Part shown: piece after piece, positions 1 to 64,000 of the stretch
Numbering within the stretch: position 1 is the first letter of the stretch
How the letters are laid out: the number at the start of each line of letters is the position of its first letter
Origin: Candidatus Euphemobacter frigidus
GTDB taxonomy: Bacteria > Auribacterota > Erginobacteria > Erginobacterales > Erginobacteraceae
Direction of reading: 5' to 3'
DNA: 64,000 bases
Assembly: GCA_030765805.1 (NCBI GenBank)
Contig: JAVCDH010000091.1
Span: 19,047-83,046 of the forward strand
Notes under the pieces: generated by a model
Databases searched by the model: none
What the model was told of the DNA's origin: nothing
The model's input: the letters and a program-made list of their open reading frames with translations, nothing else
Made by a program: the position numbers and the translations under genes

Positions 1-132
1 TACTTCGCGATCGTTAAGATCTTCGGCGAGAAAGGGAAGAAGAAGAAAGCCGGAGTGATCGCGATGGAGAAGGCCCTGGCTCGGGAAGAACTGGAGTACG
101 AGGCCGAGGAGCACATGGCTGGAGATATGTAA
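1..132 (+). CDS. C-terminal fragment of an unidentified protein (partial, runs off window start)
   Basis: Open frame from position 1 to TAA at 130-132 (...AGVIAMEKALAREELEYEAEEHMAGDM*). No recognisable domain. A small perfect hairpin ccccgataaatcgggg follows at 157-172. Confidence 0.3.
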   Translation, partial: YFAIVKIFGEKGKKKKAGVIAMEKALAREELEYEAEEHMAGDM

Positions 133-207
133 TTCTAAATTTACGAGCTCCGATAAACCCCGATAAATCGGGGCGGAGGCTGGGCCGGTTAATTTAGAAG
201 TGGCTCC

Positions 208-1527
208 ATGGAGATATCCTCTATTGTTATTGCGACCCTCCTGGGGACAGTCCTGGGAGGGTTTTTATTCTGGATTCCGGGGATCAGGTTCTTGTCCATC
301 TTTGGAATCCTGCTCAGTCAGATATCTATCCCCCCTTTGACATGGACTAATCCTGAAGTAGTATTTGTCTTTTTCATGGCCCTGACGGTGAGCGCGTCCT
401 TCGCCGAGATTATCCCCGCCTTCTTCTTCGGAGCTCCCAGCGCATCAACGATTTTTCTAGTTGTTCCCGGGCGTAGATACCTCAAGCAAGGCTGCTCATA
501 CCAGGGGAGTATGACGGTGGGTCTGGGCAGCTTGATCGGCGTCTTCCTCCTGGTTGCCGCCACCCCTTTCTTCATTTACCTCTATACCCCCCTCTTCAAG
601 TTAATCAGAATGTATTACCGCTGGGTACCGGGTATTCTGGTGCTTTATATGGTAGGAGGAGAGTTCATCTTTCATCTCCGGCAAGTTCTTCGCTTCCACC
701 GGAAAGATGAATACCGGGCTCTCTTTATTGCTCCGGTAATATTTCTTCTTATCGGTCTCTTCGGAGTAATATCACTTCAATACCGGCAATTTGCCATCGT
801 TGACCACCAGGGGACATTCTCTTCCGCTTTTGCCGGACTCTTCCTCCTCCCTCCTCTCATCCGGCGTCTGATAAGACCGGTGGGGGGTAAGCTGGAAGAA
901 GATAATATACCAGTCTTTGGTGGTAGGAGAGCCGGCATCCTGGGAGGTATAGCCGGCGGGATCGGCGGTTTTCTAACCCTGCTACTGCCTGCTGTCTCAT
1001 CCGGGCTCGGGGCTCTCATAGCCGGTCACTTCATACCCCGGAGGAAAGAGAAAGCTTTCTTGATCTCCCAGGGGATGGTTAAGACTATCTATTCGGCAGG
1101 AGCTTTTCTCCTCTTCTTTATTCCCACCATTGCTTTTAAGCGGGGAAGCACTGCATCTATTCTAAAATCTCGCTACCATGCGGACCGAAATTTACAGTCT
1201 TTTCTTTTAATAGTCGCAGTAGTGCTCATCAGCGGGTGTCTTTCTTATTATATCCTTGGGTTAACCTCCCGTCTGGCCCGGCGGATCGTCAGGAAGGTCA
1301 CCTCCAAGATTTTATCTAGCGTGATTATCGGCCTCGTTACAGCGATTATCTTCTTCCGCTATGGCCCGGAGTATATGCTGATCTTATTTACAGCCGCCTG
1401 TCTGGGCAGTCTTCCGCTGGTCTTCGGCTGTCGCCGCAGCAATACCTTCTCCGTCATCCTTGTCCCGATTCTATTATTTATGATGGGATGGTATCAGACG
1501 GTAATTAATTTCCTGGGCTTTTTTTAA
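208..1527 (+). CDS. polytopic integral membrane protein, possibly TctA/DUF112-like permease
   Basis: ATG start, 439 aa. At least 10 hydrophobic helices and a Gly-rich loop AGILGGIAGGIGGFLTLL. Family assignment tentative. A palindromic hairpin (aaatttccc tcg gggaaattt) at 1526-1547 lies just downstream. Confidence 0.5.
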   Translation: MEISSIVIATLLGTVLGGFLFWIPGIRFLSIFGILLSQISIPPLTWTNPEVVFVFFMALTVSASFAEIIPAFFFGAPSASTIFLVVPGRRYLKQGCSYQGSMTVGLGSLIGVFLLVAATPFFIYLYTPLFKLIRMYYRWVPGILVLYMVGGEFIFHLRQVLRFHRKDEYRALFIAPVIFLLIGLFGVISLQYRQFAIVDHQGTFSSAFAGLFLLPPLIRRLIRPVGGKLEEDNIPVFGGRRAGILGGIAGGIGGFLTLLLPAVSSGLGALIAGHFIPRRKEKAFLISQGMVKTIYSAGAFLLFFIPTIAFKRGSTASILKSRYHADRNLQSFLLIVAVVLISGCLSYYILGLTSRLARRIVRKVTSKILSSVIIGLVTAIIFFRYGPEYMLILFTAACLGSLPLVFGCRRSNTFSVILVPILLFMMGWYQTVINFLGFF

Positions 1528-1673
1528 ATTTCCCTCGGGGGAAATTTAAAAAAACTTTCTTGTCACTCCGTCTTCCATATTCTGACCTCCGACTTTCGAT
1601 CGATGATTGACAATTGGGCAAGGGATTTTTTAAGATAGCGGAGTATCATCGAAATTGGGAGAAGAAAGAAAAA

Positions 1674-2723
1674 ATGCCGGAGGGAGACAGAAGCCGCGTC
1701 TCCCCGGAGGTCTTCGGGCTTCCGGTGGAGGAGATCAAGGCCGGGTTATATTCGGATAAGTACTTCGTCCGTTCCGGGGAGATCCTGAAGAGAGAAGGCC
1801 ATCATCCCCGGGTGTTGATGCAGGTCTTCGCCCGTAAACGGGGGATCATCTGCGGGATGGATGAGGCAATCGCAGTCTTGAAACTCTGCGCGGAGAAGCC
1901 GGAGGAGCTCGTCATCCACGCTCACTTCGACGGCGATCCTTTTGAGCCGATGGAGACGGTGATGACGATTGAGGGGGATTACTCCACCTTTGCCTACCTG
2001 GAGACGGTCTACCTGGGGATAATCGCCCGGGGTTCGGCGGTGGCCACCGCGGTCCGGGAAGTGGTGGAGGCGGCGGAGGACAAACCCATCCTCTTCTTCC
2101 CGGCCCGGTTTGACGGGTACGGTGCCCAGCCCCGGGACGGGTATGCCGCTCATATCGGCGGAGCCTTCGGGGTCTCCACCGACGCTCAGGCCGGGTGGTG
2201 GGGCGGCAGCGGCCTGGGAACCGTTCCCCACGGACTGATTGCCGCGTATGGGGGAGATACGGTCAAGGCCACCCTCGCCTTCGACCGGCAGATGCCGGAA
2301 GAGATTAAACGGATTGCCCTGGTTGATTTCGAGAACGACTCCGTCCGTACCTCATTGGAAGTGGCCCGGGCCCTGGGAGAACGCCTCTTCGCGGTCCGGC
2401 TTGATACCGCCTCCGATCTCCGGGACGTTTCGGTGGTTTCCGATTCAGAAGATTCTTACGGGGTCTGTCCGGAGCTGGTATGGAATGTCCGCCGGGCTCT
2501 CGATGAGAACGGTTTTAATCATGTCAAGATCGTTATCAGCGGGGGTTTCACAGCGGAGAAGATCCGGCGGTTCAGTAAATTACAGGTCCCCTTCGATATA
2601 GTTGGAGTCGGCTCAGCGCTTCTCCAGACCCAGATTGATTTTACAGCTGACGTAGTAATGGTCGATGGCAAACCCTGCGCCAAAGTCGGTCGAGAAGTTA
2701 GATTTCACAAGGATCAGAATTGA
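1674..2723 (+). CDS. pncB: nicotinate phosphoribosyltransferase (archaeal/Thermus-type NAPRTase family)
   Basis: The tool ORF starts at a TTG at 1614; ATG at 1674 (MPEGDRS...) is more likely. Motifs match archaeal-type NAPRT: EEIKAGLYSDKYFVRS, IEGDYSTFAYLETVYLGIIARGSAVATA, FAVRLDTASD, ISGG, DVVMVDGKPCAKVGR. Confidence 0.8.
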   Translation: MPEGDRSRVSPEVFGLPVEEIKAGLYSDKYFVRSGEILKREGHHPRVLMQVFARKRGIICGMDEAIAVLKLCAEKPEELVIHAHFDGDPFEPMETVMTIEGDYSTFAYLETVYLGIIARGSAVATAVREVVEAAEDKPILFFPARFDGYGAQPRDGYAAHIGGAFGVSTDAQAGWWGGSGLGTVPHGLIAAYGGDTVKATLAFDRQMPEEIKRIALVDFENDSVRTSLEVARALGERLFAVRLDTASDLRDVSVVSDSEDSYGVCPELVWNVRRALDENGFNHVKIVISGGFTAEKIRRFSKLQVPFDIVGVGSALLQTQIDFTADVVMVDGKPCAKVGREVRFHKDQN

Positions 2724-2747
2724 CAAACTCGGGCCGAATTGAACGCG

Positions 2748-3350
2748 ATGAGCGATAATGAGTCTAAAAAATTGGCTGATAAAAAGGATGATTTTGAGCT
2801 GGTCCGCGCGACCCGAAAAGGCGACAGGGAAGCATTCGGAGAACTGGTGCGGAAGTACCAGGGGAAGATCTACTCGCTTGCCTACGGTATGGTCGGCAAT
2901 CCAGCCGCCGCCGACGATCTGGCCCAGGAGATCTTCCTGAAGACCTACCGGAATATCAAGAAGTTCCGGTTTAAGTCGAGTTTCTACACCTGGCTCTATC
3001 GGATTGCCCTCAACACGGTTATTACGCGCCGGAAGAAACTTCGGGAAGATAAGCATCTGGAACTTAAGCCTCAGATCCTGGATATCCAGGGGAGCCCGTA
3101 TCTCCCGGCCCGGCTCCAGGGGGAGAAGGGGGACCGGGCGATGACCCGAAAGGAGCTGAGACGTGATATCCGCCAGGCGTTGGAGACACTCTCCGATAAG
3201 CACAAGGCGGTTGTGGTCATGCACGATATTGAAGGTATTCCTCATAATGATATCGCCGGGATTATCTCCTGTTCGGAAGGTACCGTCAGGTCGCGACTTC
3301 ATTACGCGCGCCGCCGACTCCGCGAGCAACTGGCCAACTGGCTGGAGTAG
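2748..3350 (+). CDS. RNA polymerase ECF sigma factor (sigma-70 family, sigma-E-like)
   Basis: Region 2 motif LAQEIFLKTYRNIKKF..FYTWLYRIALNTVI and region 4 HTH DIAGIISCSEGTVRSRLHYARRRLREQL. The tool start is a TTG at 2739; ATG at 2748 preferred. Confidence 0.85.
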   Translation: MSDNESKKLADKKDDFELVRATRKGDREAFGELVRKYQGKIYSLAYGMVGNPAAADDLAQEIFLKTYRNIKKFRFKSSFYTWLYRIALNTVITRRKKLREDKHLELKPQILDIQGSPYLPARLQGEKGDRAMTRKELRRDIRQALETLSDKHKAVVVMHDIEGIPHNDIAGIISCSEGTVRSRLHYARRRLREQLANWLE

Positions 3351-3371
3351 AGATATAAATGATGTGACGCT

Positions 3372-3923
3372 ATGCTCTGCAAGCAATTTAAAAAAAATGT
3401 CTGGGATTTTTTAGACGGTCGGCTGGCCGGTCGACCGGCTGATTTATACTCCGCCCATCTTAAAGACTGCCCCCGGTGCCGGGATACTCTGGCTCGGGCC
3501 CGGAGGCTGCTTGAGCTTTTGAAGGACGAATCGGTTCCGTTGCCTCCAGCCGCTTATCGGGATTCATTCTGGCCGCGACTGAGAGAGAGAATATCCGCCG
3601 AAGGCCGGCCCGCCCGCCCCCGATTCGTGCTTCGGTTCAACCCTCTTTCTTATGCCGCCATAGGGGCCGCGGCCGCGGCTCTCGTTCTCTGGATCTCGCT
3701 CCGGGAGTCTCCATCACCTTTTTTCCGGCCAATGGAGGGGAGAAGGGCCGGTCGTCCAGCGAATTTTGCCATGGCTATTGCCGGCCCGACCGCCGGGAAG
3801 GACGCACCGGAGGTTGATTACATCTCCGGGCGGTCCGGAAGCGTTGGAGGAAGAGAAAGAGCCGGTACTGATTATATCCTTCCCGGTGCCACCGGGAGTT
3901 GTGGCGGCCGGTTTGAAGTGTAG
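3372..3923 (+). CDS. putative zinc-finger anti-sigma factor (membrane-anchored)
   Basis: Immediately downstream of the ECF sigma gene. N-terminal HxxxCxxC-like motif (HLKDCPRCRD) typical of zf-HC2 anti-sigma factors, followed by one TM helix (YAAIGAAAAALVLWISL) and an extracytoplasmic tail. Confidence 0.55.
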   Translation: MLCKQFKKNVWDFLDGRLAGRPADLYSAHLKDCPRCRDTLARARRLLELLKDESVPLPPAAYRDSFWPRLRERISAEGRPARPRFVLRFNPLSYAAIGAAAAALVLWISLRESPSPFFRPMEGRRAGRPANFAMAIAGPTAGKDAPEVDYISGRSGSVGGRERAGTDYILPGATGSCGGRFEV

Positions 3924-4082
3924 GCCTTCATTAACTCTCCCGTCTCTGACGGGGGAGTTTTGCTTCTGTCGACCTTCCTTCGGCTTTGCTCAGGATCTTC
4001 GAAAAGGTTGATAGCTACGGCATTTTTGTACTATATTTTTGTAGTTGCCCCGTTGGACCGGGCTAATTTATGAGGAGGTTGA

Positions 4083-5249
4083 ATGAATAAGACACTGATA
4101 GTGACTTCCGCGGCACTCTTGCTCCTGGGCCCGATTTTCATACGACCCGGAATAACCCAAGAGAGATCGTTAATCTCCCAACTGGAAAAGGAGACAGTAG
4201 AGATCGTGCGTCGTTGCGGGCCGGCGGTGGTATCGGTGACCACGGAGCCGGTCTATCCCCACTGGTGGGATAACCTGAAAGGAGAAGAACTGCCGGCCTG
4301 GATTGAAGAGTTTTTAAAGAGTGATCTCGGGAGTCGCAAACGACGCTCCACCGGGGCCGGTTTTCTTATCAGTTCCGATGGGAAGATTTTAACCACGGAG
4401 AGTGTGATAGGCCGGGCCCGCCAGATTACGGTTGCTCTGGAAGACGGCCGGGTTCTCCCGGCCCGGGTGTTGGGAAAGTCCCCGGACTTCAATATCGCGT
4501 TACTGAAAGTTGATGGGAAGGACTTACCCTGTCTCTCCCTGGGTAACTCGTCCGCGGCGCAGGGCGGCTCCTGGGTGATCGCCCTGGGCCGGCCGTTTGG
4601 TCTGGCTACCAGCGCCTCCTGGGGGATTGTCAGTGGGTTGGGACGCGCGGGCTTGGGGATCGCTCCCTACGAGAAACTTATGCAGATCACCGCGCCGATT
4701 AACCCGGGCGACAGCGGCGGGCCGATCCTGAACTCCCGGGGGGAGGTGATCGGGATTATTGCGGCCAGTTTTTCCGGGTACCGCGAGTTTGAATTTGACT
4801 GGGACTTTATTCGCCGCTTTCACCGCGCTTTTCCTGATTCCCCGGGAATATCTCCGGGGTCATTCTTCCAGAACAGCCAGGCCTATGGGGTGGGCTTTGC
4901 CATCCCGATTGATCTGGCCAGGGAAGTTATCGCCCACCTTTCGAAAAACAAAGGTTTCAGCCGGGGTTGGATCGGTGTTTACCCGAAGGCTCTAACTGGA
5001 AAAAAGGGGGTGGCGGTTACTGAACTCTCCCCGGATGGTCCGGGCGCCCGGGCCGGCCTACGGGGAGGAGATATCATTAGCAGCGTGAACGGCCAACCGG
5101 TCGATTCGCCGCGGAGCCTTCAGAAGATGATTCTCTTCTTGCCGGCCGGGGAGACGATTGACATGAAGATAATGAGGGAAGGGGAGATCATGACGTTCCC
5201 GGTTGTGGTTGGAGAGAAGTCCGAAGGTGGTAAGGGAGAACGTCCGTGA
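4083..5249 (+). CDS. htrA: HtrA/DegP-family periplasmic serine endoprotease with C-terminal PDZ domain
   Basis: Strong SD (gaggagg) 7 nt upstream of the ATG, signal peptide, catalytic-serine motif GDSGGPILNSRGEVIGI, PDZ-like C-terminus (GVAVTELSPDGPGARAGLRGGDIISSVNG). Confidence 0.85.
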   Translation: MNKTLIVTSAALLLLGPIFIRPGITQERSLISQLEKETVEIVRRCGPAVVSVTTEPVYPHWWDNLKGEELPAWIEEFLKSDLGSRKRRSTGAGFLISSDGKILTTESVIGRARQITVALEDGRVLPARVLGKSPDFNIALLKVDGKDLPCLSLGNSSAAQGGSWVIALGRPFGLATSASWGIVSGLGRAGLGIAPYEKLMQITAPINPGDSGGPILNSRGEVIGIIAASFSGYREFEFDWDFIRRFHRAFPDSPGISPGSFFQNSQAYGVGFAIPIDLAREVIAHLSKNKGFSRGWIGVYPKALTGKKGVAVTELSPDGPGARAGLRGGDIISSVNGQPVDSPRSLQKMILFLPAGETIDMKIMREGEIMTFPVVVGEKSEGGKGERP

Positions 5250-6175
5250 AGAGAAGAGGATTTTCCATGTTAGGGTTGGCCGGCTTGCTTTTCTTCGTCA
5301 TCATCGGTCCGGCCGCAGCCCGCACTATTCCCCGGATTACGGCCACGCTCGATAAAGACCGGGTAGCAGTCGGAGACACCATTCTCCTCACGATATCCGC
5401 CGCCTGGGCCGGTGAGGCCTCCGAGTTTGTATTTCTCCCTCCCCAGCCTCCGGAGTTCCGGGGTCTGGAAATGACCGGCTCCGCCCAGAAAAGCGTGGTC
5501 TATCGAACCGATGGGAAGCTGCACCAGGTTTGGGAATACCTCTTTACCCTTAAAGGGGAAGATAAGGGCACCGCCCGGGTAGGGGTGGTACGGATTCTCT
5601 ACCACCGTCACGGAGAGGAAGAGGTACACTCGTTAACTACCGAACCACTGGAGGTAACGATCTTCTCGGGAGGAGTGGCCTTCTTCTCATCGATCGGTAG
5701 TGCTCTTCTCACGATCGGAGTGGTAATGGTGGCAGTTATCATCATCGTTGTCTATGTGAGGTGGACCATCCGACGCTATAAAAATAAATCGAACGAAGTC
5801 ATCGCGGATTACGTTAAAAATCTGGAAGCGGAGAGTCTCAAGGAATTAGACCACCTCCGGAAGCTTAAAGTCCAGGGGAATATCGACGGATATCTGGAGG
5901 GGATCTGGAAGATACTGGCCGACTACCTGGAGAAGAAATATACCATAACCATCTCGCCCGAAAGCTTTCGTGAGGTGCTGGAGGGAGAGAGGGCATCGGC
6001 CCTCTCGGAAGAAGCGGCAGCGGAACTGGCCCGGATTCTGAAGGTGTTGGAAGAAAGCCGGTTTGGAAGCTACCGGGCGGAGAACCGGGGACCGGATGAT
6101 ATCTTAAAACGAGTCTATTCATTCATTGAATCACAACAATCGCAAACCAAAGGAGAACGGAATTATGAGCATTGA
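5246..6175 (+). CDS. membrane protein with BatD-like N-terminal domain and DUF4381-like C-terminal domain (Bat-cluster accessory paralogue)
   Basis: Signal peptide, beta-rich N-domain resembling the BatD N-terminus (RITATLDKDRVAVGDTILLTISA), one TM helix, cytoplasmic helical C-domain. Same architecture as the gene at 8703-9647. GTG start overlaps the htrA stop (GTGA). Confidence 0.5.
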   Translation: MKRRGFSMLGLAGLLFFVIIGPAAARTIPRITATLDKDRVAVGDTILLTISAAWAGEASEFVFLPPQPPEFRGLEMTGSAQKSVVYRTDGKLHQVWEYLFTLKGEDKGTARVGVVRILYHRHGEEEVHSLTTEPLEVTIFSGGVAFFSSIGSALLTIGVVMVAVIIIVVYVRWTIRRYKNKSNEVIADYVKNLEAESLKELDHLRKLKVQGNIDGYLEGIWKILADYLEKKYTITISPESFREVLEGERASALSEEAAAELARILKVLEESRFGSYRAENRGPDDILKRVYSFIESQQSQTKGERNYEH

Positions 6176-7154
6176 CATTCAGGAGATCAACGAGAGAGTT
6201 AAGGTTGCCGGCGAGTTTGTTGAGAAGATTCGGGCGGAGATCGGCAAGGTCATCGTAGGACAGACTTACCTGGTCGACCGGCTCTTGCTGGGTTTACTGG
6301 CCAACGGGCATATTCTAATTGAAGGTGTTCCCGGTCTGGCCAAGAGCATGTCGGTCCGGGTCCTGGCCCGGGCCATCAATACCTCTTATCAGAGGATCCA
6401 ATTCACGCCCGATCTTCTGCCGGCAGACCTCCTCGGCACCCTGGTCTACAACCCGAAGACCGGCGAGTTCACCACCAAGAAAGGCCCGATCTTTTCTAAT
6501 ATCATTCTGGCCGATGAGATCAATCGGGCCCCGGCCAAGGTCCAGTCGGCGCTGCTGGAAGCGATGCAGGAACGCCAGGTCACTATCGGCCGGGAGACCT
6601 TTCCCCTCTCCGAGCCGTTCATGGTCATGGCTACCCAGAACCCGATCGAGCAGGAAGGGACCTATCCACTCCCGGAGGCTCAGGTGGACCGCTTCATGCT
6701 GAAGCTGGTTCTGGATTACCCTGATAAGAAGGAAGAGAAGGCGATCATGGACCGGATGGCGGTAACCAACTATGAACTCCAGGTTCAGCCGGTTGTCGAA
6801 CCGGAGGAGATTATCAAGGCCCGCTCGGTCGTGGACATGATCTATATCGACGAAAAAGTCAAAGATTACATCCTCGATCTGGTCTTCGCCTCCCGGGAGC
6901 CGGAACAGTACGGGCTTAAGATAGGGGATTTTATCCAGTACGGGGCTTCCCCCCGGGCTACCATCTATCTAACAGTTGCTTCCAAGGCCTACGCTTTTAT
7001 CAAAGGTAGAGGGTATGTAACTCCCCAGGATGTCAAGACGATCGGTCAGGATGTCCTCCGGCACCGGGTGATCGTCAGCTACGAGGCGGAAGCGGAAGAT
7101 CTCACCTCCGAGGACCTGATCCGGAAGATCTTTGATCAGGTGGAAGTGCCTTGA
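6165..7154 (+). CDS. moxR: MoxR-family AAA+ ATPase
   Basis: Walker A GHILIEGVPGLAKS, and VLARAINTSYQRIQFTPDLLPADLLG, ILADEINRAPAKVQSALLEAMQE. SD aaggag upstream of the ATG at 6165 (the tool start at 6126 is a TTG). Confidence 0.9.
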   Translation: MSIDIQEINERVKVAGEFVEKIRAEIGKVIVGQTYLVDRLLLGLLANGHILIEGVPGLAKSMSVRVLARAINTSYQRIQFTPDLLPADLLGTLVYNPKTGEFTTKKGPIFSNIILADEINRAPAKVQSALLEAMQERQVTIGRETFPLSEPFMVMATQNPIEQEGTYPLPEAQVDRFMLKLVLDYPDKKEEKAIMDRMAVTNYELQVQPVVEPEEIIKARSVVDMIYIDEKVKDYILDLVFASREPEQYGLKIGDFIQYGASPRATIYLTVASKAYAFIKGRGYVTPQDVKTIGQDVLRHRVIVSYEAEAEDLTSEDLIRKIFDQVEVP

Positions 7155-7155
7155 T

Positions 7156-7311
7156 GGTGACTGGGGACTGGTGACTGGTGACTGGGGATTGGTGACTGGG
7201 GACTGGGGACTGGTGACTGGGGACTGGGGATTGGTGACTGGGGACTGGGGACTGGTGACTGGGGACTGGGGATTGGTGACTGGGGACTGGGGATTGGTGA
7301 CTGGGGACTGG
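7156..7311. repeat. tandem heptamer array (units GTGACTG / GGGACTG / GGGATTG, about 22 copies)
   Basis: Directly visible periodicity of 7 nt. It begins 2 nt after the moxR stop codon. In one frame it reads as the repeated peptide GDWGLVT (tool ORF 7132-7329), which is not a real gene. Confidence 0.9.
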
Positions 7312-7368
7312 ATAGCAAAGTTATACTAGTTTTTGACTAGTCGGATACAAAAGCAAAGGAAAACCTAA

Positions 7369-7734
7369 GTGGTTGGTATGAGGTCACATGAGGATTTAGA
7401 GGTTTGGAAGAGATCAATTGATTTAACTGTTCGAATTTATCGAATTACCGCCGGATTTCCTGATTCAGAAAAATTTGGTTTATCTTCTCAACTGCGGAGA
7501 GCAACAGTCTCTGTCAGCAGCAATATCGCAGAAGGAGCAGCGCAAGGAACTACAAAATCTTTTATAAATTTTCTGTATATTTCTCGAGGATCTATATCTG
7601 AAGTAGGCACCCAAGTTGAGATAGCAAGGAGATTACGGCTCATTGATACCGAAGTACATAAAGAATTGAAGGGAGAGATTATTATTATTGGAAAGATGCT
7701 TACTAATTTAATCAAACGTTTGAAACAAAGTTGA
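7369..7734 (+). CDS. four-helix-bundle protein (23S rRNA intervening-sequence protein / Avd-like family)
   Basis: 121 aa. Family-typical motifs EDLEVWKRSIDLTVRIYRIT, FGLSSQLRRATVSVSSNIAEG, FLYISRGSISEV. The local sequence is markedly AT-rich compared with its flanks. Confidence 0.8.
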   Translation: MVGMRSHEDLEVWKRSIDLTVRIYRITAGFPDSEKFGLSSQLRRATVSVSSNIAEGAAQGTTKSFINFLYISRGSISEVGTQVEIARRLRLIDTEVHKELKGEIIIIGKMLTNLIKRLKQS

Positions 7735-7780
7735 TATCTAAGATTTTGCGAATAAGTTGATTTATACTTTTTGTTGAGAA

Positions 7781-7818
7781 ACCAGTCCCCAGTCACCAAT
7801 CACCAGTCCCCAGTCACT
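7781..7818. repeat. heptamer array, reverse-complement orientation of the 7156-7311 array (CCCCAGT / CACCAGT / CACCAAT units)
   Basis: accagtccccagtcaccaatcaccagtccccagtcact. Together with 7156-7311 it forms an inverted pair bracketing the four-helix-bundle gene. Confidence 0.85.
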
Positions 7819-7827
7819 ATACATACC

Positions 7828-8706
7828 ATGCTTCCCAAAGAAATAATCAAGAAGATCCAGCGGATCCGGATCCGGACCAACCGGATAGTCAGCGATGTCT
7901 TCTCTGGAGAGTACCAGAGCGTCTTTAAAGGGCGGGGGATGGAGTTTGACGAGGTGCGGGAGTACCAGCCCGGCGACGAGGTTCGGGATATCGACTGGAA
8001 CGTGACCGCCCGCTATGGGCGCCCGTTTATAAAGAAGTATGTGGAAGAGCGGGAACTCACCGTTATGCTTCTGGTGGACGCCAGCGCGAGCAGCCGGTTC
8101 GGAACCCGACAAGAGTTCAAAAGTGAACTGGCGGCGGAGCTCTGCGCGGTCCTGGCCTTCTCCGCGATCCGGAACAAGGACAAGGTGGGGTTGATTATCT
8201 TCACCGACCGGATCGAGAAGTTTGTCCCCCCGGCCAAGGGAAGCCGCCATGTCCTGCGGGTGATCAGGGAGCTTCTCTACTTCAAACCGGAGGGCGAGGG
8301 AACCGATATCGAGCTGGCCCTCGGCTACCTGAACCGGGTCACCCACCGCCGGACCGTCACCTTCCTGGTCTCGGATTTCAAGACCGCCGGCTACGACAAA
8401 GCCCTGAAGATCGCCAATAAACGCCATGATATTATCTCAGTCATGATCAGCGATCCCCGGGAGATGGAACTGCCCCCGGTCGGGCTGATCCGTCTCCGGG
8501 ACGCGGAGAGCGGGGAAGAGATCCTGGTTGACAGCCGGGATGAGAGGACCCGTCACCTTTACCGGGAAAGAGGCCGGGAAGTAGAAGATGAGATTCTCAG
8601 GATCTTCCGATCAACCGACGTGGATTGCATTCGGGTCAGCACCGATCGCCCATACGTACAGGCCCTGATGCGGTTCTTCCACCGCCGGGAGCGGAGGATG
8701 CATTGA
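7828..8706 (+). CDS. DUF58 domain protein (MoxR-partner, vWA-like)
   Basis: Classic DUF58 motifs GEYQSVFKGRGMEFDEVREYQPGDEVRDIDWNVTAR and MLLVDASASSRFG. ATG at 7828 preferred; the tool start at 7771 is a TTG and would translate the heptamer array. Confidence 0.85.
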   Translation: MLPKEIIKKIQRIRIRTNRIVSDVFSGEYQSVFKGRGMEFDEVREYQPGDEVRDIDWNVTARYGRPFIKKYVEERELTVMLLVDASASSRFGTRQEFKSELAAELCAVLAFSAIRNKDKVGLIIFTDRIEKFVPPAKGSRHVLRVIRELLYFKPEGEGTDIELALGYLNRVTHRRTVTFLVSDFKTAGYDKALKIANKRHDIISVMISDPREMELPPVGLIRLRDAESGEEILVDSRDERTRHLYRERGREVEDEILRIFRSTDVDCIRVSTDRPYVQALMRFFHRRERRMH

Positions 8707-9647
8707 AGAAATTTATTATATTGATTGTGTTTTTATTCTTCGGGTTTGGTCTGCCCATTGGCCGGGCGGAGGAAGTTCCCCGTCTGGAGAGTTTTCTGGA
8801 CCGGGATGTCGTAACGGTCGGGGATCTGATCCGCTACACGCTGAAAGTGGTGGCGGAGAAGCCCGTGGAAGTTATCTTCCCTCTTTATGATGATGGGATG
8901 ATCGGCGATTTTGAGATCGGGGAGGCCGGCGGGGGGGAGAGGAAGGGGGAGAATGAGAAGATTTGGGAGAGGCGGTACCTCCTCCAGGGGTTCGAGACAG
9001 GCGACTTCACGCTCCCCGGAGCAGAAGTTACATTACGGTTCCCCGATGGGGAGGAGGAGAAGCTGCAGAGTCCCCCCCTGGGAATTACCGTCAAGAGCCT
9101 GCTCGAACCTTCGAAGGCCGAAGCGGATATCAGAGCCATCAAGCCTCCGGTCGCCCTGCCGGTCTCTTACCGGTGGGTGTTGTACGCTACAGCCGCCCTT
9201 CTTATCATTATCGCCCTGACTTTTTTTTTGATAAAGAAGGTTTTTATCAGGAAGGAGAAAATTATCCCGCCGCCGCCTCCCCGTCCCGCCCATGAGATCG
9301 CCTATGAACAGTTGAACCGGATCAAGGATGATAACCTCCCCGCCCGGGGATTGATCAAGGAATATTATACCCGGATCTCTGACACGGCTCGTCATTACCT
9401 GGAGAACCGCTTTGGATTGCGGGCGCCGGAGCGGACTACCGAGGAGTTTCTGAATGATATGGCTTCGACTGATTACCTCTCAATTAGGCAGCAGGACCTG
9501 GTAGGTGACTTCCTGGCCGAGTGCGACCAGGTTAAGTTCGCCCGTTACGGCCCCACCGAGAAGCAGATAGAGGATGTTTATGAAGCTGCCATCCGGCTCG
9601 TGGATGAGACTAAAATTTTTTCGGAGAAAAATATTAATGGGGTTTAG
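8703..9647 (+). CDS. DUF4381-like membrane protein of the Bat cluster (with BatD-N-like domain)
   Basis: Probable TTG start at 8703 overlapping the DUF58 stop (TTGA), with GGAGG 8 nt upstream. Signal peptide KKFIILIVFLFFGFGLPIGRA, TM helix, Pro-rich linker PPPPPRPAHEIAYEQLNRI and helical C-domain. Start uncertain. Confidence 0.5.
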   Translation: MKKFIILIVFLFFGFGLPIGRAEEVPRLESFLDRDVVTVGDLIRYTLKVVAEKPVEVIFPLYDDGMIGDFEIGEAGGGERKGENEKIWERRYLLQGFETGDFTLPGAEVTLRFPDGEEEKLQSPPLGITVKSLLEPSKAEADIRAIKPPVALPVSYRWVLYATAALLIIIALTFFLIKKVFIRKEKIIPPPPPRPAHEIAYEQLNRIKDDNLPARGLIKEYYTRISDTARHYLENRFGLRAPERTTEEFLNDMASTDYLSIRQQDLVGDFLAECDQVKFARYGPTEKQIEDVYEAAIRLVDETKIFSEKNINGV

Positions 9648-10641
9648 CTTTCACAATCCGGCTTTATTGTTTCTCTTGTTCCTGGTTCCGATTTATCTAT
9701 TCTTTTACTGGCGGCAGCAGAAAGGAGTGGCGATCCGATTCAGCTCGATCCGAACTCTGAAAGAGATCGGTCCCTCACCGACGGTGGTCTTCCGCCATAG
9801 CGTGGCCGTATTTCGGAGCCTGGCCATCATCTTTCTGGTCCTGGCCCTGGGCCGCCCCCAGAAAGGCGTGCGGGAGACCCGGATCACCACGGAGGGGATA
9901 GATATTGTACTGACCGTGGATGTCTCAACCAGCATGCTGGCCGAGGATTTCACCTGGGGGGGGAAACGCTATAACCGCCTGGAAGTGGCCAAGCGAGTGA
10001 TCGCGGATTTTATCCGCGAGAGGAGCGGGGACCGGATCGGAATGGTGGTCTTCGCCGGCCAGGCCTATAGCCAGTGCCCCCTGACGGTTGATTACGGCGT
10101 TTTGCTGGAGCTCCTCGACAAGGTGCGAATCGGGATGATCGAGGATAGGACCGCCATCGGGACCGCTATCGCCACCAGCCTGAACCGGCTCCGGGAGTCG
10201 GAAGCTAAGAGCAAGATCATAATCCTTCTGACCGACGGTGAGAACAATGCCGGGAAGATCGATCCTCAGACCGCGGCTAAGATGGCCGAGACATTGGAGA
10301 TCAAGATCTACACGATCGGGATCGGGAGCAAGGGTCCGGTCCCCTATCCGGTCCGTGATCCCTGGACCGGGCAGTTTGTCTATAAGCAAGTCGTGATTCC
10401 GCTCAACGACGCGAGTCTCCAGGAGATCGCTCGGACTACGAAAGGCGAATATTTTCTGGCTTCGAACACGAAGATGCTGGAGAGAATCTTCGCTACTATC
10501 GATGAACTGGAGAAGACCACCGGAGAGACGGTCATCTATACGGAATATAACGAATTATTCCCTTATCTCATCGCTCTGGGGGTGCTCTCTCTTCTGGTCG
10601 ACATCACGCTCAGAAAGACCCGTTTCCGGAGGCTTCCATGA
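9637..10641 (+). CDS. batA: von Willebrand factor A domain protein BatA-like
   Basis: Two N-terminal TM helices, then vWA MIDAS motif DIVLTVDVSTSM, LLTDGENNAG, IYTIGIGS, and a C-terminal TM helix. ATG at 9637 with GGAG upstream. Confidence 0.85.
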   Translation: MGFSFHNPALLFLLFLVPIYLFFYWRQQKGVAIRFSSIRTLKEIGPSPTVVFRHSVAVFRSLAIIFLVLALGRPQKGVRETRITTEGIDIVLTVDVSTSMLAEDFTWGGKRYNRLEVAKRVIADFIRERSGDRIGMVVFAGQAYSQCPLTVDYGVLLELLDKVRIGMIEDRTAIGTAIATSLNRLRESEAKSKIIILLTDGENNAGKIDPQTAAKMAETLEIKIYTIGIGSKGPVPYPVRDPWTGQFVYKQVVIPLNDASLQEIARTTKGEYFLASNTKMLERIFATIDELEKTTGETVIYTEYNELFPYLIALGVLSLLVDITLRKTRFRRLP

Positions 10642-11672
10642 GGTTCGGCGCTCTTAACCTGATCTGGCTCTTCCTGCTCCTCCCGATCTTGGCTATTCTC
10701 TTCCGTTGTGCATGGCTTCGCAAACGGCAGGCCGAGAATCTGTTCGCCGATCGTCCCCTCTGGGAACGGTTGAGGATCGGGGTGAGTGACTTCAAGGTCA
10801 GCGCCCGGCCGGTCTTGATCCTGGCGGTTACGGCGCTTCTGCTCTTCTCCCTTCTCCAGCCCCGGTGGGGCTACCACTGGGAGGACGTTACCAGGCTCGG
10901 AATCGACCTGATTGTCGCGGTGGATACTTCCAGGAGTATGCTGGCTGATGACGTCAAACCGAACCGCCTGGCCCTGGCCCGACGTGAAATTGAGGACCTG
11001 GCCCACCTTTTGAAAGGGGACCGGATCGGCTTGATCGCCTTCTCCGGGAGCGCATTTACGCTTTGTCCCCTCACCCTCGATTACGGCGCTTTCCGGATGT
11101 TTGTTAACGATCTTTCCGTAACCACCATCCCCCGGGGAGGGACCGATATTTCCGCGGCCATCTTGAAGGCGATAGAGGCCTTTGGCGAGGGCCCGGGCAA
11201 GCACAAGGCACTCCTGATTATATCCGACGGCGAGAACCTGGCGGGCGATTACCAGGCGGCCGCCGAGGAGGCGAAGAAGAAAGGGGTAAAGATCTTCACG
11301 ATCGGGATCGGGAGTCCCGAGGGGATACCGATAAAGCTGACCACCCCGGAAGGGACGTCATATCTCAAGGACCGGGAAGGGAATATCGTGGTCAGCAAGC
11401 TGGACGAAGCGGTACTTCAGAAGATCGCGGTGGAGACCGGGGGGGCCTATCACCGGGCGACCACCTCCGGCCTGGAGCTCGAGTTGATATATCGGGACCG
11501 GATTGCCAGGATGGACAAGAAAGAACTGGAAAGCACCCGGAAGAAGGTATATGAGCACCGTTTCCAGTGGCCCCTGGCCGTTGCCCTCCTTCTCCTGGTG
11601 CTGGAATCGATTATGGGGGAGAGAAAGTGGAAGGGGTTGAGATGGTGGTTTTTATTGAGGGAAAAAGAATGA
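10638..11672 (+). CDS. batB: von Willebrand factor A domain protein BatB-like
   Basis: ATGA overlap with batA. vWA motifs DLIVAVDTSRSM, LIISDGENLAG, IFTIGIGS; C-terminal TM helix. Confidence 0.85.
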   Translation: MRFGALNLIWLFLLLPILAILFRCAWLRKRQAENLFADRPLWERLRIGVSDFKVSARPVLILAVTALLLFSLLQPRWGYHWEDVTRLGIDLIVAVDTSRSMLADDVKPNRLALARREIEDLAHLLKGDRIGLIAFSGSAFTLCPLTLDYGAFRMFVNDLSVTTIPRGGTDISAAILKAIEAFGEGPGKHKALLIISDGENLAGDYQAAAEEAKKKGVKIFTIGIGSPEGIPIKLTTPEGTSYLKDREGNIVVSKLDEAVLQKIAVETGGAYHRATTSGLELELIYRDRIARMDKKELESTRKKVYEHRFQWPLAVALLLLVLESIMGERKWKGLRWWFLLREKE

Positions 11673-12466
11673 ACGTCCAACGTCCAACGATTTTGAACAT
11701 CGAACGTCGAACATCCAACATCCAACATCGAACCCTATATCTTCTGATTGCCGCTCTTGTGCTGGTTAATCTCGGCCTGGGGAATCCGGGGGGTTCCCTG
11801 GTTAAAGAGGGAAATCGGCTTTTCAAGGAGGGAAAGTATGACCAGGCCCTGACCAAGTATAACGAGGCCCAGTTAGAGCTTCCCGATTCGTCCGATATTT
11901 ATTACAATATAGGTGATGTTCAGTACAAGAAGAGTGACTATGAAAAAGCGGCTTCGCTCTTCCAGAAAGCGATAGAATCCAAAAATCGTACGCTTAACGC
12001 CCGGTCCGGATACAACCTTGGCAATACTCTCTTCCGGGAGGGAAACTTTGATGGTGCCGCCTCTGCCTATAAGGCATCTCTTAAACTGAACCCGGAGGAT
12101 TCGGACGCGAAGTATAACTACGAACTTGCCCGCTGGAAACAGAAAGAACAGGAACAACAACAGCAGCAGGAACAGAAGCAGGAACAGAAGCAGAAGGATC
12201 AGAAGGAGAAAGAGAAAGAGGAACAGGAGCAGGAAGATAAAGATCAGAAGGACCAACAGCAGGAACGGAAGGAAGAAGAGGAGCAGCAGCCTCAACAGCA
12301 AGATCAGGAACAGAATCAAGAGCAGCAGCAGCAGCAGCCCCAGGAGATGAACCAGGAAGACGTGGAGAGACTCCTTGACGCCATGCTCTCCGAAGAAGAG
12401 GATCAACGGGGGGAGATGATGGAACAGAGGGAGGGGGAGACGCCGGAGGTTATCAAGGACTGGTAA
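11669..12466 (+). CDS. batC: TPR-repeat protein BatC-like with Gln/Glu/Lys-rich low-complexity C-terminal region
   Basis: ATGA overlap with batB. TPR units (GNRLFKEGKYDQALTKYNEAQ...), followed by a long QEQKQEQK tract. The N-terminal 21 codons are encoded by a heptamer repeat array. Confidence 0.7.
   Translation: MNVQRPTILNIERRTSNIQHRTLYLLIAALVLVNLGLGNPGGSLVKEGNRLFKEGKYDQALTKYNEAQLELPDSSDIYYNIGDVQYKKSDYEKAASLFQKAIESKNRTLNARSGYNLGNTLFREGNFDGAASAYKASLKLNPEDSDAKYNYELARWKQKEQEQQQQQEQKQEQKQKDQKEKEKEEQEQEDKDQKDQQQERKEEEEQQPQQQDQEQNQEQQQQQPQEMNQEDVERLLDAMLSEEEDQRGEMMEQREGETPEVIKDW
11672..11742. repeat. heptamer tandem array (GAACGTC / CAACGTC / ATCGAAC / ATCCAAC units) inside the 5' end of batC
   Basis: aacgtccaacgtccaacgattttgaacatcgaacgtcgaacatccaacatccaacatcgaacc. 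It is in frame, with a total length that is a multiple of 3, directly after the batC ATG. Confidence 0.8.
12120..12400. repeat. low-complexity CAG/GAA/AAG-rich coding tract (QEQKQ... in BatC)
   Basis: Visible triplet-repeat-like composition (cagcagcag, gaacagaag) that generates spurious antisense ORFs. Confidence 0.6.
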
Positions 12467-12467
12467 T

Positions 12468-12500
12468 ACAATTTTTTCTTCAAAAAATTGTAGTTTTAAA
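12468..12500 (+). terminator. palindromic hairpin between batC and batD (possible attenuator or weak terminator)
   Basis: acaatttttt ctt c aaaaaattgt is a perfect 10-bp stem. The T/A runs lie inside the stem rather than after it, so function is uncertain. Confidence 0.25.
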
Positions 12501-12501
12501 G

Positions 12502-14364
12502 ATGAACCACAGATTACTATATTTTTTAATCGTATTCTTTATCTTAACTTCCGCGGTTAGTCGGGCTGATGAGGTCTCTTTTTCGGCGGCGGTTAACCGG
12601 AATAAGATCTCCCTTTCGGACCAACTTATCTATACACTGACTATCGAAGGAGCGCGTGATGGCCAACCGGTCCTCCCCGATATCCCGGATTTCAAGTTCC
12701 TTGGTAGATCGGTCAGCACCCAGTTCTCTTTAATCAACAATCAGACCCGGGTCAGTAAGAGTATTGACTATACCCTGATGCCTATCTCGGCGGGAACATT
12801 CACCATCCCTTCCGCGCGTCTGGCGCACGGGGGTAAGAGCTATACCACCCGTCCGATCAAGGTCATAGTCGTAAAGAGCTCCTTGCCGCCCTCGGCGATT
12901 GCCGTCTCCCGGCCGCAGGATCAAACCACAGATAGTTCCGGCCGGAGAAAGGAGGCGAGCCCTCCGCCGGAATCAGGCAGTCCACTCTTCGTCAGGACAG
13001 AGGTTGATAAGAAAGAAGCCTATGTTAATGAACAGATAACATTGACCTTCAAGCTCTTTTTTCGGGGACTGCGGATCGCTAACCTTAAATATTCACCGCC
13101 GCCCACGATCGGGTTCGTGGAAGAGAACCTTGACGATCAGAAGAGTTACAGCAAGGTTGTGGGAGGGGTGCGGTATGATGTGGTGGAGCTGTCGAAAGCG
13201 ATCTTCCCCATAAGTTCGGGAGAAGTGACGATCGGCCCGGCGGAACTCAGAGGCGATATTATCGTACCCCGTCGCTCCCGAAGTGGGAGTCTATTTGATG
13301 ACTTCTTCAGAGATCCCTTTGGTGAGCGGCAGCCGTTCGCTCTTCGTTCAAAGCCGATCCAATTGATAATTAAACCCCTCTCGCGGGAAGGCAGGCCCGG
13401 TGATTTTAAGGGGGCGGTAGGTGAATTCGGATTTGAGCTCTCCGCCAAACCGACCATTGTCAAGGTTGGCGAGCCGATCACAGTCACGATGAAGGTCACC
13501 GGGGCGGGCAATCTGGATACGGTCACCATCCCGGAGATCCCCTGCGGGGAGGAATTCAAGACATATGTGCCCGAGGTGGAGACGAGAAGAAAAGTTATTG
13601 GCGCGCGGGTAGGCGGAGAGAAGATCTTCAAGCAGGTTATTATCCCGCTCTCGGTCGATCCGAAGGAGATACCCCCTGTATCATTCAGCTACTTCAATCC
13701 CGCGTCCGGCGCGTATCGGACGATAACGGCTAAGACGATCCCGATCACGGTTGAGGCCGCGCCGGATCAGGGGCCGCTCTCTCTGGTGGAAAGTATGGCC
13801 TCCGGTGCCGGGAGGGAGCGGATCCGAATTCTAAAGAAGGACATTCTATATATTAAGGATAATCCCGGGCACCTGACACCTGCCGGCCGATTCTATTATC
13901 AGAGGCCCCTGTACTGGACGTTTCCGGTGATCTTCCTGGCGCTTCTCATTTCAGTCTGGGGTGTCCAGTCACGCAGAGAGAAACTCCGGTCCGACGTCGC
14001 CTACGCCCGGCAGGTGGGCGCCTCCCGGTCCGCGCGCAAGCGGTTCAAAACAGCCCGGGCTCATCTCAGGGCCGGCGACGCGGAGAAATATTACGGTGAA
14101 ATTCACCGGGCGTTTAACCGCTATCTGGGGGATAAGTTCGGCCTTCCGTCCGGAGCGGTCTCAAGCATGGTGGTGAGCGAAAAGTTATCGGCGGCGGACG
14201 TGGGATCGGAGATGATAAATGAGATTGAGTCCTGTTTCGCGGCTTTTGACCTGGCTCGCTTTGCCGGGTCCTCGGCGGATAAAAAGGAGATGGAATCTTT
14301 TCTCCGCCGGGTGGAGAAACTGATCGGCGATCTGGAGAAGGTTAAAATAAAATACGATGAATAA
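12502..14364 (+). CDS. batD: BatD-like oxygen-tolerance protein
   Basis: 620 aa, signal peptide, repeated beta-rich domains, TM helix near residue 470 (YWTFPVIFLALLISVWGV), cytoplasmic helical tail. Conserved position in Bat operon order. Confidence 0.8.
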   Translation: MNHRLLYFLIVFFILTSAVSRADEVSFSAAVNRNKISLSDQLIYTLTIEGARDGQPVLPDIPDFKFLGRSVSTQFSLINNQTRVSKSIDYTLMPISAGTFTIPSARLAHGGKSYTTRPIKVIVVKSSLPPSAIAVSRPQDQTTDSSGRRKEASPPPESGSPLFVRTEVDKKEAYVNEQITLTFKLFFRGLRIANLKYSPPPTIGFVEENLDDQKSYSKVVGGVRYDVVELSKAIFPISSGEVTIGPAELRGDIIVPRRSRSGSLFDDFFRDPFGERQPFALRSKPIQLIIKPLSREGRPGDFKGAVGEFGFELSAKPTIVKVGEPITVTMKVTGAGNLDTVTIPEIPCGEEFKTYVPEVETRRKVIGARVGGEKIFKQVIIPLSVDPKEIPPVSFSYFNPASGAYRTITAKTIPITVEAAPDQGPLSLVESMASGAGRERIRILKKDILYIKDNPGHLTPAGRFYYQRPLYWTFPVIFLALLISVWGVQSRREKLRSDVAYARQVGASRSARKRFKTARAHLRAGDAEKYYGEIHRAFNRYLGDKFGLPSGAVSSMVVSEKLSAADVGSEMINEIESCFAAFDLARFAGSSADKKEMESFLRRVEKLIGDLEKVKIKYDE

Positions 14365-15121
14365 GAACGTCCTGACAGCTGTCGCTATATTCTTGAGTTT
14401 CATTCCCGCGGCACGGGGGGATAGCTCGGAAGAGGAAGTCCCCTCGCTCTTCCGCCAGGCCAATGCCCTTTATGCACAGGGGAGATACACGGAAGCGGCT
14501 GACGAGTACCGCCGGATTCTCCGGGAAGGCTGGGAGAGCGGCCCGCTTTATTACAACCTGGCCAATGCCTACTTCAAAACCGGCAACCTGGGCCGGGCGA
14601 TACTGAACTACCGGAAGGCCTGGAATCTCTCGCCTCAAGATCCCGAGATCAACAAAAACCTGGAGTACGCCCGGGAAGCCCTCCGGGATGATATCGCCGC
14701 CCTTCCTCTTTCTTTATGGACCCGGGTCAAGCGGGCGGTGATCCTTCAGTTTCCTATCGGGGTCTGGATCGGGATCAGTTCGGCCTTTTATTTCCTGACC
14801 GTGCTCTGGCTGATCGCGGTACTGATGATTAAACCCTTGAAGAAGATATCGCCCCCGGTCTGGAAGACGCTCGGGTTCCTCCTGGCGCTCAGTGTCATTG
14901 TGAGCGTGGTCGCTTATAATTACTACCATACCCCCCGGGCGATCATCCTCGACCCCACGGCTACCATCCGTTATGGACCAAAAGAGACTGACGCGGCCGC
15001 TTTCGAGCTTCACGAGGGGACGGAAGTAAGAGTTGTCCGGAAGAAGGATGGCTGGCTTCAGATCTCGCTTCCGGACGGCAAGTCCGGCTGGCTCCCCGCC
15101 GAATCCCTGGGAATCATCTGA
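14357..15121 (+). CDS. batE: TPR plus SH3b-like domain protein BatE-like
   Basis: Overlaps the batD stop. TPR (NALYAQGRYTEAADEYRRIL...YYNLANAYFKTGNLGRAILNYRKA), two TM helices, and a C-terminal SH3-like motif (GTEVRVVRKKDGWLQISLPDGKSGWLP). Confidence 0.65.
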   Translation: MNKNVLTAVAIFLSFIPAARGDSSEEEVPSLFRQANALYAQGRYTEAADEYRRILREGWESGPLYYNLANAYFKTGNLGRAILNYRKAWNLSPQDPEINKNLEYAREALRDDIAALPLSLWTRVKRAVILQFPIGVWIGISSAFYFLTVLWLIAVLMIKPLKKISPPVWKTLGFLLALSVIVSVVAYNYYHTPRAIILDPTATIRYGPKETDAAAFELHEGTEVRVVRKKDGWLQISLPDGKSGWLPAESLGII

Positions 15122-15159
15122 GGGGTCAGTATAATAAGGTTGGAACTGGTCTAAAGAGA

Positions 15160-17055
15160 TTACTTCTTAAGCGACCGGGCCTTTTTGAAGAAGGCGTCGG
15201 CTTTTTCCATCTCCCCCCGGCCTTTGTAGAGCCGGGCCAGGAGGGTGTAGAACCGGGGATCTTCCGGCCAGATGGAAAGACCCCGCTGCAGGAACTCCTC
15301 CGCCCGGATGTACTCGGCGTGAGCCGCCGCTTCTTTCTCACGCGCTTTTTCTTCTCTTTTTACCGAGCGGAGCGACCTTGCTTCCCGCGAGTAGAGATCT
15401 CCCAGGTTGATGTAGCAGGCTCCCAGGTTGTAGTAGGCGAGAAGATTTTTCGGGTCCAGCTCCAGCGCTTTTTCAAAGTTCTTGATCGCCGCCCGGAGCC
15501 GGTGGTTGTTGAGATGGATCACCCCCCGGTTGACATAACCGGCCGGGTAATCAGGGAATAAAGCCAGGGAAGCCGCAATGTATTTTTCGGCGATCCGATA
15601 ATCCTTGAGATGGTCGATATAGATGACGGCCAGGTTGTTATAGGCGGAGGTGAAGGTGGGATCGATCTCGATCAGGGTTCTGAACTCGCTTGCCGCCCGC
15701 TCATAACGTCCCCGGTCGAGATAGGCCTTCCCCAGATTGCCGTGGACCCGGGCGCGGCCCGGCGCCTTCAGAACATTATCCTCCCAGAGTGTGACCGGAT
15801 TCCTCCAGACTTGGTTTCGGTGGTAGGTGAGCCAGCTGAAGAAAAATATGATCGCGGCGACGAGGAGAAAGCGGGCTCTCCGGAGCCGGGAGAGGGTGCG
15901 GTAGAAGGAAGCGAAGACCAGGACCGCCCCGAAGAGCGGGAGGTAGAGCCGGTGCTCGACGACAACATCGATGATCGGAATTATACTCGATTCCGGCAGA
16001 AGGATGATGATGAACCACCAGATGCCGAAGCCGGCCACAATAAGATTTTTTCTCTTACAGCAGTACAGAGCGATAATGACAAGAGAGATAATCGTTGCCA
16101 GATAAACAACAACTCCCGGTTCAAAGAGAGAATAAATCTTAGGATAGTCGTAATCGACCTGCTGGTTAACAGGGAGGACCAGAAGGCGGAGGTAGGTGAT
16201 GAAGACCCGGGACTGGGTGAGGAGGTAGAGGCGGGGCGACTCCCCGTGCCCGGGGGCGGTCTCATTCATGAGCCCCGCTTCCCTCAGCCATTCAACCTGC
16301 CCCGAGTCGTTGAAATGGGGGTTGTCGCTGTTTAACCGGATAACGGCCGGGATGACCAGAAGAGCGATCAGAAACGGCAGGAGCCGGATAATCCGCCCCG
16401 GCCTCAGCGTTGGAATATCACGTAAGAGCAGATACTCGACCAGAACCAGCGTCAGGGGGATGGTGATCGTGAACTCCTTAGTAAACATGGCGCAGACCGC
16501 GAACAGCAGAGAAAGGAGGTAGAAGATGAAGTAAAAATGATTATCATTCGTTGGATTCTTTGCGTCATGCTCAACGTTATTCTTTTTTTTCTGAAAGCAT
16601 TTTAGATAAAAAAGAATCGAGAGCAGGTAGAAACCGGCGGCGAGTGAGGTAGTCCGCTGGATGACATAGGTCACGGCCTGGGTTTGGAGGGGATGGGAGA
16701 GAAAGATCAGAGCGCCGATCAGGGCCGCACCTCGGTCGCCTTTCCCCAGCAATCGGCGAAGGAGGAAGTAAACCACCAGGGCGTTAAAGAGGTGAAGGAC
16801 GATATTACTCAGGTGATAGGCAAAGGGTTTGAGGGCGGAAAAATGGAAGTTTGCCGCCAGACTCAAGTAGGTAAAAAAACGGGTCGGCCAGTAGTTGAAG
16901 ATGGCTTCAGGGTCGAGACGGCGGAGAACGACGTTGTCGCGGATGGAAGGTCCGTCATCAAGATGAAATGAGGCCGAGAAAGCGTACCGATAAATGATCG
17001 CCCCGATCAGGACGAGCAGAAGGAGATGGACGGCTGTGCGAACTGCTGATTTCAT
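15160..17055 (-). CDS. membrane protein with PMT/DUF1736-type glycosyltransferase-like N-terminal TM region and C-terminal TPR repeats
   Basis: 631 aa, ATG at 17055, about 11 TM helices, then TPR units (GNLGKAYLDRGRYERAASEFRTLIEIDP, YNNLAVIY, YYNLGACYINLGD). Resembles TMTC/O-mannosyltransferase-like TPR membrane proteins. Confidence 0.65.
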   Translation of the reverse strand: MKSAVRTAVHLLLLVLIGAIIYRYAFSASFHLDDGPSIRDNVVLRRLDPEAIFNYWPTRFFTYLSLAANFHFSALKPFAYHLSNIVLHLFNALVVYFLLRRLLGKGDRGAALIGALIFLSHPLQTQAVTYVIQRTTSLAAGFYLLSILFYLKCFQKKKNNVEHDAKNPTNDNHFYFIFYLLSLLFAVCAMFTKEFTITIPLTLVLVEYLLLRDIPTLRPGRIIRLLPFLIALLVIPAVIRLNSDNPHFNDSGQVEWLREAGLMNETAPGHGESPRLYLLTQSRVFITYLRLLVLPVNQQVDYDYPKIYSLFEPGVVVYLATIISLVIIALYCCKRKNLIVAGFGIWWFIIILLPESSIIPIIDVVVEHRLYLPLFGAVLVFASFYRTLSRLRRARFLLVAAIIFFFSWLTYHRNQVWRNPVTLWEDNVLKAPGRARVHGNLGKAYLDRGRYERAASEFRTLIEIDPTFTSAYNNLAVIYIDHLKDYRIAEKYIAASLALFPDYPAGYVNRGVIHLNNHRLRAAIKNFEKALELDPKNLLAYYNLGACYINLGDLYSREARSLRSVKREEKAREKEAAAHAEYIRAEEFLQRGLSIWPEDPRFYTLLARLYKGRGEMEKADAFFKKARSLKK

Positions 17056-17152
17056 GTTAAAATTTTTTCACCGCCACGACTATCAGGGTTCACAAAACTT
17101 TAGGATATAATGAGACGGCCTGAACCACAAAGCTTTATTTTCGGATTGATAC

Positions 17153-17181
17153 TTGACGTCGTACTGGCAATATACTATCTT
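17153..17181 (+). promoter_or_regulatory. putative sigma-70 promoter for tRNA-fMet
   Basis: TTGACG (17153-17158), a 17-nt spacer, then TATCTT (17176-17181), about 11 nt upstream of the tRNA 5' end. Confidence 0.4.
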
Positions 17182-17192
17182 ATATCACACGA

Positions 17193-17266
<74 letters not shown>

Positions 17267-17273
17267 CTAAAAA

Positions 17274-17303
17274 AGGCCAGGGTCACGACCCGGGCCTTTT
17301 TTT
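17274..17303 (+). terminator. rho-independent terminator after tRNA-fMet
   Basis: GC-rich hairpin ggccagggtc acg acccgggcc followed by ttttttt. Confidence 0.7.
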
Positions 17304-17348
17304 ATAGCTGAAGGACCCACTTAAGCATAAAGTGAATCATACCAATGC

Positions 17349-17379
17349 TTGACGTTTTACATTTTTCAATGATATAATA
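17349..17379 (+). promoter_or_regulatory. putative sigma-70 promoter for the 17438 gene
   Basis: TTGACG (17349-17354), a roughly 19-nt spacer, then TATAAT (17374-17379). Two short inverted repeats follow: agtagag...ctctact, and tgttttttc gca gaaaaaaca right before the ATG. Confidence 0.4.
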
Positions 17380-17437
17380 TAAAGTAGAGACTGAAGATCT
17401 CTACTTTATAGCTCTTGTTTTTTCGCAGAAAAAACAG

Positions 17438-18409
17438 ATGGCGCAGTTAATTTCAATCCGACAGTTAAATCCGGACCGGGTCCCGGTCACCATCAAGGCG
17501 CGGGTTATCTCGCTCCGTCCGTCCCCCCGCGAACTGGTTGCCCGGGAAGGAAGGCTGGAAGATGAGACAGGGATTATTCAGTTCACGCTCTGGACCTCCT
17601 CCGGCATTAAAGATCTGGAGAAAGGCCAGCAGTATATCTTTCATCGGGCGGGATTGGGTAAGCTGGAGGGGGAGCTCAGGATTCAACTGGAGGAGAGCAG
17701 CTGGGCGTATCCGGTAAATGAAGAGACCGATACCTACCGGATCATGATCAAGATTGCCCAGCAGGAGCAGGCGGAGAGGAGAAGGCTGATGAAGGGGGCC
17801 AAGATAACCAGGGCCGACTGGAGCCGTCCGAAAAGAACTAAATTCAGCATCGCCATCGCCGCGGGGTTCGTTATCTGGGGTCTGGTTATGGTCCTGGTCT
17901 TTACGGACTTGATCACCGAGGAAAAGATACGGCACTTCTTCCAGGGCCGGAGGGCTTCTCGCCGGGCGGAGACCGCCCGGAAGGCCGCCACCGTCTCCCG
18001 GGAGGGTGAGGTGAAGGAAGTCCTGGAAGGCGGGATAATTACGGTGAAGGTGGGGGAGGAGCTGTGGACGATCCACTACCTGGGCTTGGATGTTCCCCGG
18101 TTACCGTCCCGGAAGGGAGGCCCGATCGATCCACTGGCGTTGCAGGCCCTGAACTTCAACAAGTTTTTGGCCCGGAATAAGACAGTCCGCCTGGAGTTTG
18201 AAGAGTGGCTACCCCCGGAAGACGGCGAGGCCCGGGCCTATGTCTTTGACGGGGAGAAGATGCTGAATATCGCCTTGCTCGAGCGGGGGCTGGCTCGCCT
18301 CCGGAAAGAAGCCGGCGAGCTGTCCTACTCTGAACGTCTCTCCCGGGCCGAGGAGTCGGCCCGGTCTGCCCGGAAGGGGATCTGGCGAAAGAGCGCTTTG
18401 GCGAAATAG
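17438..18409 (+). CDS. OB-fold / TM / staphylococcal-nuclease (SNase, thermonuclease)-like domain protein
   Basis: N-terminal OB-like segment, one TM helix (FSIAIAAGFVIWGLVMVLVF), C-terminal SNase-like region (GGIITVKVGEELWTIHYLGLDVPRLPS ... ARAYVFDGEKMLNIALLERGLARL). Confidence 0.6.
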   Translation: MAQLISIRQLNPDRVPVTIKARVISLRPSPRELVAREGRLEDETGIIQFTLWTSSGIKDLEKGQQYIFHRAGLGKLEGELRIQLEESSWAYPVNEETDTYRIMIKIAQQEQAERRRLMKGAKITRADWSRPKRTKFSIAIAAGFVIWGLVMVLVFTDLITEEKIRHFFQGRRASRRAETARKAATVSREGEVKEVLEGGIITVKVGEELWTIHYLGLDVPRLPSRKGGPIDPLALQALNFNKFLARNKTVRLEFEEWLPPEDGEARAYVFDGEKMLNIALLERGLARLRKEAGELSYSERLSRAEESARSARKGIWRKSALAK

Positions 18410-18468
18410 GTTGAGGGACTTGCCGCTTCTGAATCTTGGTAAGCTTTAAGTGAACTCATATCTGCGGT

Positions 18469-18933
18469 TCAAATAATGGGCCGGGGTGGCAGAGAGAGAA
18501 GTTCATCAAGAATCCGGAGGGCGCTCTCTGCGTTGGATGCCGGGCGCATCCCCCGAATATCCCAGGTCTGGATGCCGATCACCGGTTTGCCGAAATTGAG
18601 AGCGTACGCGATCTCGGTCAGCGTCCCGTGACTGCCGTCAATGGCAATGACGGCTTCTCCCGCCAGCGCTACGATCGCATTCCGGGCCAGGCCGATCCCG
18701 GTGGGGATGGGGATATCCACGTGAGCATTGGCCGCCTCCGCCCTGCTTCCCGGGAGGATGCCCACGGTACAGCCCCCGGCGGTCTTGGCGCCACGGCAGA
18801 CCGCCTCCATAACCCCACCCAGTCCACCGCAGACCACCGTCAGCCCGCGCCGGGCCAGACCGCGGCCGAGTTCCTCGGCCTCCCGCAGCATCTCACGCGA
18901 GGCTCGGTTGCCGCCGATTACGCTGATCAGCAT
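18469..18933 (-). CDS. TIGR00725/LOG-family Rossmann-fold protein (possible lysine-decarboxylase-like / cytokinin-riboside-phosphate hydrolase family)
   Basis: ATG at 18931-18933 (MLISVIGG...). Motifs GLTVVCGGLGGVMEAVCRGA and IAIDGSHGTLTEIAYA. The tool ORF extends upstream through non-conserved sequence. Confidence 0.7.
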   Translation of the reverse strand: MLISVIGGNRASREMLREAEELGRGLARRGLTVVCGGLGGVMEAVCRGAKTAGGCTVGILPGSRAEAANAHVDIPIPTGIGLARNAIVALAGEAVIAIDGSHGTLTEIAYALNFGKPVIGIQTWDIRGMRPASNAESALRILDELLSLPPRPII

Positions 18934-18935
18934 CT

Positions 18936-19739
18936 TTAATCGTTGTCGGACTCGATGGTTGAGGTGATAACTTCCAGCCGCTCGGTCTTGATCTTCTCTT
19001 CCCGGGAACCATCGGTGGTGGGGATGTTTATGATCGAAGTCCCATCCGGGTTGGTCTCCTTGACCACGCCCACCCGGATTTTGCTGCCGGTCTTCCACCG
19101 GACCAGGTCACCTACTTTAATCTCACTCATCTCTTCTTTCTCCTTTTTTCTCTCCCTCTGCGGGGTGAGTTTTTTTGATGATTTAAATGACTGCCCGATA
19201 TTGAATGAATAGATTATATCGCCCTCGCTCTGAATCCGACGTCCGAACTCCAGGCGAACCTCGTCGTTAGGCCGAACAAACGCCGCTATCATCTGTCCGG
19301 CCGGTTGGTAAACTATCGCCTCCTCTTCGCCCTCTGAATTCAGGATAATGGTTGGGGAGAGATTATTCTTCCGGATCTCCCCCAGGGTTTCGTTTGTCGG
19401 CTCGATCCCCCGCTCTCCATCAGGGGAGTTGAGAAGGATGACGTTAAAGGGGTTCGAGGAAGAATGATATCCCATGCTCTTCTCCCTCTTCAAAAACTGA
19501 AAGTTTCCGTCATTCTTCTCTCCCCGGTCACGGTTGAATACCGCGACCATGATCACATCAGCCTGCCGGTTTCTGACCGCCCCGAAGGTATAATAGCCGG
19601 GAGCGATCAGGTGATCGTTTTGGGCCAGGTATTTTTGTGCTTCATCTCCTCTCAGCAGTGCGGTGGAGCGAGCACAGGCGCAAGTAATGATCGCCGGGAT
19701 GATTATAAGACAGAACTTACTGAATATGATTCTAATCAT
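18936..19739 (-). CDS. lipoprotein with C-terminal DUF2945-like (Tudor-like) small domain
   Basis: Lipobox-like IITCAC after a hydrophobic signal. C-terminal KVGDLVRWKTGSKIRVGVVKE resembles the DUF2945 / hypervirulence-associated Tudor motif. Start ATG at 19739 (MIRIIF) preferred over the GTG at 19778. Confidence 0.4.
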   Translation of the reverse strand: MIRIIFSKFCLIIIPAIITCACARSTALLRGDEAQKYLAQNDHLIAPGYYTFGAVRNRQADVIMVAVFNRDRGEKNDGNFQFLKREKSMGYHSSSNPFNVILLNSPDGERGIEPTNETLGEIRKNNLSPTIILNSEGEEEAIVYQPAGQMIAAFVRPNDEVRLEFGRRIQSEGDIIYSFNIGQSFKSSKKLTPQRERKKEKEEMSEIKVGDLVRWKTGSKIRVGVVKETNPDGTSIINIPTTDGSREEKIKTERLEVITSTIESDND

Positions 19740-19796
19740 ATTTAATTTTTTCCCGGTATTTTCTTCGACTGACCACACTGAATGACGGAGAACCGC

Positions 19797-20786
19797 TTAC
19801 TTAAGCCAGCTCATCATCGACCGTAGCTTTTCTCCCACCTGTTCGATCAGGTGATTCTTCTGGCTCCGGGCCAGAGCGTTGAAGACCGGGCGACCGGCCC
19901 GGTTCTCTAAAATCCACTCCCGGGCGAACTCACCGGACTGGATCTCGGCCAGCATCTTCTTCATCTCCTTTCGGGTCTCTTCATTGATGATCCGTTTTCC
20001 GCGGGTGAGGTCGCCATACTCCGCGGTATTACTGATCGAGTACCGCATGCCCGCAATCCCATTCTTGTTCATCAGGTCGGTGATCAGTTTGAGTTCATGA
20101 AGACACTCGAAATAAGCGATCTCCGGCTGATAACCGGCCTCAACCAGGGTCTCAAACCCGGCCCGGACCAGTTCGGTCAGACCTCCACAGAGTACCGCCT
20201 GCTCGCCGAAGAGATCGGTCTCGGTCTCTTCGGCGAAGGTGGTCTCGATGACACCGGCGCGGGTTCCGCCGATTCCCCGAGCGTGGGCCAGAGCCAGGTC
20301 TTTAGTTCGGCCGCTGATGTCTTGATAGATCGCGATCAAGCACGGAACTCCGCTTCCTTCAACAAATGTCTCCCTTACCAAGTGGCCCGGTCCCTTGGGG
20401 GCGACCATGTAAACATCTACTTCCGGGGGGGGGACGATCTGCCCGAAGTGGATGTTAAAGCCGTGTGAGAAGGCCAGGGCTTTCCCTTTTTTCATCTCCG
20501 GGGCGATGCAGGAACGGTAGATAGCGGCCTGGACCTCATCCGGGACCAGCATATGGATGATATCGGCTTCTTTAGCCGCATCTTCGGCCAGCCGGGGTTC
20601 AAACCCGTTCTTTACGGCCAGATCGTAATTCTCAGTCCCCGGCAGTTCGGAGACGATAACGTCAACGCCGCTGTCCCGCAGATTCTGGGCCTGGGCGTGC
20701 CCCTGACTCCCGTAACCGATGACCGCGATCTTCTTTCCTTTGAAGATCTCCAGGTCTGCGTCCTTATCATAATACATCTTAACCAT
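19797..20786 (-). CDS. ilvC: ketol-acid reductoisomerase
   Basis: [43 protein letters not shown], and C-terminal knotted-domain motifs ([19 protein letters not shown]). Confidence 0.95.
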
Positions 20787-20954
20787 TTTGCTGCCTCCTT
20801 CTTAACATTTTTGCTTTTCCGATTGTATTGGCGCGGAAAGCAAAATCTTTTCATTGTGCGCCAAAGGCGGAACTCCTCAGGCTGAAAATTCTGGAGCAGG
20901 AAGTTATCAAAGGTATAACGATCAGGCAAGGAAGAAGTGTTAAACCCGTTACAA

Positions 20955-21461
20955 TTAAAATTCAATCCCCTTTCGAGCCTGTATTCCTTCCTGATAGGGA
21001 TGTTTAACCTCTCTGATCTCGCTGACATAATCGGCCAAAGAACTGATCTCGGGAGGACAGCCTCTTCCGGTCAGGACCAGCTCGATCTCTGTTGGGCAGA
21101 TCGCGATCAGATCCCGGACCCGGTCGATACTGAGCAGATTCATGTCGAGCGCGACATTGATCTCGTCCAGGATAATCAGATCGGCGGCTTTTTCGTGGAT
21201 TGCCTCCTCCGCCCAGGAAAGACCTTCTTCGGCCCTCTTTCGATCGCTTGCTTTAGCGGTCTCCCGGGTTATGAACTCGTGGGAACCGAATTGCCGCAAT
21301 TGGCAGTTCTCAAAACGGGCTAAAGCGACCAATTCCCCGGAAGGGCTCTGTTTTAGAAACTGGATCAGGCGAACTCGCTTTCCCCATCCCAGGACCCGGA
21401 GAGCGAGACCGATGGCTGCTGTGGTCTTTCCTTTTCCGTTACCGGTGTAAATATGAATCAT
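20955..21461 (-). CDS. cobO: cob(I)yrinic acid a,c-diamide (corrinoid) adenosyltransferase, CobO/BtuR family
   Basis: MIHIYTGNGKGKTTAAIGLALRVLGWGKRVRLIQFLK ... LIILDEINVALDMNLL ... LVLTGRGCPPEI. Confidence 0.85.
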   Translation of the reverse strand: MIHIYTGNGKGKTTAAIGLALRVLGWGKRVRLIQFLKQSPSGELVALARFENCQLRQFGSHEFITRETAKASDRKRAEEGLSWAEEAIHEKAADLIILDEINVALDMNLLSIDRVRDLIAICPTEIELVLTGRGCPPEISSLADYVSEIREVKHPYQEGIQARKGIEF

Positions 21462-21467
21462 ATAAAT

Positions 21468-21570
21468 TAGCTCCGCCCCTGGCGGGGCAAATTTGGGTAA
21501 TAGGGATTAGGTAATAGGGATTGGTTTACCTAATTCCTATAAAATGTTGCCTATTCAATAGTTTTATTTA
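21468..21570. repeat. ~100-nt dispersed element, copy A (GC hairpin + GGGATTAGG/GGGAATAGG short repeats + conserved tail)
   Basis: aattagctccg cccctggcgggg caaatttggg taatagggattagg taatagggattgg tttacctaattcctataaa atgttgcctattcaatagtttt. About 85% identical to the reverse complement of 37921-38020. Confidence 0.8.
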
Positions 21571-21609
21571 AATTCCGATACAGGAACTTAGCTCCCTCCT
21601 GTCGCAAAT

Positions 21610-22164
21610 TTATATTCTGTATTTTTCCACGCCTTCCCGGTAAAGATCACGACCCCGGCAGTCGATTGCCACGATCACCGGGAAGTCTTCCACTTCCAGT
21701 CGGAGGACCGCTTCCGGACCCAGATCTTCATAAGCGCCTATCTCCGCTTTTTTTATCTGTCGGGAAAGAAGAACCGCGGTCCCACCGGTTGCGGCAAAGT
21801 AAACGGCACTGTACTTCTCTATTGCCTTAATAATAGACTTTCCCCGGGGGCCTTTCCCGATCATTCCTTTCAAGCCGGCCTGGAGCAGCGGAACTGTATA
21901 AGGGTCCATCCGATATGAAGTGGTCGGTCCGGCCGGCCCGATCACCTCCCCCGGCCGGGCCGGAGCGGGCCCGGTATAGTAAATAATCTGACCCCGGAGA
22001 TCGATTGGCAGTTCTCTCCTGGCTTGAAGAAGATTCATGAAGCGCTTGTGGGCCGCATCTCGGGCGGCGTAGATTGTACCCTGGAGCAAGACTGAGTCCC
22101 CGATTCGCAGTGAGGCAATGTCGGATTCAGAGAGCGGCGTTGAGATGATAATGGGAGCGGACAT
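21610..22164 (-). CDS. class I (Fe-S) fumarate hydratase beta subunit / L(+)-tartrate dehydratase beta-like
   Basis: 184 aa, GTIYAARDAAHKRF...IYYTGPAPARPGEVIGPAGPTTSYRMDPY...GMIGKGPRG, typical FumB C-terminal catalytic domain. Confidence 0.85.
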   Translation of the reverse strand: MSAPIIISTPLSESDIASLRIGDSVLLQGTIYAARDAAHKRFMNLLQARRELPIDLRGQIIYYTGPAPARPGEVIGPAGPTTSYRMDPYTVPLLQAGLKGMIGKGPRGKSIIKAIEKYSAVYFAATGGTAVLLSRQIKKAEIGAYEDLGPEAVLRLEVEDFPVIVAIDCRGRDLYREGVEKYRI

Positions 22165-22353
22165 TATTATCTGATCTATTCTTTTTCTTCGTGTTAAAGA
22201 TCAAGATCAAAGATTTAGATATCCTGAATATAGTCGTAGGGGCCGGCCGGGTCAAGATTGAAAACAAGGGTGCACTTCCGGATCTTCATGTTAAACTGGT
22301 AAATTCGGGATTTAATCACTTTAGAATATTTTAGCTCACTCTCGATAACGCCC

Positions 22354-23499
22354 ATGCCTATAATAGTATATATAGTTCTTGCACTCTACACCCTGGCTAA
22401 TATCTACCTTTATTTACGGTTTCGGCTCGTGTTTCCGAAGGGCCGCGGCTATCGGGGCGCGCTCGCGGTTGTCTTCTTAATCCTCTATTTCAGTTACCTG
22501 GGGGCAGAACTCAGCAAACCCATTCTCACCCCCGGACTGGTAGCGGCACTCCACTGGACCGGCTCGTGGTGGATCGGCTTTTTATTCTATACGACGATTA
22601 TCCTGCTCCTGATCGATCTGGTCCGGCTGGCGGCCCGTCTTCTTCATCTCTTTCCTGCCGGTCGCCACCATCTACCCCGATCAATCCGTCGGTATGGGCC
22701 GGTGATAGTGGCGGTAGGGGTAATCATCCTGCTATGGGCCGGCTACTTGAATGCCCGGGATCTCCAGGTGACGACGCTGCGTCTGCGGTTAAGACAATCC
22801 TGCGGAAACATGAAAAGATTGAACCTGGTATTCCTCTCCGATCTTCACCTGGGGGTGACGGTGAACAGTGCGTTTTTAAAGCGAGCCATCTTTCAAGTAA
22901 ACAGTCTGAAACCCGATCTGGTACTGCTGGTCGGTGATATCGTGGATATGGATATCCGGGAGATAGATGAGATGGGGTGCGGGAGGTTACTTTCCCGGAT
23001 CCGGGCTCCCCTCGGAGTCTATGCGGTCACCGGCAATCATGAGTATATTACCGGGGAGGAGGAGTCGGTGTCTTATCTTTCGGGAGTCGGCATTACTTTT
23101 CTTCGGGACCGGGTAATCAAGATAAACAATAGTTTCTATTTGGCCGGGAGGGAGGACCTCAGTAGCATTCGAAGAGGCGGGGAAAAGAGAAGTCTCCGTT
23201 CTGTTTTGCGCGGGTTGGATCCCGGCTGTCCCATAATTCTAATGGACCATCGGCCGGCCCGGATCGATGAAGCGGTGGAGGAAGGGGTCGATCTCCTCCT
23301 CTGCGGCCACACGCATCACGGCCAGCTCTTCCCACTCAATCTGCTCACAGGCATCTTTTACCCGGTGAGTTGGGGATATGTACGCCAGGGAGAGACCCAG
23401 GTCTATGTCTCCAGCGGCGCGGGGACCTGGGGCCCCCCCGTCCGGATCGGCAATATTCCGGAGATCGTGGAGATAAAAATCGAATTTGGAGGAACTTAA
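22354..23499 (+). CDS. membrane-anchored metallophosphoesterase (calcineurin-like)
   Basis: Four N-terminal TM helices, then phosphoesterase motifs LVFLSDLHLG, VLLVGDIVDMD, VTGNHE, CGHTHHGQ. Confidence 0.8.
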   Translation: MPIIVYIVLALYTLANIYLYLRFRLVFPKGRGYRGALAVVFLILYFSYLGAELSKPILTPGLVAALHWTGSWWIGFLFYTTIILLLIDLVRLAARLLHLFPAGRHHLPRSIRRYGPVIVAVGVIILLWAGYLNARDLQVTTLRLRLRQSCGNMKRLNLVFLSDLHLGVTVNSAFLKRAIFQVNSLKPDLVLLVGDIVDMDIREIDEMGCGRLLSRIRAPLGVYAVTGNHEYITGEEESVSYLSGVGITFLRDRVIKINNSFYLAGREDLSSIRRGGEKRSLRSVLRGLDPGCPIILMDHRPARIDEAVEEGVDLLLCGHTHHGQLFPLNLLTGIFYPVSWGYVRQGETQVYVSSGAGTWGPPVRIGNIPEIVEIKIEFGGT

Positions 23500-23525
23500 C
23501 TTCGGGAGTTTTACACCGTGGCAAC

Positions 23526-23909
23526 TTAGCGGTAATGGCCCGGGATCCATCTTCCCTTGGGGCTGTAATGACCGGGGGCCCACTTCCCCTTTCCGTGGGG
23601 GGCCCAGCGTCCGGTGTGCCATTTCCCGTCCCTCCAGTTTCCTTTAACCCAGATCTTGCCCACTGGAGTGGATCCGACCGGATTCCAGTACCCCGGAACC
23701 CACAAGGCCCCGTCCAGCCGCCCGGCGACCCAGACGAAACCGGGTTTTCTGGCCGGGCGCCAATGTCCCGGAATGACCGTAGCGTTGGCCAGTGTGTGTT
23801 CCGGCACCCAGACCCGGTCCGCCGCATCGGCACTGCCAGGCCCGTAGAAGAGAGCCGCCGCGGCGCAGACCGTCACCGCGGCGATCATGCAGATAAATGT
23901 CGTTTTCAT
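23526..23909 (-). CDS. small secreted protein with Trp/Gly/His-rich YxWxPGHW-type repeats
   Basis: SD ggaagg, signal peptide, repeats WVPEH / VIPGHWRP / FVWVAGR / LWVPGYWNP / IWVKGNWRDGKWHTGRWAPHGKGKWAPGHY / RWIPGHY. Resembles YXWGXW-repeat proteins. Confidence 0.5.
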   Translation of the reverse strand: MKTTFICMIAAVTVCAAAALFYGPGSADAADRVWVPEHTLANATVIPGHWRPARKPGFVWVAGRLDGALWVPGYWNPVGSTPVGKIWVKGNWRDGKWHTGRWAPHGKGKWAPGHYSPKGRWIPGHYR

Positions 23910-24259
23910 TTTCGTCTTCCTTCCCTATAATTTAAGTCCGCCCGTTTTACGGGCAGTTAACTGACTGCTTCGGAATTTTCCCGAAATAATCGGAATCCCG
24001 ATTTCATTATCTTCTAAAATAATTAAGATATCGGGACAATAAACCGCGGATTAAATGCCAGTCCGGCAGAGCCGCCTGGTCTGACGGAGATTATTTTTTC
24101 TTTAAATCAGCATAATCCGCTAAATCCGCGGTTAAATAAGTTGCCCGAAGTGAGGGCTAAGTTCTTGTGAACAAGTTAAAGTAATCAGTAATGGCCGAAT
24201 AAAGATTGGGATATTATGTTATTATACCTGAAACGTTATAAGGAGAAAAAGGTTTAACA

Positions 24260-25351
24260 ATGAAAGATAGACGACAAGTAAGATTGGCCCGGATCCTGGT
24301 GGATTATTCAGCGGAAGTGAAGAAAGGTGATATCGTGCTGGTGGAATATTCCGACGGTACGCCGCTGGAGTTCATCCGTGAGATACAGACTGCCTGTCTG
24401 GAGCGCGGAGCGAAATATGTGAAGTTAAACTATGCGAACTCCGACCTTGCTTTTAACTTTTATCGTCGGGCTCACCCTCAGCAACTGCACTATTTCCCCG
24501 TCCATGAGCTTCAATTCATGAAGTCGGTGAACGCCTATATCGGGGTCGGGTCCCCCTGGAACAACAAGACCCTGAGCGCGATCCCCGGGGAGATCCTGAG
24601 TGCCCGTCAGCGGCTGCTTAAACCGATTCAAGCCCGGCGGGTTGACCACACCCGGTGGGTGATCACCCGGTATCCCACTCATAGCCAGGCTCAGGACGCC
24701 GGGATGAGCTTTGAGGATTTCGAAGATTTTTACTTCCGGGCCTGCAATATCGACTGGAGGAAGGAATCGAGCCGACAGCAGAAGTTAAAGCTGCTGCTGG
24801 GCAGAACCAAAACCGTCCGGCTGGTCGCTCCCGATACCGATATAACCCTCTCCATCGTCGGGATGCCTGCTATCAAGTGTGACGGCAAAAGGAACATGCC
24901 CGACGGAGAGGTCTTCACCGCTCCGCTCCTCCATTCCGCGGAGGGGCATATACGTTATAATGTTCCTTCCCTCTACCAGGGGAAGTTTTTCTCCGGCGTC
25001 TACTTTGAGTTCAAGAAGGGTAAGATTGTTGCGGCTCGCGCTGACCAGGGGGAGGAGCACCTGGAGACCCTGTTAAATACGGACCGGGGAGCCCGATTTA
25101 TCGGGGAGTTCGCCTTCGGCTTGAACAAGAAGATCCGCCGCCCGATCCTCTCCACCCTCTTCGATGAGAAGATCGCCGGCTCCATTCACCTCACCCCGGG
25201 GAAGGCATACCGGGAGTGTGATAACGGGAACAGCTCCGCCATCCACTGGGATCTGGTCCGGATCATGAAGGACGGAGAGATCTATCTGGACGGCAAGCTC
25301 GTCCAGAAGGGGGGGAAGTTTGTCCTCCCCGAACTCAAGCCGCTGAACTAA
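24260..25351 (+). CDS. aminopeptidase, M29 (AmpS/PepS thermophilic metalloprotease) family
   Basis: SD aaggag. LARILVDYSAEVKKGDIVLVEY...AYIGVGSPWNNKTLSAIPGE...GEFAFGLN...IHWDLV, typical M29 organisation. Confidence 0.8.
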   Translation: MKDRRQVRLARILVDYSAEVKKGDIVLVEYSDGTPLEFIREIQTACLERGAKYVKLNYANSDLAFNFYRRAHPQQLHYFPVHELQFMKSVNAYIGVGSPWNNKTLSAIPGEILSARQRLLKPIQARRVDHTRWVITRYPTHSQAQDAGMSFEDFEDFYFRACNIDWRKESSRQQKLKLLLGRTKTVRLVAPDTDITLSIVGMPAIKCDGKRNMPDGEVFTAPLLHSAEGHIRYNVPSLYQGKFFSGVYFEFKKGKIVAARADQGEEHLETLLNTDRGARFIGEFAFGLNKKIRRPILSTLFDEKIAGSIHLTPGKAYRECDNGNSSAIHWDLVRIMKDGEIYLDGKLVQKGGKFVLPELKPLN

Positions 25352-25668
25352 CTCACCACGGCGCCCGGTGCGATCGCCCGGTCCATCACCAGGACGGAGA
25401 GTGTCTCTCCATACTGGGCAGCCAGGATCATACCCCGGCTCTCCACCCCGCGGATGGTGGCGGGCTCCAGGTTCTCCACCACCACCAGCTGCTTCCCTTC
25501 CAGTTCTTCCGGCCGGTAATATTTTTTGATTCCGGCAACCAGTGTCCGCTCTTCTCTTCCGAGATCAACCGTGAGGAGATAAAGGCGGTCCGCTTCAGGG
25601 TGAACCTCAACGCGTCTGACCGTTGCCACAACCAGATTAAGTTTTTTAAAGTCATCGATGGTAACCAT
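25348..25668 (-). CDS. csaA: tRNA-binding protein (CsaA / Myf / EMAP-like OB domain)
   Basis: 106 aa, FKKLNLVVATVRRVEVHPEADRLYLLTVDLGREERTLVAGIKKYYRPEELEGKQLVVVENLEPATIRGVESRGMIL. Confidence 0.8.
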   Translation of the reverse strand: MVTIDDFKKLNLVVATVRRVEVHPEADRLYLLTVDLGREERTLVAGIKKYYRPEELEGKQLVVVENLEPATIRGVESRGMILAAQYGETLSVLVMDRAIAPGAVVS

Positions 25669-25780
25669 GATCTTCTCCTGTTATAATATTATTACCTGTT
25701 CATTCCCGATCCGAATTTCGGGCGACGGATCGGGAGGATCCCCTTAAAAAAATACCGCCTCGGAGTATAGTTATTAAACC

Positions 25781-26569
25781 ATGAAGACGGAAGCGGGGAC
25801 AACCGATAATACCTTTCTGGAGACGGCGCTGAGTGCGGTTCGCTCCGCCGGGAGAATTGTTCGTGAAAATATTGACACCGTCTTCCGGGTGGACCATAAG
25901 GGGGCGACCGATCTGGTCACGGAGGTTGATCTGGCCGCGGAGAAGGAGATTATCGCGCAGCTTTCCCGGGCCTTTCCAGAGCACCGGATTGCGGCGGAAG
26001 AGAGCGGCAGGAAAAAAGGGGAGTCGGATTATGTCTGGTGGATTGATCCGATCGACGGCACCACCAACTTTGTCCATGGATATCCCTGTTATTCAATCTC
26101 AGTGGCCCTGGAGTGTCAATCTGAGATCATCCTGGGGATCGTCTACGATCCAACCCGGGATGAATTATTCCAGGCTGTCCGGGGAGAAGGGGCACAACTG
26201 AATGGATGCCCCATCACGGTCTCATCGGTGGAGACACTCTCCGAATCACTCCTGGCAACCGGTTTTCCTTATGACCGGGCTTTACGGGGCCGGGCCCTCT
26301 CGCTCGCGGCCCGGCTTCTTCCCCGGGTTCAAGGGATCCGGCGGGATGGTTCTGCGGCCCGGGACCTGGCCTATGTCGCGGCGGGGCGCCTGGATGGCTT
26401 TTGGGAGTTCGGATTGAAGCCATGGGATACCGCCGCCGGTCGGTTGCTGGTGGAAGAAGCGGGCGGAAGCGTGAGCGACTTTAAGGGAGAAGCGTTCGAT
26501 ATCCACCAGGGAGCGGTCGTGGCCACCAACCGCAGGATTCATGCTGAATTGGTTGCGCTATTGAACTAA
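25781..26569 (+). CDS. suhB: inositol monophosphatase family protein
   Basis: Motifs AAEESG, WWIDPIDGTTNFVHGYPCYSISVAL, WDTAAG. Confidence 0.9.
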   Translation: MKTEAGTTDNTFLETALSAVRSAGRIVRENIDTVFRVDHKGATDLVTEVDLAAEKEIIAQLSRAFPEHRIAAEESGRKKGESDYVWWIDPIDGTTNFVHGYPCYSISVALECQSEIILGIVYDPTRDELFQAVRGEGAQLNGCPITVSSVETLSESLLATGFPYDRALRGRALSLAARLLPRVQGIRRDGSAARDLAYVAAGRLDGFWEFGLKPWDTAAGRLLVEEAGGSVSDFKGEAFDIHQGAVVATNRRIHAELVALLN

Positions 26570-26632
26570 TTACGGCATTATACGTATTAATTACATGAAT
26601 TTAAAGTATGCTATGCAGGAGAAACGTGTTCC

Positions 26633-27013
26633 ATGAAAAAGAAAGTTCTCGCCTGGAAGGTTCTATTTGCCTTGATGGTTTTCTCTCCCCTGGCCCTCTT
26701 TCCCGCCCCGAGCCGGGCGGCATTGCTGACATCACGGACCTGCTGTCCCGACCGGGACAGCAAGGCGATAAGACTCCACGCCATCGACAACCTGATGACA
26801 AAGGGGATTACCCGGAGACACGCCGAAGAGATCCTAAATTTCCTATTTCCACCGGAAGTTGAGCGGGTGGCTTTATCAGCACCCGGTTGCTTCTACGCCG
26901 GGGGGAGAGAAGGGATCACCGAGTCGTTGGAGTCGAACGAGACGGTGGCGATCGTGATTACGTTGATTATGCTGGCCGTGATAATCGGGGCCGTGGAAGT
27001 GAGCCGGCATTGA
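26633..27013 (+). CDS. hypothetical secreted/membrane protein
   Basis: Signal peptide (MKKKVLAWKVLFALMVFSPLALFPAPSRA), C-terminal TM helix. No recognisable domain. Confidence 0.35.
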   Translation: MKKKVLAWKVLFALMVFSPLALFPAPSRAALLTSRTCCPDRDSKAIRLHAIDNLMTKGITRRHAEEILNFLFPPEVERVALSAPGCFYAGGREGITESLESNETVAIVITLIMLAVIIGAVEVSRH

Positions 27014-27015
27014 CA

Positions 27016-27060
27016 AGACTGTTATTACCCATTTCAGGTATTACCTGAAATGGGTAATAA
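27016..27060. terminator. bidirectional hairpin terminator between convergent genes
   Basis: Near-perfect inverted repeat ttattacccatttcaggta / tacctgaaatgggtaataa between the + gene ending at 27013 and the - gene ending at 27081. Confidence 0.6.
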
Positions 27061-27080
27061 GCAGCACCACACTATACGGA

Positions 27081-27692
27081 TTACTGATCATCAATAACAT
27101 CTGGCGAACTGCCACCCGGGCCGGCTTTTAGTTCAGCTTTGCGGGCCAGGAGGTGCTTCACATAGACGGAAGTGTCGCCGCCCATCTTCAGCCGGGAGCG
27201 GGCCAGCTTCTTCTCGACTTCCTGGAGGGACATCAGGCGAATCTTCTTGTTCGGCGTGGCTTCCGGCTCCTCTTCCACCTCTTCTCCACCTTCCTCGGAC
27301 GGAGCAACTTCCTCTTCTCCTGCTGCCACGGCAGTTGTTTCTGCCGCTGGGGCTGCTTCTTCCTTCGCCGGAGCTGCTTCTTCCTTCGCCGGGGCCGCTT
27401 CTTCCTTCGCTGGGGCTGTTTCTTCCCCCGCCGGGGCCGTTTCTTCTTCCGCCGGGGCCGTTTCTTCTTCCGCCGGGGCCGCTTCTTCCTTCGCCGGGGC
27501 CGCTTCTTCTTCCGCCCGGGTTGCTTCTTCCTTCGCCGGGGCTTCTTCTTCCTTCGCCGGGGCTTCTTCTTCCTTCGCCGGGGCTTCTTCTTCCTTCGGG
27601 GCTGCTTCTTCAACTACTGGAGCTTCTTTATCAGTCGGCGTAGTTTGAGTTTGATCAGTGGTCTCTTCCATCTCTTTCTTTTCTTTGGTCAT
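27081..27692 (-). CDS. acidic Ala/Pro/Glu-rich repeat protein with conserved C-terminal domain
   Basis: GGAG SD 8 nt upstream of the ATG. About 14 tandem heptad repeats (EEAPAKE / EEAAPAK), then the C-terminal segment KKIRLMSLQEVEKKLARSRLKMGGDTSVYVKHLLARKAELKAG. The antisense frames (RRGRFF..., AGAASSF...) are rejected. Confidence 0.5.
   Translation of the reverse strand: MTKEKKEMEETTDQTQTTPTDKEAPVVEEAAPKEEEAPAKEEEAPAKEEEAPAKEEATRAEEEAAPAKEEAAPAEEETAPAEEETAPAGEETAPAKEEAAPAKEEAAPAKEEAAPAAETTAVAAGEEEVAPSEEGGEEVEEEPEATPNKKIRLMSLQEVEKKLARSRLKMGGDTSVYVKHLLARKAELKAGPGGSSPDVIDDQ
27290..27620. repeat. 21-bp tandem repeat array (coding, (EEAAPAK)n)
   Basis: Repeating unit ttcttccttcgccggggccgc and variants are directly visible. 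Confidence 0.85.
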
Positions 27693-27784
27693 TGCTGTTT
27701 CTCCTCTATGTAATCCTGTTTTTATGTTTGAAGGTTATCCCGGTTTTTTCAGAGGCTCTGATATAATCAGAATAAAGAAGGTTT

Positions 27785-29410
27785 TTAAAGTGAATTATTT
27801 CCACTGTGTTTGCGTGGTAACTTGAGGATGGTATCTCTGCGGAAGTGACGGTCGTCCTTTTCGGGATAATCAAGGCTGTAATGAAGCCCCCGGCTTTCTT
27901 TTCGCTTTGAGGCGGAGTAAATAATCAACTCGGCGACGGTGGCGATATTCCTCAGTTCAATCAAGTCGGCCGTGATAATGAAGTCCCAGTAGTACTGGTT
28001 AATTTCCTTCTTCAGGTTGCGGATCCGTCGCTTCGCCCGGGCCAGACGTTTGTCGGAGCGGACGATTCCCACGTAGTTCCACATCAGCCGCCGGATCTCG
28101 TCCCAGTTATGGGCCACCATGACCGCCTCGTGGGCGTCGACCGCGTGGCCGATCTTCCAGGAGGGAAGTTGGGGAATGGACAAGGGGGGGGGGCTCTCGG
28201 AACAGACCAGTTCCGCCGCCCGGTCGGCGAAGACCAGTGCTTCCAGTAGAGAGTTGCTCGCCAGGCGGTTCGCTCCGTGAAGTCCGGTGTGGGCGACCTC
28301 GCCGATCGCCAGGAGGCCCGGTATGGTGGTGCGGCCCCGGTCGTCGGTCTGTACTCCCCCGCAGGAGTAATGGGCGGCCGGGACGACCGGGATCGGAATC
28401 CTGGTCATATCAAAACCGAACTGCCGGCACTCCCGGTAGATGTGGGGGAAACGTTTCTTGATAAACGCGGCGGGCTGGTGGGTGATATCCAGCAGGACGT
28501 AATCATCTCCGCTCTTTTTCATCTCGGTGTCGATCGCCCGGGCGGTGATATCCCGGGGGGCCAGGCTCTTCATCCGGTGGTAACGGTGCATGAAAGGGCG
28601 CCCGGCGGCGGTCTTGAGAATGCCGCCCTCTCCCCGGACAGCTTCCGAGATCAAGAATGATTTTGCTTCCGGGTGAAAAAGGCAGGTGGGATGGAACTGC
28701 ATGAACTCCATATTGGCGATTCTCGCCCCCGCGCGGTAAGCCATGGCAACCCCATCGCCGGCGGTGGTATCCGGGTTGCTGGTATAGAGATAAACCTTGG
28801 CGGCCCCGCCGGTGGCGAGGATGGTGGTATGAGCCAGGAATGTCTTTACCCGCCCGCTCTTGCTGTCCAGGACATATGCGCCCCAGCATCTTATCTTCCG
28901 GTCGGAAGGATTGATAGTGGTAATGAGGTTGACCGCGATATGATTCTCGTAAACCTTGATCCGGCGGTCGCTTCGGACGGCGTTGACCAGACATTTTTCT
29001 ATCTCCGCGCCGGTCTGATCGGCGGCGTGGAGTACCCTCCGCCGGGAGTGCCCTCCCTCGCGGCCCAAATCGTACTCCTTTCGGTTCTGCCGGCTCTTAG
29101 TAAAGCTGACCCCCAGATCGATCAGTTCCCGGATCCGGTCCGGGGCGCTGTTGACCACCATCTCGACCACCTCCGGACGGCAAAGGCCGTCTCCGGTCCG
29201 CAGGGTATCCCGGATATGGTCCTGGAACGAATCTTCCCGGTCGGTAACCGCGGCGATACCGCCCTGAGCGTAACGGCTGCTGGATTCGGCGATATCCTGT
29301 TTGGTTACCAGCGCGATCGACCCGGCGCCGATCGCCTTCAGAGAGAAACTCAACCCGGCCAGTCCGCTCCCGATGACTAAAAAATCGGTTGTTATCCGGT
29401 CGGCTTTCAT
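27785..29410 (-). CDS. nadB: L-aspartate oxidase (FAD-dependent; succinate dehydrogenase/fumarate reductase flavoprotein superfamily)
   Basis: FAD-binding [16 protein letters not shown]...[10 protein letters not shown], and [24 protein letters not shown]. Length and C-terminal region fit NadB better than SdhA/FrdA. ATG at 29410 (the tool start at 29413 is a TTG). Confidence 0.75.
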
Positions 29411-29420
29411 CAATAGAGTC

Positions 29421-30263
29421 TCACAACACCGCGGTCTTGTGACGGGTCACCGGGCAGTCGAGGTTGATCGCGACCGGGAGACTGGCAATATGGCAGGGAG
29501 AGGTAAGGATATGGCAGTCGAGACAGGTGGCTCTCCCACCCAGGCCCCCGGGACCGATCCCGGTTTGATTGAGCCGGTCGATGATAGCCACTTCCATTTC
29601 GGCGTAGAACGGATCGGGGTTGCGGGAGCCGATGGGGAGGAGGAGCGATTTCTTGGCCCGGAGGGGCGCTTCCTCGAAATTTCCGCCCAGTCCGACGCCG
29701 ACAATAACCGGGGGACATGAGTTGGCTCCGGCTCCTTCCACCCATTCGACCACGAATTCCGTTATCTCCTCCGGTTCGGTGCCCGGGATCATCATCCTGA
29801 TCGTGGACATGTTCTCACTTCCGGCTCCTTTGGCGGCGACGGTTATCTTCAACCGGTCTCCGGGAACGATCTCGGTATGGACCAGGGGCGGGGTATTATC
29901 TCCGGTATTCTCCCGCCGCAATGGATCGGCCACGATTGAGGCGCGGAGGAAGCCCTCTCGGCATCCTTGCCGGATACCTTCATCAATAGCCTTTTGCAGG
30001 TCCCCCCCCGTGATATGGAGGTCCTGACCCAACTCCAGGAAGACGATGGCGACACCGGTATCCTGGCAGACCGGGACAGATTCAGCCCGGGCGGTTTTCG
30101 CGTTTTCTAAGAGTCGGCCGAGAATATCACGCCCGGTAACCGATTCTTCGTTGGATAGAGCCTCCTCAAGGGAGATGAGAAGATCGTCGTTCAGGACGTA
30201 ACTGGCTTCCAGATAGAGCTCTTTGACGGTCCGGGTTATCTCGCCTGTTTTTATCTCTCGCAT
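29421..30263 (-). CDS. class I (Fe-S) fumarate hydratase alpha subunit
   Basis: 280 aa. [33 protein letters not shown] (Cys ligands), typical FumA N-terminal domain. Confidence 0.85.
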
Positions 30264-30291
30264 AAAATATTCCCATAGGAACCTGTTTTAT

Positions 30292-31626
30292 TTATAAATC
30301 GGGCTCTTGAATAAATCCCTCACGCACCAGCATCTCGGCTTCGGCGCGCGCCCGCTTGATTATTGTTTCGGCGGTTCGATAGAGGTCTTCCCGGGTGAAC
30401 TTCTTCAGAGCTACTCCCTCCTCGATCGCCCGCATACCGACCGCGGTCGCGATTCTGGGGTAGACCTCCCACTCCTCCATGGTGGGGATGAGGTGTTCCT
30501 CGCTCAGGCCCAGTTCTCTCGCGCAACGAGCCAGTTCGAGTGAAGCGGCGATGCACATCCCATCGGAGATCCCGGATGCCCTCACGTCGAGCGCTCCCCG
30601 GAATATTCCCGGAAAACCCAGGGAGTTGTTTATCTGGTTGGGAAAGTCGCTTCTTCCGGTCGCCACGATCCGCGCTCCCGCCTCTTTGGCCTCCCAGGGC
30701 CATATTTCCGGGACAGGGTTGGCGCAGGCGAAACAGATTGCGTTATGATTCATCCGGGAGATCCATTCTTTTCTTATTGTGTTCGGCCCGGGCCGGGAGA
30801 GGGCGATCATAACGTCAGCCCCCTCCATCGCTTCCGGAATCCCGCCGCTTACTCCCGCCCGGTTTGTTGTTTCGCACATCTCCCATTTGAGCCGGTGGGT
30901 TTTTCTCAGTTCGGCCCGTCCTTTGTGGAGCGTGCCTTTGCTGTCGCAGATGATGATATTGTCAGGGTTAGCCCCAAAGGCGATTATCAGCCGGGCGACC
31001 GAGAGGTTAGCCGCCCCGGCCCCGACCAGGGCTATCTTCACGAGTCCGATCTTCTTGCCCACGATCTCGAGGGCGTTGATCAGCCCGGCCAGGGTGACGG
31101 CCGCGGTTCCCTGCTGGTCATCGTGCCAGACCGGGATGCGGCACTCCCGCCGGAGGCGATCAAGGATGGTGAAACACTTGGGCTGGGCGATATCTTCCAG
31201 GTTGATTCCACCGAAAGATGGCTGGAGGATCTCGACGGTTCTGATCAGTTCTTCCGGATCATCCGTATCCAGGCAGATTGGGAAGGCATCGACGCCCCCC
31301 AGGTATTTAAAGAGAAGAGCCTTGCCTTCCATGGTGGGCAAAGCTGCCTCCGGGCCAATATTTCCCAGCCCGAGAACCCGTGATCCGTCGGAGACCACGG
31401 CGACCGTGTTCCATTTGTTGGTGTAGTCGTAGACCAGGGCGGGGTTTTGATGGATCTCGGAAGAGACGGCGGCGACCCCCGGAGTGTACCAGATCGCGAA
31501 ATCATCCGGAGAACTGACCCGGCATTTGGGAACGATCTCGATCTTCCCCCGGTAGAAAGGATGGAGTCTCAGAGCGTCCCGGCCGGGCTGATCAGCCTTC
31601 TCTAAAAGTTCTTCTTTGGTAGGCAT
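30292..31626 (-). CDS. maeB: NAD(P)-dependent malic enzyme (oxaloacetate-decarboxylating malate dehydrogenase)
   Basis: ATG at 31626 (MPTKEEL...). LRLHPFYRGKIEIVPKC...AIWYTPGVA...VVSDGSRVLGLGNIGPEAALPTMEGKALLFK...KIALVGAGAA. Confidence 0.9.
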   Translation of the reverse strand: MPTKEELLEKADQPGRDALRLHPFYRGKIEIVPKCRVSSPDDFAIWYTPGVAAVSSEIHQNPALVYDYTNKWNTVAVVSDGSRVLGLGNIGPEAALPTMEGKALLFKYLGGVDAFPICLDTDDPEELIRTVEILQPSFGGINLEDIAQPKCFTILDRLRRECRIPVWHDDQQGTAAVTLAGLINALEIVGKKIGLVKIALVGAGAANLSVARLIIAFGANPDNIIICDSKGTLHKGRAELRKTHRLKWEMCETTNRAGVSGGIPEAMEGADVMIALSRPGPNTIRKEWISRMNHNAICFACANPVPEIWPWEAKEAGARIVATGRSDFPNQINNSLGFPGIFRGALDVRASGISDGMCIAASLELARCARELGLSEEHLIPTMEEWEVYPRIATAVGMRAIEEGVALKKFTREDLYRTAETIIKRARAEAEMLVREGFIQEPDL

Positions 31627-31658
31627 TAAAATTTTTCTCCGAAAAATTTTAACGTAAT

Positions 31659-31724
31659 CAGTCACCAGTCACTATTCACCAGTCACTATTCACCAGTCCC
31701 CAGTCCCCAGTCACCAGTCACCAT
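31659..31724. repeat. heptamer array (CAGTCAC / CAGTCCC / TATTCAC units; same family as 7156-7311, reverse orientation)
   Basis: cagtcaccagtcactattcaccagtcactattcaccagtccccagtccccagtcaccagtcacca. The last unit contains the TGA stop (31718-31720) of the downstream dehydrogenase gene. Confidence 0.85.
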
Positions 31725-32914
31725 CTCCGCCACTTCTCTTCCAGCTCGGAATCGATCAGGGTCTCCAATAGATAATCGGTGATCTCCCGGGTGGTGGCGC
31801 CTCCCGGTCTTCCGGTGACCGTCAGTCTCTTCTCGTACTGGCCGCAGATATCCAGGGCCATCTCGAGCTTCTTGGCCCGGTCGGGATATCCTATCTGGGC
31901 CAGGAGCATCGCGGCCGCCCGGATCATGCTGAAGGGGTCCGCGAACCGTTCCCGCCCCTCTTTCACCATCCGGGGGGCGCTGCCGTGGATGGCTTCGAAC
32001 ATCGCGGAGCGTCGTCCGATATTGGCGCTCCCGGCGGTGCCGACCCCCCCCTGGATCTGGGCGGCTTCATCGGTGAGGATATCTCCATAAAGATTAGGGA
32101 GAACGAAGACCTGGAACCCGGCCCTCCGGTTGGGGTCGAGGAGTTTCGCGGTCATAATATCGATGTACCAGTCATCGGCCTCGATCTCCGGGTACTCGGC
32201 GGCGATTCGGAAGAAGGTGTCGAGGAAGAGGCCGTCCGTGGTCTTGATCACGTTAGCCTTGGAGACGGCGGTGATCCGTTGCCGGCGGTTTTTCCGGGCG
32301 TATTCAAAAGCCAGCCTGATGATCCGCTCGGATCCGGGACCGGTTATTACCTTAAAATCAAGAGCCAGGTCATCCGTTACTAGGAAGCCGTCGCTGCCCA
32401 GCATGTAGGCGCCTTCGGTATTCTCCCGGAAGAAGGTCCAGTCGATCCCGAGTTCAGGGACCCGGACCGGACGGACGTTGGCGAAGAGATCGAGTTCTTT
32501 GCGTAGGGCGACATTGGCACTTTCAATGTTGGGCTCGGGGTCGCCCTTACGGGGGGTGGTAGTAGGTCCTTTTAAAAGGACCGGGCATCTCTTTATCTCC
32601 TCCCGGACCTGATCCGGAATGGCCTGATGGACCGCGGCTCGGTTCTCGATGGTCAACCCTTCAATGAAACGGAACCGGACCGCGCCCTTCTCGAGTTCCG
32701 GTTTCAGAATCGTCTCCAGTACTCTCTGTGCCTCCCGGGTGATGACCGGGCCGATCCCATCCCCCCCGATAATCCCGATCCGGAGCGGTCGAAGACCACG
32801 GTAATCGATCCATTCGGGTGCTTCTTTCAGCCTCTCCACTCGACCGAGTTGCGCCTCCAGGATGCGCTCGAACCGCTTCCGGGCTTCTTTAACCGCTGCC
32901 CGGTCAATCTTCAT
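31718..32914 (-). CDS. isocitrate / 3-isopropylmalate / homoisocitrate dehydrogenase-family enzyme (NAD(P)-dependent beta-decarboxylating dehydrogenase)
   Basis: ATG at 32914 (MKIDRAAV...). IGIIGGDGIGPVITREA, NLYGDILTDEAAQIQGGVGTAGSANIG, AMFEAIHGSAPRMV. The start overlaps the upstream synthase gene by 11 nt. Confidence 0.8.
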   Translation of the reverse strand: MKIDRAAVKEARKRFERILEAQLGRVERLKEAPEWIDYRGLRPLRIGIIGGDGIGPVITREAQRVLETILKPELEKGAVRFRFIEGLTIENRAAVHQAIPDQVREEIKRCPVLLKGPTTTPRKGDPEPNIESANVALRKELDLFANVRPVRVPELGIDWTFFRENTEGAYMLGSDGFLVTDDLALDFKVITGPGSERIIRLAFEYARKNRRQRITAVSKANVIKTTDGLFLDTFFRIAAEYPEIEADDWYIDIMTAKLLDPNRRAGFQVFVLPNLYGDILTDEAAQIQGGVGTAGSANIGRRSAMFEAIHGSAPRMVKEGRERFADPFSMIRAAAMLLAQIGYPDRAKKLEMALDICGQYEKRLTVTGRPGGATTREITDYLLETLIDSELEEKWRRW

Positions 32915-34745
32915 GCGGATGCTGCTCCTCTTCCAGTTTGGCGGCGTCTTCAAAGCGGAAATCCGCCCCCAGGACGCCGGCAATCTCCTCCTGATCATCA
33001 CGGATCGGGGCGGAGACGGTTATGCAGAGTACCCCGTCGAAGCGGGAGATATAGAAGTCGGTCACGTAGGGAGAACCGTCCTTCATTGGATTGACGAACC
33101 AGTTCCGATCGGAGAAGTCCTGATGGAGGTCAAATTCTTTATCATACTTGGCCCGGTCGTAGGGATGAACCACATTCCGGGTTATTTTTATCCCCTTAAT
33201 ATCGGTAATGTAGAGGTATTTGATAAAAGGATCTTTCACGATGTATTCTTCCAGAACCGGCTCCATGCGTCCGGGAACCATGGAGCGGATCTCCGGGTTT
33301 TTGACCATTGCCTTCACCAGATCAATTGCGATCGCGGCCACCCGATCCTTGATCCGATCGAACTCGGACTTGAAGAGATGGGGAAGATGCTTCGTAACCT
33401 GTACCATCATCTCGGCCGAGGATATAGCTGTCGATCGTCCATCCCGGTATTGCTCGTTCACCCAGTGCCGGAGGTTGACCACACCGGGATGGTTCTTGTT
33501 GAGCTTCGCGGTCTCCAGGTCGGTCTGAGTCTGGATCCAGTAGATGATCCCCGCGATACCGGATTTATCGGTAACCGCGATCGAGGGGGGCCGGTTGAGA
33601 AGGGCCCCGGTATCGAAGATATTATAGATCTCCTCGTTTTTGATCGCCCCGTCGGCATGGATCCCGGCCCGGGTAATATTGAAATCGCGCCCCACCAGCG
33701 GCATATTGTAGGGGACCTTGAAGAGGATCTCCTTTTTAAAGTAATCCGCCAGTTTGGTAATTACCGAGAGATCCATCCCGTTGGCGCTCCCGGTGAGTTC
33801 GGCGTAGGTGATGCAGGCTATCTCGATCGGGGTATTGCCGGTCCGTTCCCCCAAACCGAGGACGGTGGCATTCAGGGCCGAACAGCCGAAGAGCCAGGCC
33901 GCGACCGCGTTGGGTGTGGCCAGGTAAAAATCATTATGCCCATGCCACTCCAGCCACTCTTTGGGGACACCGGCTTCCCGGGTCATCACCCGGACCAGCT
34001 TGGGGACGCTGCGGGGCAGGGCGGCCTGGGCCCAGGGGACTCCGTAGCCCATCGTGTCGCAGAGCCGGATCTTGATCGGGGTCTTCGCTTCTCGGGCCAG
34101 CTCCATTAGCTCCTGGGCGAAGGGGACGATAAAGCCGTAGATATCGGCCCGGGTGACGTCCTCCAGGTGACAGCGGGGTATAATTCCACTGGAGAGGGCG
34201 CCCTTCACCAGAGCCAGATATTTTTCAGCCGCTTTCTCCCGGGTTGACTTGAGTTTGAGGAAGATGTGATAATCGGAAGCGGATGTCAGGATCCCGGTCT
34301 CTTTCAGTCCCATCTCCTTTACCAGTTGAAAATCCTTCTTTACCGCCCGGATCCACCCGGTTACTTCAGGATACCGGTAACCCCGTTCCAGGCATTTTCG
34401 GACCGCTTCTCTGTCTTTATCGGAATAGAGAAAAAACTCACACTGACGGATTACTCCGTTGGGTCCCCCCAGCTTGTGGAGGAGATCATAGATATCCACA
34501 ATCTCGTCGACGCTATAAGGAGGACGAGCTTGCTGGCCGTCCCGGAAGGTGGTGCAGGTGATCGTCAACTCATCCGGGGGATCGACCGGAATGGCGACCC
34601 CATCGAAGGCGATCCGGGGGACCTCGCTATAGGAGAAGAGGTCCCGGAAGAGATTTGGCTTCTCGATCTTTGTGATCTTCAGCTTCTTTCCGGTCGGTTC
34701 TCTCCAGATGTTATCGGAGGGATAAGTTAATGAAAATTTGTTCAT
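32904..34745 (-). CDS. HMGL-like (DRE-TIM) 2-isopropylmalate / homocitrate / Re-citrate synthase-family enzyme with unusual C-terminal Cache/PAS-like domain
   Basis: ATG at 34745 (MNKFSLTY...). Catalytic motifs TTFRDGQQ, HGHND, FNITRAGIHADGAIKNEEIY. The C-terminal ~200 aa carries a Cache-like signature: FVNPMKDGSPYVTDFYISRFDGVLCITVSAPIRDDQEEIAGVLGADF. Confidence 0.75.
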   Translation of the reverse strand: MNKFSLTYPSDNIWREPTGKKLKITKIEKPNLFRDLFSYSEVPRIAFDGVAIPVDPPDELTITCTTFRDGQQARPPYSVDEIVDIYDLLHKLGGPNGVIRQCEFFLYSDKDREAVRKCLERGYRYPEVTGWIRAVKKDFQLVKEMGLKETGILTSASDYHIFLKLKSTREKAAEKYLALVKGALSSGIIPRCHLEDVTRADIYGFIVPFAQELMELAREAKTPIKIRLCDTMGYGVPWAQAALPRSVPKLVRVMTREAGVPKEWLEWHGHNDFYLATPNAVAAWLFGCSALNATVLGLGERTGNTPIEIACITYAELTGSANGMDLSVITKLADYFKKEILFKVPYNMPLVGRDFNITRAGIHADGAIKNEEIYNIFDTGALLNRPPSIAVTDKSGIAGIIYWIQTQTDLETAKLNKNHPGVVNLRHWVNEQYRDGRSTAISSAEMMVQVTKHLPHLFKSEFDRIKDRVAAIAIDLVKAMVKNPEIRSMVPGRMEPVLEEYIVKDPFIKYLYITDIKGIKITRNVVHPYDRAKYDKEFDLHQDFSDRNWFVNPMKDGSPYVTDFYISRFDGVLCITVSAPIRDDQEEIAGVLGADFRFEDAAKLEEEQHPHED

Positions 34746-34793
34746 CTTTTGTAGGTTATAGTGAAATGACAGGAAAAGAAAAGAAAAAAATGA

Positions 34794-34909
34794 GGATGGG
34801 GAATGGGGAATAGGGAATGGGGAATAGGGAATGGGGAATAGGAATGGAGAATGGGGAATAGATAACGAGGTTTCCCCCCATTCCCTACTCCCTATTCCCC
34901 ATTCCCCAA
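34794..34909. repeat. palindromic heptamer array (GGGAATG / GGGAATA units and their reverse complement CCCTATT / CCCCATT)
   Basis: Left arm 34794-34860, 14-nt loop, right arm 34875-34909. The right arm encodes the last codons (LGNGE) and the TAG stop of the TPR lipoprotein gene. Confidence 0.85.
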
Positions 34910-35605
34910 TTTCGCTCGTTCCGGGGAGGGATAAAGCTCGAGACTCTTCTTGAGATGGTCGGCGGCCGCCTCTTCCTCTCCTCGTTCGTGGTAGATCAGG
35001 CTTAGATGGTAATGGGCCTCCCCCCGCAGATAGTTCTCTGCTAGGGGGGTCTCCTCCAGCGCGGATTTGAGGGTGGAGATGGCTTCCTCTTCCCGCCCTT
35101 TCCGGTAGAGGGCCCATCCGAGACTGTCCAGGTAGAGGTAGCGGTTCTCACGATCAGCCTTGATAGCCCGTTCCAGAAGCCCGATCGCGGCCGGGAGGTT
35201 CTTCCGGCGGATGATATAAACCCAGGCCAGGTTGTTGAGCGCCTGAGGCTGCTCCGGCTCCCGCTCCAGAGCCTGGAGGTAGAGTTCTTCCGCCTGGCCC
35301 AACTGATTGAGCTTGATATAGACGTTACCGGCGTTGATATAGGCCCGGGTCAGAGTGGGGTCCTTCCGCCGGGCGAGCCGGTACTGTTTCAGAGCTCCGT
35401 CCAGATCCCCCTCTTTCTCCAGCAGGACGCCGCGGTCGTTATGATAAGCGCCCTCCCGTTTCATAGTCCGAGAGTCCATTGGGGCCGTTTGACTCGGCAT
35501 GAAATGGTCGAGATCGACACCCTGAACGAACACCCGGTAGTTGGAGCATCCGGCCAGAGAGAGAAGAAAGACCAGGAGAGGGAATACGGTTCTACGGCAA
35601 TTCAT
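34892..35605 (-). CDS. TPR-repeat lipoprotein
   Basis: Signal + lipobox (LLSLAGCSNY), TPR units (AYINAGNVYIKLNQLGQAEELYLQALEREPEQPQALNNLAWVY). Confidence 0.6.
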   Translation of the reverse strand: MNCRRTVFPLLVFLLSLAGCSNYRVFVQGVDLDHFMPSQTAPMDSRTMKREGAYHNDRGVLLEKEGDLDGALKQYRLARRKDPTLTRAYINAGNVYIKLNQLGQAEELYLQALEREPEQPQALNNLAWVYIIRRKNLPAAIGLLERAIKADRENRYLYLDSLGWALYRKGREEEAISTLKSALEETPLAENYLRGEAHYHLSLIYHERGEEEAAADHLKKSLELYPSPERAKLGNGE

Positions 35606-36153
35606 GGTTTAAAATTTTGTTTCTGCTCCACCACCAGCATCCAGTTTCCAGTCGGCTCCCACACCCGGATGAGTTCCGGATACGCGATGGTTCCCGCCCG
35701 GGTCCTCCCGGAGTGAATATGAAAGATATTTTTTTCGTCGTCATAGCCGTGGACAACCATGAAGTGATTCCGGCCGGGGCTCCCGCTCGCGCCTACGAGG
35801 ACAATGACCGGGACATTCCGAGCGATATATTCTTTCACCAGCCGGATTGATCCTTCAAATGCCCGGGCATCAAAGCCATGTCTCCGGGCTGAGACCAGCA
35901 TGTCAAGATTGAGGGAGCCGGAGAGATTCTCCCGGAAGATCTCCCCGGCCAATTCTTCCGGGGGAATCCGGACATTATAATATTCGAAGACCATTGCCAG
36001 GGTTGCCGGCCCGCAATGTTCTCTCTTTTGCCGGAGATAGGGAACATTCGCGATTTGATGGCGGCGGGGAAGAGAGGGCGGAGACAAGACAGTTGATGCC
36101 GGAGGGGAGAGAAGCAAAAGATTAAGGAGAGCAAACACCCCGGATAGCTTCAT
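35602..36153 (-). CDS. secreted papain-fold cysteine peptidase, C39-like (PA2778-like family)
   Basis: Signal peptide. Catalytic Cys context QKREHCGPATLAMVFEYY and His in NHFMVVHGYD. ATGA overlap with the TPR gene. Confidence 0.6.
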   Translation of the reverse strand: MKLSGVFALLNLLLLSPPASTVLSPPSLPRRHQIANVPYLRQKREHCGPATLAMVFEYYNVRIPPEELAGEIFRENLSGSLNLDMLVSARRHGFDARAFEGSIRLVKEYIARNVPVIVLVGASGSPGRNHFMVVHGYDDEKNIFHIHSGRTRAGTIAYPELIRVWEPTGNWMLVVEQKQNFKP

Positions 36154-36203
36154 AATGGGTGGACCGGGTCGGCCAGCCGGCCGGAGAAGTCAGCCCGGAT
36201 CTG

Positions 36204-36590
36204 TTATTTGTTGGCTTGGGAGAAGAGATAGACGCCGGTGATGGCGGCCAGTACGATGACAATAACCAGTCCCACCCCGAGGGCTCTTGCGCCCTGGTCT
36301 TCTTCGCCGCCGGCCATGATCTTCTCCACGGCGACCGCCAAATGATGGATTTCATCTTCCGAGAGAAGCGCCAACTTCTCTTCCGCTTCTTCGCGGCTCC
36401 AGCCCATCTTTTCTATGGAGATAGTGATAATCTCCTTCTCCAGTTCTATCCGGGAAGGTTCCGCTGTATCCGTTCCCCGGGCCCGGGAGAGAAGCAGACC
36501 CGCCGAGCCCGGAGACGAGAGGCAGAGCATCCCGGCTACGAAAAGGGCGACCGTCATCCATGGCCATCTGAGCATTGTATTTAAGAGCAT
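36204..36590 (-). CDS. small secreted protein with C-terminal membrane anchor (possible PA2779-like partner of the C39 peptidase)
   Basis: 128 aa, N-terminal signal, acidic helical middle (EEAEEKLALLSEDEIHHLAVAVEKI), C-terminal TM helix LGVGLVIVIVLAAITGVYLF. My nucleotide indexing here may be off by 1 relative to the tool coordinates. Confidence 0.4.
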   Translation of the reverse strand: MLLNTMLRWPWMTVALFVAGMLCLSSPGSAGLLLSRARGTDTAEPSRIELEKEIITISIEKMGWSREEAEEKLALLSEDEIHHLAVAVEKIMAGGEEDQGARALGVGLVIVIVLAAITGVYLFSQANK

Positions 36591-36610
36591 GATATAATTC
36601 CCGGTTATCT

Positions 36611-37703
<1,093 letters not shown>

Positions 37704-37704
<1 letters not shown>

Positions 37705-37883
37705 CAGCTGATCCCCAGGCAGTCGAGGCAGAGAAAGCGGGCGTTTCTCTGGGTCTCCGCGTTCTCCTTGAGGGTAATTCCCCAGATAATCATCGCGATC
37801 GCCAGCAGAAGCAGCAGGATTGCCGGGTGGAATTGCTTTTTAAAGAGGAGGTAGTAAATTCGCGGTGTCCTATCGTTGCGCAT
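37704..37883 (-). CDS. small membrane protein (hypothetical), translationally coupled to the polyferredoxin gene
   Basis: ATG (MRNDRTPRIYY...), one TM helix, C-terminal CLDCLG. Start uncertain; the tool start at 37964 is a GTG. Confidence 0.3.
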
Positions 37884-37920
37884 AATGACATCTCCAGGTT
37901 TCCGCTTCGTAATTTGAATA

Positions 37921-38020
37921 AAACTATTGAATAGGCAACATCGTATAGAAATTAGGTGAACCACTCCCCATTCCCTAATCCCTATTCCCCAAATTAGCCC
38001 CGCCAGGGTCGGGCTAATTT
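37921..38020. repeat. ~100-nt dispersed element, copy B (inverted relative to copy A at 21468-21570)
   Basis: aaactattgaataggcaacat...ccactccccattccctaatccctattcccc aaattagccccgccagggtcgggctaa. The reverse complement aligns along its length with 21468-21570 (shared atgttgcctattcaatagttt, GGGATTAGG repeats, ccctggcgggg hairpin). Confidence 0.8.
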
Positions 38021-38547
38021 AACTTAAGCAGGGCTTTAATATCTGCCTCGAAGATATTCTTCGGTCGATAGCCGATGTACTTCCGGTAGATGTTGCCTTT
38101 CCGGTCGATAATGAAGGTGGTGGGGATTCCGAAGATGCCTCCGTAAGTTCTGTCTACCCGTCCATCGAAGAGCAGGATAGGGTAATTTATGTTATATTTT
38201 TTTACAAATGGTCGCAATACCTGCCCGGGATTCCGGTCCAGGCTGAGCCCCAGAATCATTAACCCCCGTCCGGAGTATTTTCTGTAGAGGTCAACGAAAT
38301 CCGGTATCTCCACCAGGCAGGGCGGACACCGGGTGGCCCAGAAATCAAGGATGATAACCTTCCCGCGGTAGTCGGAGAGTCTGACCCGGCCGCCGCCGAA
38401 TTTTTGCAGATCAAAGTCGGGAGCGGCCTGTAACCCCGCAACTTTCTTTTTAGTCACGGCCTTCTCTTTTGTCTCACAGCCATTCAGCCAGATAGCTGCG
38501 AAGAGAGATAGAATGATGATCGTGGCAAGGTTACGCGTCTTCTTCAT
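38014..38547 (-). CDS. TlpA/ResA-like thiol-disulfide oxidoreductase (thioredoxin fold) lipoprotein
   Basis: Signal + lipobox (WLNGCE), active site WATRCPPC, AhpC/TSA-like fold. Confidence 0.8.
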   Translation of the reverse strand: MKKTRNLATIIILSLFAAIWLNGCETKEKAVTKKKVAGLQAAPDFDLQKFGGGRVRLSDYRGKVIILDFWATRCPPCLVEIPDFVDLYRKYSGRGLMILGLSLDRNPGQVLRPFVKKYNINYPILLFDGRVDRTYGGIFGIPTTFIIDRKGNIYRKYIGYRPKNIFEADIKALLKLN

Positions 38548-38560
38548 GAATTATAATCAC

Positions 38561-40057
38561 CTAGAAATTAATATCTTCCGGGCGGTAGTTCAACTCATCC
38601 TTGAGGCGCAGCTCGTCGTCATAATGGAGGATCGGGCGGCGGATAGCCAGGACATCGTCGGTCCGGCGGATTCTGGTCCGATGGGGGGCATCCCGCAGCA
38701 ATTCCGGATTGCTCCGGGCCTCTTCCGAGATCTTGATCATCACCGCGATAAAATCATCGAGGACCTCTTTCCCCTCTGACTCGCAGGGCTCGACCATCAT
38801 CGTTTCTTCAGCGTACGGCTTAAAATGAGGGAAGTAGATGGTGGGAGGATAGTAGCCATAGTCCATCAGCCGCTTGGCGATATCCATGGTCTTTACCCCC
38901 AGCTTTTTGTAGTCGCGACCGGTCAGGACGCATTCATGGGCGCAGAACCGGTCATAGGAGGGGCGATAATAATCCTTCAACTTTACCAGAACGTAGTTGG
39001 CGTTGATGACACTCGCCTCCGATACCTCGCGCAATCCCTTCCCCCCCAGGGAGAGAATCCAGGCATAAGCTTTAATCAGGACGGAAAAGTTGCTCCAGAA
39101 GGCCCTCATCATCCCGATGCTCTTCTCTCCCGGATCACGGAGCCGGTAGTTCTCCCCGTTGAAGACGACTACCGGGGAAGGAAGATAAGGCGAGAGAAAC
39201 TTCTTCACCCCGACCGGACCGGCGCCGGGGCCTCCTCCGCCGTGGGGCGTCGCGAATGTCTTATGGAGGTTGAGATGAACTATGTCAAAGCCGGTATCCC
39301 CCGGCCGGAGTATCCCCAGGGTGGCGTTGAGATTTGCTCCGTCATAATAGAGGAGGCCGCCTTTACCATGCACGATCTTAGCTATCTCGTCGATCCGGCC
39401 ATCGAACAGCCCCACTGTATTGGGATTGGTAAGCATCATCCCGGCGGTGTCTTCGTCCATCAACCGTTCCAGTTCCCCGATATCGACGGTTCCCGATTTA
39501 TTTGATTTCAGCTCAACCACCTTGAACCCGGCCATCGCGGAAGAGGCGGGGTTGGTCCCGTGAGCGGAGTCCGGTACCAGCATCTTGCTCCTCTGTTCTC
39601 CCCGGTCCTCAAAATACTTCCGGATAATCAAGATCCCCGCCAGCTCCCCATGAGCTCCGGCGGCGGGGGCCAGGGTGTAGGCATCCATCCCGGTGATCCG
39701 GCAGAGTAGTACACTTAAGTCGTGCATCAACTTCAGACACCCCTGAACGGTATCCGCGGGAGCAAAGGGATGGGCGTTGGCAAAATTACCCAGCCCGGCC
39801 AGGTGCTCGTTCACCTTGGGGTTATACTTCATGGTGCAGGAGCCCAGCGGATAGAGGCCGTCCTCGATCCCGTAGTTGAACTTGGAAAGCTGGGTGAAAT
39901 GACGGACCACATCGACCTCCGAGGCCTCGATGAGGTCCTTTTTTCGGCCTCGCGCGTAAGGAGGGATGCAGTCCTCCACCCGAATCTCCTCGATCCGGTC
40001 CGCGGGCAGGGAGTACCCCACTCTTCCTTTTATACTCTTCTCAAATATTAACTTCAT
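38561..40057 (-). CDS. gcvPB: glycine dehydrogenase (decarboxylating) subunit 2 (P-protein C-terminal half)
   Basis: 498 aa, PLP-lysine region LHKTFATPHGGGGPG, and family motifs CTMKYNPK, DSAHGTNPASSAMAG. Confidence 0.9.
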   Translation of the reverse strand: MKLIFEKSIKGRVGYSLPADRIEEIRVEDCIPPYARGRKKDLIEASEVDVVRHFTQLSKFNYGIEDGLYPLGSCTMKYNPKVNEHLAGLGNFANAHPFAPADTVQGCLKLMHDLSVLLCRITGMDAYTLAPAAGAHGELAGILIIRKYFEDRGEQRSKMLVPDSAHGTNPASSAMAGFKVVELKSNKSGTVDIGELERLMDEDTAGMMLTNPNTVGLFDGRIDEIAKIVHGKGGLLYYDGANLNATLGILRPGDTGFDIVHLNLHKTFATPHGGGGPGAGPVGVKKFLSPYLPSPVVVFNGENYRLRDPGEKSIGMMRAFWSNFSVLIKAYAWILSLGGKGLREVSEASVINANYVLVKLKDYYRPSYDRFCAHECVLTGRDYKKLGVKTMDIAKRLMDYGYYPPTIYFPHFKPYAEETMMVEPCESEGKEVLDDFIAVMIKISEEARSNPELLRDAPHRTRIRRTDDVLAIRRPILHYDDELRLKDELNYRPEDINF

Positions 40058-40096
40058 CTTCTCTCCCTAACTACTACAGCTAAATATAACCGCGGA

Positions 40097-41440
40097 TTAT
40101 GTGGATAAGAGTTGGGTGACGCGATTGAGTTTTTCCCGGCTGAAGATCTCGGTCACGCAAAAAAGCGCGGTGTTCTCCAATGATTCGTCTCCAATAAATG
40201 CGCCCAGGGCCAGGGGGGGGAGGAAGCCGGCTTCAAGTAAGCTCGCCCTGATCCCGGGGAGCGGTTTTTTGCTTCTAAGCAGGAATTCATTAAAGAAAGG
40301 ATAGTCGAAGACCCGTTCAAACCCGCCTGAGGCGACCAGCCGTTCCTCCAGGTAATGAGCGGCCCGGGTATTGAGGAGGGCGGTCTGATAGAATCCTTCG
40401 GTCCCCAGGAGGGAGAGGTAGATATCGGAGGCGATGATATTAAGACCGTGGTTGGAGCAGATGCAGGAGGTCGCCTTCTCTCTCCGGATATCCTGCTCCC
40501 GGGCCCGGGATGTCATCACGAAAACACGCTTGCCGTCCCGGTCCACCGTCTCTCCCGCAATCCGGCCGGGGAGCTGCCGGAGATACTTCTTCCGGGCTCC
40601 GAGGTATCCGTTATAAGGGCCCCCGAAGCTGAGTTCCATTCCCAACGACTGAGCCTCCCCGGCCACGATATCGACGTCCATTTCACCGGGCGTCTTCAAC
40701 AACCCCAGGGAGATACTCTCCGCCACCACCTGGATAAACAACGCGGAGCGGGCATGAGCGAGCCCGGCTAATTCCGCGATCTTCTCGATCCCGCCGAAAA
40801 AATTCGGGCTCTGAACGATCACCGCCGCCGTATCATCAGTTAGTACTTTTTCCAATCTCGGTCCGGCGACCAGCCCATCCTGATAGGGCAGTTCGATTAT
40901 CTCCGTCCCATGGGGAGCGGTATAGGTCTCGACAACCGATCGGTAATGAGGATGGAGGGTAGAGGAGATGATGATCCTGTTCTTCCTGGTCAGGCGGAGA
41001 GACATCAAGGCTGCCTCCGCGGTGGCCGAGGCGCCGTCATACACCGAGGGGATGACGACCTCCATCCCGGTTAACCGGGCGAGGTAGGTCTGCAGCTCAA
41101 ACATCGCCTGGAGGGTGCCCTGGCTGAGTTCCGGTTGATAGGGGGTGTAGGAAGTGTAGAACTCTTCCCTCCCCAGCAGGGCCTGGATTGCCCGGGGGAG
41201 ATGGTGTTTATAGGCGCCGGCTCCAATCAGCGGTTTCAGGGAAGTGAAGTCGGCGTTTCGTTTGGCCAAGTCAGCGAACTCCTCCTCCAGCTCCGCCTCC
41301 GAGAGGGGTCCCGGGATATCCAACTCCCCTCTGAATCTCATCTCCTCGGGTATAGTCCCGATCAACTCTTCAAAAGATGAGACCCCGATCTCCTTCAGCA
41401 TCTCCCGCTTCTGCTGATCGGTATTGGCGATATAGCGCAT
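40097..41440 (-). CDS. gcvPA: glycine dehydrogenase (decarboxylating) subunit 1 (P-protein N-terminal half)
   Basis: MRYIANTDQQKREMLKEIG..., YTPYQPELSQGTLQAMFE. ATG at 41440 preferred over the tool start. Confidence 0.9.
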   Translation of the reverse strand: MRYIANTDQQKREMLKEIGVSSFEELIGTIPEEMRFRGELDIPGPLSEAELEEEFADLAKRNADFTSLKPLIGAGAYKHHLPRAIQALLGREEFYTSYTPYQPELSQGTLQAMFELQTYLARLTGMEVVIPSVYDGASATAEAALMSLRLTRKNRIIISSTLHPHYRSVVETYTAPHGTEIIELPYQDGLVAGPRLEKVLTDDTAAVIVQSPNFFGGIEKIAELAGLAHARSALFIQVVAESISLGLLKTPGEMDVDIVAGEAQSLGMELSFGGPYNGYLGARKKYLRQLPGRIAGETVDRDGKRVFVMTSRAREQDIRREKATSCICSNHGLNIIASDIYLSLLGTEGFYQTALLNTRAAHYLEERLVASGGFERVFDYPFFNEFLLRSKKPLPGIRASLLEAGFLPPLALGAFIGDESLENTALFCVTEIFSREKLNRVTQLLST

Positions 41441-41470
41441 GTAAATCAATCTCCGACCGCTCAATTTAGG

Positions 41471-41857
41471 TTATACTTCTTCTTCCTTCAGGTACTTCTC
41501 GTACGCGGCATAGTCCATCAATTCGTCGAGAGGGGCCGAATCAGAGATCTCAAGCTCGACCAGCCAGCCCTCGCCGTAGGGAGACTCGTTGATCTTCTGA
41601 GGATTATCCTCCAGATCGGAATTGACCGCGGTGATCTTTCCGGGTGCCGGAGCGTAGACGTCGGAGGTCGCCTTCACTGATTCCAGAGTCACCAGGCTTG
41701 CCCCTTTCTCCACTTCTGTTCCCGGCTCAGGAAGCTCCACATAGACAATATCGGTCAATTCCTTCTGCGCGTAATCGGAGATGCCGATACGGGCCGGCGA
41801 TTTGCCGCTTTCAATCCATTCATGGTCCTTGGTAAAAAGTAAGTCTTCCGGATTCAT
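41471..41857 (-). CDS. gcvH: glycine cleavage system H protein (lipoyl carrier)
   Basis: SD aaggagg. LFTKDHEWIE..., lipoyl-lysine motif LESVKATSDVYAP. Confidence 0.9.
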   Translation of the reverse strand: MNPEDLLFTKDHEWIESGKSPARIGISDYAQKELTDIVYVELPEPGTEVEKGASLVTLESVKATSDVYAPAPGKITAVNSDLEDNPQKINESPYGEGWLVELEISDSAPLDELMDYAAYEKYLKEEEV

Positions 41858-41908
41858 CAGGAGCCTCCTTATTTTATTACCGCGCGGAATCGCGCCGTTC
41901 GAATCGAT

Positions 41909-42199
41909 TCACCAGCTTTTTGAGGCATGGGCCCTCCGCCGGTGGGCTTGAGGATCGATGAACATCTGCTCTATCCCCTTTTCCTTCATCTCCAGAAAAT
42001 GTTTCCAGCGCTTGGGTCCGATCACCTTCTCGATGGTGCCCGGATCCAGCACCTGCGGCGGGAGACAGAACTCGAGTTTGATTGTGCAGGTCTCCAGCCG
42101 CTCTTCCCCTTCATCGGTGAGGGTCAGCTTAACGATAAAGACACCATTAATTGTGGGGCTCTCCAACTGATAGCCGCCTTCTATCCCTTTTGCGATCAT
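41909..42199 (-). CDS. hypothetical small protein in the gcv cluster
   Basis: ATG with ggagaaag SD, 96 aa, no recognisable domain (MIAKGIEGGYQLESPTINGVFIVKLTL...). Confidence 0.35.
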   Translation of the reverse strand: MIAKGIEGGYQLESPTINGVFIVKLTLTDEGEERLETCTIKLEFCLPPQVLDPGTIEKVIGPKRWKHFLEMKEKGIEQMFIDPQAHRRRAHASKSW

Positions 42200-42217
42200 A
42201 GTTCTTTCTCCCGGCTG

Positions 42218-43684
42218 TTATTGGTATTTCTTCAGAAGTCCGGTCTTATCATTGAAATCCTTGATTAATTCATCCCATTCTTCGTAGGCATGGAACTGCT
42301 TAGACCAGTAATCGTCGTCATACCACTGGGCGTTCAGTTCTTCCAGTTCCTTTCCCTGCTGCTCGATCCAGGTAAAATACTTGAGATTATGCATCCGTTT
42401 CTTATCCCAGTAAGTGAGTTCCTTCATCCAGTCGATGGTCTGGGCCATCAATGATCTTTCAAAATCCAGGATCGCTTTCATTTCAGTGTAGTCACCGTAC
42501 TCTTCCTGTTCTTCCACCAGACGCGATCCATACATATCCATCGAGTCGGTAGCCACGGTCATGATAATGGAATCGTCATTCATCTCGTAGTACTTCGCCA
42601 TCTTGATGCAGCCCAGAAGATTGGCAACCGATGATATCCCCAGCAGATTGAGCCGGTTCACCACCTCCGGGTCGATCCCTTTCTTCTTTAGATACGCCAG
42701 GCCGGCCGGCTCGTTAAAGAGACGGATCAGATCCATGCAGTCCTGATCATCGATATCGATCACCATATCCATGGTCTTGATGTTATGGATCCAGGGGACA
42801 TGCTTATCTCCGATTCCTTCGATCCGGTGACCGCCGTATCCATTGTAAAGCAAGGTCGGGCACTGGAGAGCTTCCGCGGCCCCCACCTTGATCTCAGGAA
42901 ATTTCTCTTTCAGGTACTCCGCGCTGCCCAGTGTACCGGCGGACCCCTGGGTGAGACAGAGGGCGCGCAATTTTTCTTTCCCTCTCCTCTTCGCGTGGTA
43001 GACCTCTTCCATCGCCCGGCCGGTGCAGACATAGTGCCAGATGGCGTTGCCGATCTGATCGAACTGGTTCAGAACCACGATCTCATCCGGCCGCTTCATC
43101 TTCAGTTCCTTGGTCTTATCGTAGACCTCCTTCACATTGCTCTCGCAGCCCGGGGTGGCAAAGATCTCGCATCCAACCTTCTTCAGCCAGTCAAACCGCT
43201 CCCGGGACATCCCCTCCGGAAGGACCGCGATTGAAGGACAGGCCAGGAGATACGCGTCATAGGCGCCCCCCCGGCAGTAATTCCCGGTTGAGGGCCAGAG
43301 AGCCTTCTGGCAGGTAGGATCGAACTCGCCCCGGACCAGTTTTTCGACCAGCGGGCCGAAGGTGGCCCCTACCTTGTGGGCTCCGGTGGGAAAGTACTTC
43401 CCGACCAACATTAATATTCGGGCCCGTACCCCGGTCAGTTCCCGGGGGATCTCCAGATAATTGACCTTCCCGAAACCACCGCCGACCTGCACCGGTTCAT
43501 TTTTCCAGGTGATCCGGAACATATTGCGGGGACTCAGGTCCCAGAGGCCGATACTTTTTAGTTCGTCTTTGATCCCGGCGGGGATCTTCCCGGGATCGGC
43601 CATCTGTTCATAAGTGGGGATGATGATATCCCTTTCCCGGCATCTTTTAATAGTGTTCTCGAGAACTTTTTCCTTATCTTTCAA
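42218..43684 (-). CDS. PLP-dependent fold-type II enzyme, TrpB-like (tryptophan-synthase-beta-related) with ~130-aa C-terminal extension; function unknown
   Basis: TTG start with strong aaggagg SD 9 nt upstream. PLP-lysine motif FPTGAHKVGATFGPL (TrpB-type GAHK), Gly-rich loop LTQGSAGTLGSAEY, 488 aa. Confidence 0.6.
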   Translation of the reverse strand: MKDKEKVLENTIKRCRERDIIIPTYEQMADPGKIPAGIKDELKSIGLWDLSPRNMFRITWKNEPVQVGGGFGKVNYLEIPRELTGVRARILMLVGKYFPTGAHKVGATFGPLVEKLVRGEFDPTCQKALWPSTGNYCRGGAYDAYLLACPSIAVLPEGMSRERFDWLKKVGCEIFATPGCESNVKEVYDKTKELKMKRPDEIVVLNQFDQIGNAIWHYVCTGRAMEEVYHAKRRGKEKLRALCLTQGSAGTLGSAEYLKEKFPEIKVGAAEALQCPTLLYNGYGGHRIEGIGDKHVPWIHNIKTMDMVIDIDDQDCMDLIRLFNEPAGLAYLKKKGIDPEVVNRLNLLGISSVANLLGCIKMAKYYEMNDDSIIMTVATDSMDMYGSRLVEEQEEYGDYTEMKAILDFERSLMAQTIDWMKELTYWDKKRMHNLKYFTWIEQQGKELEELNAQWYDDDYWSKQFHAYEEWDELIKDFNDKTGLLKKYQ

Positions 43685-43869
43685 TGCTGCTCAGCCTCCT
43701 TATTGTCTTATCGTGAAACTAAAATTTATAGGTCCCGTCCCGGAAAGATAGCGGGGACCATGGATCTTTTATTGAAATTACAACTTTAAAGATCAGCTCC
43801 GGGGAAGCAGGATACCGATTTAAATTGTCGTGCGCTCAAGACGCGCCCCAACTTCCTATGCCATATTTA

Positions 43870-45036
43870 TCAAAAGCCGCTTATGGAGTCAATCCGGTTT
43901 TGCCTCGAAAGCCCGGCCGCTTCACGGTAGACCTCCAGAGTTTTCCACGCGGTCTCCTCCCAGTTGAATTTTTCGGCGTGAATTCTACCGCGCGCGATCA
44001 ATCGACGACGGAGATCATCATTCGAAAGGCAATCCAGGAGAGTTCGGGTGATATCTTCCACGGAATAAGGGTTGAAGAGGCAGGCCGCCTCTCCCGCCAC
44101 CTCCGCCAGGGACGGAAGTTCTGAGCAGGCGACGGGAAGCCCGCACCGCATACTCTCCAGTATCGGTAGCCCGAATCCTTCCAGCAGAGAAGGAAAGACC
44201 AGCAGCCTTGCTTCGTTATAGATGCACTCTTTCTCCCGTTCGGGTATCCAACCGGTAAAGACAACTCTTCCCCGCAGATTCAATCGTTCCAGCATATTCA
44301 CCAGTTTCTGGTAGTAACGGTTGTGCTTTACTCCGACGATCACCAGTTGATAGCGTTTCTCTTCTTTCAGGAGTTGGTAATAAGCTTCCAGGAGCCGCAT
44401 TAGATTTTTGTGCGGATGGGCCGCGGCGACGGTCAGGATAAACGGTGGGACAATCCCCGCCTTATGTAATATCCGGTTTCTTTCTTCGCGGGGGATTTGA
44501 GGGGGCTTGTCCTCCCCGCCCCCCATATAGATCGCTTTAATCTTCCAGAAGGGGATATCGAGCGCCCAGAGGATCTCGTCCCGGGAATACCGGGAGAGAG
44601 CGATGATGGCCCGGGCGCGCCGGGCCGAATGCCTCACCAGAAACCGCATCCACGTTCGGGCCGCGAAAGGGAAGGTCTCCGGGAATTCAAGATAGATCAG
44701 GTCGAGGATAGTTATTACCGAAGGGCAGGGAGAGAAGAGAGGGGCGACGAAACCGGGAGAATGGAGAACATTCAGGTTGTGTTGCCGGGCCCGGTATGGA
44801 AGGACGAGTTGTTCCCAGGCGATCCGGTGGGGACGGATCAGGGCCCGGACCGGGCAGTGGTGCTCCCGGAAGTTATCGCCCAGATCGAAGGAGCCGCTGT
44901 TCTCCCGGTTGGTGAAGACGATATACTCATTCTCCCGGTCGATTCGGGAGAGAGCCGAGATCAGCCGCCGGAGATAGATCTCGCTCCCCCCGACCCGTCC
45001 AGGGATAAGATATAAAGCGTTGATACCGATCTTCAT
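43870..45036 (-). CDS. glycosyltransferase family 4 (GT-B, retaining)
   Basis: N-terminal GGSEIYLRRLISAL, C-terminal EX7E region FPSLLEGFGLPILESMRCGLPVACS. Confidence 0.8.
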   Translation of the reverse strand: MKIGINALYLIPGRVGGSEIYLRRLISALSRIDRENEYIVFTNRENSGSFDLGDNFREHHCPVRALIRPHRIAWEQLVLPYRARQHNLNVLHSPGFVAPLFSPCPSVITILDLIYLEFPETFPFAARTWMRFLVRHSARRARAIIALSRYSRDEILWALDIPFWKIKAIYMGGGEDKPPQIPREERNRILHKAGIVPPFILTVAAAHPHKNLMRLLEAYYQLLKEEKRYQLVIVGVKHNRYYQKLVNMLERLNLRGRVVFTGWIPEREKECIYNEARLLVFPSLLEGFGLPILESMRCGLPVACSELPSLAEVAGEAACLFNPYSVEDITRTLLDCLSNDDLRRRLIARGRIHAEKFNWEETAWKTLEVYREAAGLSRQNRIDSISGF

Positions 45037-45110
45037 TATTTTTTATCTTATAGAAATTTGTATTTTTTGACAGGATTTACAGGATAAAATGAAAAAAATT
45101 CGTAACTGCT

Positions 45111-45256
45111 CAGGTTGTCAGGTTCACGGTTCACGGTTTGTTGCCTTGCGCACTTCATGTGCCAATTGCCAAACCTCAATATCTTCAGACCGTTCAATCT
45201 TTATCACTCTCTAACCGTGAACCTTTGAACCGTGAACCCCTGAACCCCTGAACCGG
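45111..45256. repeat. inverted heptamer arrays (GGTTCAC units / GTGAACC units) flanking a ~70-nt core
   Basis: Left arm caggttgtcaggttcacggttcacggttt, right arm aaccgtgaacctttgaaccgtgaacccctgaacccctgaaccgg. Lies between the GT4 start and the GT2 stop. Confidence 0.8.
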
Positions 45257-45264
45257 AGTAGTTA

Positions 45265-46284
45265 CTACTCTTTTAAAGCGAGTTCCCGGGCGGAGAGAGC
45301 AAATCGTTTGAACCAGCTGTAGAACTCACGGTTGCTCACTTTCTTCCGGCGTTTGATCATCAAACGTTTCCGCCACATTCGGGGAATGCCGGCCAGAGCG
45401 GCCAGGTGGGCCTTGATCAATATCTTCAGCAGTGAGAACGCCGAGTACTTCCGGGCATACTCGCCCGCCGCCCCCTTCCCGGCCAGGACTCCGTAGACCT
45501 GAAGCAGAAGTCGAAAAGCCGCGTAGGCCGGCGCCAGCATTAAGGCCCCGGGAGGAAAGTATTTAATCGTCAGCCAGATCCGGTTCCGTTCTACCAGGAA
45601 CGCTTTAAAAGGCGAATAGGCCCCGGTAGTCGCCGAGTATTTATGATAAACGACGGCCGAGGGGACATAGATGACCTTCCAGCCCGCCAGCCTAATCCTC
45701 AGCGAGAGCTCGGCGTCATCGCCATAGATGAAGAATTCTTCGTCAAAGAACCCCACTTCATCCAACGCTTCCTTCCGGATCAGGAATGCGCAGCCACTGG
45801 GGGAGAGAACCTCTTCTTCTCTGTCATATTGTCCCCGATCAACCTCCAGACGACCCCGGCCCCGGAAAGTACCATCCCGATAAAATATATGTCCGACATT
45901 ATCAATTATCTCCGGCCGGTAATAGGAAAGAATCTTACATGCGGCCAGGCCATAACCGGGCCGGTCTCTCAAGGCCTCGACCATCGCCTCCAGCCAGCTC
46001 GGGTCGACTCGGGTATCGTCATTAAGCAGGGCGATATACTCTCCCCGGGCGTCTCTCAGCCCGGCGTTATTGCCCCCGGTATAACCGATATTCTCGGGAA
46101 GTTCGATAATCCGGGCGAAATCTCCGAAGCGCTCCCGAACGAATTCCGCTGAGCCGTCCTCCGACCCGTTGATCACCAGGATCACTTCCCGGCGGGGATA
46201 GGTCTGCGCCTTGAGAGCGTTCAAACACTCTTCCAGATGTTCCCGGCCATTGCAGGTCAGGACGATGACAGAAACTAGTTCCAT
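45265..46284 (-). CDS. glycosyltransferase family 2 (GT-A)
   Basis: MELVSVIVLTCNGREHLEECLNALKAQTYP, then DxD region LLNDDTRVDP. Confidence 0.8.
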   Translation of the reverse strand: MELVSVIVLTCNGREHLEECLNALKAQTYPRREVILVINGSEDGSAEFVRERFGDFARIIELPENIGYTGGNNAGLRDARGEYIALLNDDTRVDPSWLEAMVEALRDRPGYGLAACKILSYYRPEIIDNVGHIFYRDGTFRGRGRLEVDRGQYDREEEVLSPSGCAFLIRKEALDEVGFFDEEFFIYGDDAELSLRIRLAGWKVIYVPSAVVYHKYSATTGAYSPFKAFLVERNRIWLTIKYFPPGALMLAPAYAAFRLLLQVYGVLAGKGAAGEYARKYSAFSLLKILIKAHLAALAGIPRMWRKRLMIKRRKKVSNREFYSWFKRFALSARELALKE

Positions 46285-46306
46285 GATGGCTGTATCGGTG
46301 ATCGGG

Positions 46307-47728
46307 TTAAAACGCTCCCTCCCCCCGGATAACCACCCATATCGTCCTCAGGATGATCTTGATGTCCAGCCAGAAGGACCAGTTCTCGATATAGAAGAGG
46401 TCAAGCTTCATCCACTCTCGGAAAGAGAGGTTGCTCCGCCCCCTGACCTGCCAGAGGCAGGTCAGCCCCGGCCGGATCTCCAGCCGCTTGAGCTGCCAGT
46501 TGGCATACTGCTCCACCTCGTTGGGAGTGGGAGGCCGGGGCCCGACCAGACTCATGTCTCCTTTCAGAACGTTCCAGAGCTGGGGAAGTTCGTCCAGACT
46601 GTAGCGCCGGAGGAATCTCCCCACCCGGCTTATGCGGGGATCGTTCTTGACCTTGAATATCGGACCGTCGGTCTCATCCAGATGCCGGAGCATTTCCAGC
46701 ATCTTGTCGGCGTCCTTGACCATCGTTCGGTACTTATAGAAGTTGAAGATTTTCCCCTTCTTCCCGTTGCGCTTCGATATATAAAAGATCGGACCCGGAG
46801 AGTCCATCTTGATGGACAGTGCTATCCCGAGCATGAGGGGGGTGAGTACGATCAGGGATAGAGCCGAGACCACGATATCGAATGCCCTCTTCAGGAGCAG
46901 GTCGGCGCCGTGGAGCCCCTTGTTGTAGTATTCCAACAACGGGATCATTCCCAGGTGACCGGCCCGGATCCCCTCCATCCCCAGGCTCAAAAGGTCCGGG
47001 ACCACCCGGATACTCTTCTCCAGCTTCCGGGCGGAGAGAATCAGGCGGGCGACCAAACGCCGTTCGGAGGGGATAGAGATCAGTATATCGTCCACGAACT
47101 CTCTCCGGACCACCTCTTCAAAATCGCCGCACGGGCCCAGGATCTGATGACCATCCACCTCCCCGGTCAGCTGATCGTCCAGAAAACCAACCACCTCCAA
47201 CCCCAGGTACCGGTTTCGCGCTATCTCCCGGGCCAGGGCCCGACCGACCTTACCCGCCCCGATGATCAGAACGTGCTGGTTGTTAAACCCCCGGGCGACC
47301 CGTCGCCGGACCAGATACCGCTTCAAAGTCCTCCAACCAGCCAGTATAATAAATAAGGAAACAGCCTGAATAATAAAAACTTCCCGGGAGAATATTTTCA
47401 CTTGAAAGAAAAATACCGCACCGGCCGCCGGGAGAATGGCGAGAATTAGTGCTTTAGCAATTAAAACCGCCTCATCAAGATAAGCTATTGTACGGTCAGT
47501 GGTATAAAGGCCGTATATTTTGAAGACAAGAAGAATAAGTACCCCCCAGAAAAGAAAAACCAGAGAGTGGTACCCCAGTTCAGGCAGAAAAATCGCTTCC
47601 TTGCTTCCCGTCTGGAAGAGGCGGCAGAAAACGCCGTGGTTATACTTGAGGAGATAAGGAATATAGAGACAACCGATGATTAGAATGACATCGATCAACA
47701 TATATAATATCTGAACTCTAGATTTCAA
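46307..47728 (-). CDS. undecaprenyl-phosphate hexose-1-phosphate transferase (WbaP/PssY-type polyprenyl glycosylphosphotransferase, initiating enzyme)
   Basis: N-terminal TM helices plus Rossmann-like region, C-terminal bacterial sugar-transferase domain (RAFDIVVSALSLIVLTPLMLGIALSIKMDSPGPIFY, DELPQLWNVLKGDMSLVGPRP). Start is either the TTG at 47728 or the ATG at 47701. Confidence 0.85.
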   Translation of the reverse strand: MKSRVQILYMLIDVILIIGCLYIPYLLKYNHGVFCRLFQTGSKEAIFLPELGYHSLVFLFWGVLILLVFKIYGLYTTDRTIAYLDEAVLIAKALILAILPAAGAVFFFQVKIFSREVFIIQAVSLFIILAGWRTLKRYLVRRRVARGFNNQHVLIIGAGKVGRALAREIARNRYLGLEVVGFLDDQLTGEVDGHQILGPCGDFEEVVRREFVDDILISIPSERRLVARLILSARKLEKSIRVVPDLLSLGMEGIRAGHLGMIPLLEYYNKGLHGADLLLKRAFDIVVSALSLIVLTPLMLGIALSIKMDSPGPIFYISKRNGKKGKIFNFYKYRTMVKDADKMLEMLRHLDETDGPIFKVKNDPRISRVGRFLRRYSLDELPQLWNVLKGDMSLVGPRPPTPNEVEQYANWQLKRLEIRPGLTCLWQVRGRSNLSFREWMKLDLFYIENWSFWLDIKIILRTIWVVIRGEGAF

Positions 47729-47757
47729 GGCTTCCTTCCCCGGGCCAAAGCATTCTT

Positions 47758-49449
47758 TTACTTACAAAATGACGGCAGTTCTTCCTTAGCTTTCAAAAAC
47801 ACAAATGAATCAATATATAAACTTCCTCCATGCGGATAAACATATTTAAACTTGACTGATTTAGGTCTGATCAAACCAGGAAACTGAAAACAAGAAAAAT
47901 AACGGCAAGCATTATAACTGTCCCCCTGATATTGTATAACCCGTTTATCAAATATCGAGGCCGCATGATGGTGCCGCTGCTCTTCCGGAACAACCTCCAG
48001 ATGTTGATCGGAAGTGTCTAAACCCGCCTTCAGGGAGAAGACGTACCTATCACCGGATACAGAATCTACCTGAATTTCGGCTACTGATTCTCCCTGGAAA
48101 AAGGAAAGCCCATAACGAGTATAGGAAACAATTCCCAAACCCGAGGCTATAATGGAATCCTCCACATCTATTGTTAACTCGGCGTTCCCGGCCAGGACAA
48201 ACTGTTTATTTATGGCTAAAATATTTTCTCCGAAAATAGTGGTTAACCGATCACTTTGAGTAAATCCTTCTCTTACCCGAGACTTGATTTGGATTGATTG
48301 AATATTTAACCAACAATCCTTGGAACCGATGATTCTCAAAAGCCGATTGTCAGATCTCGAAAAAGCTACCTGGAGATTGTACTTGGTGGGATGCATATCC
48401 CAGGGCAGATCGCGGCAAATTTTCAATTTAACCACTTCGCCCAGGCCTACCTGATCCGGCAAGTTTATTTCTTCCATGATGCTATGGCCGGAGGAAGAAA
48501 TCAATCTTATCATTGCTTTAATCTGGTTGTCTTGAGTAGTGGACCTGGTTGAATATAGCGTAACCCTGAATTGACTATCTTCCGTCCAATTGTTTCTGAC
48601 AAGATCATACCCTCGCAATGATATTTCATTGCTGAAATTGACCGAAGTTTTATACCGCGGGATCAAAGCTCCGGCCTTAACCCGGGCCTGATTTGCTCTG
48701 GATATAGCACCTTTTTGAAGGTATATTCTTTCCAGAGCTTGCCAGCCTCCCAGATGAACCGGTGATTCTTCCACCAGTTTCTCGTAATATGCCTGGGCCC
48801 GCACCAGTTCCCCCAATTTTTCACAGGCCCGGGCTAAATAAAACCGGGTATCTAATCGCGGAGAGTTGTTTTGCAGTGCCTTTTGCAACCGGGATTCAGC
48901 CTCATTATACTTCCCCAGTTGATAGAGGGCTCTCCCCCACCAATAATAGGCCTGGTCCGGGTTTTTTCCTTCCCTCGCTAAATCCTCCGCGATTACAGCT
49001 ACTTTTGACCATTCGTTCCAGTTCTGAAAATATTGAAGCAACTCCTGGCCCAATCTCTGATCACAGCCCGATTTCAGATATGCATTGAATAAAACACGGC
49101 TTACTTGACTTCTGAAACCCAATTTTTCGAGCTCTTTCCCAACTCGAAACAAGTCCCCGGGATCCAGATTAAACCATACCCGGTAATAATTGGGTCGATG
49201 CCAGGCAGCCAGAGCTAATTCATGCTGAGAGGCTTCCAGTTGATCATTTTGCTCTAAATAAACTGATTTGGTGTAATGCCAACCAAATCCGAAATAATCA
49301 TAGATAAACTCAAAAGGATGGGGTAAACCGGTCCTTAGTAACGGTGGTTGGTATGTCAAATAACTGATAAGAAGAATTGCTCCTAGGGCGACAATCAACA
49401 GGAAAAAAATATATCTTCTCCTACCCAGCTTTTTTTCCCGTGATTTCAT
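47758..49449 (-). CDS. membrane-anchored TPR-like protein (hypothetical), first gene of the low-GC island
   Basis: Probable start MKSREKKLG... (ATG near 49449) with an N-terminal TM anchor. TPR-like stretch AYYWWGRALYQLGKYNEAESRLQKAL...FYLARACEKLGELVRAQAYYEKL. Beta-rich C-terminal half. Confidence 0.45.
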   Translation of the reverse strand: MKSREKKLGRRRYIFFLLIVALGAILLISYLTYQPPLLRTGLPHPFEFIYDYFGFGWHYTKSVYLEQNDQLEASQHELALAAWHRPNYYRVWFNLDPGDLFRVGKELEKLGFRSQVSRVLFNAYLKSGCDQRLGQELLQYFQNWNEWSKVAVIAEDLAREGKNPDQAYYWWGRALYQLGKYNEAESRLQKALQNNSPRLDTRFYLARACEKLGELVRAQAYYEKLVEESPVHLGGWQALERIYLQKGAISRANQARVKAGALIPRYKTSVNFSNEISLRGYDLVRNNWTEDSQFRVTLYSTRSTTQDNQIKAMIRLISSSGHSIMEEINLPDQVGLGEVVKLKICRDLPWDMHPTKYNLQVAFSRSDNRLLRIIGSKDCWLNIQSIQIKSRVREGFTQSDRLTTIFGENILAINKQFVLAGNAELTIDVEDSIIASGLGIVSYTRYGLSFFQGESVAEIQVDSVSGDRYVFSLKAGLDTSDQHLEVVPEEQRHHHAASIFDKRVIQYQGDSYNACRYFSCFQFPGLIRPKSVKFKYVYPHGGSLYIDSFVFLKAKEELPSFCK

Positions 49450-50470
49450 ATCGCCCTTCAGAACATATATTGCAAATAGAAATACTTCTCCTGTTTTTTC
49501 TGATTTGTTTCCTGAACATTTGATACTTATTATTTTTCCATATAGAACCCAAGTTCTCTTCAAACACATTGCCCATAATATAACGGGAATAAAGGTCGTA
49601 GCAGCAGGGAATGACACTCCCATCTGAATTGATTACTGTCCGCTGATATACCCATTTGCAATAGTTCTTGATTTTTCCTTTGAGAGTATAGGTTCCATCC
49701 GGCTTCAACCGGTAACGACTCAAGGATAAATCAGTTGGCAAAAATTTTTCCGCCTGTTTCTGAAATTCAGGATCATTGGCATCGATACCCGCTGTTTTTT
49801 CGGAGTATATATCTATCCCTAATTGGTGGGATAAATTTTTTATATGACTTCGCTGATGCTCATTCTGTTTCATTATTATAAACTGCAACTCAAGAACCGG
49901 GGTTTTTGTCTTTAATTTCCGCTTAGCTGCAACTATCAATTGTATGCCCTTGATAATCTTCTCAAAATTGCTATTCTTCCTGTAAATGCTTAATGTCTCT
50001 TGATCAGCCCCATCCAGACAAATAATCAAGTGATGAAGTCCACTCTTAACAACCCTGATTGCGAAATCTGAAGAATCAAAGAACTCACCGTTGGTGCTGG
50101 TTACTACATATATCCCAGAAGAAGTGGCGTATTTTATCATTCTCAGACACTCGGGGTTGATAAAAGGTTCCCCATAATTCCAGAGTACAATATTTTCAAT
50201 GTATTTACGGGATTGATCAACTATATGTTTAAACTCCTGAAATTTCAATAAACGGGGAGGACGGTTAAGTTTGCCCGCTCCGGTTGGACAGGTGGGACAT
50301 TGCAAATTGCAAATATTGGCGGGCTCTATCATTAAAGATATGGGAAACGGAGGAAGAAGATGCTTGAATCCCGCTATTCTCAATAACTGATATAATACCA
50401 CCATAATCTTACCTTGCTTGATCTGGCTCAAGGCTCTTTTAAATAATAATAATTTGATCCTTTTAGACAT
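49421..50470 (-). CDS. radical SAM enzyme with C-terminal SPASM/twitch-like Cys cluster
   Basis: CxxxCxxC = CNLQCPTCP near the N-terminus. C-terminal CCYDLY...CNICSEG. ATG at 50470 or 50494. Confidence 0.8.
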   Translation of the reverse strand: MSKRIKLLLFKRALSQIKQGKIMVVLYQLLRIAGFKHLLPPFPISLMIEPANICNLQCPTCPTGAGKLNRPPRLLKFQEFKHIVDQSRKYIENIVLWNYGEPFINPECLRMIKYATSSGIYVVTSTNGEFFDSSDFAIRVVKSGLHHLIICLDGADQETLSIYRKNSNFEKIIKGIQLIVAAKRKLKTKTPVLELQFIIMKQNEHQRSHIKNLSHQLGIDIYSEKTAGIDANDPEFQKQAEKFLPTDLSLSRYRLKPDGTYTLKGKIKNYCKWVYQRTVINSDGSVIPCCYDLYSRYIMGNVFEENLGSIWKNNKYQMFRKQIRKNRRSISICNICSEGRYEITGKKAG

Positions 50471-51551
50471 TTTTAAATAGCCTTTCGTAGGCATCAGTTA
50501 CCTTATCCCAGGTATAATATTTCGCGATTCTTTCCTTGGCTTTTTCTCCATATTCTTTAACTATAGAAGGGTTATCAATAAGATATTGCAACTTTGTTTT
50601 CAGGTCATTTTTATCTTTTAACCGGAACAGCATGCAAGCAGAACCGGCAGTCTCCCGGTTCTGCGGATTATCGCTGACCAACACGCATTTCCCATAGCCC
50701 ATTGCCTCCAATAATGCTGGATGAGTTCCTCCTACCTCACTGGCGCGAACACTGAAATAGCAGTCGTCAAGAAGCTGGCGGTAATCTTCCCCATAGATAG
50801 CCCCTAAGAACAAAATCCGATTATCCTGGATCTCTTTCAATTTATCTATATACTTTTTCCCATACGGCGCATCCCCAAGAAAAACTAGTTTAAGATCGGT
50901 TTTCAAATTGATAAATGCTTTCTGAACCAGGTGCGCGTTATTTTCCGGTTCCAGGCGTCCAACAAAAAGTATATATCGATTTTTTTCCAGCTTGTATTTG
51001 TTTACTTTACCATCCCGGACCACTTCTCCCAGATCGCCTCCGTAAGCGATGTATGTTGATGCTTTGTTGTACCGGTCTCGGTAATACTTCTGAATGAATA
51101 AAGAATCGGAAACAATAGCATCAGGTAAAAAAGTGACCAACCATTCCGATATCATATATACCAATTTGCCCAGTCGATTCCATTTTTTTCGCTGCCTCTC
51201 CAGACCATCCACGTTTATAATCACTTTCTGTCCTCGTAATCTGGGAATAAAACTGCACAAAGCATTTACTCCATTACAAATTAAAACAATCTGATAATCA
51301 TGAAACAGACAATGAAATATTGAAATAAATGTATGAACGACCGTATCCAGATATTTATGCTTGATCGTAGGAAGAACTATTAACCGAACTCCCTTATATT
51401 CCTTGAGACGGCTGGAGATATAATGAGAACGGCAATAAACAGTGACCTGATGCCCCCGATCTACCAGCCGAACAGCCAGCTGTTCGGCGAAAGTTTCAAA
51501 TCCCCCATAATTAGACGGGATTCCTCTAGTTCCCAGAATTGCTATTTTCAT
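50463..51551 (-). CDS. glycosyltransferase family 4 (DUF1972-type N-terminus)
   Basis: MKIAILGTRGIPSNYGGFETFAEQLAVRLVDRGHQVTVYCRS; C-terminal LEAMGYGKCVLVSD. Confidence 0.8.
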   Translation of the reverse strand: MKIAILGTRGIPSNYGGFETFAEQLAVRLVDRGHQVTVYCRSHYISSRLKEYKGVRLIVLPTIKHKYLDTVVHTFISIFHCLFHDYQIVLICNGVNALCSFIPRLRGQKVIINVDGLERQRKKWNRLGKLVYMISEWLVTFLPDAIVSDSLFIQKYYRDRYNKASTYIAYGGDLGEVVRDGKVNKYKLEKNRYILFVGRLEPENNAHLVQKAFINLKTDLKLVFLGDAPYGKKYIDKLKEIQDNRILFLGAIYGEDYRQLLDDCYFSVRASEVGGTHPALLEAMGYGKCVLVSDNPQNRETAGSACMLFRLKDKNDLKTKLQYLIDNPSIVKEYGEKAKERIAKYYTWDKVTDAYERLFKNV

Positions 51552-52764
51552 CTTTTTTTAATGCACCGAAAATAAGATCTATCATTAACTCCGCCTTGTT
51601 TTTCCAAGAGCAGTTCTCCGGCAGTTGTTCTCTTAATCTGTCAGGCGATAATCTTTTGGTTTCAATCAGTTGCAGATATTTTTTGATTCCAGCTAAAAAT
51701 TTTTCGGAATCGGAAGCTATCTGTATAACATCTTGGAATTTTTTTGCCCCGGTAATATTACTGGTAACCACCGGCTTTCCGGCAGCCAGATACTCATACA
51801 TTTTTAAAGAATCCCCTTTAATAACATATTTATCTTCATAATGAGGTATAATTCCAATATCGAAATTAGCCAGATAGAAAGGCAATAAACTATATGGTTT
51901 ATCGCCCAAATAATAAAAATTGGGTAATTTAAATAGTGGAACTATCCATTTTTGATTAATTGCCTGCCCAATAAAAACGAAACTAACGTGCTTTAATTTG
52001 CGGCAAAGAAAGGAAATTAATTCGATATTAAGCCGTTTGCTCATTTTTCCCACATAACCAACAACCGGTTTTTTAATAGCTTTCATATCTTCCGGCAATG
52101 GGGAAGAATCAAGCTGGAAAAAGTCTTTATCTACACCGTTGTTAATTAGGACCGGCTTATCTTTATTCCGGGTTAAGAAATCTTTCATCGGTTCCGAATT
52201 TACAAAGATTAAATCAGCCCGTTCTTTGATTGTTGTATAACCTTTTTTTATAAACTCTCGCCGATCTCTGATTTCCGGGTGAAGAAGCCAATTATCAATG
52301 GCGTCGAAAACAATTAATTTTTCCCCTAATTGTCCGATCACCGGTGTTGCCATCGGGGTCCATAGGAACAGGATTGGAGATACCATATCCAGTTCTTTCA
52401 TAGCTCTTTTTGCTATAGAAAGAATTGACTTGCGGGTAAAGATAAAATGCCACCAATCCCTTCCCATAAAAACAGGTGATAATATACGGGGTGAAAATAT
52501 ATCCAGAACATAGGTTTTTGTAGCGACTTTCCCCAATCTAGAAAAGAAACCAATTTTCCTGGAACTAAGAACGTTCTTCACTTTCCAAGATTTTTTTTTC
52601 AATACCATTTCCGGCAAACTAGTGGGACGGTTAATTACTAATATTTTACCTGTCCGGGCACTCTTCTCAAATGCCTTCATCAGGTGACCATCCCGAGTTC
52701 GAAAGCTTTCTTCCTCACCTTTCTTCCAATCATGCATGGGAAAAATAATAAGATCGATCTTCAC
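51526..52764 (-). CDS. glycosyltransferase (GT-B, family 1/4-like)
   Basis: C-terminal EX7E-like MYEYLAAGKPVVTSN. GTG start at 52764, with an alternative ATG at 52737. Confidence 0.65.
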   Translation of the reverse strand: MKIDLIIFPMHDWKKGEEESFRTRDGHLMKAFEKSARTGKILVINRPTSLPEMVLKKKSWKVKNVLSSRKIGFFSRLGKVATKTYVLDIFSPRILSPVFMGRDWWHFIFTRKSILSIAKRAMKELDMVSPILFLWTPMATPVIGQLGEKLIVFDAIDNWLLHPEIRDRREFIKKGYTTIKERADLIFVNSEPMKDFLTRNKDKPVLINNGVDKDFFQLDSSPLPEDMKAIKKPVVGYVGKMSKRLNIELISFLCRKLKHVSFVFIGQAINQKWIVPLFKLPNFYYLGDKPYSLLPFYLANFDIGIIPHYEDKYVIKGDSLKMYEYLAAGKPVVTSNITGAKKFQDVIQIASDSEKFLAGIKKYLQLIETKRLSPDRLREQLPENCSWKNKAELMIDLIFGALKKDENSNSGN

Positions 52765-52784
52765 AATAAAACTATCCTTTATCC

Positions 52785-54230
52785 TTATATTCCTGTGCCG
52801 GCCCTATCTTGAGATGTGGAATAAATCCTAATGAAAGCACCCATAAAAAACCAGATAATAAAGCTGATGGGGAAAGCCTCTATAGCAGATCCAACCATTC
52901 CGTTAATTAGAATTACTCCCACCATGGATATGGAGAGGGCTGATAAATTTTGGATACGGATTTCCCGAAAGTGCAAGGCGCGATAGGCTATTCCCAGCCA
53001 GCCGAAAAAAAACACACAATAAAAAAATAATCCCGGAATACCTGTTTCCATTAAAATTTTTAGGGCTAAATTATGACTGGTATAATGCAATGGAAAATCA
53101 TAGATATACTGTAATGTATCGCCCGCGCTCCCCATACCATAACCTCTAATTGGTTGCTTTTGAACAGCCTGTATAATACCTTGCCATCCCTCAATCCGAT
53201 TTAAGAACCTCCGATCTTCTTTTAGGGCAACCAATGAAGTTATTGATCGGGATAGAGGCTTGAGATTACTAGCGGAAATTACAATAACTATTGCAACTAA
53301 CAGGATAAACATCGCACTGTACTTAAATAATTTCTTTTTACTGTAACCCTTTCCGTAAGCAAGGTACAAAAACATAAAAACAACAACTGAGCCAACTAAA
53401 GCCACCAGATTTGTTCTACTCATAGCTAGTAGGGAACCCATTACCGGAAGAGGAATTAGAAAGATATAGTATCTTTTCTGAGTTTCCAAAAACAAATAAA
53501 TGAAGCATAAGACTATAAGAATACAGAGCATTGCATAGTGAAACGGCCCGGAAAAAAGACCTATTGGGCGGTTCCAGCCATAGATTGTATAGGTCCAAAT
53601 ATTGCTCCAGTTCAGATCAACCATTCGCTGATCAAACAGAGACATATGGAAAGCCTGCTTTATGCCGTAAAGAATGATGGGGAGCGAAAACCAGGTAAAA
53701 ATTTTAATCGCTTTTTGGAATTGTTCTGTAGTACGAATATAATGAAGGCCGATAAATACCCCTATCATATAAAATGATGTTTTTCTGAATCCTTCCAGGC
53801 CGGCGGTAAAGACCGGAACATTAGGATTAAATAATTGGAGTAAACTTATCCCAAGGAAAATCAATAGAGATGATTCTATTATCAAAGAATAAATGGGTAA
53901 TTTGCGTTTGATACAAGCTTCGATATAAATCTTCAAAAAGAGAAGCAAGATAAACAAATCTATACCCATCAATACATATCTGTTCCCGGTAAGGTACTTG
54001 AGTAGATTTCCGTAAAGAATAATTATAAAAAGGGGGAGAACCGGTGGATATCGGAATGGGCGAGAAAAAATAATGGTCATTAATAGTATTCCGGCAATCA
54101 GACCTATATTTACAATCGGCAAAAGAAAGCATGAAATTACTCCCACCGCAACCAGAACAGAAAAACATATTAAGGTATTCCGGTTTAAAAAAAGATTCTT
54201 TTGTTGTCTGGAATTTAGCATTGCCGACAT
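52785..54230 (-). CDS. O-antigen polymerase / ligase-family membrane protein (Wzy-like)
   Basis: At least 10 TM helices and Wzy_C-like loop GYGMGSAGD...HYTSHNLALKILMETGIPGLFFY. ATG at 54230 preferred over the TTG at 54251. Confidence 0.65.
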   Translation of the reverse strand: MSAMLNSRQQKNLFLNRNTLICFSVLVAVGVISCFLLPIVNIGLIAGILLMTIIFSRPFRYPPVLPLFIIILYGNLLKYLTGNRYVLMGIDLFILLLFLKIYIEACIKRKLPIYSLIIESSLLIFLGISLLQLFNPNVPVFTAGLEGFRKTSFYMIGVFIGLHYIRTTEQFQKAIKIFTWFSLPIILYGIKQAFHMSLFDQRMVDLNWSNIWTYTIYGWNRPIGLFSGPFHYAMLCILIVLCFIYLFLETQKRYYIFLIPLPVMGSLLAMSRTNLVALVGSVVVFMFLYLAYGKGYSKKKLFKYSAMFILLVAIVIVISASNLKPLSRSITSLVALKEDRRFLNRIEGWQGIIQAVQKQPIRGYGMGSAGDTLQYIYDFPLHYTSHNLALKILMETGIPGLFFYCVFFFGWLGIAYRALHFREIRIQNLSALSISMVGVILINGMVGSAIEAFPISFIIWFFMGAFIRIYSTSQDRAGTGI

Positions 54231-54916
54231 AGAAAAATAAACTGATAGCAATAGTATAATGGCAAAAAATGATCGATCAAGTTAAGCCCTATGGCCTTAG
54301 CCGTTTGTACGGGAGAAAGAGATAAAAACTTTCTTTCTTTTCCTTTATTAAACCAATTTTCCGAGTGAATCGCAGTAATCACCAGGCCTTCTTTTCTCAG
54401 GAGTTGTTTCCATTCCTCAAGAGAAAGCAGATGTTCATTGATTTCCTGTTGTTCAGTCCCGGAGAATCTTCTTAACTTAAAATATAAGAAGTTTCGATTG
54501 GGAACCATAATAAAGAAAAGAGCATCCTGTGCGGCCACGCGCTTTATATCCTGGAGACTTTTTTCCATATTGAGAAAATGTTCCAGCGTGCCGAGACAAA
54601 AAATATAATCGAAGTAATTATCCTTAAAAGGAAGATTCTCCCCCTGGCTAACTAAAAATACTGTTTCTGGGGAAACCACCTGAGCGATCTTGATTGCTTC
54701 TAATGATATATCAATCCCAAAAGTTATAAGCTTTCTCTGAATCGAAGCTTTAGCCATATGCCCGGTGCCACAGCCGATATCCAAGAGTTTCTGGCCGGGC
54801 TTTACCGGTAAATAATTAAGAAAATGCGGATAAGTGTGGTAAGGACGAAAAAGATCTTCTCCTGAGGTACGGTACTTATGATTATACCAATCTTTAATTT
54901 GTTTCACTGTTGTCAT
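54215..54916 (-). CDS. class I SAM-dependent methyltransferase
   Basis: Motif I LLDIGCGTGHMA; 233 aa. Confidence 0.8.
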   Translation of the reverse strand: MTTVKQIKDWYNHKYRTSGEDLFRPYHTYPHFLNYLPVKPGQKLLDIGCGTGHMAKASIQRKLITFGIDISLEAIKIAQVVSPETVFLVSQGENLPFKDNYFDYIFCLGTLEHFLNMEKSLQDIKRVAAQDALFFIMVPNRNFLYFKLRRFSGTEQQEINEHLLSLEEWKQLLRKEGLVITAIHSENWFNKGKERKFLSLSPVQTAKAIGLNLIDHFLPLYYCYQFIFLCRQC

Positions 54917-55004
54917 AATAAGAAGATTGCATTAACAACAAATTTAAGCTGTAATAATCTCATCCTCTACAAGCATTTTCATATATTAAATCGAGAATAC
55001 TAAT

Positions 55005-56564
55005 ATGCAAGCAGAAAAAAATCAGTCGGATAGTACTCAACTGCCAATTGAAACCCTGAGTAAAGTTGCTAAAAACGCAGGGAGCGGCGCCGGCGGGAAG
55101 CTTTTATTTTATTTATTCAACTACCTGGCAATCCTTCTCATCACCAGAGCAATAGGGGCTTCTAATTATGGATTGGTGGTCCTGGCTTATAGTATGGTTG
55201 TTGTGGTGGCAATGGCGGGTTCTCTTGGTTTAAATGAAGGAATTGTCCGTTATGGATCTTTTTACTATGGAAAAAGAGAACTAAAAAAAGTTAAAGGGAC
55301 TTTGATTAGTAGTCTCAGAGTAACTACATTAAGTAGCTTAATTCTAACAGTTTCCCTATTTTTTACCGCAAAATTCTGGGCAGTAAAACTATTTTCGAAA
55401 CCCGAACTCACTCCACTTCTAAAAATTTTTGCCTTAGCAATTATCCCCCTTGTTCTGGAAAGAGTTTTAACAGCCGGGTTGCAGGCCATCCAGCTGATCA
55501 AGTTCAGAATATTTATTGAATACATTATTCGCCCACTACTACTTTTTGTTTCTATCCTGATCCTGGTAGTAATATTTCCTTTGGGAATCAACGGAGTAAT
55601 CTCTTCTTATTTAATATCTATTTATCTAGGCTTCTTTTTAGCCATATATTATGCAATTAAATTCCTTCATTCTCTTTCAGAGCAGTCTTATTCTCCCATA
55701 CGGGAATATAGAAAGTTAATGTCCTTCTCCCTTCCCCTTATGGGGGTTGGTTTTTTAACACTTGTAATCGAGCGGATAGATATTTTCATGCTGGGTTATT
55801 TCAAATCAACCGGAGTAGTAGGCATTTACGGAGCAGCAGCTCGAGCAGCCTTTCTCGTCCTTTTACCATTCAACTCTTTTGCCATTATATTCCTTCCCCT
55901 TGTAGCTGCCTACCACGGACAGCAAAGAGATAAAAAAATTATTCTGCTTTTTAAAACAGTCACAAAAGAAATTACCACTTTCAGTCTGCCTCTCTGGCTA
56001 TTTTTTTGTCTTTTCTCACAAGAAATAATGATGTTTTTTGGGCGCGGATTTTCAACTGGTAGTTTATGCTTGTTAATTCTTTCATCAGGATGGATGTTCC
56101 AAAATTTTACCGGACCGGCAAACGGATTAATAATGATGACCGGCCATTCCCGAATCAATCTGATTAACTATATTATAATAATTGTCTTCAATTTTGTATT
56201 AAACTTATTCCTGATACCTAAATACGGCATTACCGGAGCTGCTTTAGCTACCGCCTGTTCAATGTTCCTAATAGGCCTGGTCAGAACAATTGAAGTATAC
56301 TTAATTTTCAAGACCCATGCTTACCGGAGAGATAGCTATAAACCTTTTCTGGCAATTATAATTGTCGGCATCATAATCTTTTTTCTCAAAGCGGGACTCG
56401 TAATGCTAAAAACCTCCATCTGGTTACAACTAATCTGCTGTTCTTTCGGATTGCTGACGGTTTACTTCAGCCTCTTGTTTCTCTTAAAATTGTCTTATGA
56501 TGATTTAATTATTATAGGCTTAATCAAGAAAAAAATTTCATCTCTCATTCCCGGTCATCGTTAG
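55005..56564 (+). CDS. polysaccharide/oligosaccharide flippase (Wzx, MOP superfamily)
   Basis: 519 aa, about 14 TM helices, typical MOP flippase topology. Confidence 0.75.
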   Translation: MQAEKNQSDSTQLPIETLSKVAKNAGSGAGGKLLFYLFNYLAILLITRAIGASNYGLVVLAYSMVVVVAMAGSLGLNEGIVRYGSFYYGKRELKKVKGTLISSLRVTTLSSLILTVSLFFTAKFWAVKLFSKPELTPLLKIFALAIIPLVLERVLTAGLQAIQLIKFRIFIEYIIRPLLLFVSILILVVIFPLGINGVISSYLISIYLGFFLAIYYAIKFLHSLSEQSYSPIREYRKLMSFSLPLMGVGFLTLVIERIDIFMLGYFKSTGVVGIYGAAARAAFLVLLPFNSFAIIFLPLVAAYHGQQRDKKIILLFKTVTKEITTFSLPLWLFFCLFSQEIMMFFGRGFSTGSLCLLILSSGWMFQNFTGPANGLIMMTGHSRINLINYIIIIVFNFVLNLFLIPKYGITGAALATACSMFLIGLVRTIEVYLIFKTHAYRRDSYKPFLAIIIVGIIIFFLKAGLVMLKTSIWLQLICCSFGLLTVYFSLLFLLKLSYDDLIIIGLIKKKISSLIPGHR

Positions 56565-56674
56565 CCTTTAATAATTTGTCTTCCCAAAAAATTTGACAAA
56601 TTATAAGCATTGTACTATTATTACCCGTTGATTATGATTAATTAAAATAATGTCGCATCAAGGTGAGTAAAATT

Positions 56675-57646
56675 ATGAATGATAACGTGCCCGATCTAAA
56701 AACATATCTTAGAATCATAGTACGCTACAAAAGATTTATCATCTGGGGTTCAATAATCTGCGCCCTGGCAGCGGGAATAGTTAGTTTTATAATGCCTCAG
56801 ACTTACCAATCATCATTGCTTCTGGAGATTGGGAAAATTTATCTTCCGCCCAGGGATATGACCAAACAGGAAACGGAATTTATAGAAGAACCGAAATCGG
56901 CCGCACATGTTATCGAGAGTGAAGCAGTACTAAACAAAGTTTCGGCTGAGTTAAATTTGGATATTCCTTTAAGAAAACTCCGGAAAAAAATCGAAGTGGA
57001 AACTTTTAACGATGTTATGTCCACCTCCCAAAAAGAGGGGTCTCCCCTTGTGAAAATTATCTGTGAAGCCTCGGAGCCCCAGGAAACAGTCGATGTTTTA
57101 ACTCTTCTGGCATCTACTATCGTTGATCAGCATAAGATGCGTTATCAATCCAATCAGCAGTCTTTAAAAAATCTGGTTATGATTTATAATGAAAAAATAG
57201 CTTCAATGCAAAAAGTTGTTTCAACACAACAGAAATATCGTCAACAAATTCAATTAAATATAGATAAGACCGATAAAACCGCGGATAAATTCAGCATCGA
57301 TTTAAGCGAATTGGATTCATCCAAGATTTCTCCAATTGAGTTTCTTTTCTTACAGTCATCTTCCTCCGCTCAGAGGAAGAGCGTTAATGATTTGAGGGAA
57401 ATTATTGCTGAATTAGATACCTTAATTGGAGAAAACCAGGAAAAAATCGGAGATTACAAGGATGAAATAGTGAATCTTGAAAGCCTGAATAAGCTATCTA
57501 CTCCAACGAGGATCCGAAGTCCGGCAATACTGCCGGACCATGCAACCAGCCCGAATAAGTTACTAAACATAATAATCGCCGGGCTCCTGGGATTAATCCT
57601 TACTATTTTGATCTCCTTTTTCCACGTGTACTGGACAGGCGAGTAG
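56675..57646 (+). CDS. Wzz-like polysaccharide chain-length determinant protein (PCP family, no kinase domain)
   Basis: N-terminal TM (FIIWGSIICALAAGIVSFIM), long coiled-coil periplasmic region, C-terminal TM (LLNIIIAGLLGLILTILISFF). SD aaggtga upstream of the ATG at 56675. Confidence 0.55.
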   Translation: MNDNVPDLKTYLRIIVRYKRFIIWGSIICALAAGIVSFIMPQTYQSSLLLEIGKIYLPPRDMTKQETEFIEEPKSAAHVIESEAVLNKVSAELNLDIPLRKLRKKIEVETFNDVMSTSQKEGSPLVKIICEASEPQETVDVLTLLASTIVDQHKMRYQSNQQSLKNLVMIYNEKIASMQKVVSTQQKYRQQIQLNIDKTDKTADKFSIDLSELDSSKISPIEFLFLQSSSSAQRKSVNDLREIIAELDTLIGENQEKIGDYKDEIVNLESLNKLSTPTRIRSPAILPDHATSPNKLLNIIIAGLLGLILTILISFFHVYWTGE

Positions 57647-58799
57647 CGTGGTAATAAAATCGCTCTGTTTTTGCCGGCCATATCTCCATTAGTGCCTTTT
57701 GCCGACCACCCTCTCCAAGTTTTTTTACCAGCTCATCGTCGTCGAGCAGAGATAAAATAGCCTCAGTTAATGCGTGGGGATTATCGGGTTCGACCATCAA
57801 ACCGGTAACCCCATCTTCAACCGCGTCACTGACACCCCCTCCCTTGGCTGCAATAACAGGCTTGGAAAAGAAACCCGCTTCCAGATAGACTATCCCAAAT
57901 CCTTCGATATCACCTATCTTGCTTTCACTTGGCATTACCATCAAACGGCAACGTTGATAACAAGCGTTCAGTAGATATTGACTGACCTGGCCGGTGAAAG
58001 TAACATGGGATTCTATCCTCAGATCATGTACTATTTTTTCAAGATTCTGTCGATAAGGACCATCTCCTACTATTAAATAATGCAATTCAGGATATCTATT
58101 AAGCAGTTTGGGCATAACCTTAATGACCTTTTGATGACCTTTCCTTGCCACCAGACGGCCAGCGGAAAGTAACACCTGCTTCCCGTGCAGACTAAATCTT
58201 CTGTCTAGAATGTCTTTTTCAAGTCTATCTGAAACCAGTAAAGATTGATCTACACCGGGATATATAATCTCAATCCGTTCGCGCGCAACGCCTTTCTTTA
58301 ATAATACATTACCGGTAAAATGTGAAATGGCTATCACCAGATTTGCCCGGCGGAGAACCGGATATAAAACCAGCTCCTTCCAGAGGCTGGCTCTTCCTCG
58401 AGACATAATATCTTTACCATAAGTAATTACTACAAAAGGAACTTTTAGGAAACAAGAGAGACAATGGGCGGCCGGGGAAGAATCAGCGCTACCAGATACT
58501 ACAACAAAGTCACCACCTTTTCGAATTATTTTCCAGGCAATAAAAAATAATATGATGTTGAGAGGTATAAGCATAATTCTGAATAATGTTTTGGAAAGCA
58601 ATAAATAACTTATATCCAAGGCTCCCCGAGTGACCTTTAATAAATTTTTACGATCAAAATCTTCCCAACCGGAGACACGGAATGTAACAACCTCAACTTG
58701 ATCTGCGATCGGTGAGATCAGGCCGTGGATATATCTTTCTATTCCTCCTTCAGTAGGAGGGAAATGAAGGGTTAAAATTAATAATTTTTTTTCTTTCAT
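57603..58799 (-). CDS. glycosyltransferase family 4
   Basis: GGIERYIHGL, C-terminal MPSESKIGDIEGFGIVYLEAGFFSKPVIAAKGGGVSDAVEDGVTG. Confidence 0.8.
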   Translation of the reverse strand: MKEKKLLILTLHFPPTEGGIERYIHGLISPIADQVEVVTFRVSGWEDFDRKNLLKVTRGALDISYLLLSKTLFRIMLIPLNIILFFIAWKIIRKGGDFVVVSGSADSSPAAHCLSCFLKVPFVVITYGKDIMSRGRASLWKELVLYPVLRRANLVIAISHFTGNVLLKKGVARERIEIIYPGVDQSLLVSDRLEKDILDRRFSLHGKQVLLSAGRLVARKGHQKVIKVMPKLLNRYPELHYLIVGDGPYRQNLEKIVHDLRIESHVTFTGQVSQYLLNACYQRCRLMVMPSESKIGDIEGFGIVYLEAGFFSKPVIAAKGGGVSDAVEDGVTGLMVEPDNPHALTEAILSLLDDDELVKKLGEGGRQKALMEIWPAKTERFYYHATRLSSTRGKRRSK

Positions 58800-58958
58800 G
58801 ATAATATTATATAGCTTCTTCTTGCCTACTTGTATCACAAAATATTAAAAAATTTGTATTGATTTTTAAAATAAACAATTCTACATTGCAAATAGAGCTA
58901 ATTTTATACTTCTTTCAAGATCTATTCTAAACAGGCCTAATCCCTTAAATAAACCCTT

Positions 58959-61004
58959 ATGCGACAAATTTTGGAGATAATTTCTTATCAGTCAATGATC
59001 CGGTCAAAAAAAATAATATTGATATTGCTATTTATTTTCGCCGTGGGATGTTTTCTCCGGCTCTATCAACTCGGGAAAAATAGCCTCTGGCTCGATGAAC
59101 TGATGCAGGTTCAACGGGCATCCCTGCCTATAAATGAATGCGTCCGGGCCGTCTTAAATGACGCCGACCAGATGCCCCTCTCTTATCTGACCCTGCACTT
59201 TACGCTGCAATTCGGAAAATCCGACTTCCTGGTGCGCCTCCCTGAAGCAATATTCGGCTCTCTCTCCATCCTGCTGATCTTTCAGCTGGGAAGAATGCTG
59301 TTCGGGACCCGGGCCGGCCTGATGGCTGCTTTTTTACTTGCCTGTTCCCCCTTTCATATCAATTACAGCCAGGAAAGCCGTTTCTACGCGAGCATGATCT
59401 TTTTCATCCTCCTCTTTAATATTGCTTTCTTCCATGCCATGAGAAAAGAGAAGTTGAAAGCTGTTTCATTCCTGTTCCTGGTAGTAGCCGGGATACTCTC
59501 TTTATACACTCATATTTTCACCCTCTTGAATATTGCCTTAATGCTTGGCGTAGTCCTGATTGGAATTATAATTAAGAAGAGTAGAACGGACGGAAATAAT
59601 CTATCTTCCTGGCTCATTATCCTGGCTTTGCTCTCCGTGTGCGCGACCTATATACCTTACTATCTTTTTACCGGCAGCCTGGTCGAACCCATGGAATCTT
59701 CGGAAACAATCGCTTCGGGATGGCGGGAAGCCTGGATTTCGTGGGTAATGTTTACCAACGGCTACCCCGGCAAAGCAATCGGTGAAAAGGCATTTTATAT
59801 TGTGATGCTGGGATCATTTCTATTCGGCCTGTGGAAGACACAGATCCGTTCCCGATGGCTGGGATTTTATCTTCTGTTAATCACCATTCTGATTCCTGTA
59901 ATTATAGTAACTGGTGAAATGAAATTTGGAAAATTTTTTGCGCCGCGGCACATATCTATTGCTTTTCCTTTTGTGATTATTTTAATTGCGAGGGGGGTCT
60001 GCGGATTATCCCGGTGGCTGCAGAGGAGTTACCGGCCAACTGCCGCCACTCTCTTCTGGATCTTGTTTCTCGGTTATTCCACGTTCACCTACGCGCGGAG
60101 CTACTGGGGGTATGAACGATTCCGCTGGAAAGATGATTACCGGAGCGCCGGGCTGTTTATTGCCCGTAACATTGGTAGCGATGACTACGTTATCGCTCCC
60201 GGGTTTTTCCCCTACATCAAACATTACCTCCGTGGAGTTAGTGAAGACAATCTCATTCCCACTTTCTGGAACCTTTATGAGGAGGAAGAGGAGATGCTCC
60301 ACAGCGGCCGGAGGATCTGGATCTTTAAAAGTAAATATTTAAAGGTCCCGAAAGTCAGAAAAATCGTGGAGGAATGTGAGCGTTTGCCCGGGGCGAAACT
60401 GAAATTCTATTTTCCCGACAACCATTACGTTATAGTAATTGATCCCCAAAAATCCGAGGAAGAATTGATTGGTGATTTCTATGAAGCGAGCTTTCCTTCA
60501 CCTTCTCCGATGGTAAGTCTGGCCAATATATTGATAAAAAATGGTGAATATAAAAGAGCCCGACGGCTTCTAGAAAAGAAGACTGTTTACAATTCAAGAA
60601 TAGACCGGGCCTACCGATATTACACAATCGGAAAGATATTGATGAAGCAACATGAACGAAAACATGACCGCTGTAAGGTTAATGAAGCGAGTGAGTATTA
60701 CCGAAAGGCATATGAAACTTGGCCGAGTTTCTGGAATCTGGAAAATCTGGTGGGAGCTTATTATAATACAGGTAATGACACTGCGTTTAAAAAGTACGCC
60801 CTGAAAGCAATTAAAAGATTCCGGGGAGGACCTTACCCGCTCTGGCGCATACACCGGAGACTGGCCCGATATTTCTTAAAAAGCGGGAATTACAATCAAG
60901 CCGAATATTACGCCCGGGAATGTATCAGAGGTTGCCAGGATCCGGAACTCGTTGATGAGATGGATAAGATATTGACTTATGATCGCCACCGGGAAGAGAT
61001 CTGA
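58959..61004 (+). CDS. GT39/ArnT/PMT-like membrane glycosyltransferase with C-terminal TPR-like domain
   Basis: About 11 TM helices in the N-terminal ~400 aa, then a soluble helical TPR-like C-terminus (YYRKAYETWPSFWNLENLVGAYYNTGN...). Confidence 0.6.
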   Translation: MRQILEIISYQSMIRSKKIILILLFIFAVGCFLRLYQLGKNSLWLDELMQVQRASLPINECVRAVLNDADQMPLSYLTLHFTLQFGKSDFLVRLPEAIFGSLSILLIFQLGRMLFGTRAGLMAAFLLACSPFHINYSQESRFYASMIFFILLFNIAFFHAMRKEKLKAVSFLFLVVAGILSLYTHIFTLLNIALMLGVVLIGIIIKKSRTDGNNLSSWLIILALLSVCATYIPYYLFTGSLVEPMESSETIASGWREAWISWVMFTNGYPGKAIGEKAFYIVMLGSFLFGLWKTQIRSRWLGFYLLLITILIPVIIVTGEMKFGKFFAPRHISIAFPFVIILIARGVCGLSRWLQRSYRPTAATLFWILFLGYSTFTYARSYWGYERFRWKDDYRSAGLFIARNIGSDDYVIAPGFFPYIKHYLRGVSEDNLIPTFWNLYEEEEEMLHSGRRIWIFKSKYLKVPKVRKIVEECERLPGAKLKFYFPDNHYVIVIDPQKSEEELIGDFYEASFPSPSPMVSLANILIKNGEYKRARRLLEKKTVYNSRIDRAYRYYTIGKILMKQHERKHDRCKVNEASEYYRKAYETWPSFWNLENLVGAYYNTGNDTAFKKYALKAIKRFRGGPYPLWRIHRRLARYFLKSGNYNQAEYYARECIRGCQDPELVDEMDKILTYDRHREEI

Positions 61005-62036
61005 GGTAGTCATATATCCGGTGGGCTATCAACTCATGTCCGACCGGGGTTGGATGTCCATCTCCGAGAATATAAAGATTGTCCCTGCCGGAAAAGTTGG
61101 GGAGTATTTCGATTACATCAATTCCGTTCCGCCGCCCATGATTTATCAGTGCCTCCAATTCATAATTATACCCCTTATCCAATTCGGGCTTTTTCGGGAT
61201 AACCGCTATGACGAATTCAGCACCATATTGCCGGCAGAGATCACGCATGGCCAAAATTATTTTTTCCGATATTAATATGCTCTCCTCTCCATAAGGTCCA
61301 CAAATGACTCGGCCGGCTTTGGTCGATCCCAATCTCTTCATGATGAAATCCATAAAATAACTTTTATAATGATCGAAGAAGATATTTCTCCAACGCCGAT
61401 ACTCTTCACCAACTTCTATTTTTTCCGGAACCGGCACATTAGTAAGTTTGAGCCGGTTGAAGTAGATCTTAAAACGCGGACGCCCGTATCCGCTGGCCCA
61501 TTGATAAAGGCCTACCCGCCGGATAACATCATTGATTAAACCCAGAATAACAATATTCGGCCGGATGCGAGGGATTTCTTCCTTGAGCCAGAGGTACATC
61601 TGATCGAGACCATATCCACAGGCCCCCATATTTATCACTCTCCATTCCTTATTTCTGAGTTTCTCTTCCAGTTCTCTTCAGCGGCCATCCGGTGACCGAA
61701 TGTAAAAGAATCCCCTAAAGCAATTATTGTTTTTTTATGGGGGAGAGTACTGGAAATCCGATTTTCCCGTCCGGATCCAACTCGAAATCCGTGGGAATTA
61801 ATAATAACTGATTTATTTCCCCACTTATCCGGTAAAATTTTTCCCGGGATATGCTTCCAGCCTAAAGTAGAATTGTACTCGTTCCAGATGTCTTCGGGGA
61901 TCGGGATAGTCTGAAAAATTTCGCTGGTAAAAACGGCATAAATCCGAGAAGCAATTTCACCTGTAACCAGAAACAAAATTACACTGATCGTCAAAATGGA
62001 TAGGTTGATAAGAGATCGTTGAAATTTATTCGGCAT
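60925..62036 (-). pseudogene. SGNH/GDSL hydrolase split by a frameshift (N-part 61635-62036, C-part 60925-61638)
   Basis: The N-part has a TM helix plus GDSFTFG (block I). The C-part has NMGACGYGLDQ (block II) and GDGHPT (DxxH block V). The two frames abut at 61635-61638 (TGA overlapping GTG). The intact paralogue at 62274-63548 is colinear across the junction. Confidence 0.5.
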
Positions 62037-62273
62037 CGGTTATATCCCAATCCGGTTTCCACAGGTTTAAAATTTTATTCTACTTGTCCTTCTGATAATC
62101 ACCAGTTATATTTAGCCTGATTCACTGTTTCGGAATTATTAAAGTAATCTCCAGTATTGCCTTAATATAACCATAATGGTCGTTTTCAAAACATAAAAGT
62201 AGCGGCCCCGATTTCTTCGGGGTAGACTACGCCGCTATTTTTATATCCGCTTAAATAAAGCAAAAGCTATCCC

Positions 62274-63548
62274 ATGTTTATCAAAAGACAAATCAAAAAT
62301 AAATTTGTTTTTAATATTGTCGGTAAGTTAGCGACCTTATTTCTTTCTGTATTTATTTTCTCATTAATCTTAGATTGGACGTTAGGCCTTTTCGGTTTTC
62401 CATCAAAGGGAAAAGTTTGTTACAGTCATCCTCCTAATCGTTGCGAAATAAGAAAGAATATTGAATTTCAGTACCGATTCGAGAGTAATAGCCGCGGTCT
62501 GCGGTACCGGGAGATTCCCGAGGAAAAACCAGATGGAAGCTATCGGATTTGGGTGGCGGGAGATTCCTTCGTCGAAGGATTGGGGGTAGACGCGGAGGAT
62601 CGGTTTACAGAGTATCTGGAACGATCGTTTAGCCACTCTGAACAGCCGGCTTATTTCATCAACGGAGGTCTGGTAGGAACCGGTCCGCTGGAGTACGGAA
62701 GGCTTTTTCTGAAAATTGGTCTGGATTACAATCCGGATGGATTACTTATCTGCCTTTACGCTAACGACTTAATAAATACACAAGCAAATGTCATTCCCGG
62801 AGACTTATATTATCAGGAGAAGCAACAACATGGAATTGAAAAATTATTCAGGAATCTCTGGCCGAGAATGTTTCTGCTGGTTAAAAAATTTCAGAGCCAA
62901 CACCACCAAAAGAAAACAGCATCTCCTTCGGATTTCTTCAGCATAGTCTCCCAGAAAGCTCTCCGAGACGGAATCCCCCAAGAGAGAATTGCCGAGTGGA
63001 AAGAAGGACTTTCTCCGGAATTGGTGGAAGCCACTAACAAAAAATTATTCTATGGTAATGTATTTAGTAGAGGTTTACTTTATCCCCATTGCTGGATTTC
63101 AACCCTGGATATTAAAGGAGCTAAAGCAGAAGCAAGTTGGAAAGCAATGTCTGGATTACTGGAAGAGATTATAAAACAGGCCCGATCTCACTCTATTAAA
63201 GTTGGACTAATCTTTATTCCATCACGATTTCAATATAATCCTGAAAGTCATAAAGAGTCTAATCCCTGGATCCAAGGGGGAGCCGAAGTTCGGGCCGCGT
63301 GGCTCAATGAAGAGACCGAGATTCAAAGGCGGCTGGCGCTCCTGGCGAAGCAACTTGATCTCCCTTTCCTTGACATGACCACGGATCTTCGCCGGGCTAT
63401 GGAGAGAGGAGCGAAGTTGAACTGGGAATTTGACGATCACTGGACATCAAAAGGACATAAGGTGGCGGGAGAGATTATTCGAGAGTGGATAGACAGAGAA
63501 CAAGTTTTTTCCTTTCTACCCAAATCAATAACGGAAAAAGTGGAATAA
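62274..63548 (+). CDS. SGNH/GDSL hydrolase-family protein with N-terminal TM anchor
   Basis: VAGDSFVEGLGV (block I), GGLVGTGPLEY (block II), DDHWTSKGH (DxxH). Confidence 0.7.
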   Translation: MFIKRQIKNKFVFNIVGKLATLFLSVFIFSLILDWTLGLFGFPSKGKVCYSHPPNRCEIRKNIEFQYRFESNSRGLRYREIPEEKPDGSYRIWVAGDSFVEGLGVDAEDRFTEYLERSFSHSEQPAYFINGGLVGTGPLEYGRLFLKIGLDYNPDGLLICLYANDLINTQANVIPGDLYYQEKQQHGIEKLFRNLWPRMFLLVKKFQSQHHQKKTASPSDFFSIVSQKALRDGIPQERIAEWKEGLSPELVEATNKKLFYGNVFSRGLLYPHCWISTLDIKGAKAEASWKAMSGLLEEIIKQARSHSIKVGLIFIPSRFQYNPESHKESNPWIQGGAEVRAAWLNEETEIQRRLALLAKQLDLPFLDMTTDLRRAMERGAKLNWEFDDHWTSKGHKVAGEIIREWIDREQVFSFLPKSITEKVE

Positions 63549-63599
63549 TATACGAATTTAATTCAAACTAAAGTTGAATAGTAAATAGTAGAATTGTTT

Positions 63600-64000
63600 G
63601 TGAGAAAATTTGTTATTCTATATATTGCTCTTTGCCTAGTAATTATTATCGGATTTGCGGAGTTGATCTGCAGGTTTATCCAACCCCCGGGGTCTTTCAC
63701 AACATTATCATACGATCCCGATGTCGGATGGCGTTATAGAGCGAATATTAACCTTAAGATAGGTGACAGTCGATTTATCACCAATTCTTGCGGTTTTCGG
63801 GGCCGGAATTATTCTAAAAATAAACCTGATGATACAGAGAGGATTGTTTTTTTAGGCGATTCTTACGCCGCTGGTATCGGCTTTGAACCCTATCCCGCTT
63901 TACTGGAAAAAAACTTAAATTCTTTAATAAATAGTGGTTGGAAATATGAAGTAATAAATGCCAGCGTAAGCGCATGGGCAACCGATCAGCAATATATTTA
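63600..64000 (+). CDS. SGNH/GDSL hydrolase paralogue (partial, runs off window end)
   Basis: GTG start at 63600 (VRKFVILYIALCL... TM helix), then IVFLGDSYAAGIGF (block I) and NASVSAWATDQ (block II). Open to the end of the window. Confidence 0.6.
   Translation, partial: MRKFVILYIALCLVIIIGFAELICRFIQPPGSFTTLSYDPDVGWRYRANINLKIGDSRFITNSCGFRGRNYSKNKPDDTERIVFLGDSYAAGIGFEPYPALLEKNLNSLINSGWKYEVINASVSAWATDQQYI

Follow-up and report, generated by a model that had tools for sequence, protein, structure and literature searches.

We identify in Candidatus Euphemobacter frigidus a cytoplasmic Re-citrate synthase (EC 2.3.3.3) of the long form, whose Re-face activity is predicted from its sequence and whose C-terminal tail, as judged from profile matches and a structural model, is a single cytoplasmic PDC/Cache module and not a LeuA_dimer domain. 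The analysis established the enzyme family, fold, architecture, conservation and gene context, and revealed that fusion to a Cache-type tail is the common, standard architecture (long form) of Re-citrate synthase. Novel here is the reading of this tail as keeping amino-acid-binding residues; it leads us to infer a possible role in the allosteric sensing of an amino acid, glutamate and aspartate being the candidate ligands.

Re-citrate synthase, an alternative first enzyme of the TCA cycle whose prefix Re denotes the attacked face of oxaloacetate, starts the TCA branch supplying 2-oxoglutarate and glutamate in many strict anaerobes, including sulfate reducers, syntrophs, gut Desulfovibrio and Bilophila, Nitrospirota and candidate phyla. 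Most Re-citrate synthases carry a conserved Cache-type tail with an amino-acid-binding signature. The family has no curated NCBI model, and this led to misnamed members, variously called “hypothetical protein”, “cache domain-containing protein”, “EAL-associated domain-containing protein”, “triose-phosphate isomerase” or “histone-lysine N-methyltransferase”, which hides citrate synthase in metabolic reconstructions of anaerobes. Our literature search found no paper linking Re-citrate synthase with a Cache domain and no publication on the regulation of any Re-citrate synthase.

Identification of the synthase

The window analysed here is a stretch of 64,000 nucleotides of contig JAVCDH010000091.1, and all features given below lie on its (-) strand. 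The synthase gene (32904..34745, stop codon included) encodes a protein of 613 amino acids and 69.6 kDa, whose start, MNKFSL..., matches the starts of its homologues. The exact protein is deposited at NCBI as MDP8214233.1, a “hypothetical protein” of Ca. Euphemobacter frigidus. The first-pass annotation, made from the sequence alone, had placed the catalytic domain in the LeuA/homocitrate/Re-citrate synthase family, and this was borne out: residues 61-334 (33744..34565) form an HMGL-like / DRE-TIM barrel (Pfam PF00682, E 6e-32) featuring the motifs TTFRDGQQ (R68, D69) and HGHND (H268, H270), both invariant across 68 homologues. Sequence matches of the barrel in the PDB were the catalytic domains of LeuA, homocitrate synthase and citramalate synthase. 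The predicted cytoplasmic location was likewise upheld: the synthase lacks a signal peptide as well as any convincing transmembrane segment, the top 19-residue hydropathy window (1.64) falling inside the TIM barrel, and its predicted substrate is acetyl-CoA.

Re-citrate synthases have reportedly been described from both Syntrophus aciditrophicus (Kim et al. 2013, J Bacteriol 195:1689) and Clostridium kluyveri (Li et al. 2007). We compared the window protein with SYN_02536 of the former and CKL_0973 of the latter, both known, isolated Re-citrate synthases according to PMC12016533, with sequences taken from Table S1 of that article (Layton 2025 supplement). SYN_02536 is 52% identical over residues 2-606, hence over the full length with the tail included, and CKL_0973 51% over residues 30-464, both values being slight underestimates since the OCR text of the table had dropped a few letters. 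A neighbour-joining tree of the catalytic region placed the window protein within the long-form clade of Re-citrate synthases, which also includes SYN_02536. For Ca. Euphemobacter frigidus, the species of this metagenome-assembled genome, Williams 2022 reports a horseshoe TCA pathway that serves biosynthesis and ends at 2-oxoglutarate, with citrate synthase of the Re type only.

Gene context

The synthase overlaps by 11 nt the next gene (31718..32914), which encodes an isocitrate dehydrogenase-type protein of 398 amino acids (Pfam Iso_dh, E 3.7e-65). The overlap, already proposed as a sign of translational coupling, is exact in the sequence, the ATG of the dehydrogenase lying at 32914-32912 and the TGA of the synthase at 32906-32904. 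The same-strand cluster continues with a malic enzyme gene (30292..31626; 444 amino acids as called on the source contig; Pfam malic and Malic_M) and the alpha-type subunit of a Class I (Fe-S) fumarate hydratase (29421..30263; Pfam Fumerase, E 1e-102; NCBIfam NF004885, 364 bits for a cut-off of 276), and ends with the L-aspartate oxidase NadB (27785..29410; NCBIfam NF006567, 753 bits for a cut-off of 629). On the latter model, this last Frd/Sdh-type flavoprotein is L-aspartate oxidase and not fumarate reductase.

Just upstream of the synthase start, a long hairpin with GGGGAAT-type heptamer repeats is followed by a U-run (34789..34908). It contains a 33-nt inverted repeat with 91% complementarity, and its RNA fold has an energy of -64.3 kcal/mol (z -6.6). 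It is probably the terminator of the TPR gene upstream and delimits the operon at its start. Rfam returned generic long-hairpin matches to miRNA models, far under their gathering scores, which were dismissed.

In agreement with the first-pass annotation, no aconitase was found among the window ORFs of ~620 amino acids or more, nor among the genes lying up to ~10 kb from the synthase in both directions; a split LeuC/LeuD-type enzyme may be encoded by the many smaller ORFs further out. The absence is not a problem for the assignment, since a LeuC-like aconitase directly follows the synthase in 7 of the 80 best related loci (of at least 592). The same 80 loci feature an Iso_dh gene within ~2 kb downstream in about 20 cases, malate dehydrogenase in 5 and succinyl-CoA synthetase in 6.

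The route suggested initially was of citrate or homocitrate type, and an enzyme that is a homocitrate, citramalate or isopropylmalate synthase, acting with a homoisocitrate or isopropylmalate dehydrogenase, would agree with the top NCBIfam matches of the synthase (the nifV homocitrate synthase and LeuA models) and with the scores that the neighbouring dehydrogenase also obtains with homoisocitrate and isopropylmalate dehydrogenase models. However, none of the NCBIfam LeuA, NifV and CimA models comes near its curated cut-off with the synthase (e.g. 149 vs 463), and the structures solved for LeuA, homocitrate synthase and citramalate synthase share 15-26% identity with it (Foldseek), against 51-52% for the two verified Re-citrate synthases. 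Moreover, NAD-dependent isocitrate dehydrogenases are the best matches of the dehydrogenase among solved structures (6lky at 2.8e-57), and the neighbours of the synthase in the window are TCA and C4-acid genes and not leu, lys or nif genes. On these identities, cut-offs and gene context we rejected the other synthase activities, which we regard as highly improbable, and narrowed the initial options to Re-citrate synthase. The term “(R)-citrate” used there is a misnomer, citrate being achiral.

Fold of the C-terminal tail

The barrel is followed by a helical linker or accessory region (residues 335-460; 33366..33743), delineated from the AlphaFold secondary structure and common to the short-form enzymes, as the C. 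kluyveri alignment extends to residue 464. Its conserved residues include K417, G421, R437 and T439. The region after the linker, residues 461-603 (32937..33365), was assigned as a single cytoplasmic PDC/Cache-like module on the basis of Pfam PF22673, the AlphaFold model, Foldseek and profile matches. Pfam MCP-like_PDC_1 (PF22673) matched residues 495-600 with 47.5 bits, above the cut-off of 27, while dCache_1 (PF02743) matched residues 475-599 with 44.3 bits, marginally under its cut-off of 45. The tail covers positions 31-153 of the 240 positions of the dCache_1 profile, corresponding to one module of ~150 residues without the double-module architecture. Further profile matches were Tlp3 (4e-8), KinD (8e-6), PctA (2.8e-4) and YkuI (4e-4).

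Foldseek searches with the full-length model gave TIM-barrel matches only, none informing on the tail, which was therefore modelled alone. The model of the C-terminal 174 amino acids (mean pLDDT 88, pTM 0.79) comprises helices at 22-41 and 52-65 followed by strands, in keeping with the PDC fold, where a long N-terminal helix precedes an alpha/beta sandwich with a central sheet. Its top matches in the PDB are all PDC/Cache sensor domains with a probability of 1.00, namely KinD (E 1e-8), WalK, Tlp3, DcuS, CitA and YkuI, with DctB also among the matches and with TM-scores of about 0.44-0.60 (normalised by query length). The Cache-like nature of the tail noticed at first reading is thus supported by both profile and fold. 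A canonical LeuA_dimer domain, whose detection was to count against that reading, found no Pfam match in the synthase at E up to 0.1, and no LeuA regulatory domain appeared in the top 50 Foldseek matches listed for the tail; LeuA_dimer was consequently ruled out as the fold of this region. Typical Cache domains are extracytoplasmic and sit between two membrane helices, unlike the tail of the window synthase; YkuI_C and Diacid_rec are recorded as intracellular exceptions (Upadhyay 2016).

Distribution of the long form

The first-pass annotation described the fusion as unusual, with the Cache-like domain replacing LeuA_dimer; neither statement was retained. The best 120 database matches all have the fusion (120/120), each with both precomputed Cache-clan matches (MCP-like_PDC_1 and dCache_1). 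A genome scan confirmed at least 592 related loci, of which the 80 best were examined for the tail: 72 match through it and 8 in the catalytic part only, and these loci span many anaerobic phyla. The verified enzyme SYN_02536 carries the tail as well. The nearest tail-less relatives, from C. kluyveri and anammox bacteria, do not harbor LeuA_dimer in its place and simply stop after the linker. In the neighbour-joining tree, the enzymes of C. kluyveri, anammox bacteria and Firestonebacteria form a separate short-form clade, and at least one tail-less lineage (L053) is nested among the long forms.

A putative amino-acid-binding pocket

The HMM alignment of the tail to PctA outlines a putative ligand-pocket stretch (32961..33107), whose translation was checked, reading R547-x-W549-F550 ... 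Y565-x-S567 ... LCITVSAP ... D595, in which R547 corresponds to R126 of PctA, W549 to W128, Y565 to Y144 and D595 to D173. The dCache_1 amino-acid-binding motif is thus kept at four of its five positions. The spacing from W to Y is 15 residues, within the 13-17 residues that separate the two halves of the AA_motif as defined in PMC8915833. According to the same article, amino-acid binding by PctA is 61-fold weaker with the R126A substitution and is lost with D173A or D173N. The fifth residue, Y121 in PctA, is not kept, being Q542 in the window protein and mostly E in the other long forms; two conserved aromatics, F544 and Y534, lie near this position.

R547, W549, Y565 and D595 are invariant in 68 close homologues. 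Among 67 diverse long forms, the W, F and D are each found in all 67, the R in 63 and the Y in 56, so that R547 is replaced in 4 and Y565 in 11. Outside the synthases, the closest relatives of the tail are PDC domains located after the MCPsignal domain of chemoreceptors; they display the same motif, and their placement suggests that they are also cytoplasmic sensors. An Asp is common in dCache_1 domains generally, as amino-acid sensing is considered ancestral in this group, and retention of the motif could thus partly reflect descent rather than function. Overall, the conserved motif strengthens the plausible proposal, made at first reading, that the tail may have a ligand-sensing regulatory role.

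Proposed mechanism and alternatives

We propose, with about even confidence, that the window encodes a Re-citrate synthase whose cytoplasmic tail binds an amino acid and modulates catalysis allosterically, within a TCA-branch gene cluster. Acetyl-CoA and oxaloacetate would be condensed in the metal-dependent DRE-TIM barrel. The synthase gene is the first of the same-strand cluster, followed by the translationally coupled isocitrate dehydrogenase and then by malic enzyme, fumarase and L-aspartate oxidase. In this anaerobe, a member of Ca. Auribacterota, the cluster would supply the branch of a horseshoe TCA pathway that forms 2-oxoglutarate for biosynthesis. The 150 residues at the C-terminus would bind a small molecule with a carboxylate and an amino group, i.e. 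an amino acid, the candidates being glutamate, as pathway end product, and aspartate, as transamination partner of oxaloacetate. Binding could tune catalysis through the conserved helical linker, in a role functionally analogous to that of the leucine-binding domain in LeuA or of RAM, the lysine-binding domain in the homocitrate synthase of Sulfolobus.

A tail devoid of ligand could alternatively be a structural or oligomerisation module. PDC domains often pair via their long N-terminal helices, and the tail could in this way hold the synthase in a higher oligomer; the S. aciditrophicus long form is said to be a homotetramer of ~73-kDa subunits, short forms such as that of C. kluyveri are active without the tail, and the linker and first tail helix are strongly conserved. 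The highest conservation is nevertheless found at R547, W549, F550, Y565, S567 and D595, which line the pocket in PctA, Tlp3 and KinD, and not on surface helices, and cytoplasmic chemoreceptor tails, where sensing is expected, keep the same pocket motif, so that a purely structural tail seems unlikely to us. We judge similarly improbable a tail that senses a carboxylic acid without amino group (2-oxoglutarate, citrate, pyruvate, oxaloacetate or malate), in the manner of CitA, DcuS, DctB and KinD. The best structural match is indeed the pyruvate binder KinD, with CitA, DcuS and DctB also matched, and R547 aligns with KinD R131, the position mutated in the deposited KinD R131A; TCA intermediates are moreover natural effectors of citrate synthases, as established for the Si-type. 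However, KinD, which shares the Arg, carries an Ala at the position of the Asp, whereas the tail has an invariant D595 and a conserved Y565 at the PctA positions that hold the ligand's amino group, and a pocket with such an invariant acidic residue would poorly accommodate an all-anionic ligand.

The more specific reading, in which the tail is a working cytoplasmic Cache amino-acid sensor on a central metabolic enzyme, with glutamate or aspartate bound at R547, W549, Y565 and D595 tuning carbon entry into the 2-oxoglutarate branch, is one that we hold tentatively, at slightly less than even chances. If true, it would provide the first Cache domain shown to be the allosteric module of an enzyme and not of a signalling protein. 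The LeuA-type synthase family would then have recruited an amino-acid-binding domain independently for the third time, and the related domains at the C-terminus of cytoplasmic chemoreceptors would be sensors of the same intracellular amino acid.

Comparison with known systems

The closest characterized counterpart, SYN_02536 of S. aciditrophicus, shares with the window synthase the barrel, the linker and the Cache-like tail with R-x-W-F, Y-x-S and D. It differs by a short extra C-terminal extension and by its origin, Thermodesulfobacteriota as opposed to Ca. Auribacterota. Gene contexts also differ, with aspS and hisS upstream in many Desulfobacterota loci and a TCA/C4 cluster downstream in the window. 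CKL_0973 of C. kluyveri has the same barrel and linker and catalyses the same reaction (predicted for the window protein), but this short form ends right after the linker, has no Cache-like tail and belongs to a separate clade.

LeuA and CimA, with LeuA_dimer, and the Sulfolobus homocitrate synthase, with RAM, belong to the same catalytic superfamily and display a comparable layout of barrel, helical linker and C-terminal small-molecule-binding domain, binding being putative in the window protein. In these enzymes the C-terminal domain binds the end-product amino acid, leading to feedback inhibition; the PDB title of 6ktq mentions a deleted RAM domain. Their regulatory fold is unrelated, the window tail being of PDC/Cache type with no LeuA_dimer or RAM match.

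The dCache_1AA sensors (PctA, Tlp3, Mlp24/37; Gumerov et al. 2022) share with the tail the PDC fold and the R, W, Y and D of the AA_motif at the same spacing, whereas the tail is a single cytoplasmic module without flanking membrane helices, does not keep Y121, and is attached to a metabolic enzyme instead of a signalling domain. YkuI_C and the C-terminal PDC domains of chemoreceptors are, like the tail, intracellular single PDC modules; YkuI is matched by the tail in both sequence and fold, while the chemoreceptor PDC tails, its closest sequence relatives outside the synthases, share the LCITVSAP-type motif. Both are joined to signalling domains (EAL and MCPsignal, respectively), unlike the tail of the Re-citrate synthase.

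Identification of the synthase

The open reading frame at 32904-34745 (minus strand) encodes a protein of 613 aa composed of a catalytic barrel, a helical linker and a C-terminal PDC/Cache tail, and its N-terminus, MNKFSL, agrees with the starts of its homologues. The Pfam HMGL-like domain spans residues 61-334 (E = 6e-32), and the catalytic residues R68, D69, H268 and H270 are all present and invariant in 68 homologues. The stop codon (TGA, 32906-32904) and the ATG of the next gene (32914-32912) confirm that the 11-nt overlap with a dehydrogenase gene, proposed in the first-pass annotation, is exact. No signal peptide was found and the sole hydrophobic window falls within the barrel, from which we conclude that the synthase is cytoplasmic, as an acetyl-CoA-using enzyme has to be.

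The protein is 52% identical to SYN_02536 of S. aciditrophicus over residues 2-606, covering the whole tail, and 51% identical to CKL_0973 of C. kluyveri over residues 30-464, where CKL_0973 ends. Layton et al. 2025 (PMC12016533) give, as supplementary data, the sequences of both purified Re-citrate synthases, which represent respectively the long form (with the tail) and the short form (ending after the linker). Identity to the solved structures of LeuA, homocitrate synthase and citramalate synthase ranges from 15 to 26%, and assignment to any of these three activities was rejected, every NCBIfam model scoring far under its curated cut-off; for the Re-citrate synthase family, no NCBIfam model reached its cut-off. 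Ca. Euphemobacter frigidus is a MAG species of Ca. Auribacterota originating from Ace Lake, for which a purely biosynthetic horseshoe pathway terminating at 2-oxoglutarate was described (Williams et al. 2022). Based on the identity to the two purified enzymes, the weak scores of the LeuA-type models and this account of the pathway, the gene is, as judged from sequence, a Re-citrate synthase, that is, a known enzyme annotated earlier for this species. Its long architecture is that of an enzyme characterised biochemically, namely that of S. aciditrophicus. The S. aciditrophicus enzyme reportedly forms a homotetramer, with subunits of ~73 kDa, and is specific to acetyl-CoA and oxaloacetate as substrates.

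The names deposited for this group are misleading. The NCBI entry of the exact protein, MDP8214233.1, reads "hypothetical protein" (Ca. Euphemobacter frigidus), and the names found for it and its homologues (P0034, P0041, P0042, P0047, P0063 and P0075) also include "histone-lysine N-methyltransferase", "triose-phosphate isomerase", "EAL-associated domain-containing protein" and "cache domain-containing protein".

Fold of the C-terminal tail

In Pfam searches, MCP-like_PDC_1 matched residues 495-600 of the synthase (47.5 bits for a cut-off of 27) and dCache_1 residues 475-599 (44.3 bits, just below its cut-off of 45), while LeuA_dimer gave no match. For the full-length protein, AlphaFold gave a model with a mean pLDDT of 83 (~88-95 over the last 150 residues), for which Foldseek retrieved TIM barrel matches only (homocitrate synthase, LeuA, citramalate synthase and HMG-CoA lyase). 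Modelled alone, residues 440-613 (pLDDT 88, pTM 0.79) form two long helices that lead into a sheet interrupted by further helices, and Foldseek matched this model to the sensor PDC/Cache domains of KinD, WalK, Tlp3, DcuS, CitA and YkuI, each with a probability of 1.00; KinD, a pyruvate sensor, was matched with an E-value of 1e-8, and Tlp3 is an amino-acid binder. A profile of the tail, using sequence alone, recovered Tlp3 (4e-8), KinD (8e-6), PctA (2.8e-4) and YkuI (4e-4). Pfam, the tail model, Foldseek and the profile matches hence all uphold the Cache-type tail of the first-pass annotation, which had named a C-terminal match to the LeuA regulatory domain as contrary evidence; no such match was found by HMM or by fold.

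Distribution of the long and short forms

Among up to 8000 candidates considered in the protein database, the best 120 matches listed are each ~600 aa long and carry the same three Pfam matches (HMGL-like, MCP-like_PDC_1 and dCache_1). Two catalytic peptide patterns matched at least 592 loci in species-representative genomes, and among the best 80 of these the match runs through the tail in 72. The fusion, initially regarded as unusual, is thus the normal form of Re-citrate synthase. The 72 long-form loci belong to Syntrophales, Syntrophobacterales and Syntrophorhabdus, to Desulfovibrio, Bilophila and Mailhella, and to Nitrospirota, Omnitrophota, Armatimonadota, Elusimicrobia, Lentisphaerae, Spirochaetales and Termititenax. 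The match stops at around residue 460 in the remaining eight, from anammox Planctomycetes, Firestonebacteria and one Omnitrophota. When the catalytic regions were compared in a neighbour-joining tree, the short forms and C. kluyveri constituted one clade beside all long forms, with a single exception, locus L053 of a Ca. Omnitrophota MAG (match at 8001-9350, 501-aa ORF), which is nested within the long-form clade, adjacent to the window protein. This short form may result from a secondary, perhaps recent, loss of the tail, as suggested by its nesting among long forms, or from an assembly or frameshift artefact.

Genomic context

The synthase gene is followed on the minus strand by an isocitrate dehydrogenase gene, for which the strongest matches among solved structures are NAD-dependent isocitrate dehydrogenases (6lky, 2.8e-57), and then by a malic enzyme gene. 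Next on the same strand, within 27785-30263, come genes for a class I fumarase alpha subunit and for the L-aspartate oxidase NadB (above the NCBIfam cut-off), NadB following the alpha-type gene where a fumarase beta subunit is usual. The ORF after NadB (147 aa on the source contig; longest 203 aa, 27081-27692) had no Pfam or NCBIfam match.

About 20 of the 80 related loci have an Iso_dh gene no further than ~2 kb downstream of the synthase; a LeuC-like aconitase large subunit comes directly after the synthase in 7, malate dehydrogenase after it in 5 and succinyl-CoA synthetase in 6, these 6 being all short-form loci. Given this context, it is unremarkable that neither the window ORFs of at least ~620 aa nor the genes ~10 kb either side of the synthase included an aconitase. 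An aspartyl-tRNA synthetase gene precedes the long-form synthase by ~150 bp on the same strand in 33 of the 80 loci (L002-L052, many Desulfobacterota), most of them labelled Deltaproteobacteria, Syntrophales or similar, and histidyl-tRNA synthetase precedes aspS in 26, giving a conserved hisS-aspS-synthase order.

Upstream, an array of GGGGAAT/AGGGAAT heptamers (34789-34908) contains a 33-nt inverted repeat, 91% complementary, which at the RNA level gives a very stable ~40-bp hairpin (-64 kcal/mol, z = -6.6) with a U-run behind it. The hairpin sits between a TPR gene and the synthase, overlapping the TPR ORF at its 3' end, and divides the cluster from the TPR gene; a second, similar heptamer string lies in an intergenic region (37970-37990) ~3 kb from the first. 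The hairpin-forming array may serve as a terminator, or it may represent a repeat element specific to this genome.

Further upstream on the same strand are glycine cleavage genes, with a two-subunit P protein, and a PALP-family enzyme (38561-41464 and 42218-43684); the source contig also carries the H protein. At 208-1527 lies a gene for TctA of a tripartite tricarboxylate transporter. From 48000 to 64000, the G+C content falls from ~0.55 to 0.38-0.45 and the genes are of polysaccharide/O-antigen type (Wzy-like ligase, Wzx-like flippase, glycosyltransferases, sugar transferase, PMT_2), which looks like a surface-glycan island of differing composition.

Relatives and proposed role of the tail

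In the dCache_1 amino-acid motif, Y121, R126 and W128 (PctA numbering) bind the ligand carboxylate and Y144 and D173 its amino group, with 13-17 residues between the two halves; R126A weakens binding by PctA 61-fold, and D173A or D173N abolishes it (Gumerov 2022, PMC8915833). HMM alignment equates R547, W549, F550, Y565 and D595 of the synthase with R126, W128, Y129, Y144 and D173. The tail hence keeps four of the five motif residues (R547, W549, Y565 and D595) with a spacing of 15, the Y121 position not being conserved. These four are invariant in 68 close homologues and, across 67 diverse long forms, W and D occur in all, R in 63 and Y in 56. In KinD, a pyruvate binder, the Arg is shared with the tail but the Asp is replaced by Ala.

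When 1.84 billion cluster representatives were searched with the tail as query, only 377 matched. The nearest relatives other than synthase fragments, of those checked with Pfam, are chemoreceptors (P0165, P0168, P0172, P0178, P0188, P0193 and P0169) whose PDC/Cache domain stands at the extreme C-terminus, after the MCPsignal domain, and is therefore cytoplasmic. Both groups of tails have in common the pattern R-x-W-F, Y-x-S, C-I-T-V-S-x-P, D, suggesting that they belong to a small intracellular family of PDC sensors in which one branch has been joined to Re-citrate synthase. Since Cache domains are mainly extracellular and nearly all borne by signalling outputs (Upadhyay et al. 2016), such a module on a metabolic enzyme is atypical for the superfamily.

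The best reading is that the tail would act as an allosteric sensor of an amino acid. One candidate ligand would be glutamate, the end product of the branch, and the other aspartate, linked to oxaloacetate, to the NadB gene here and to the aspS gene that neighbours the synthase in other loci. We found no mention of the tail in the published literature searched on it. The putative sensor tail would find its parallels in the LeuA_dimer domain of LeuA and CimA and in the RAM domain of the Sulfolobus homocitrate synthase.
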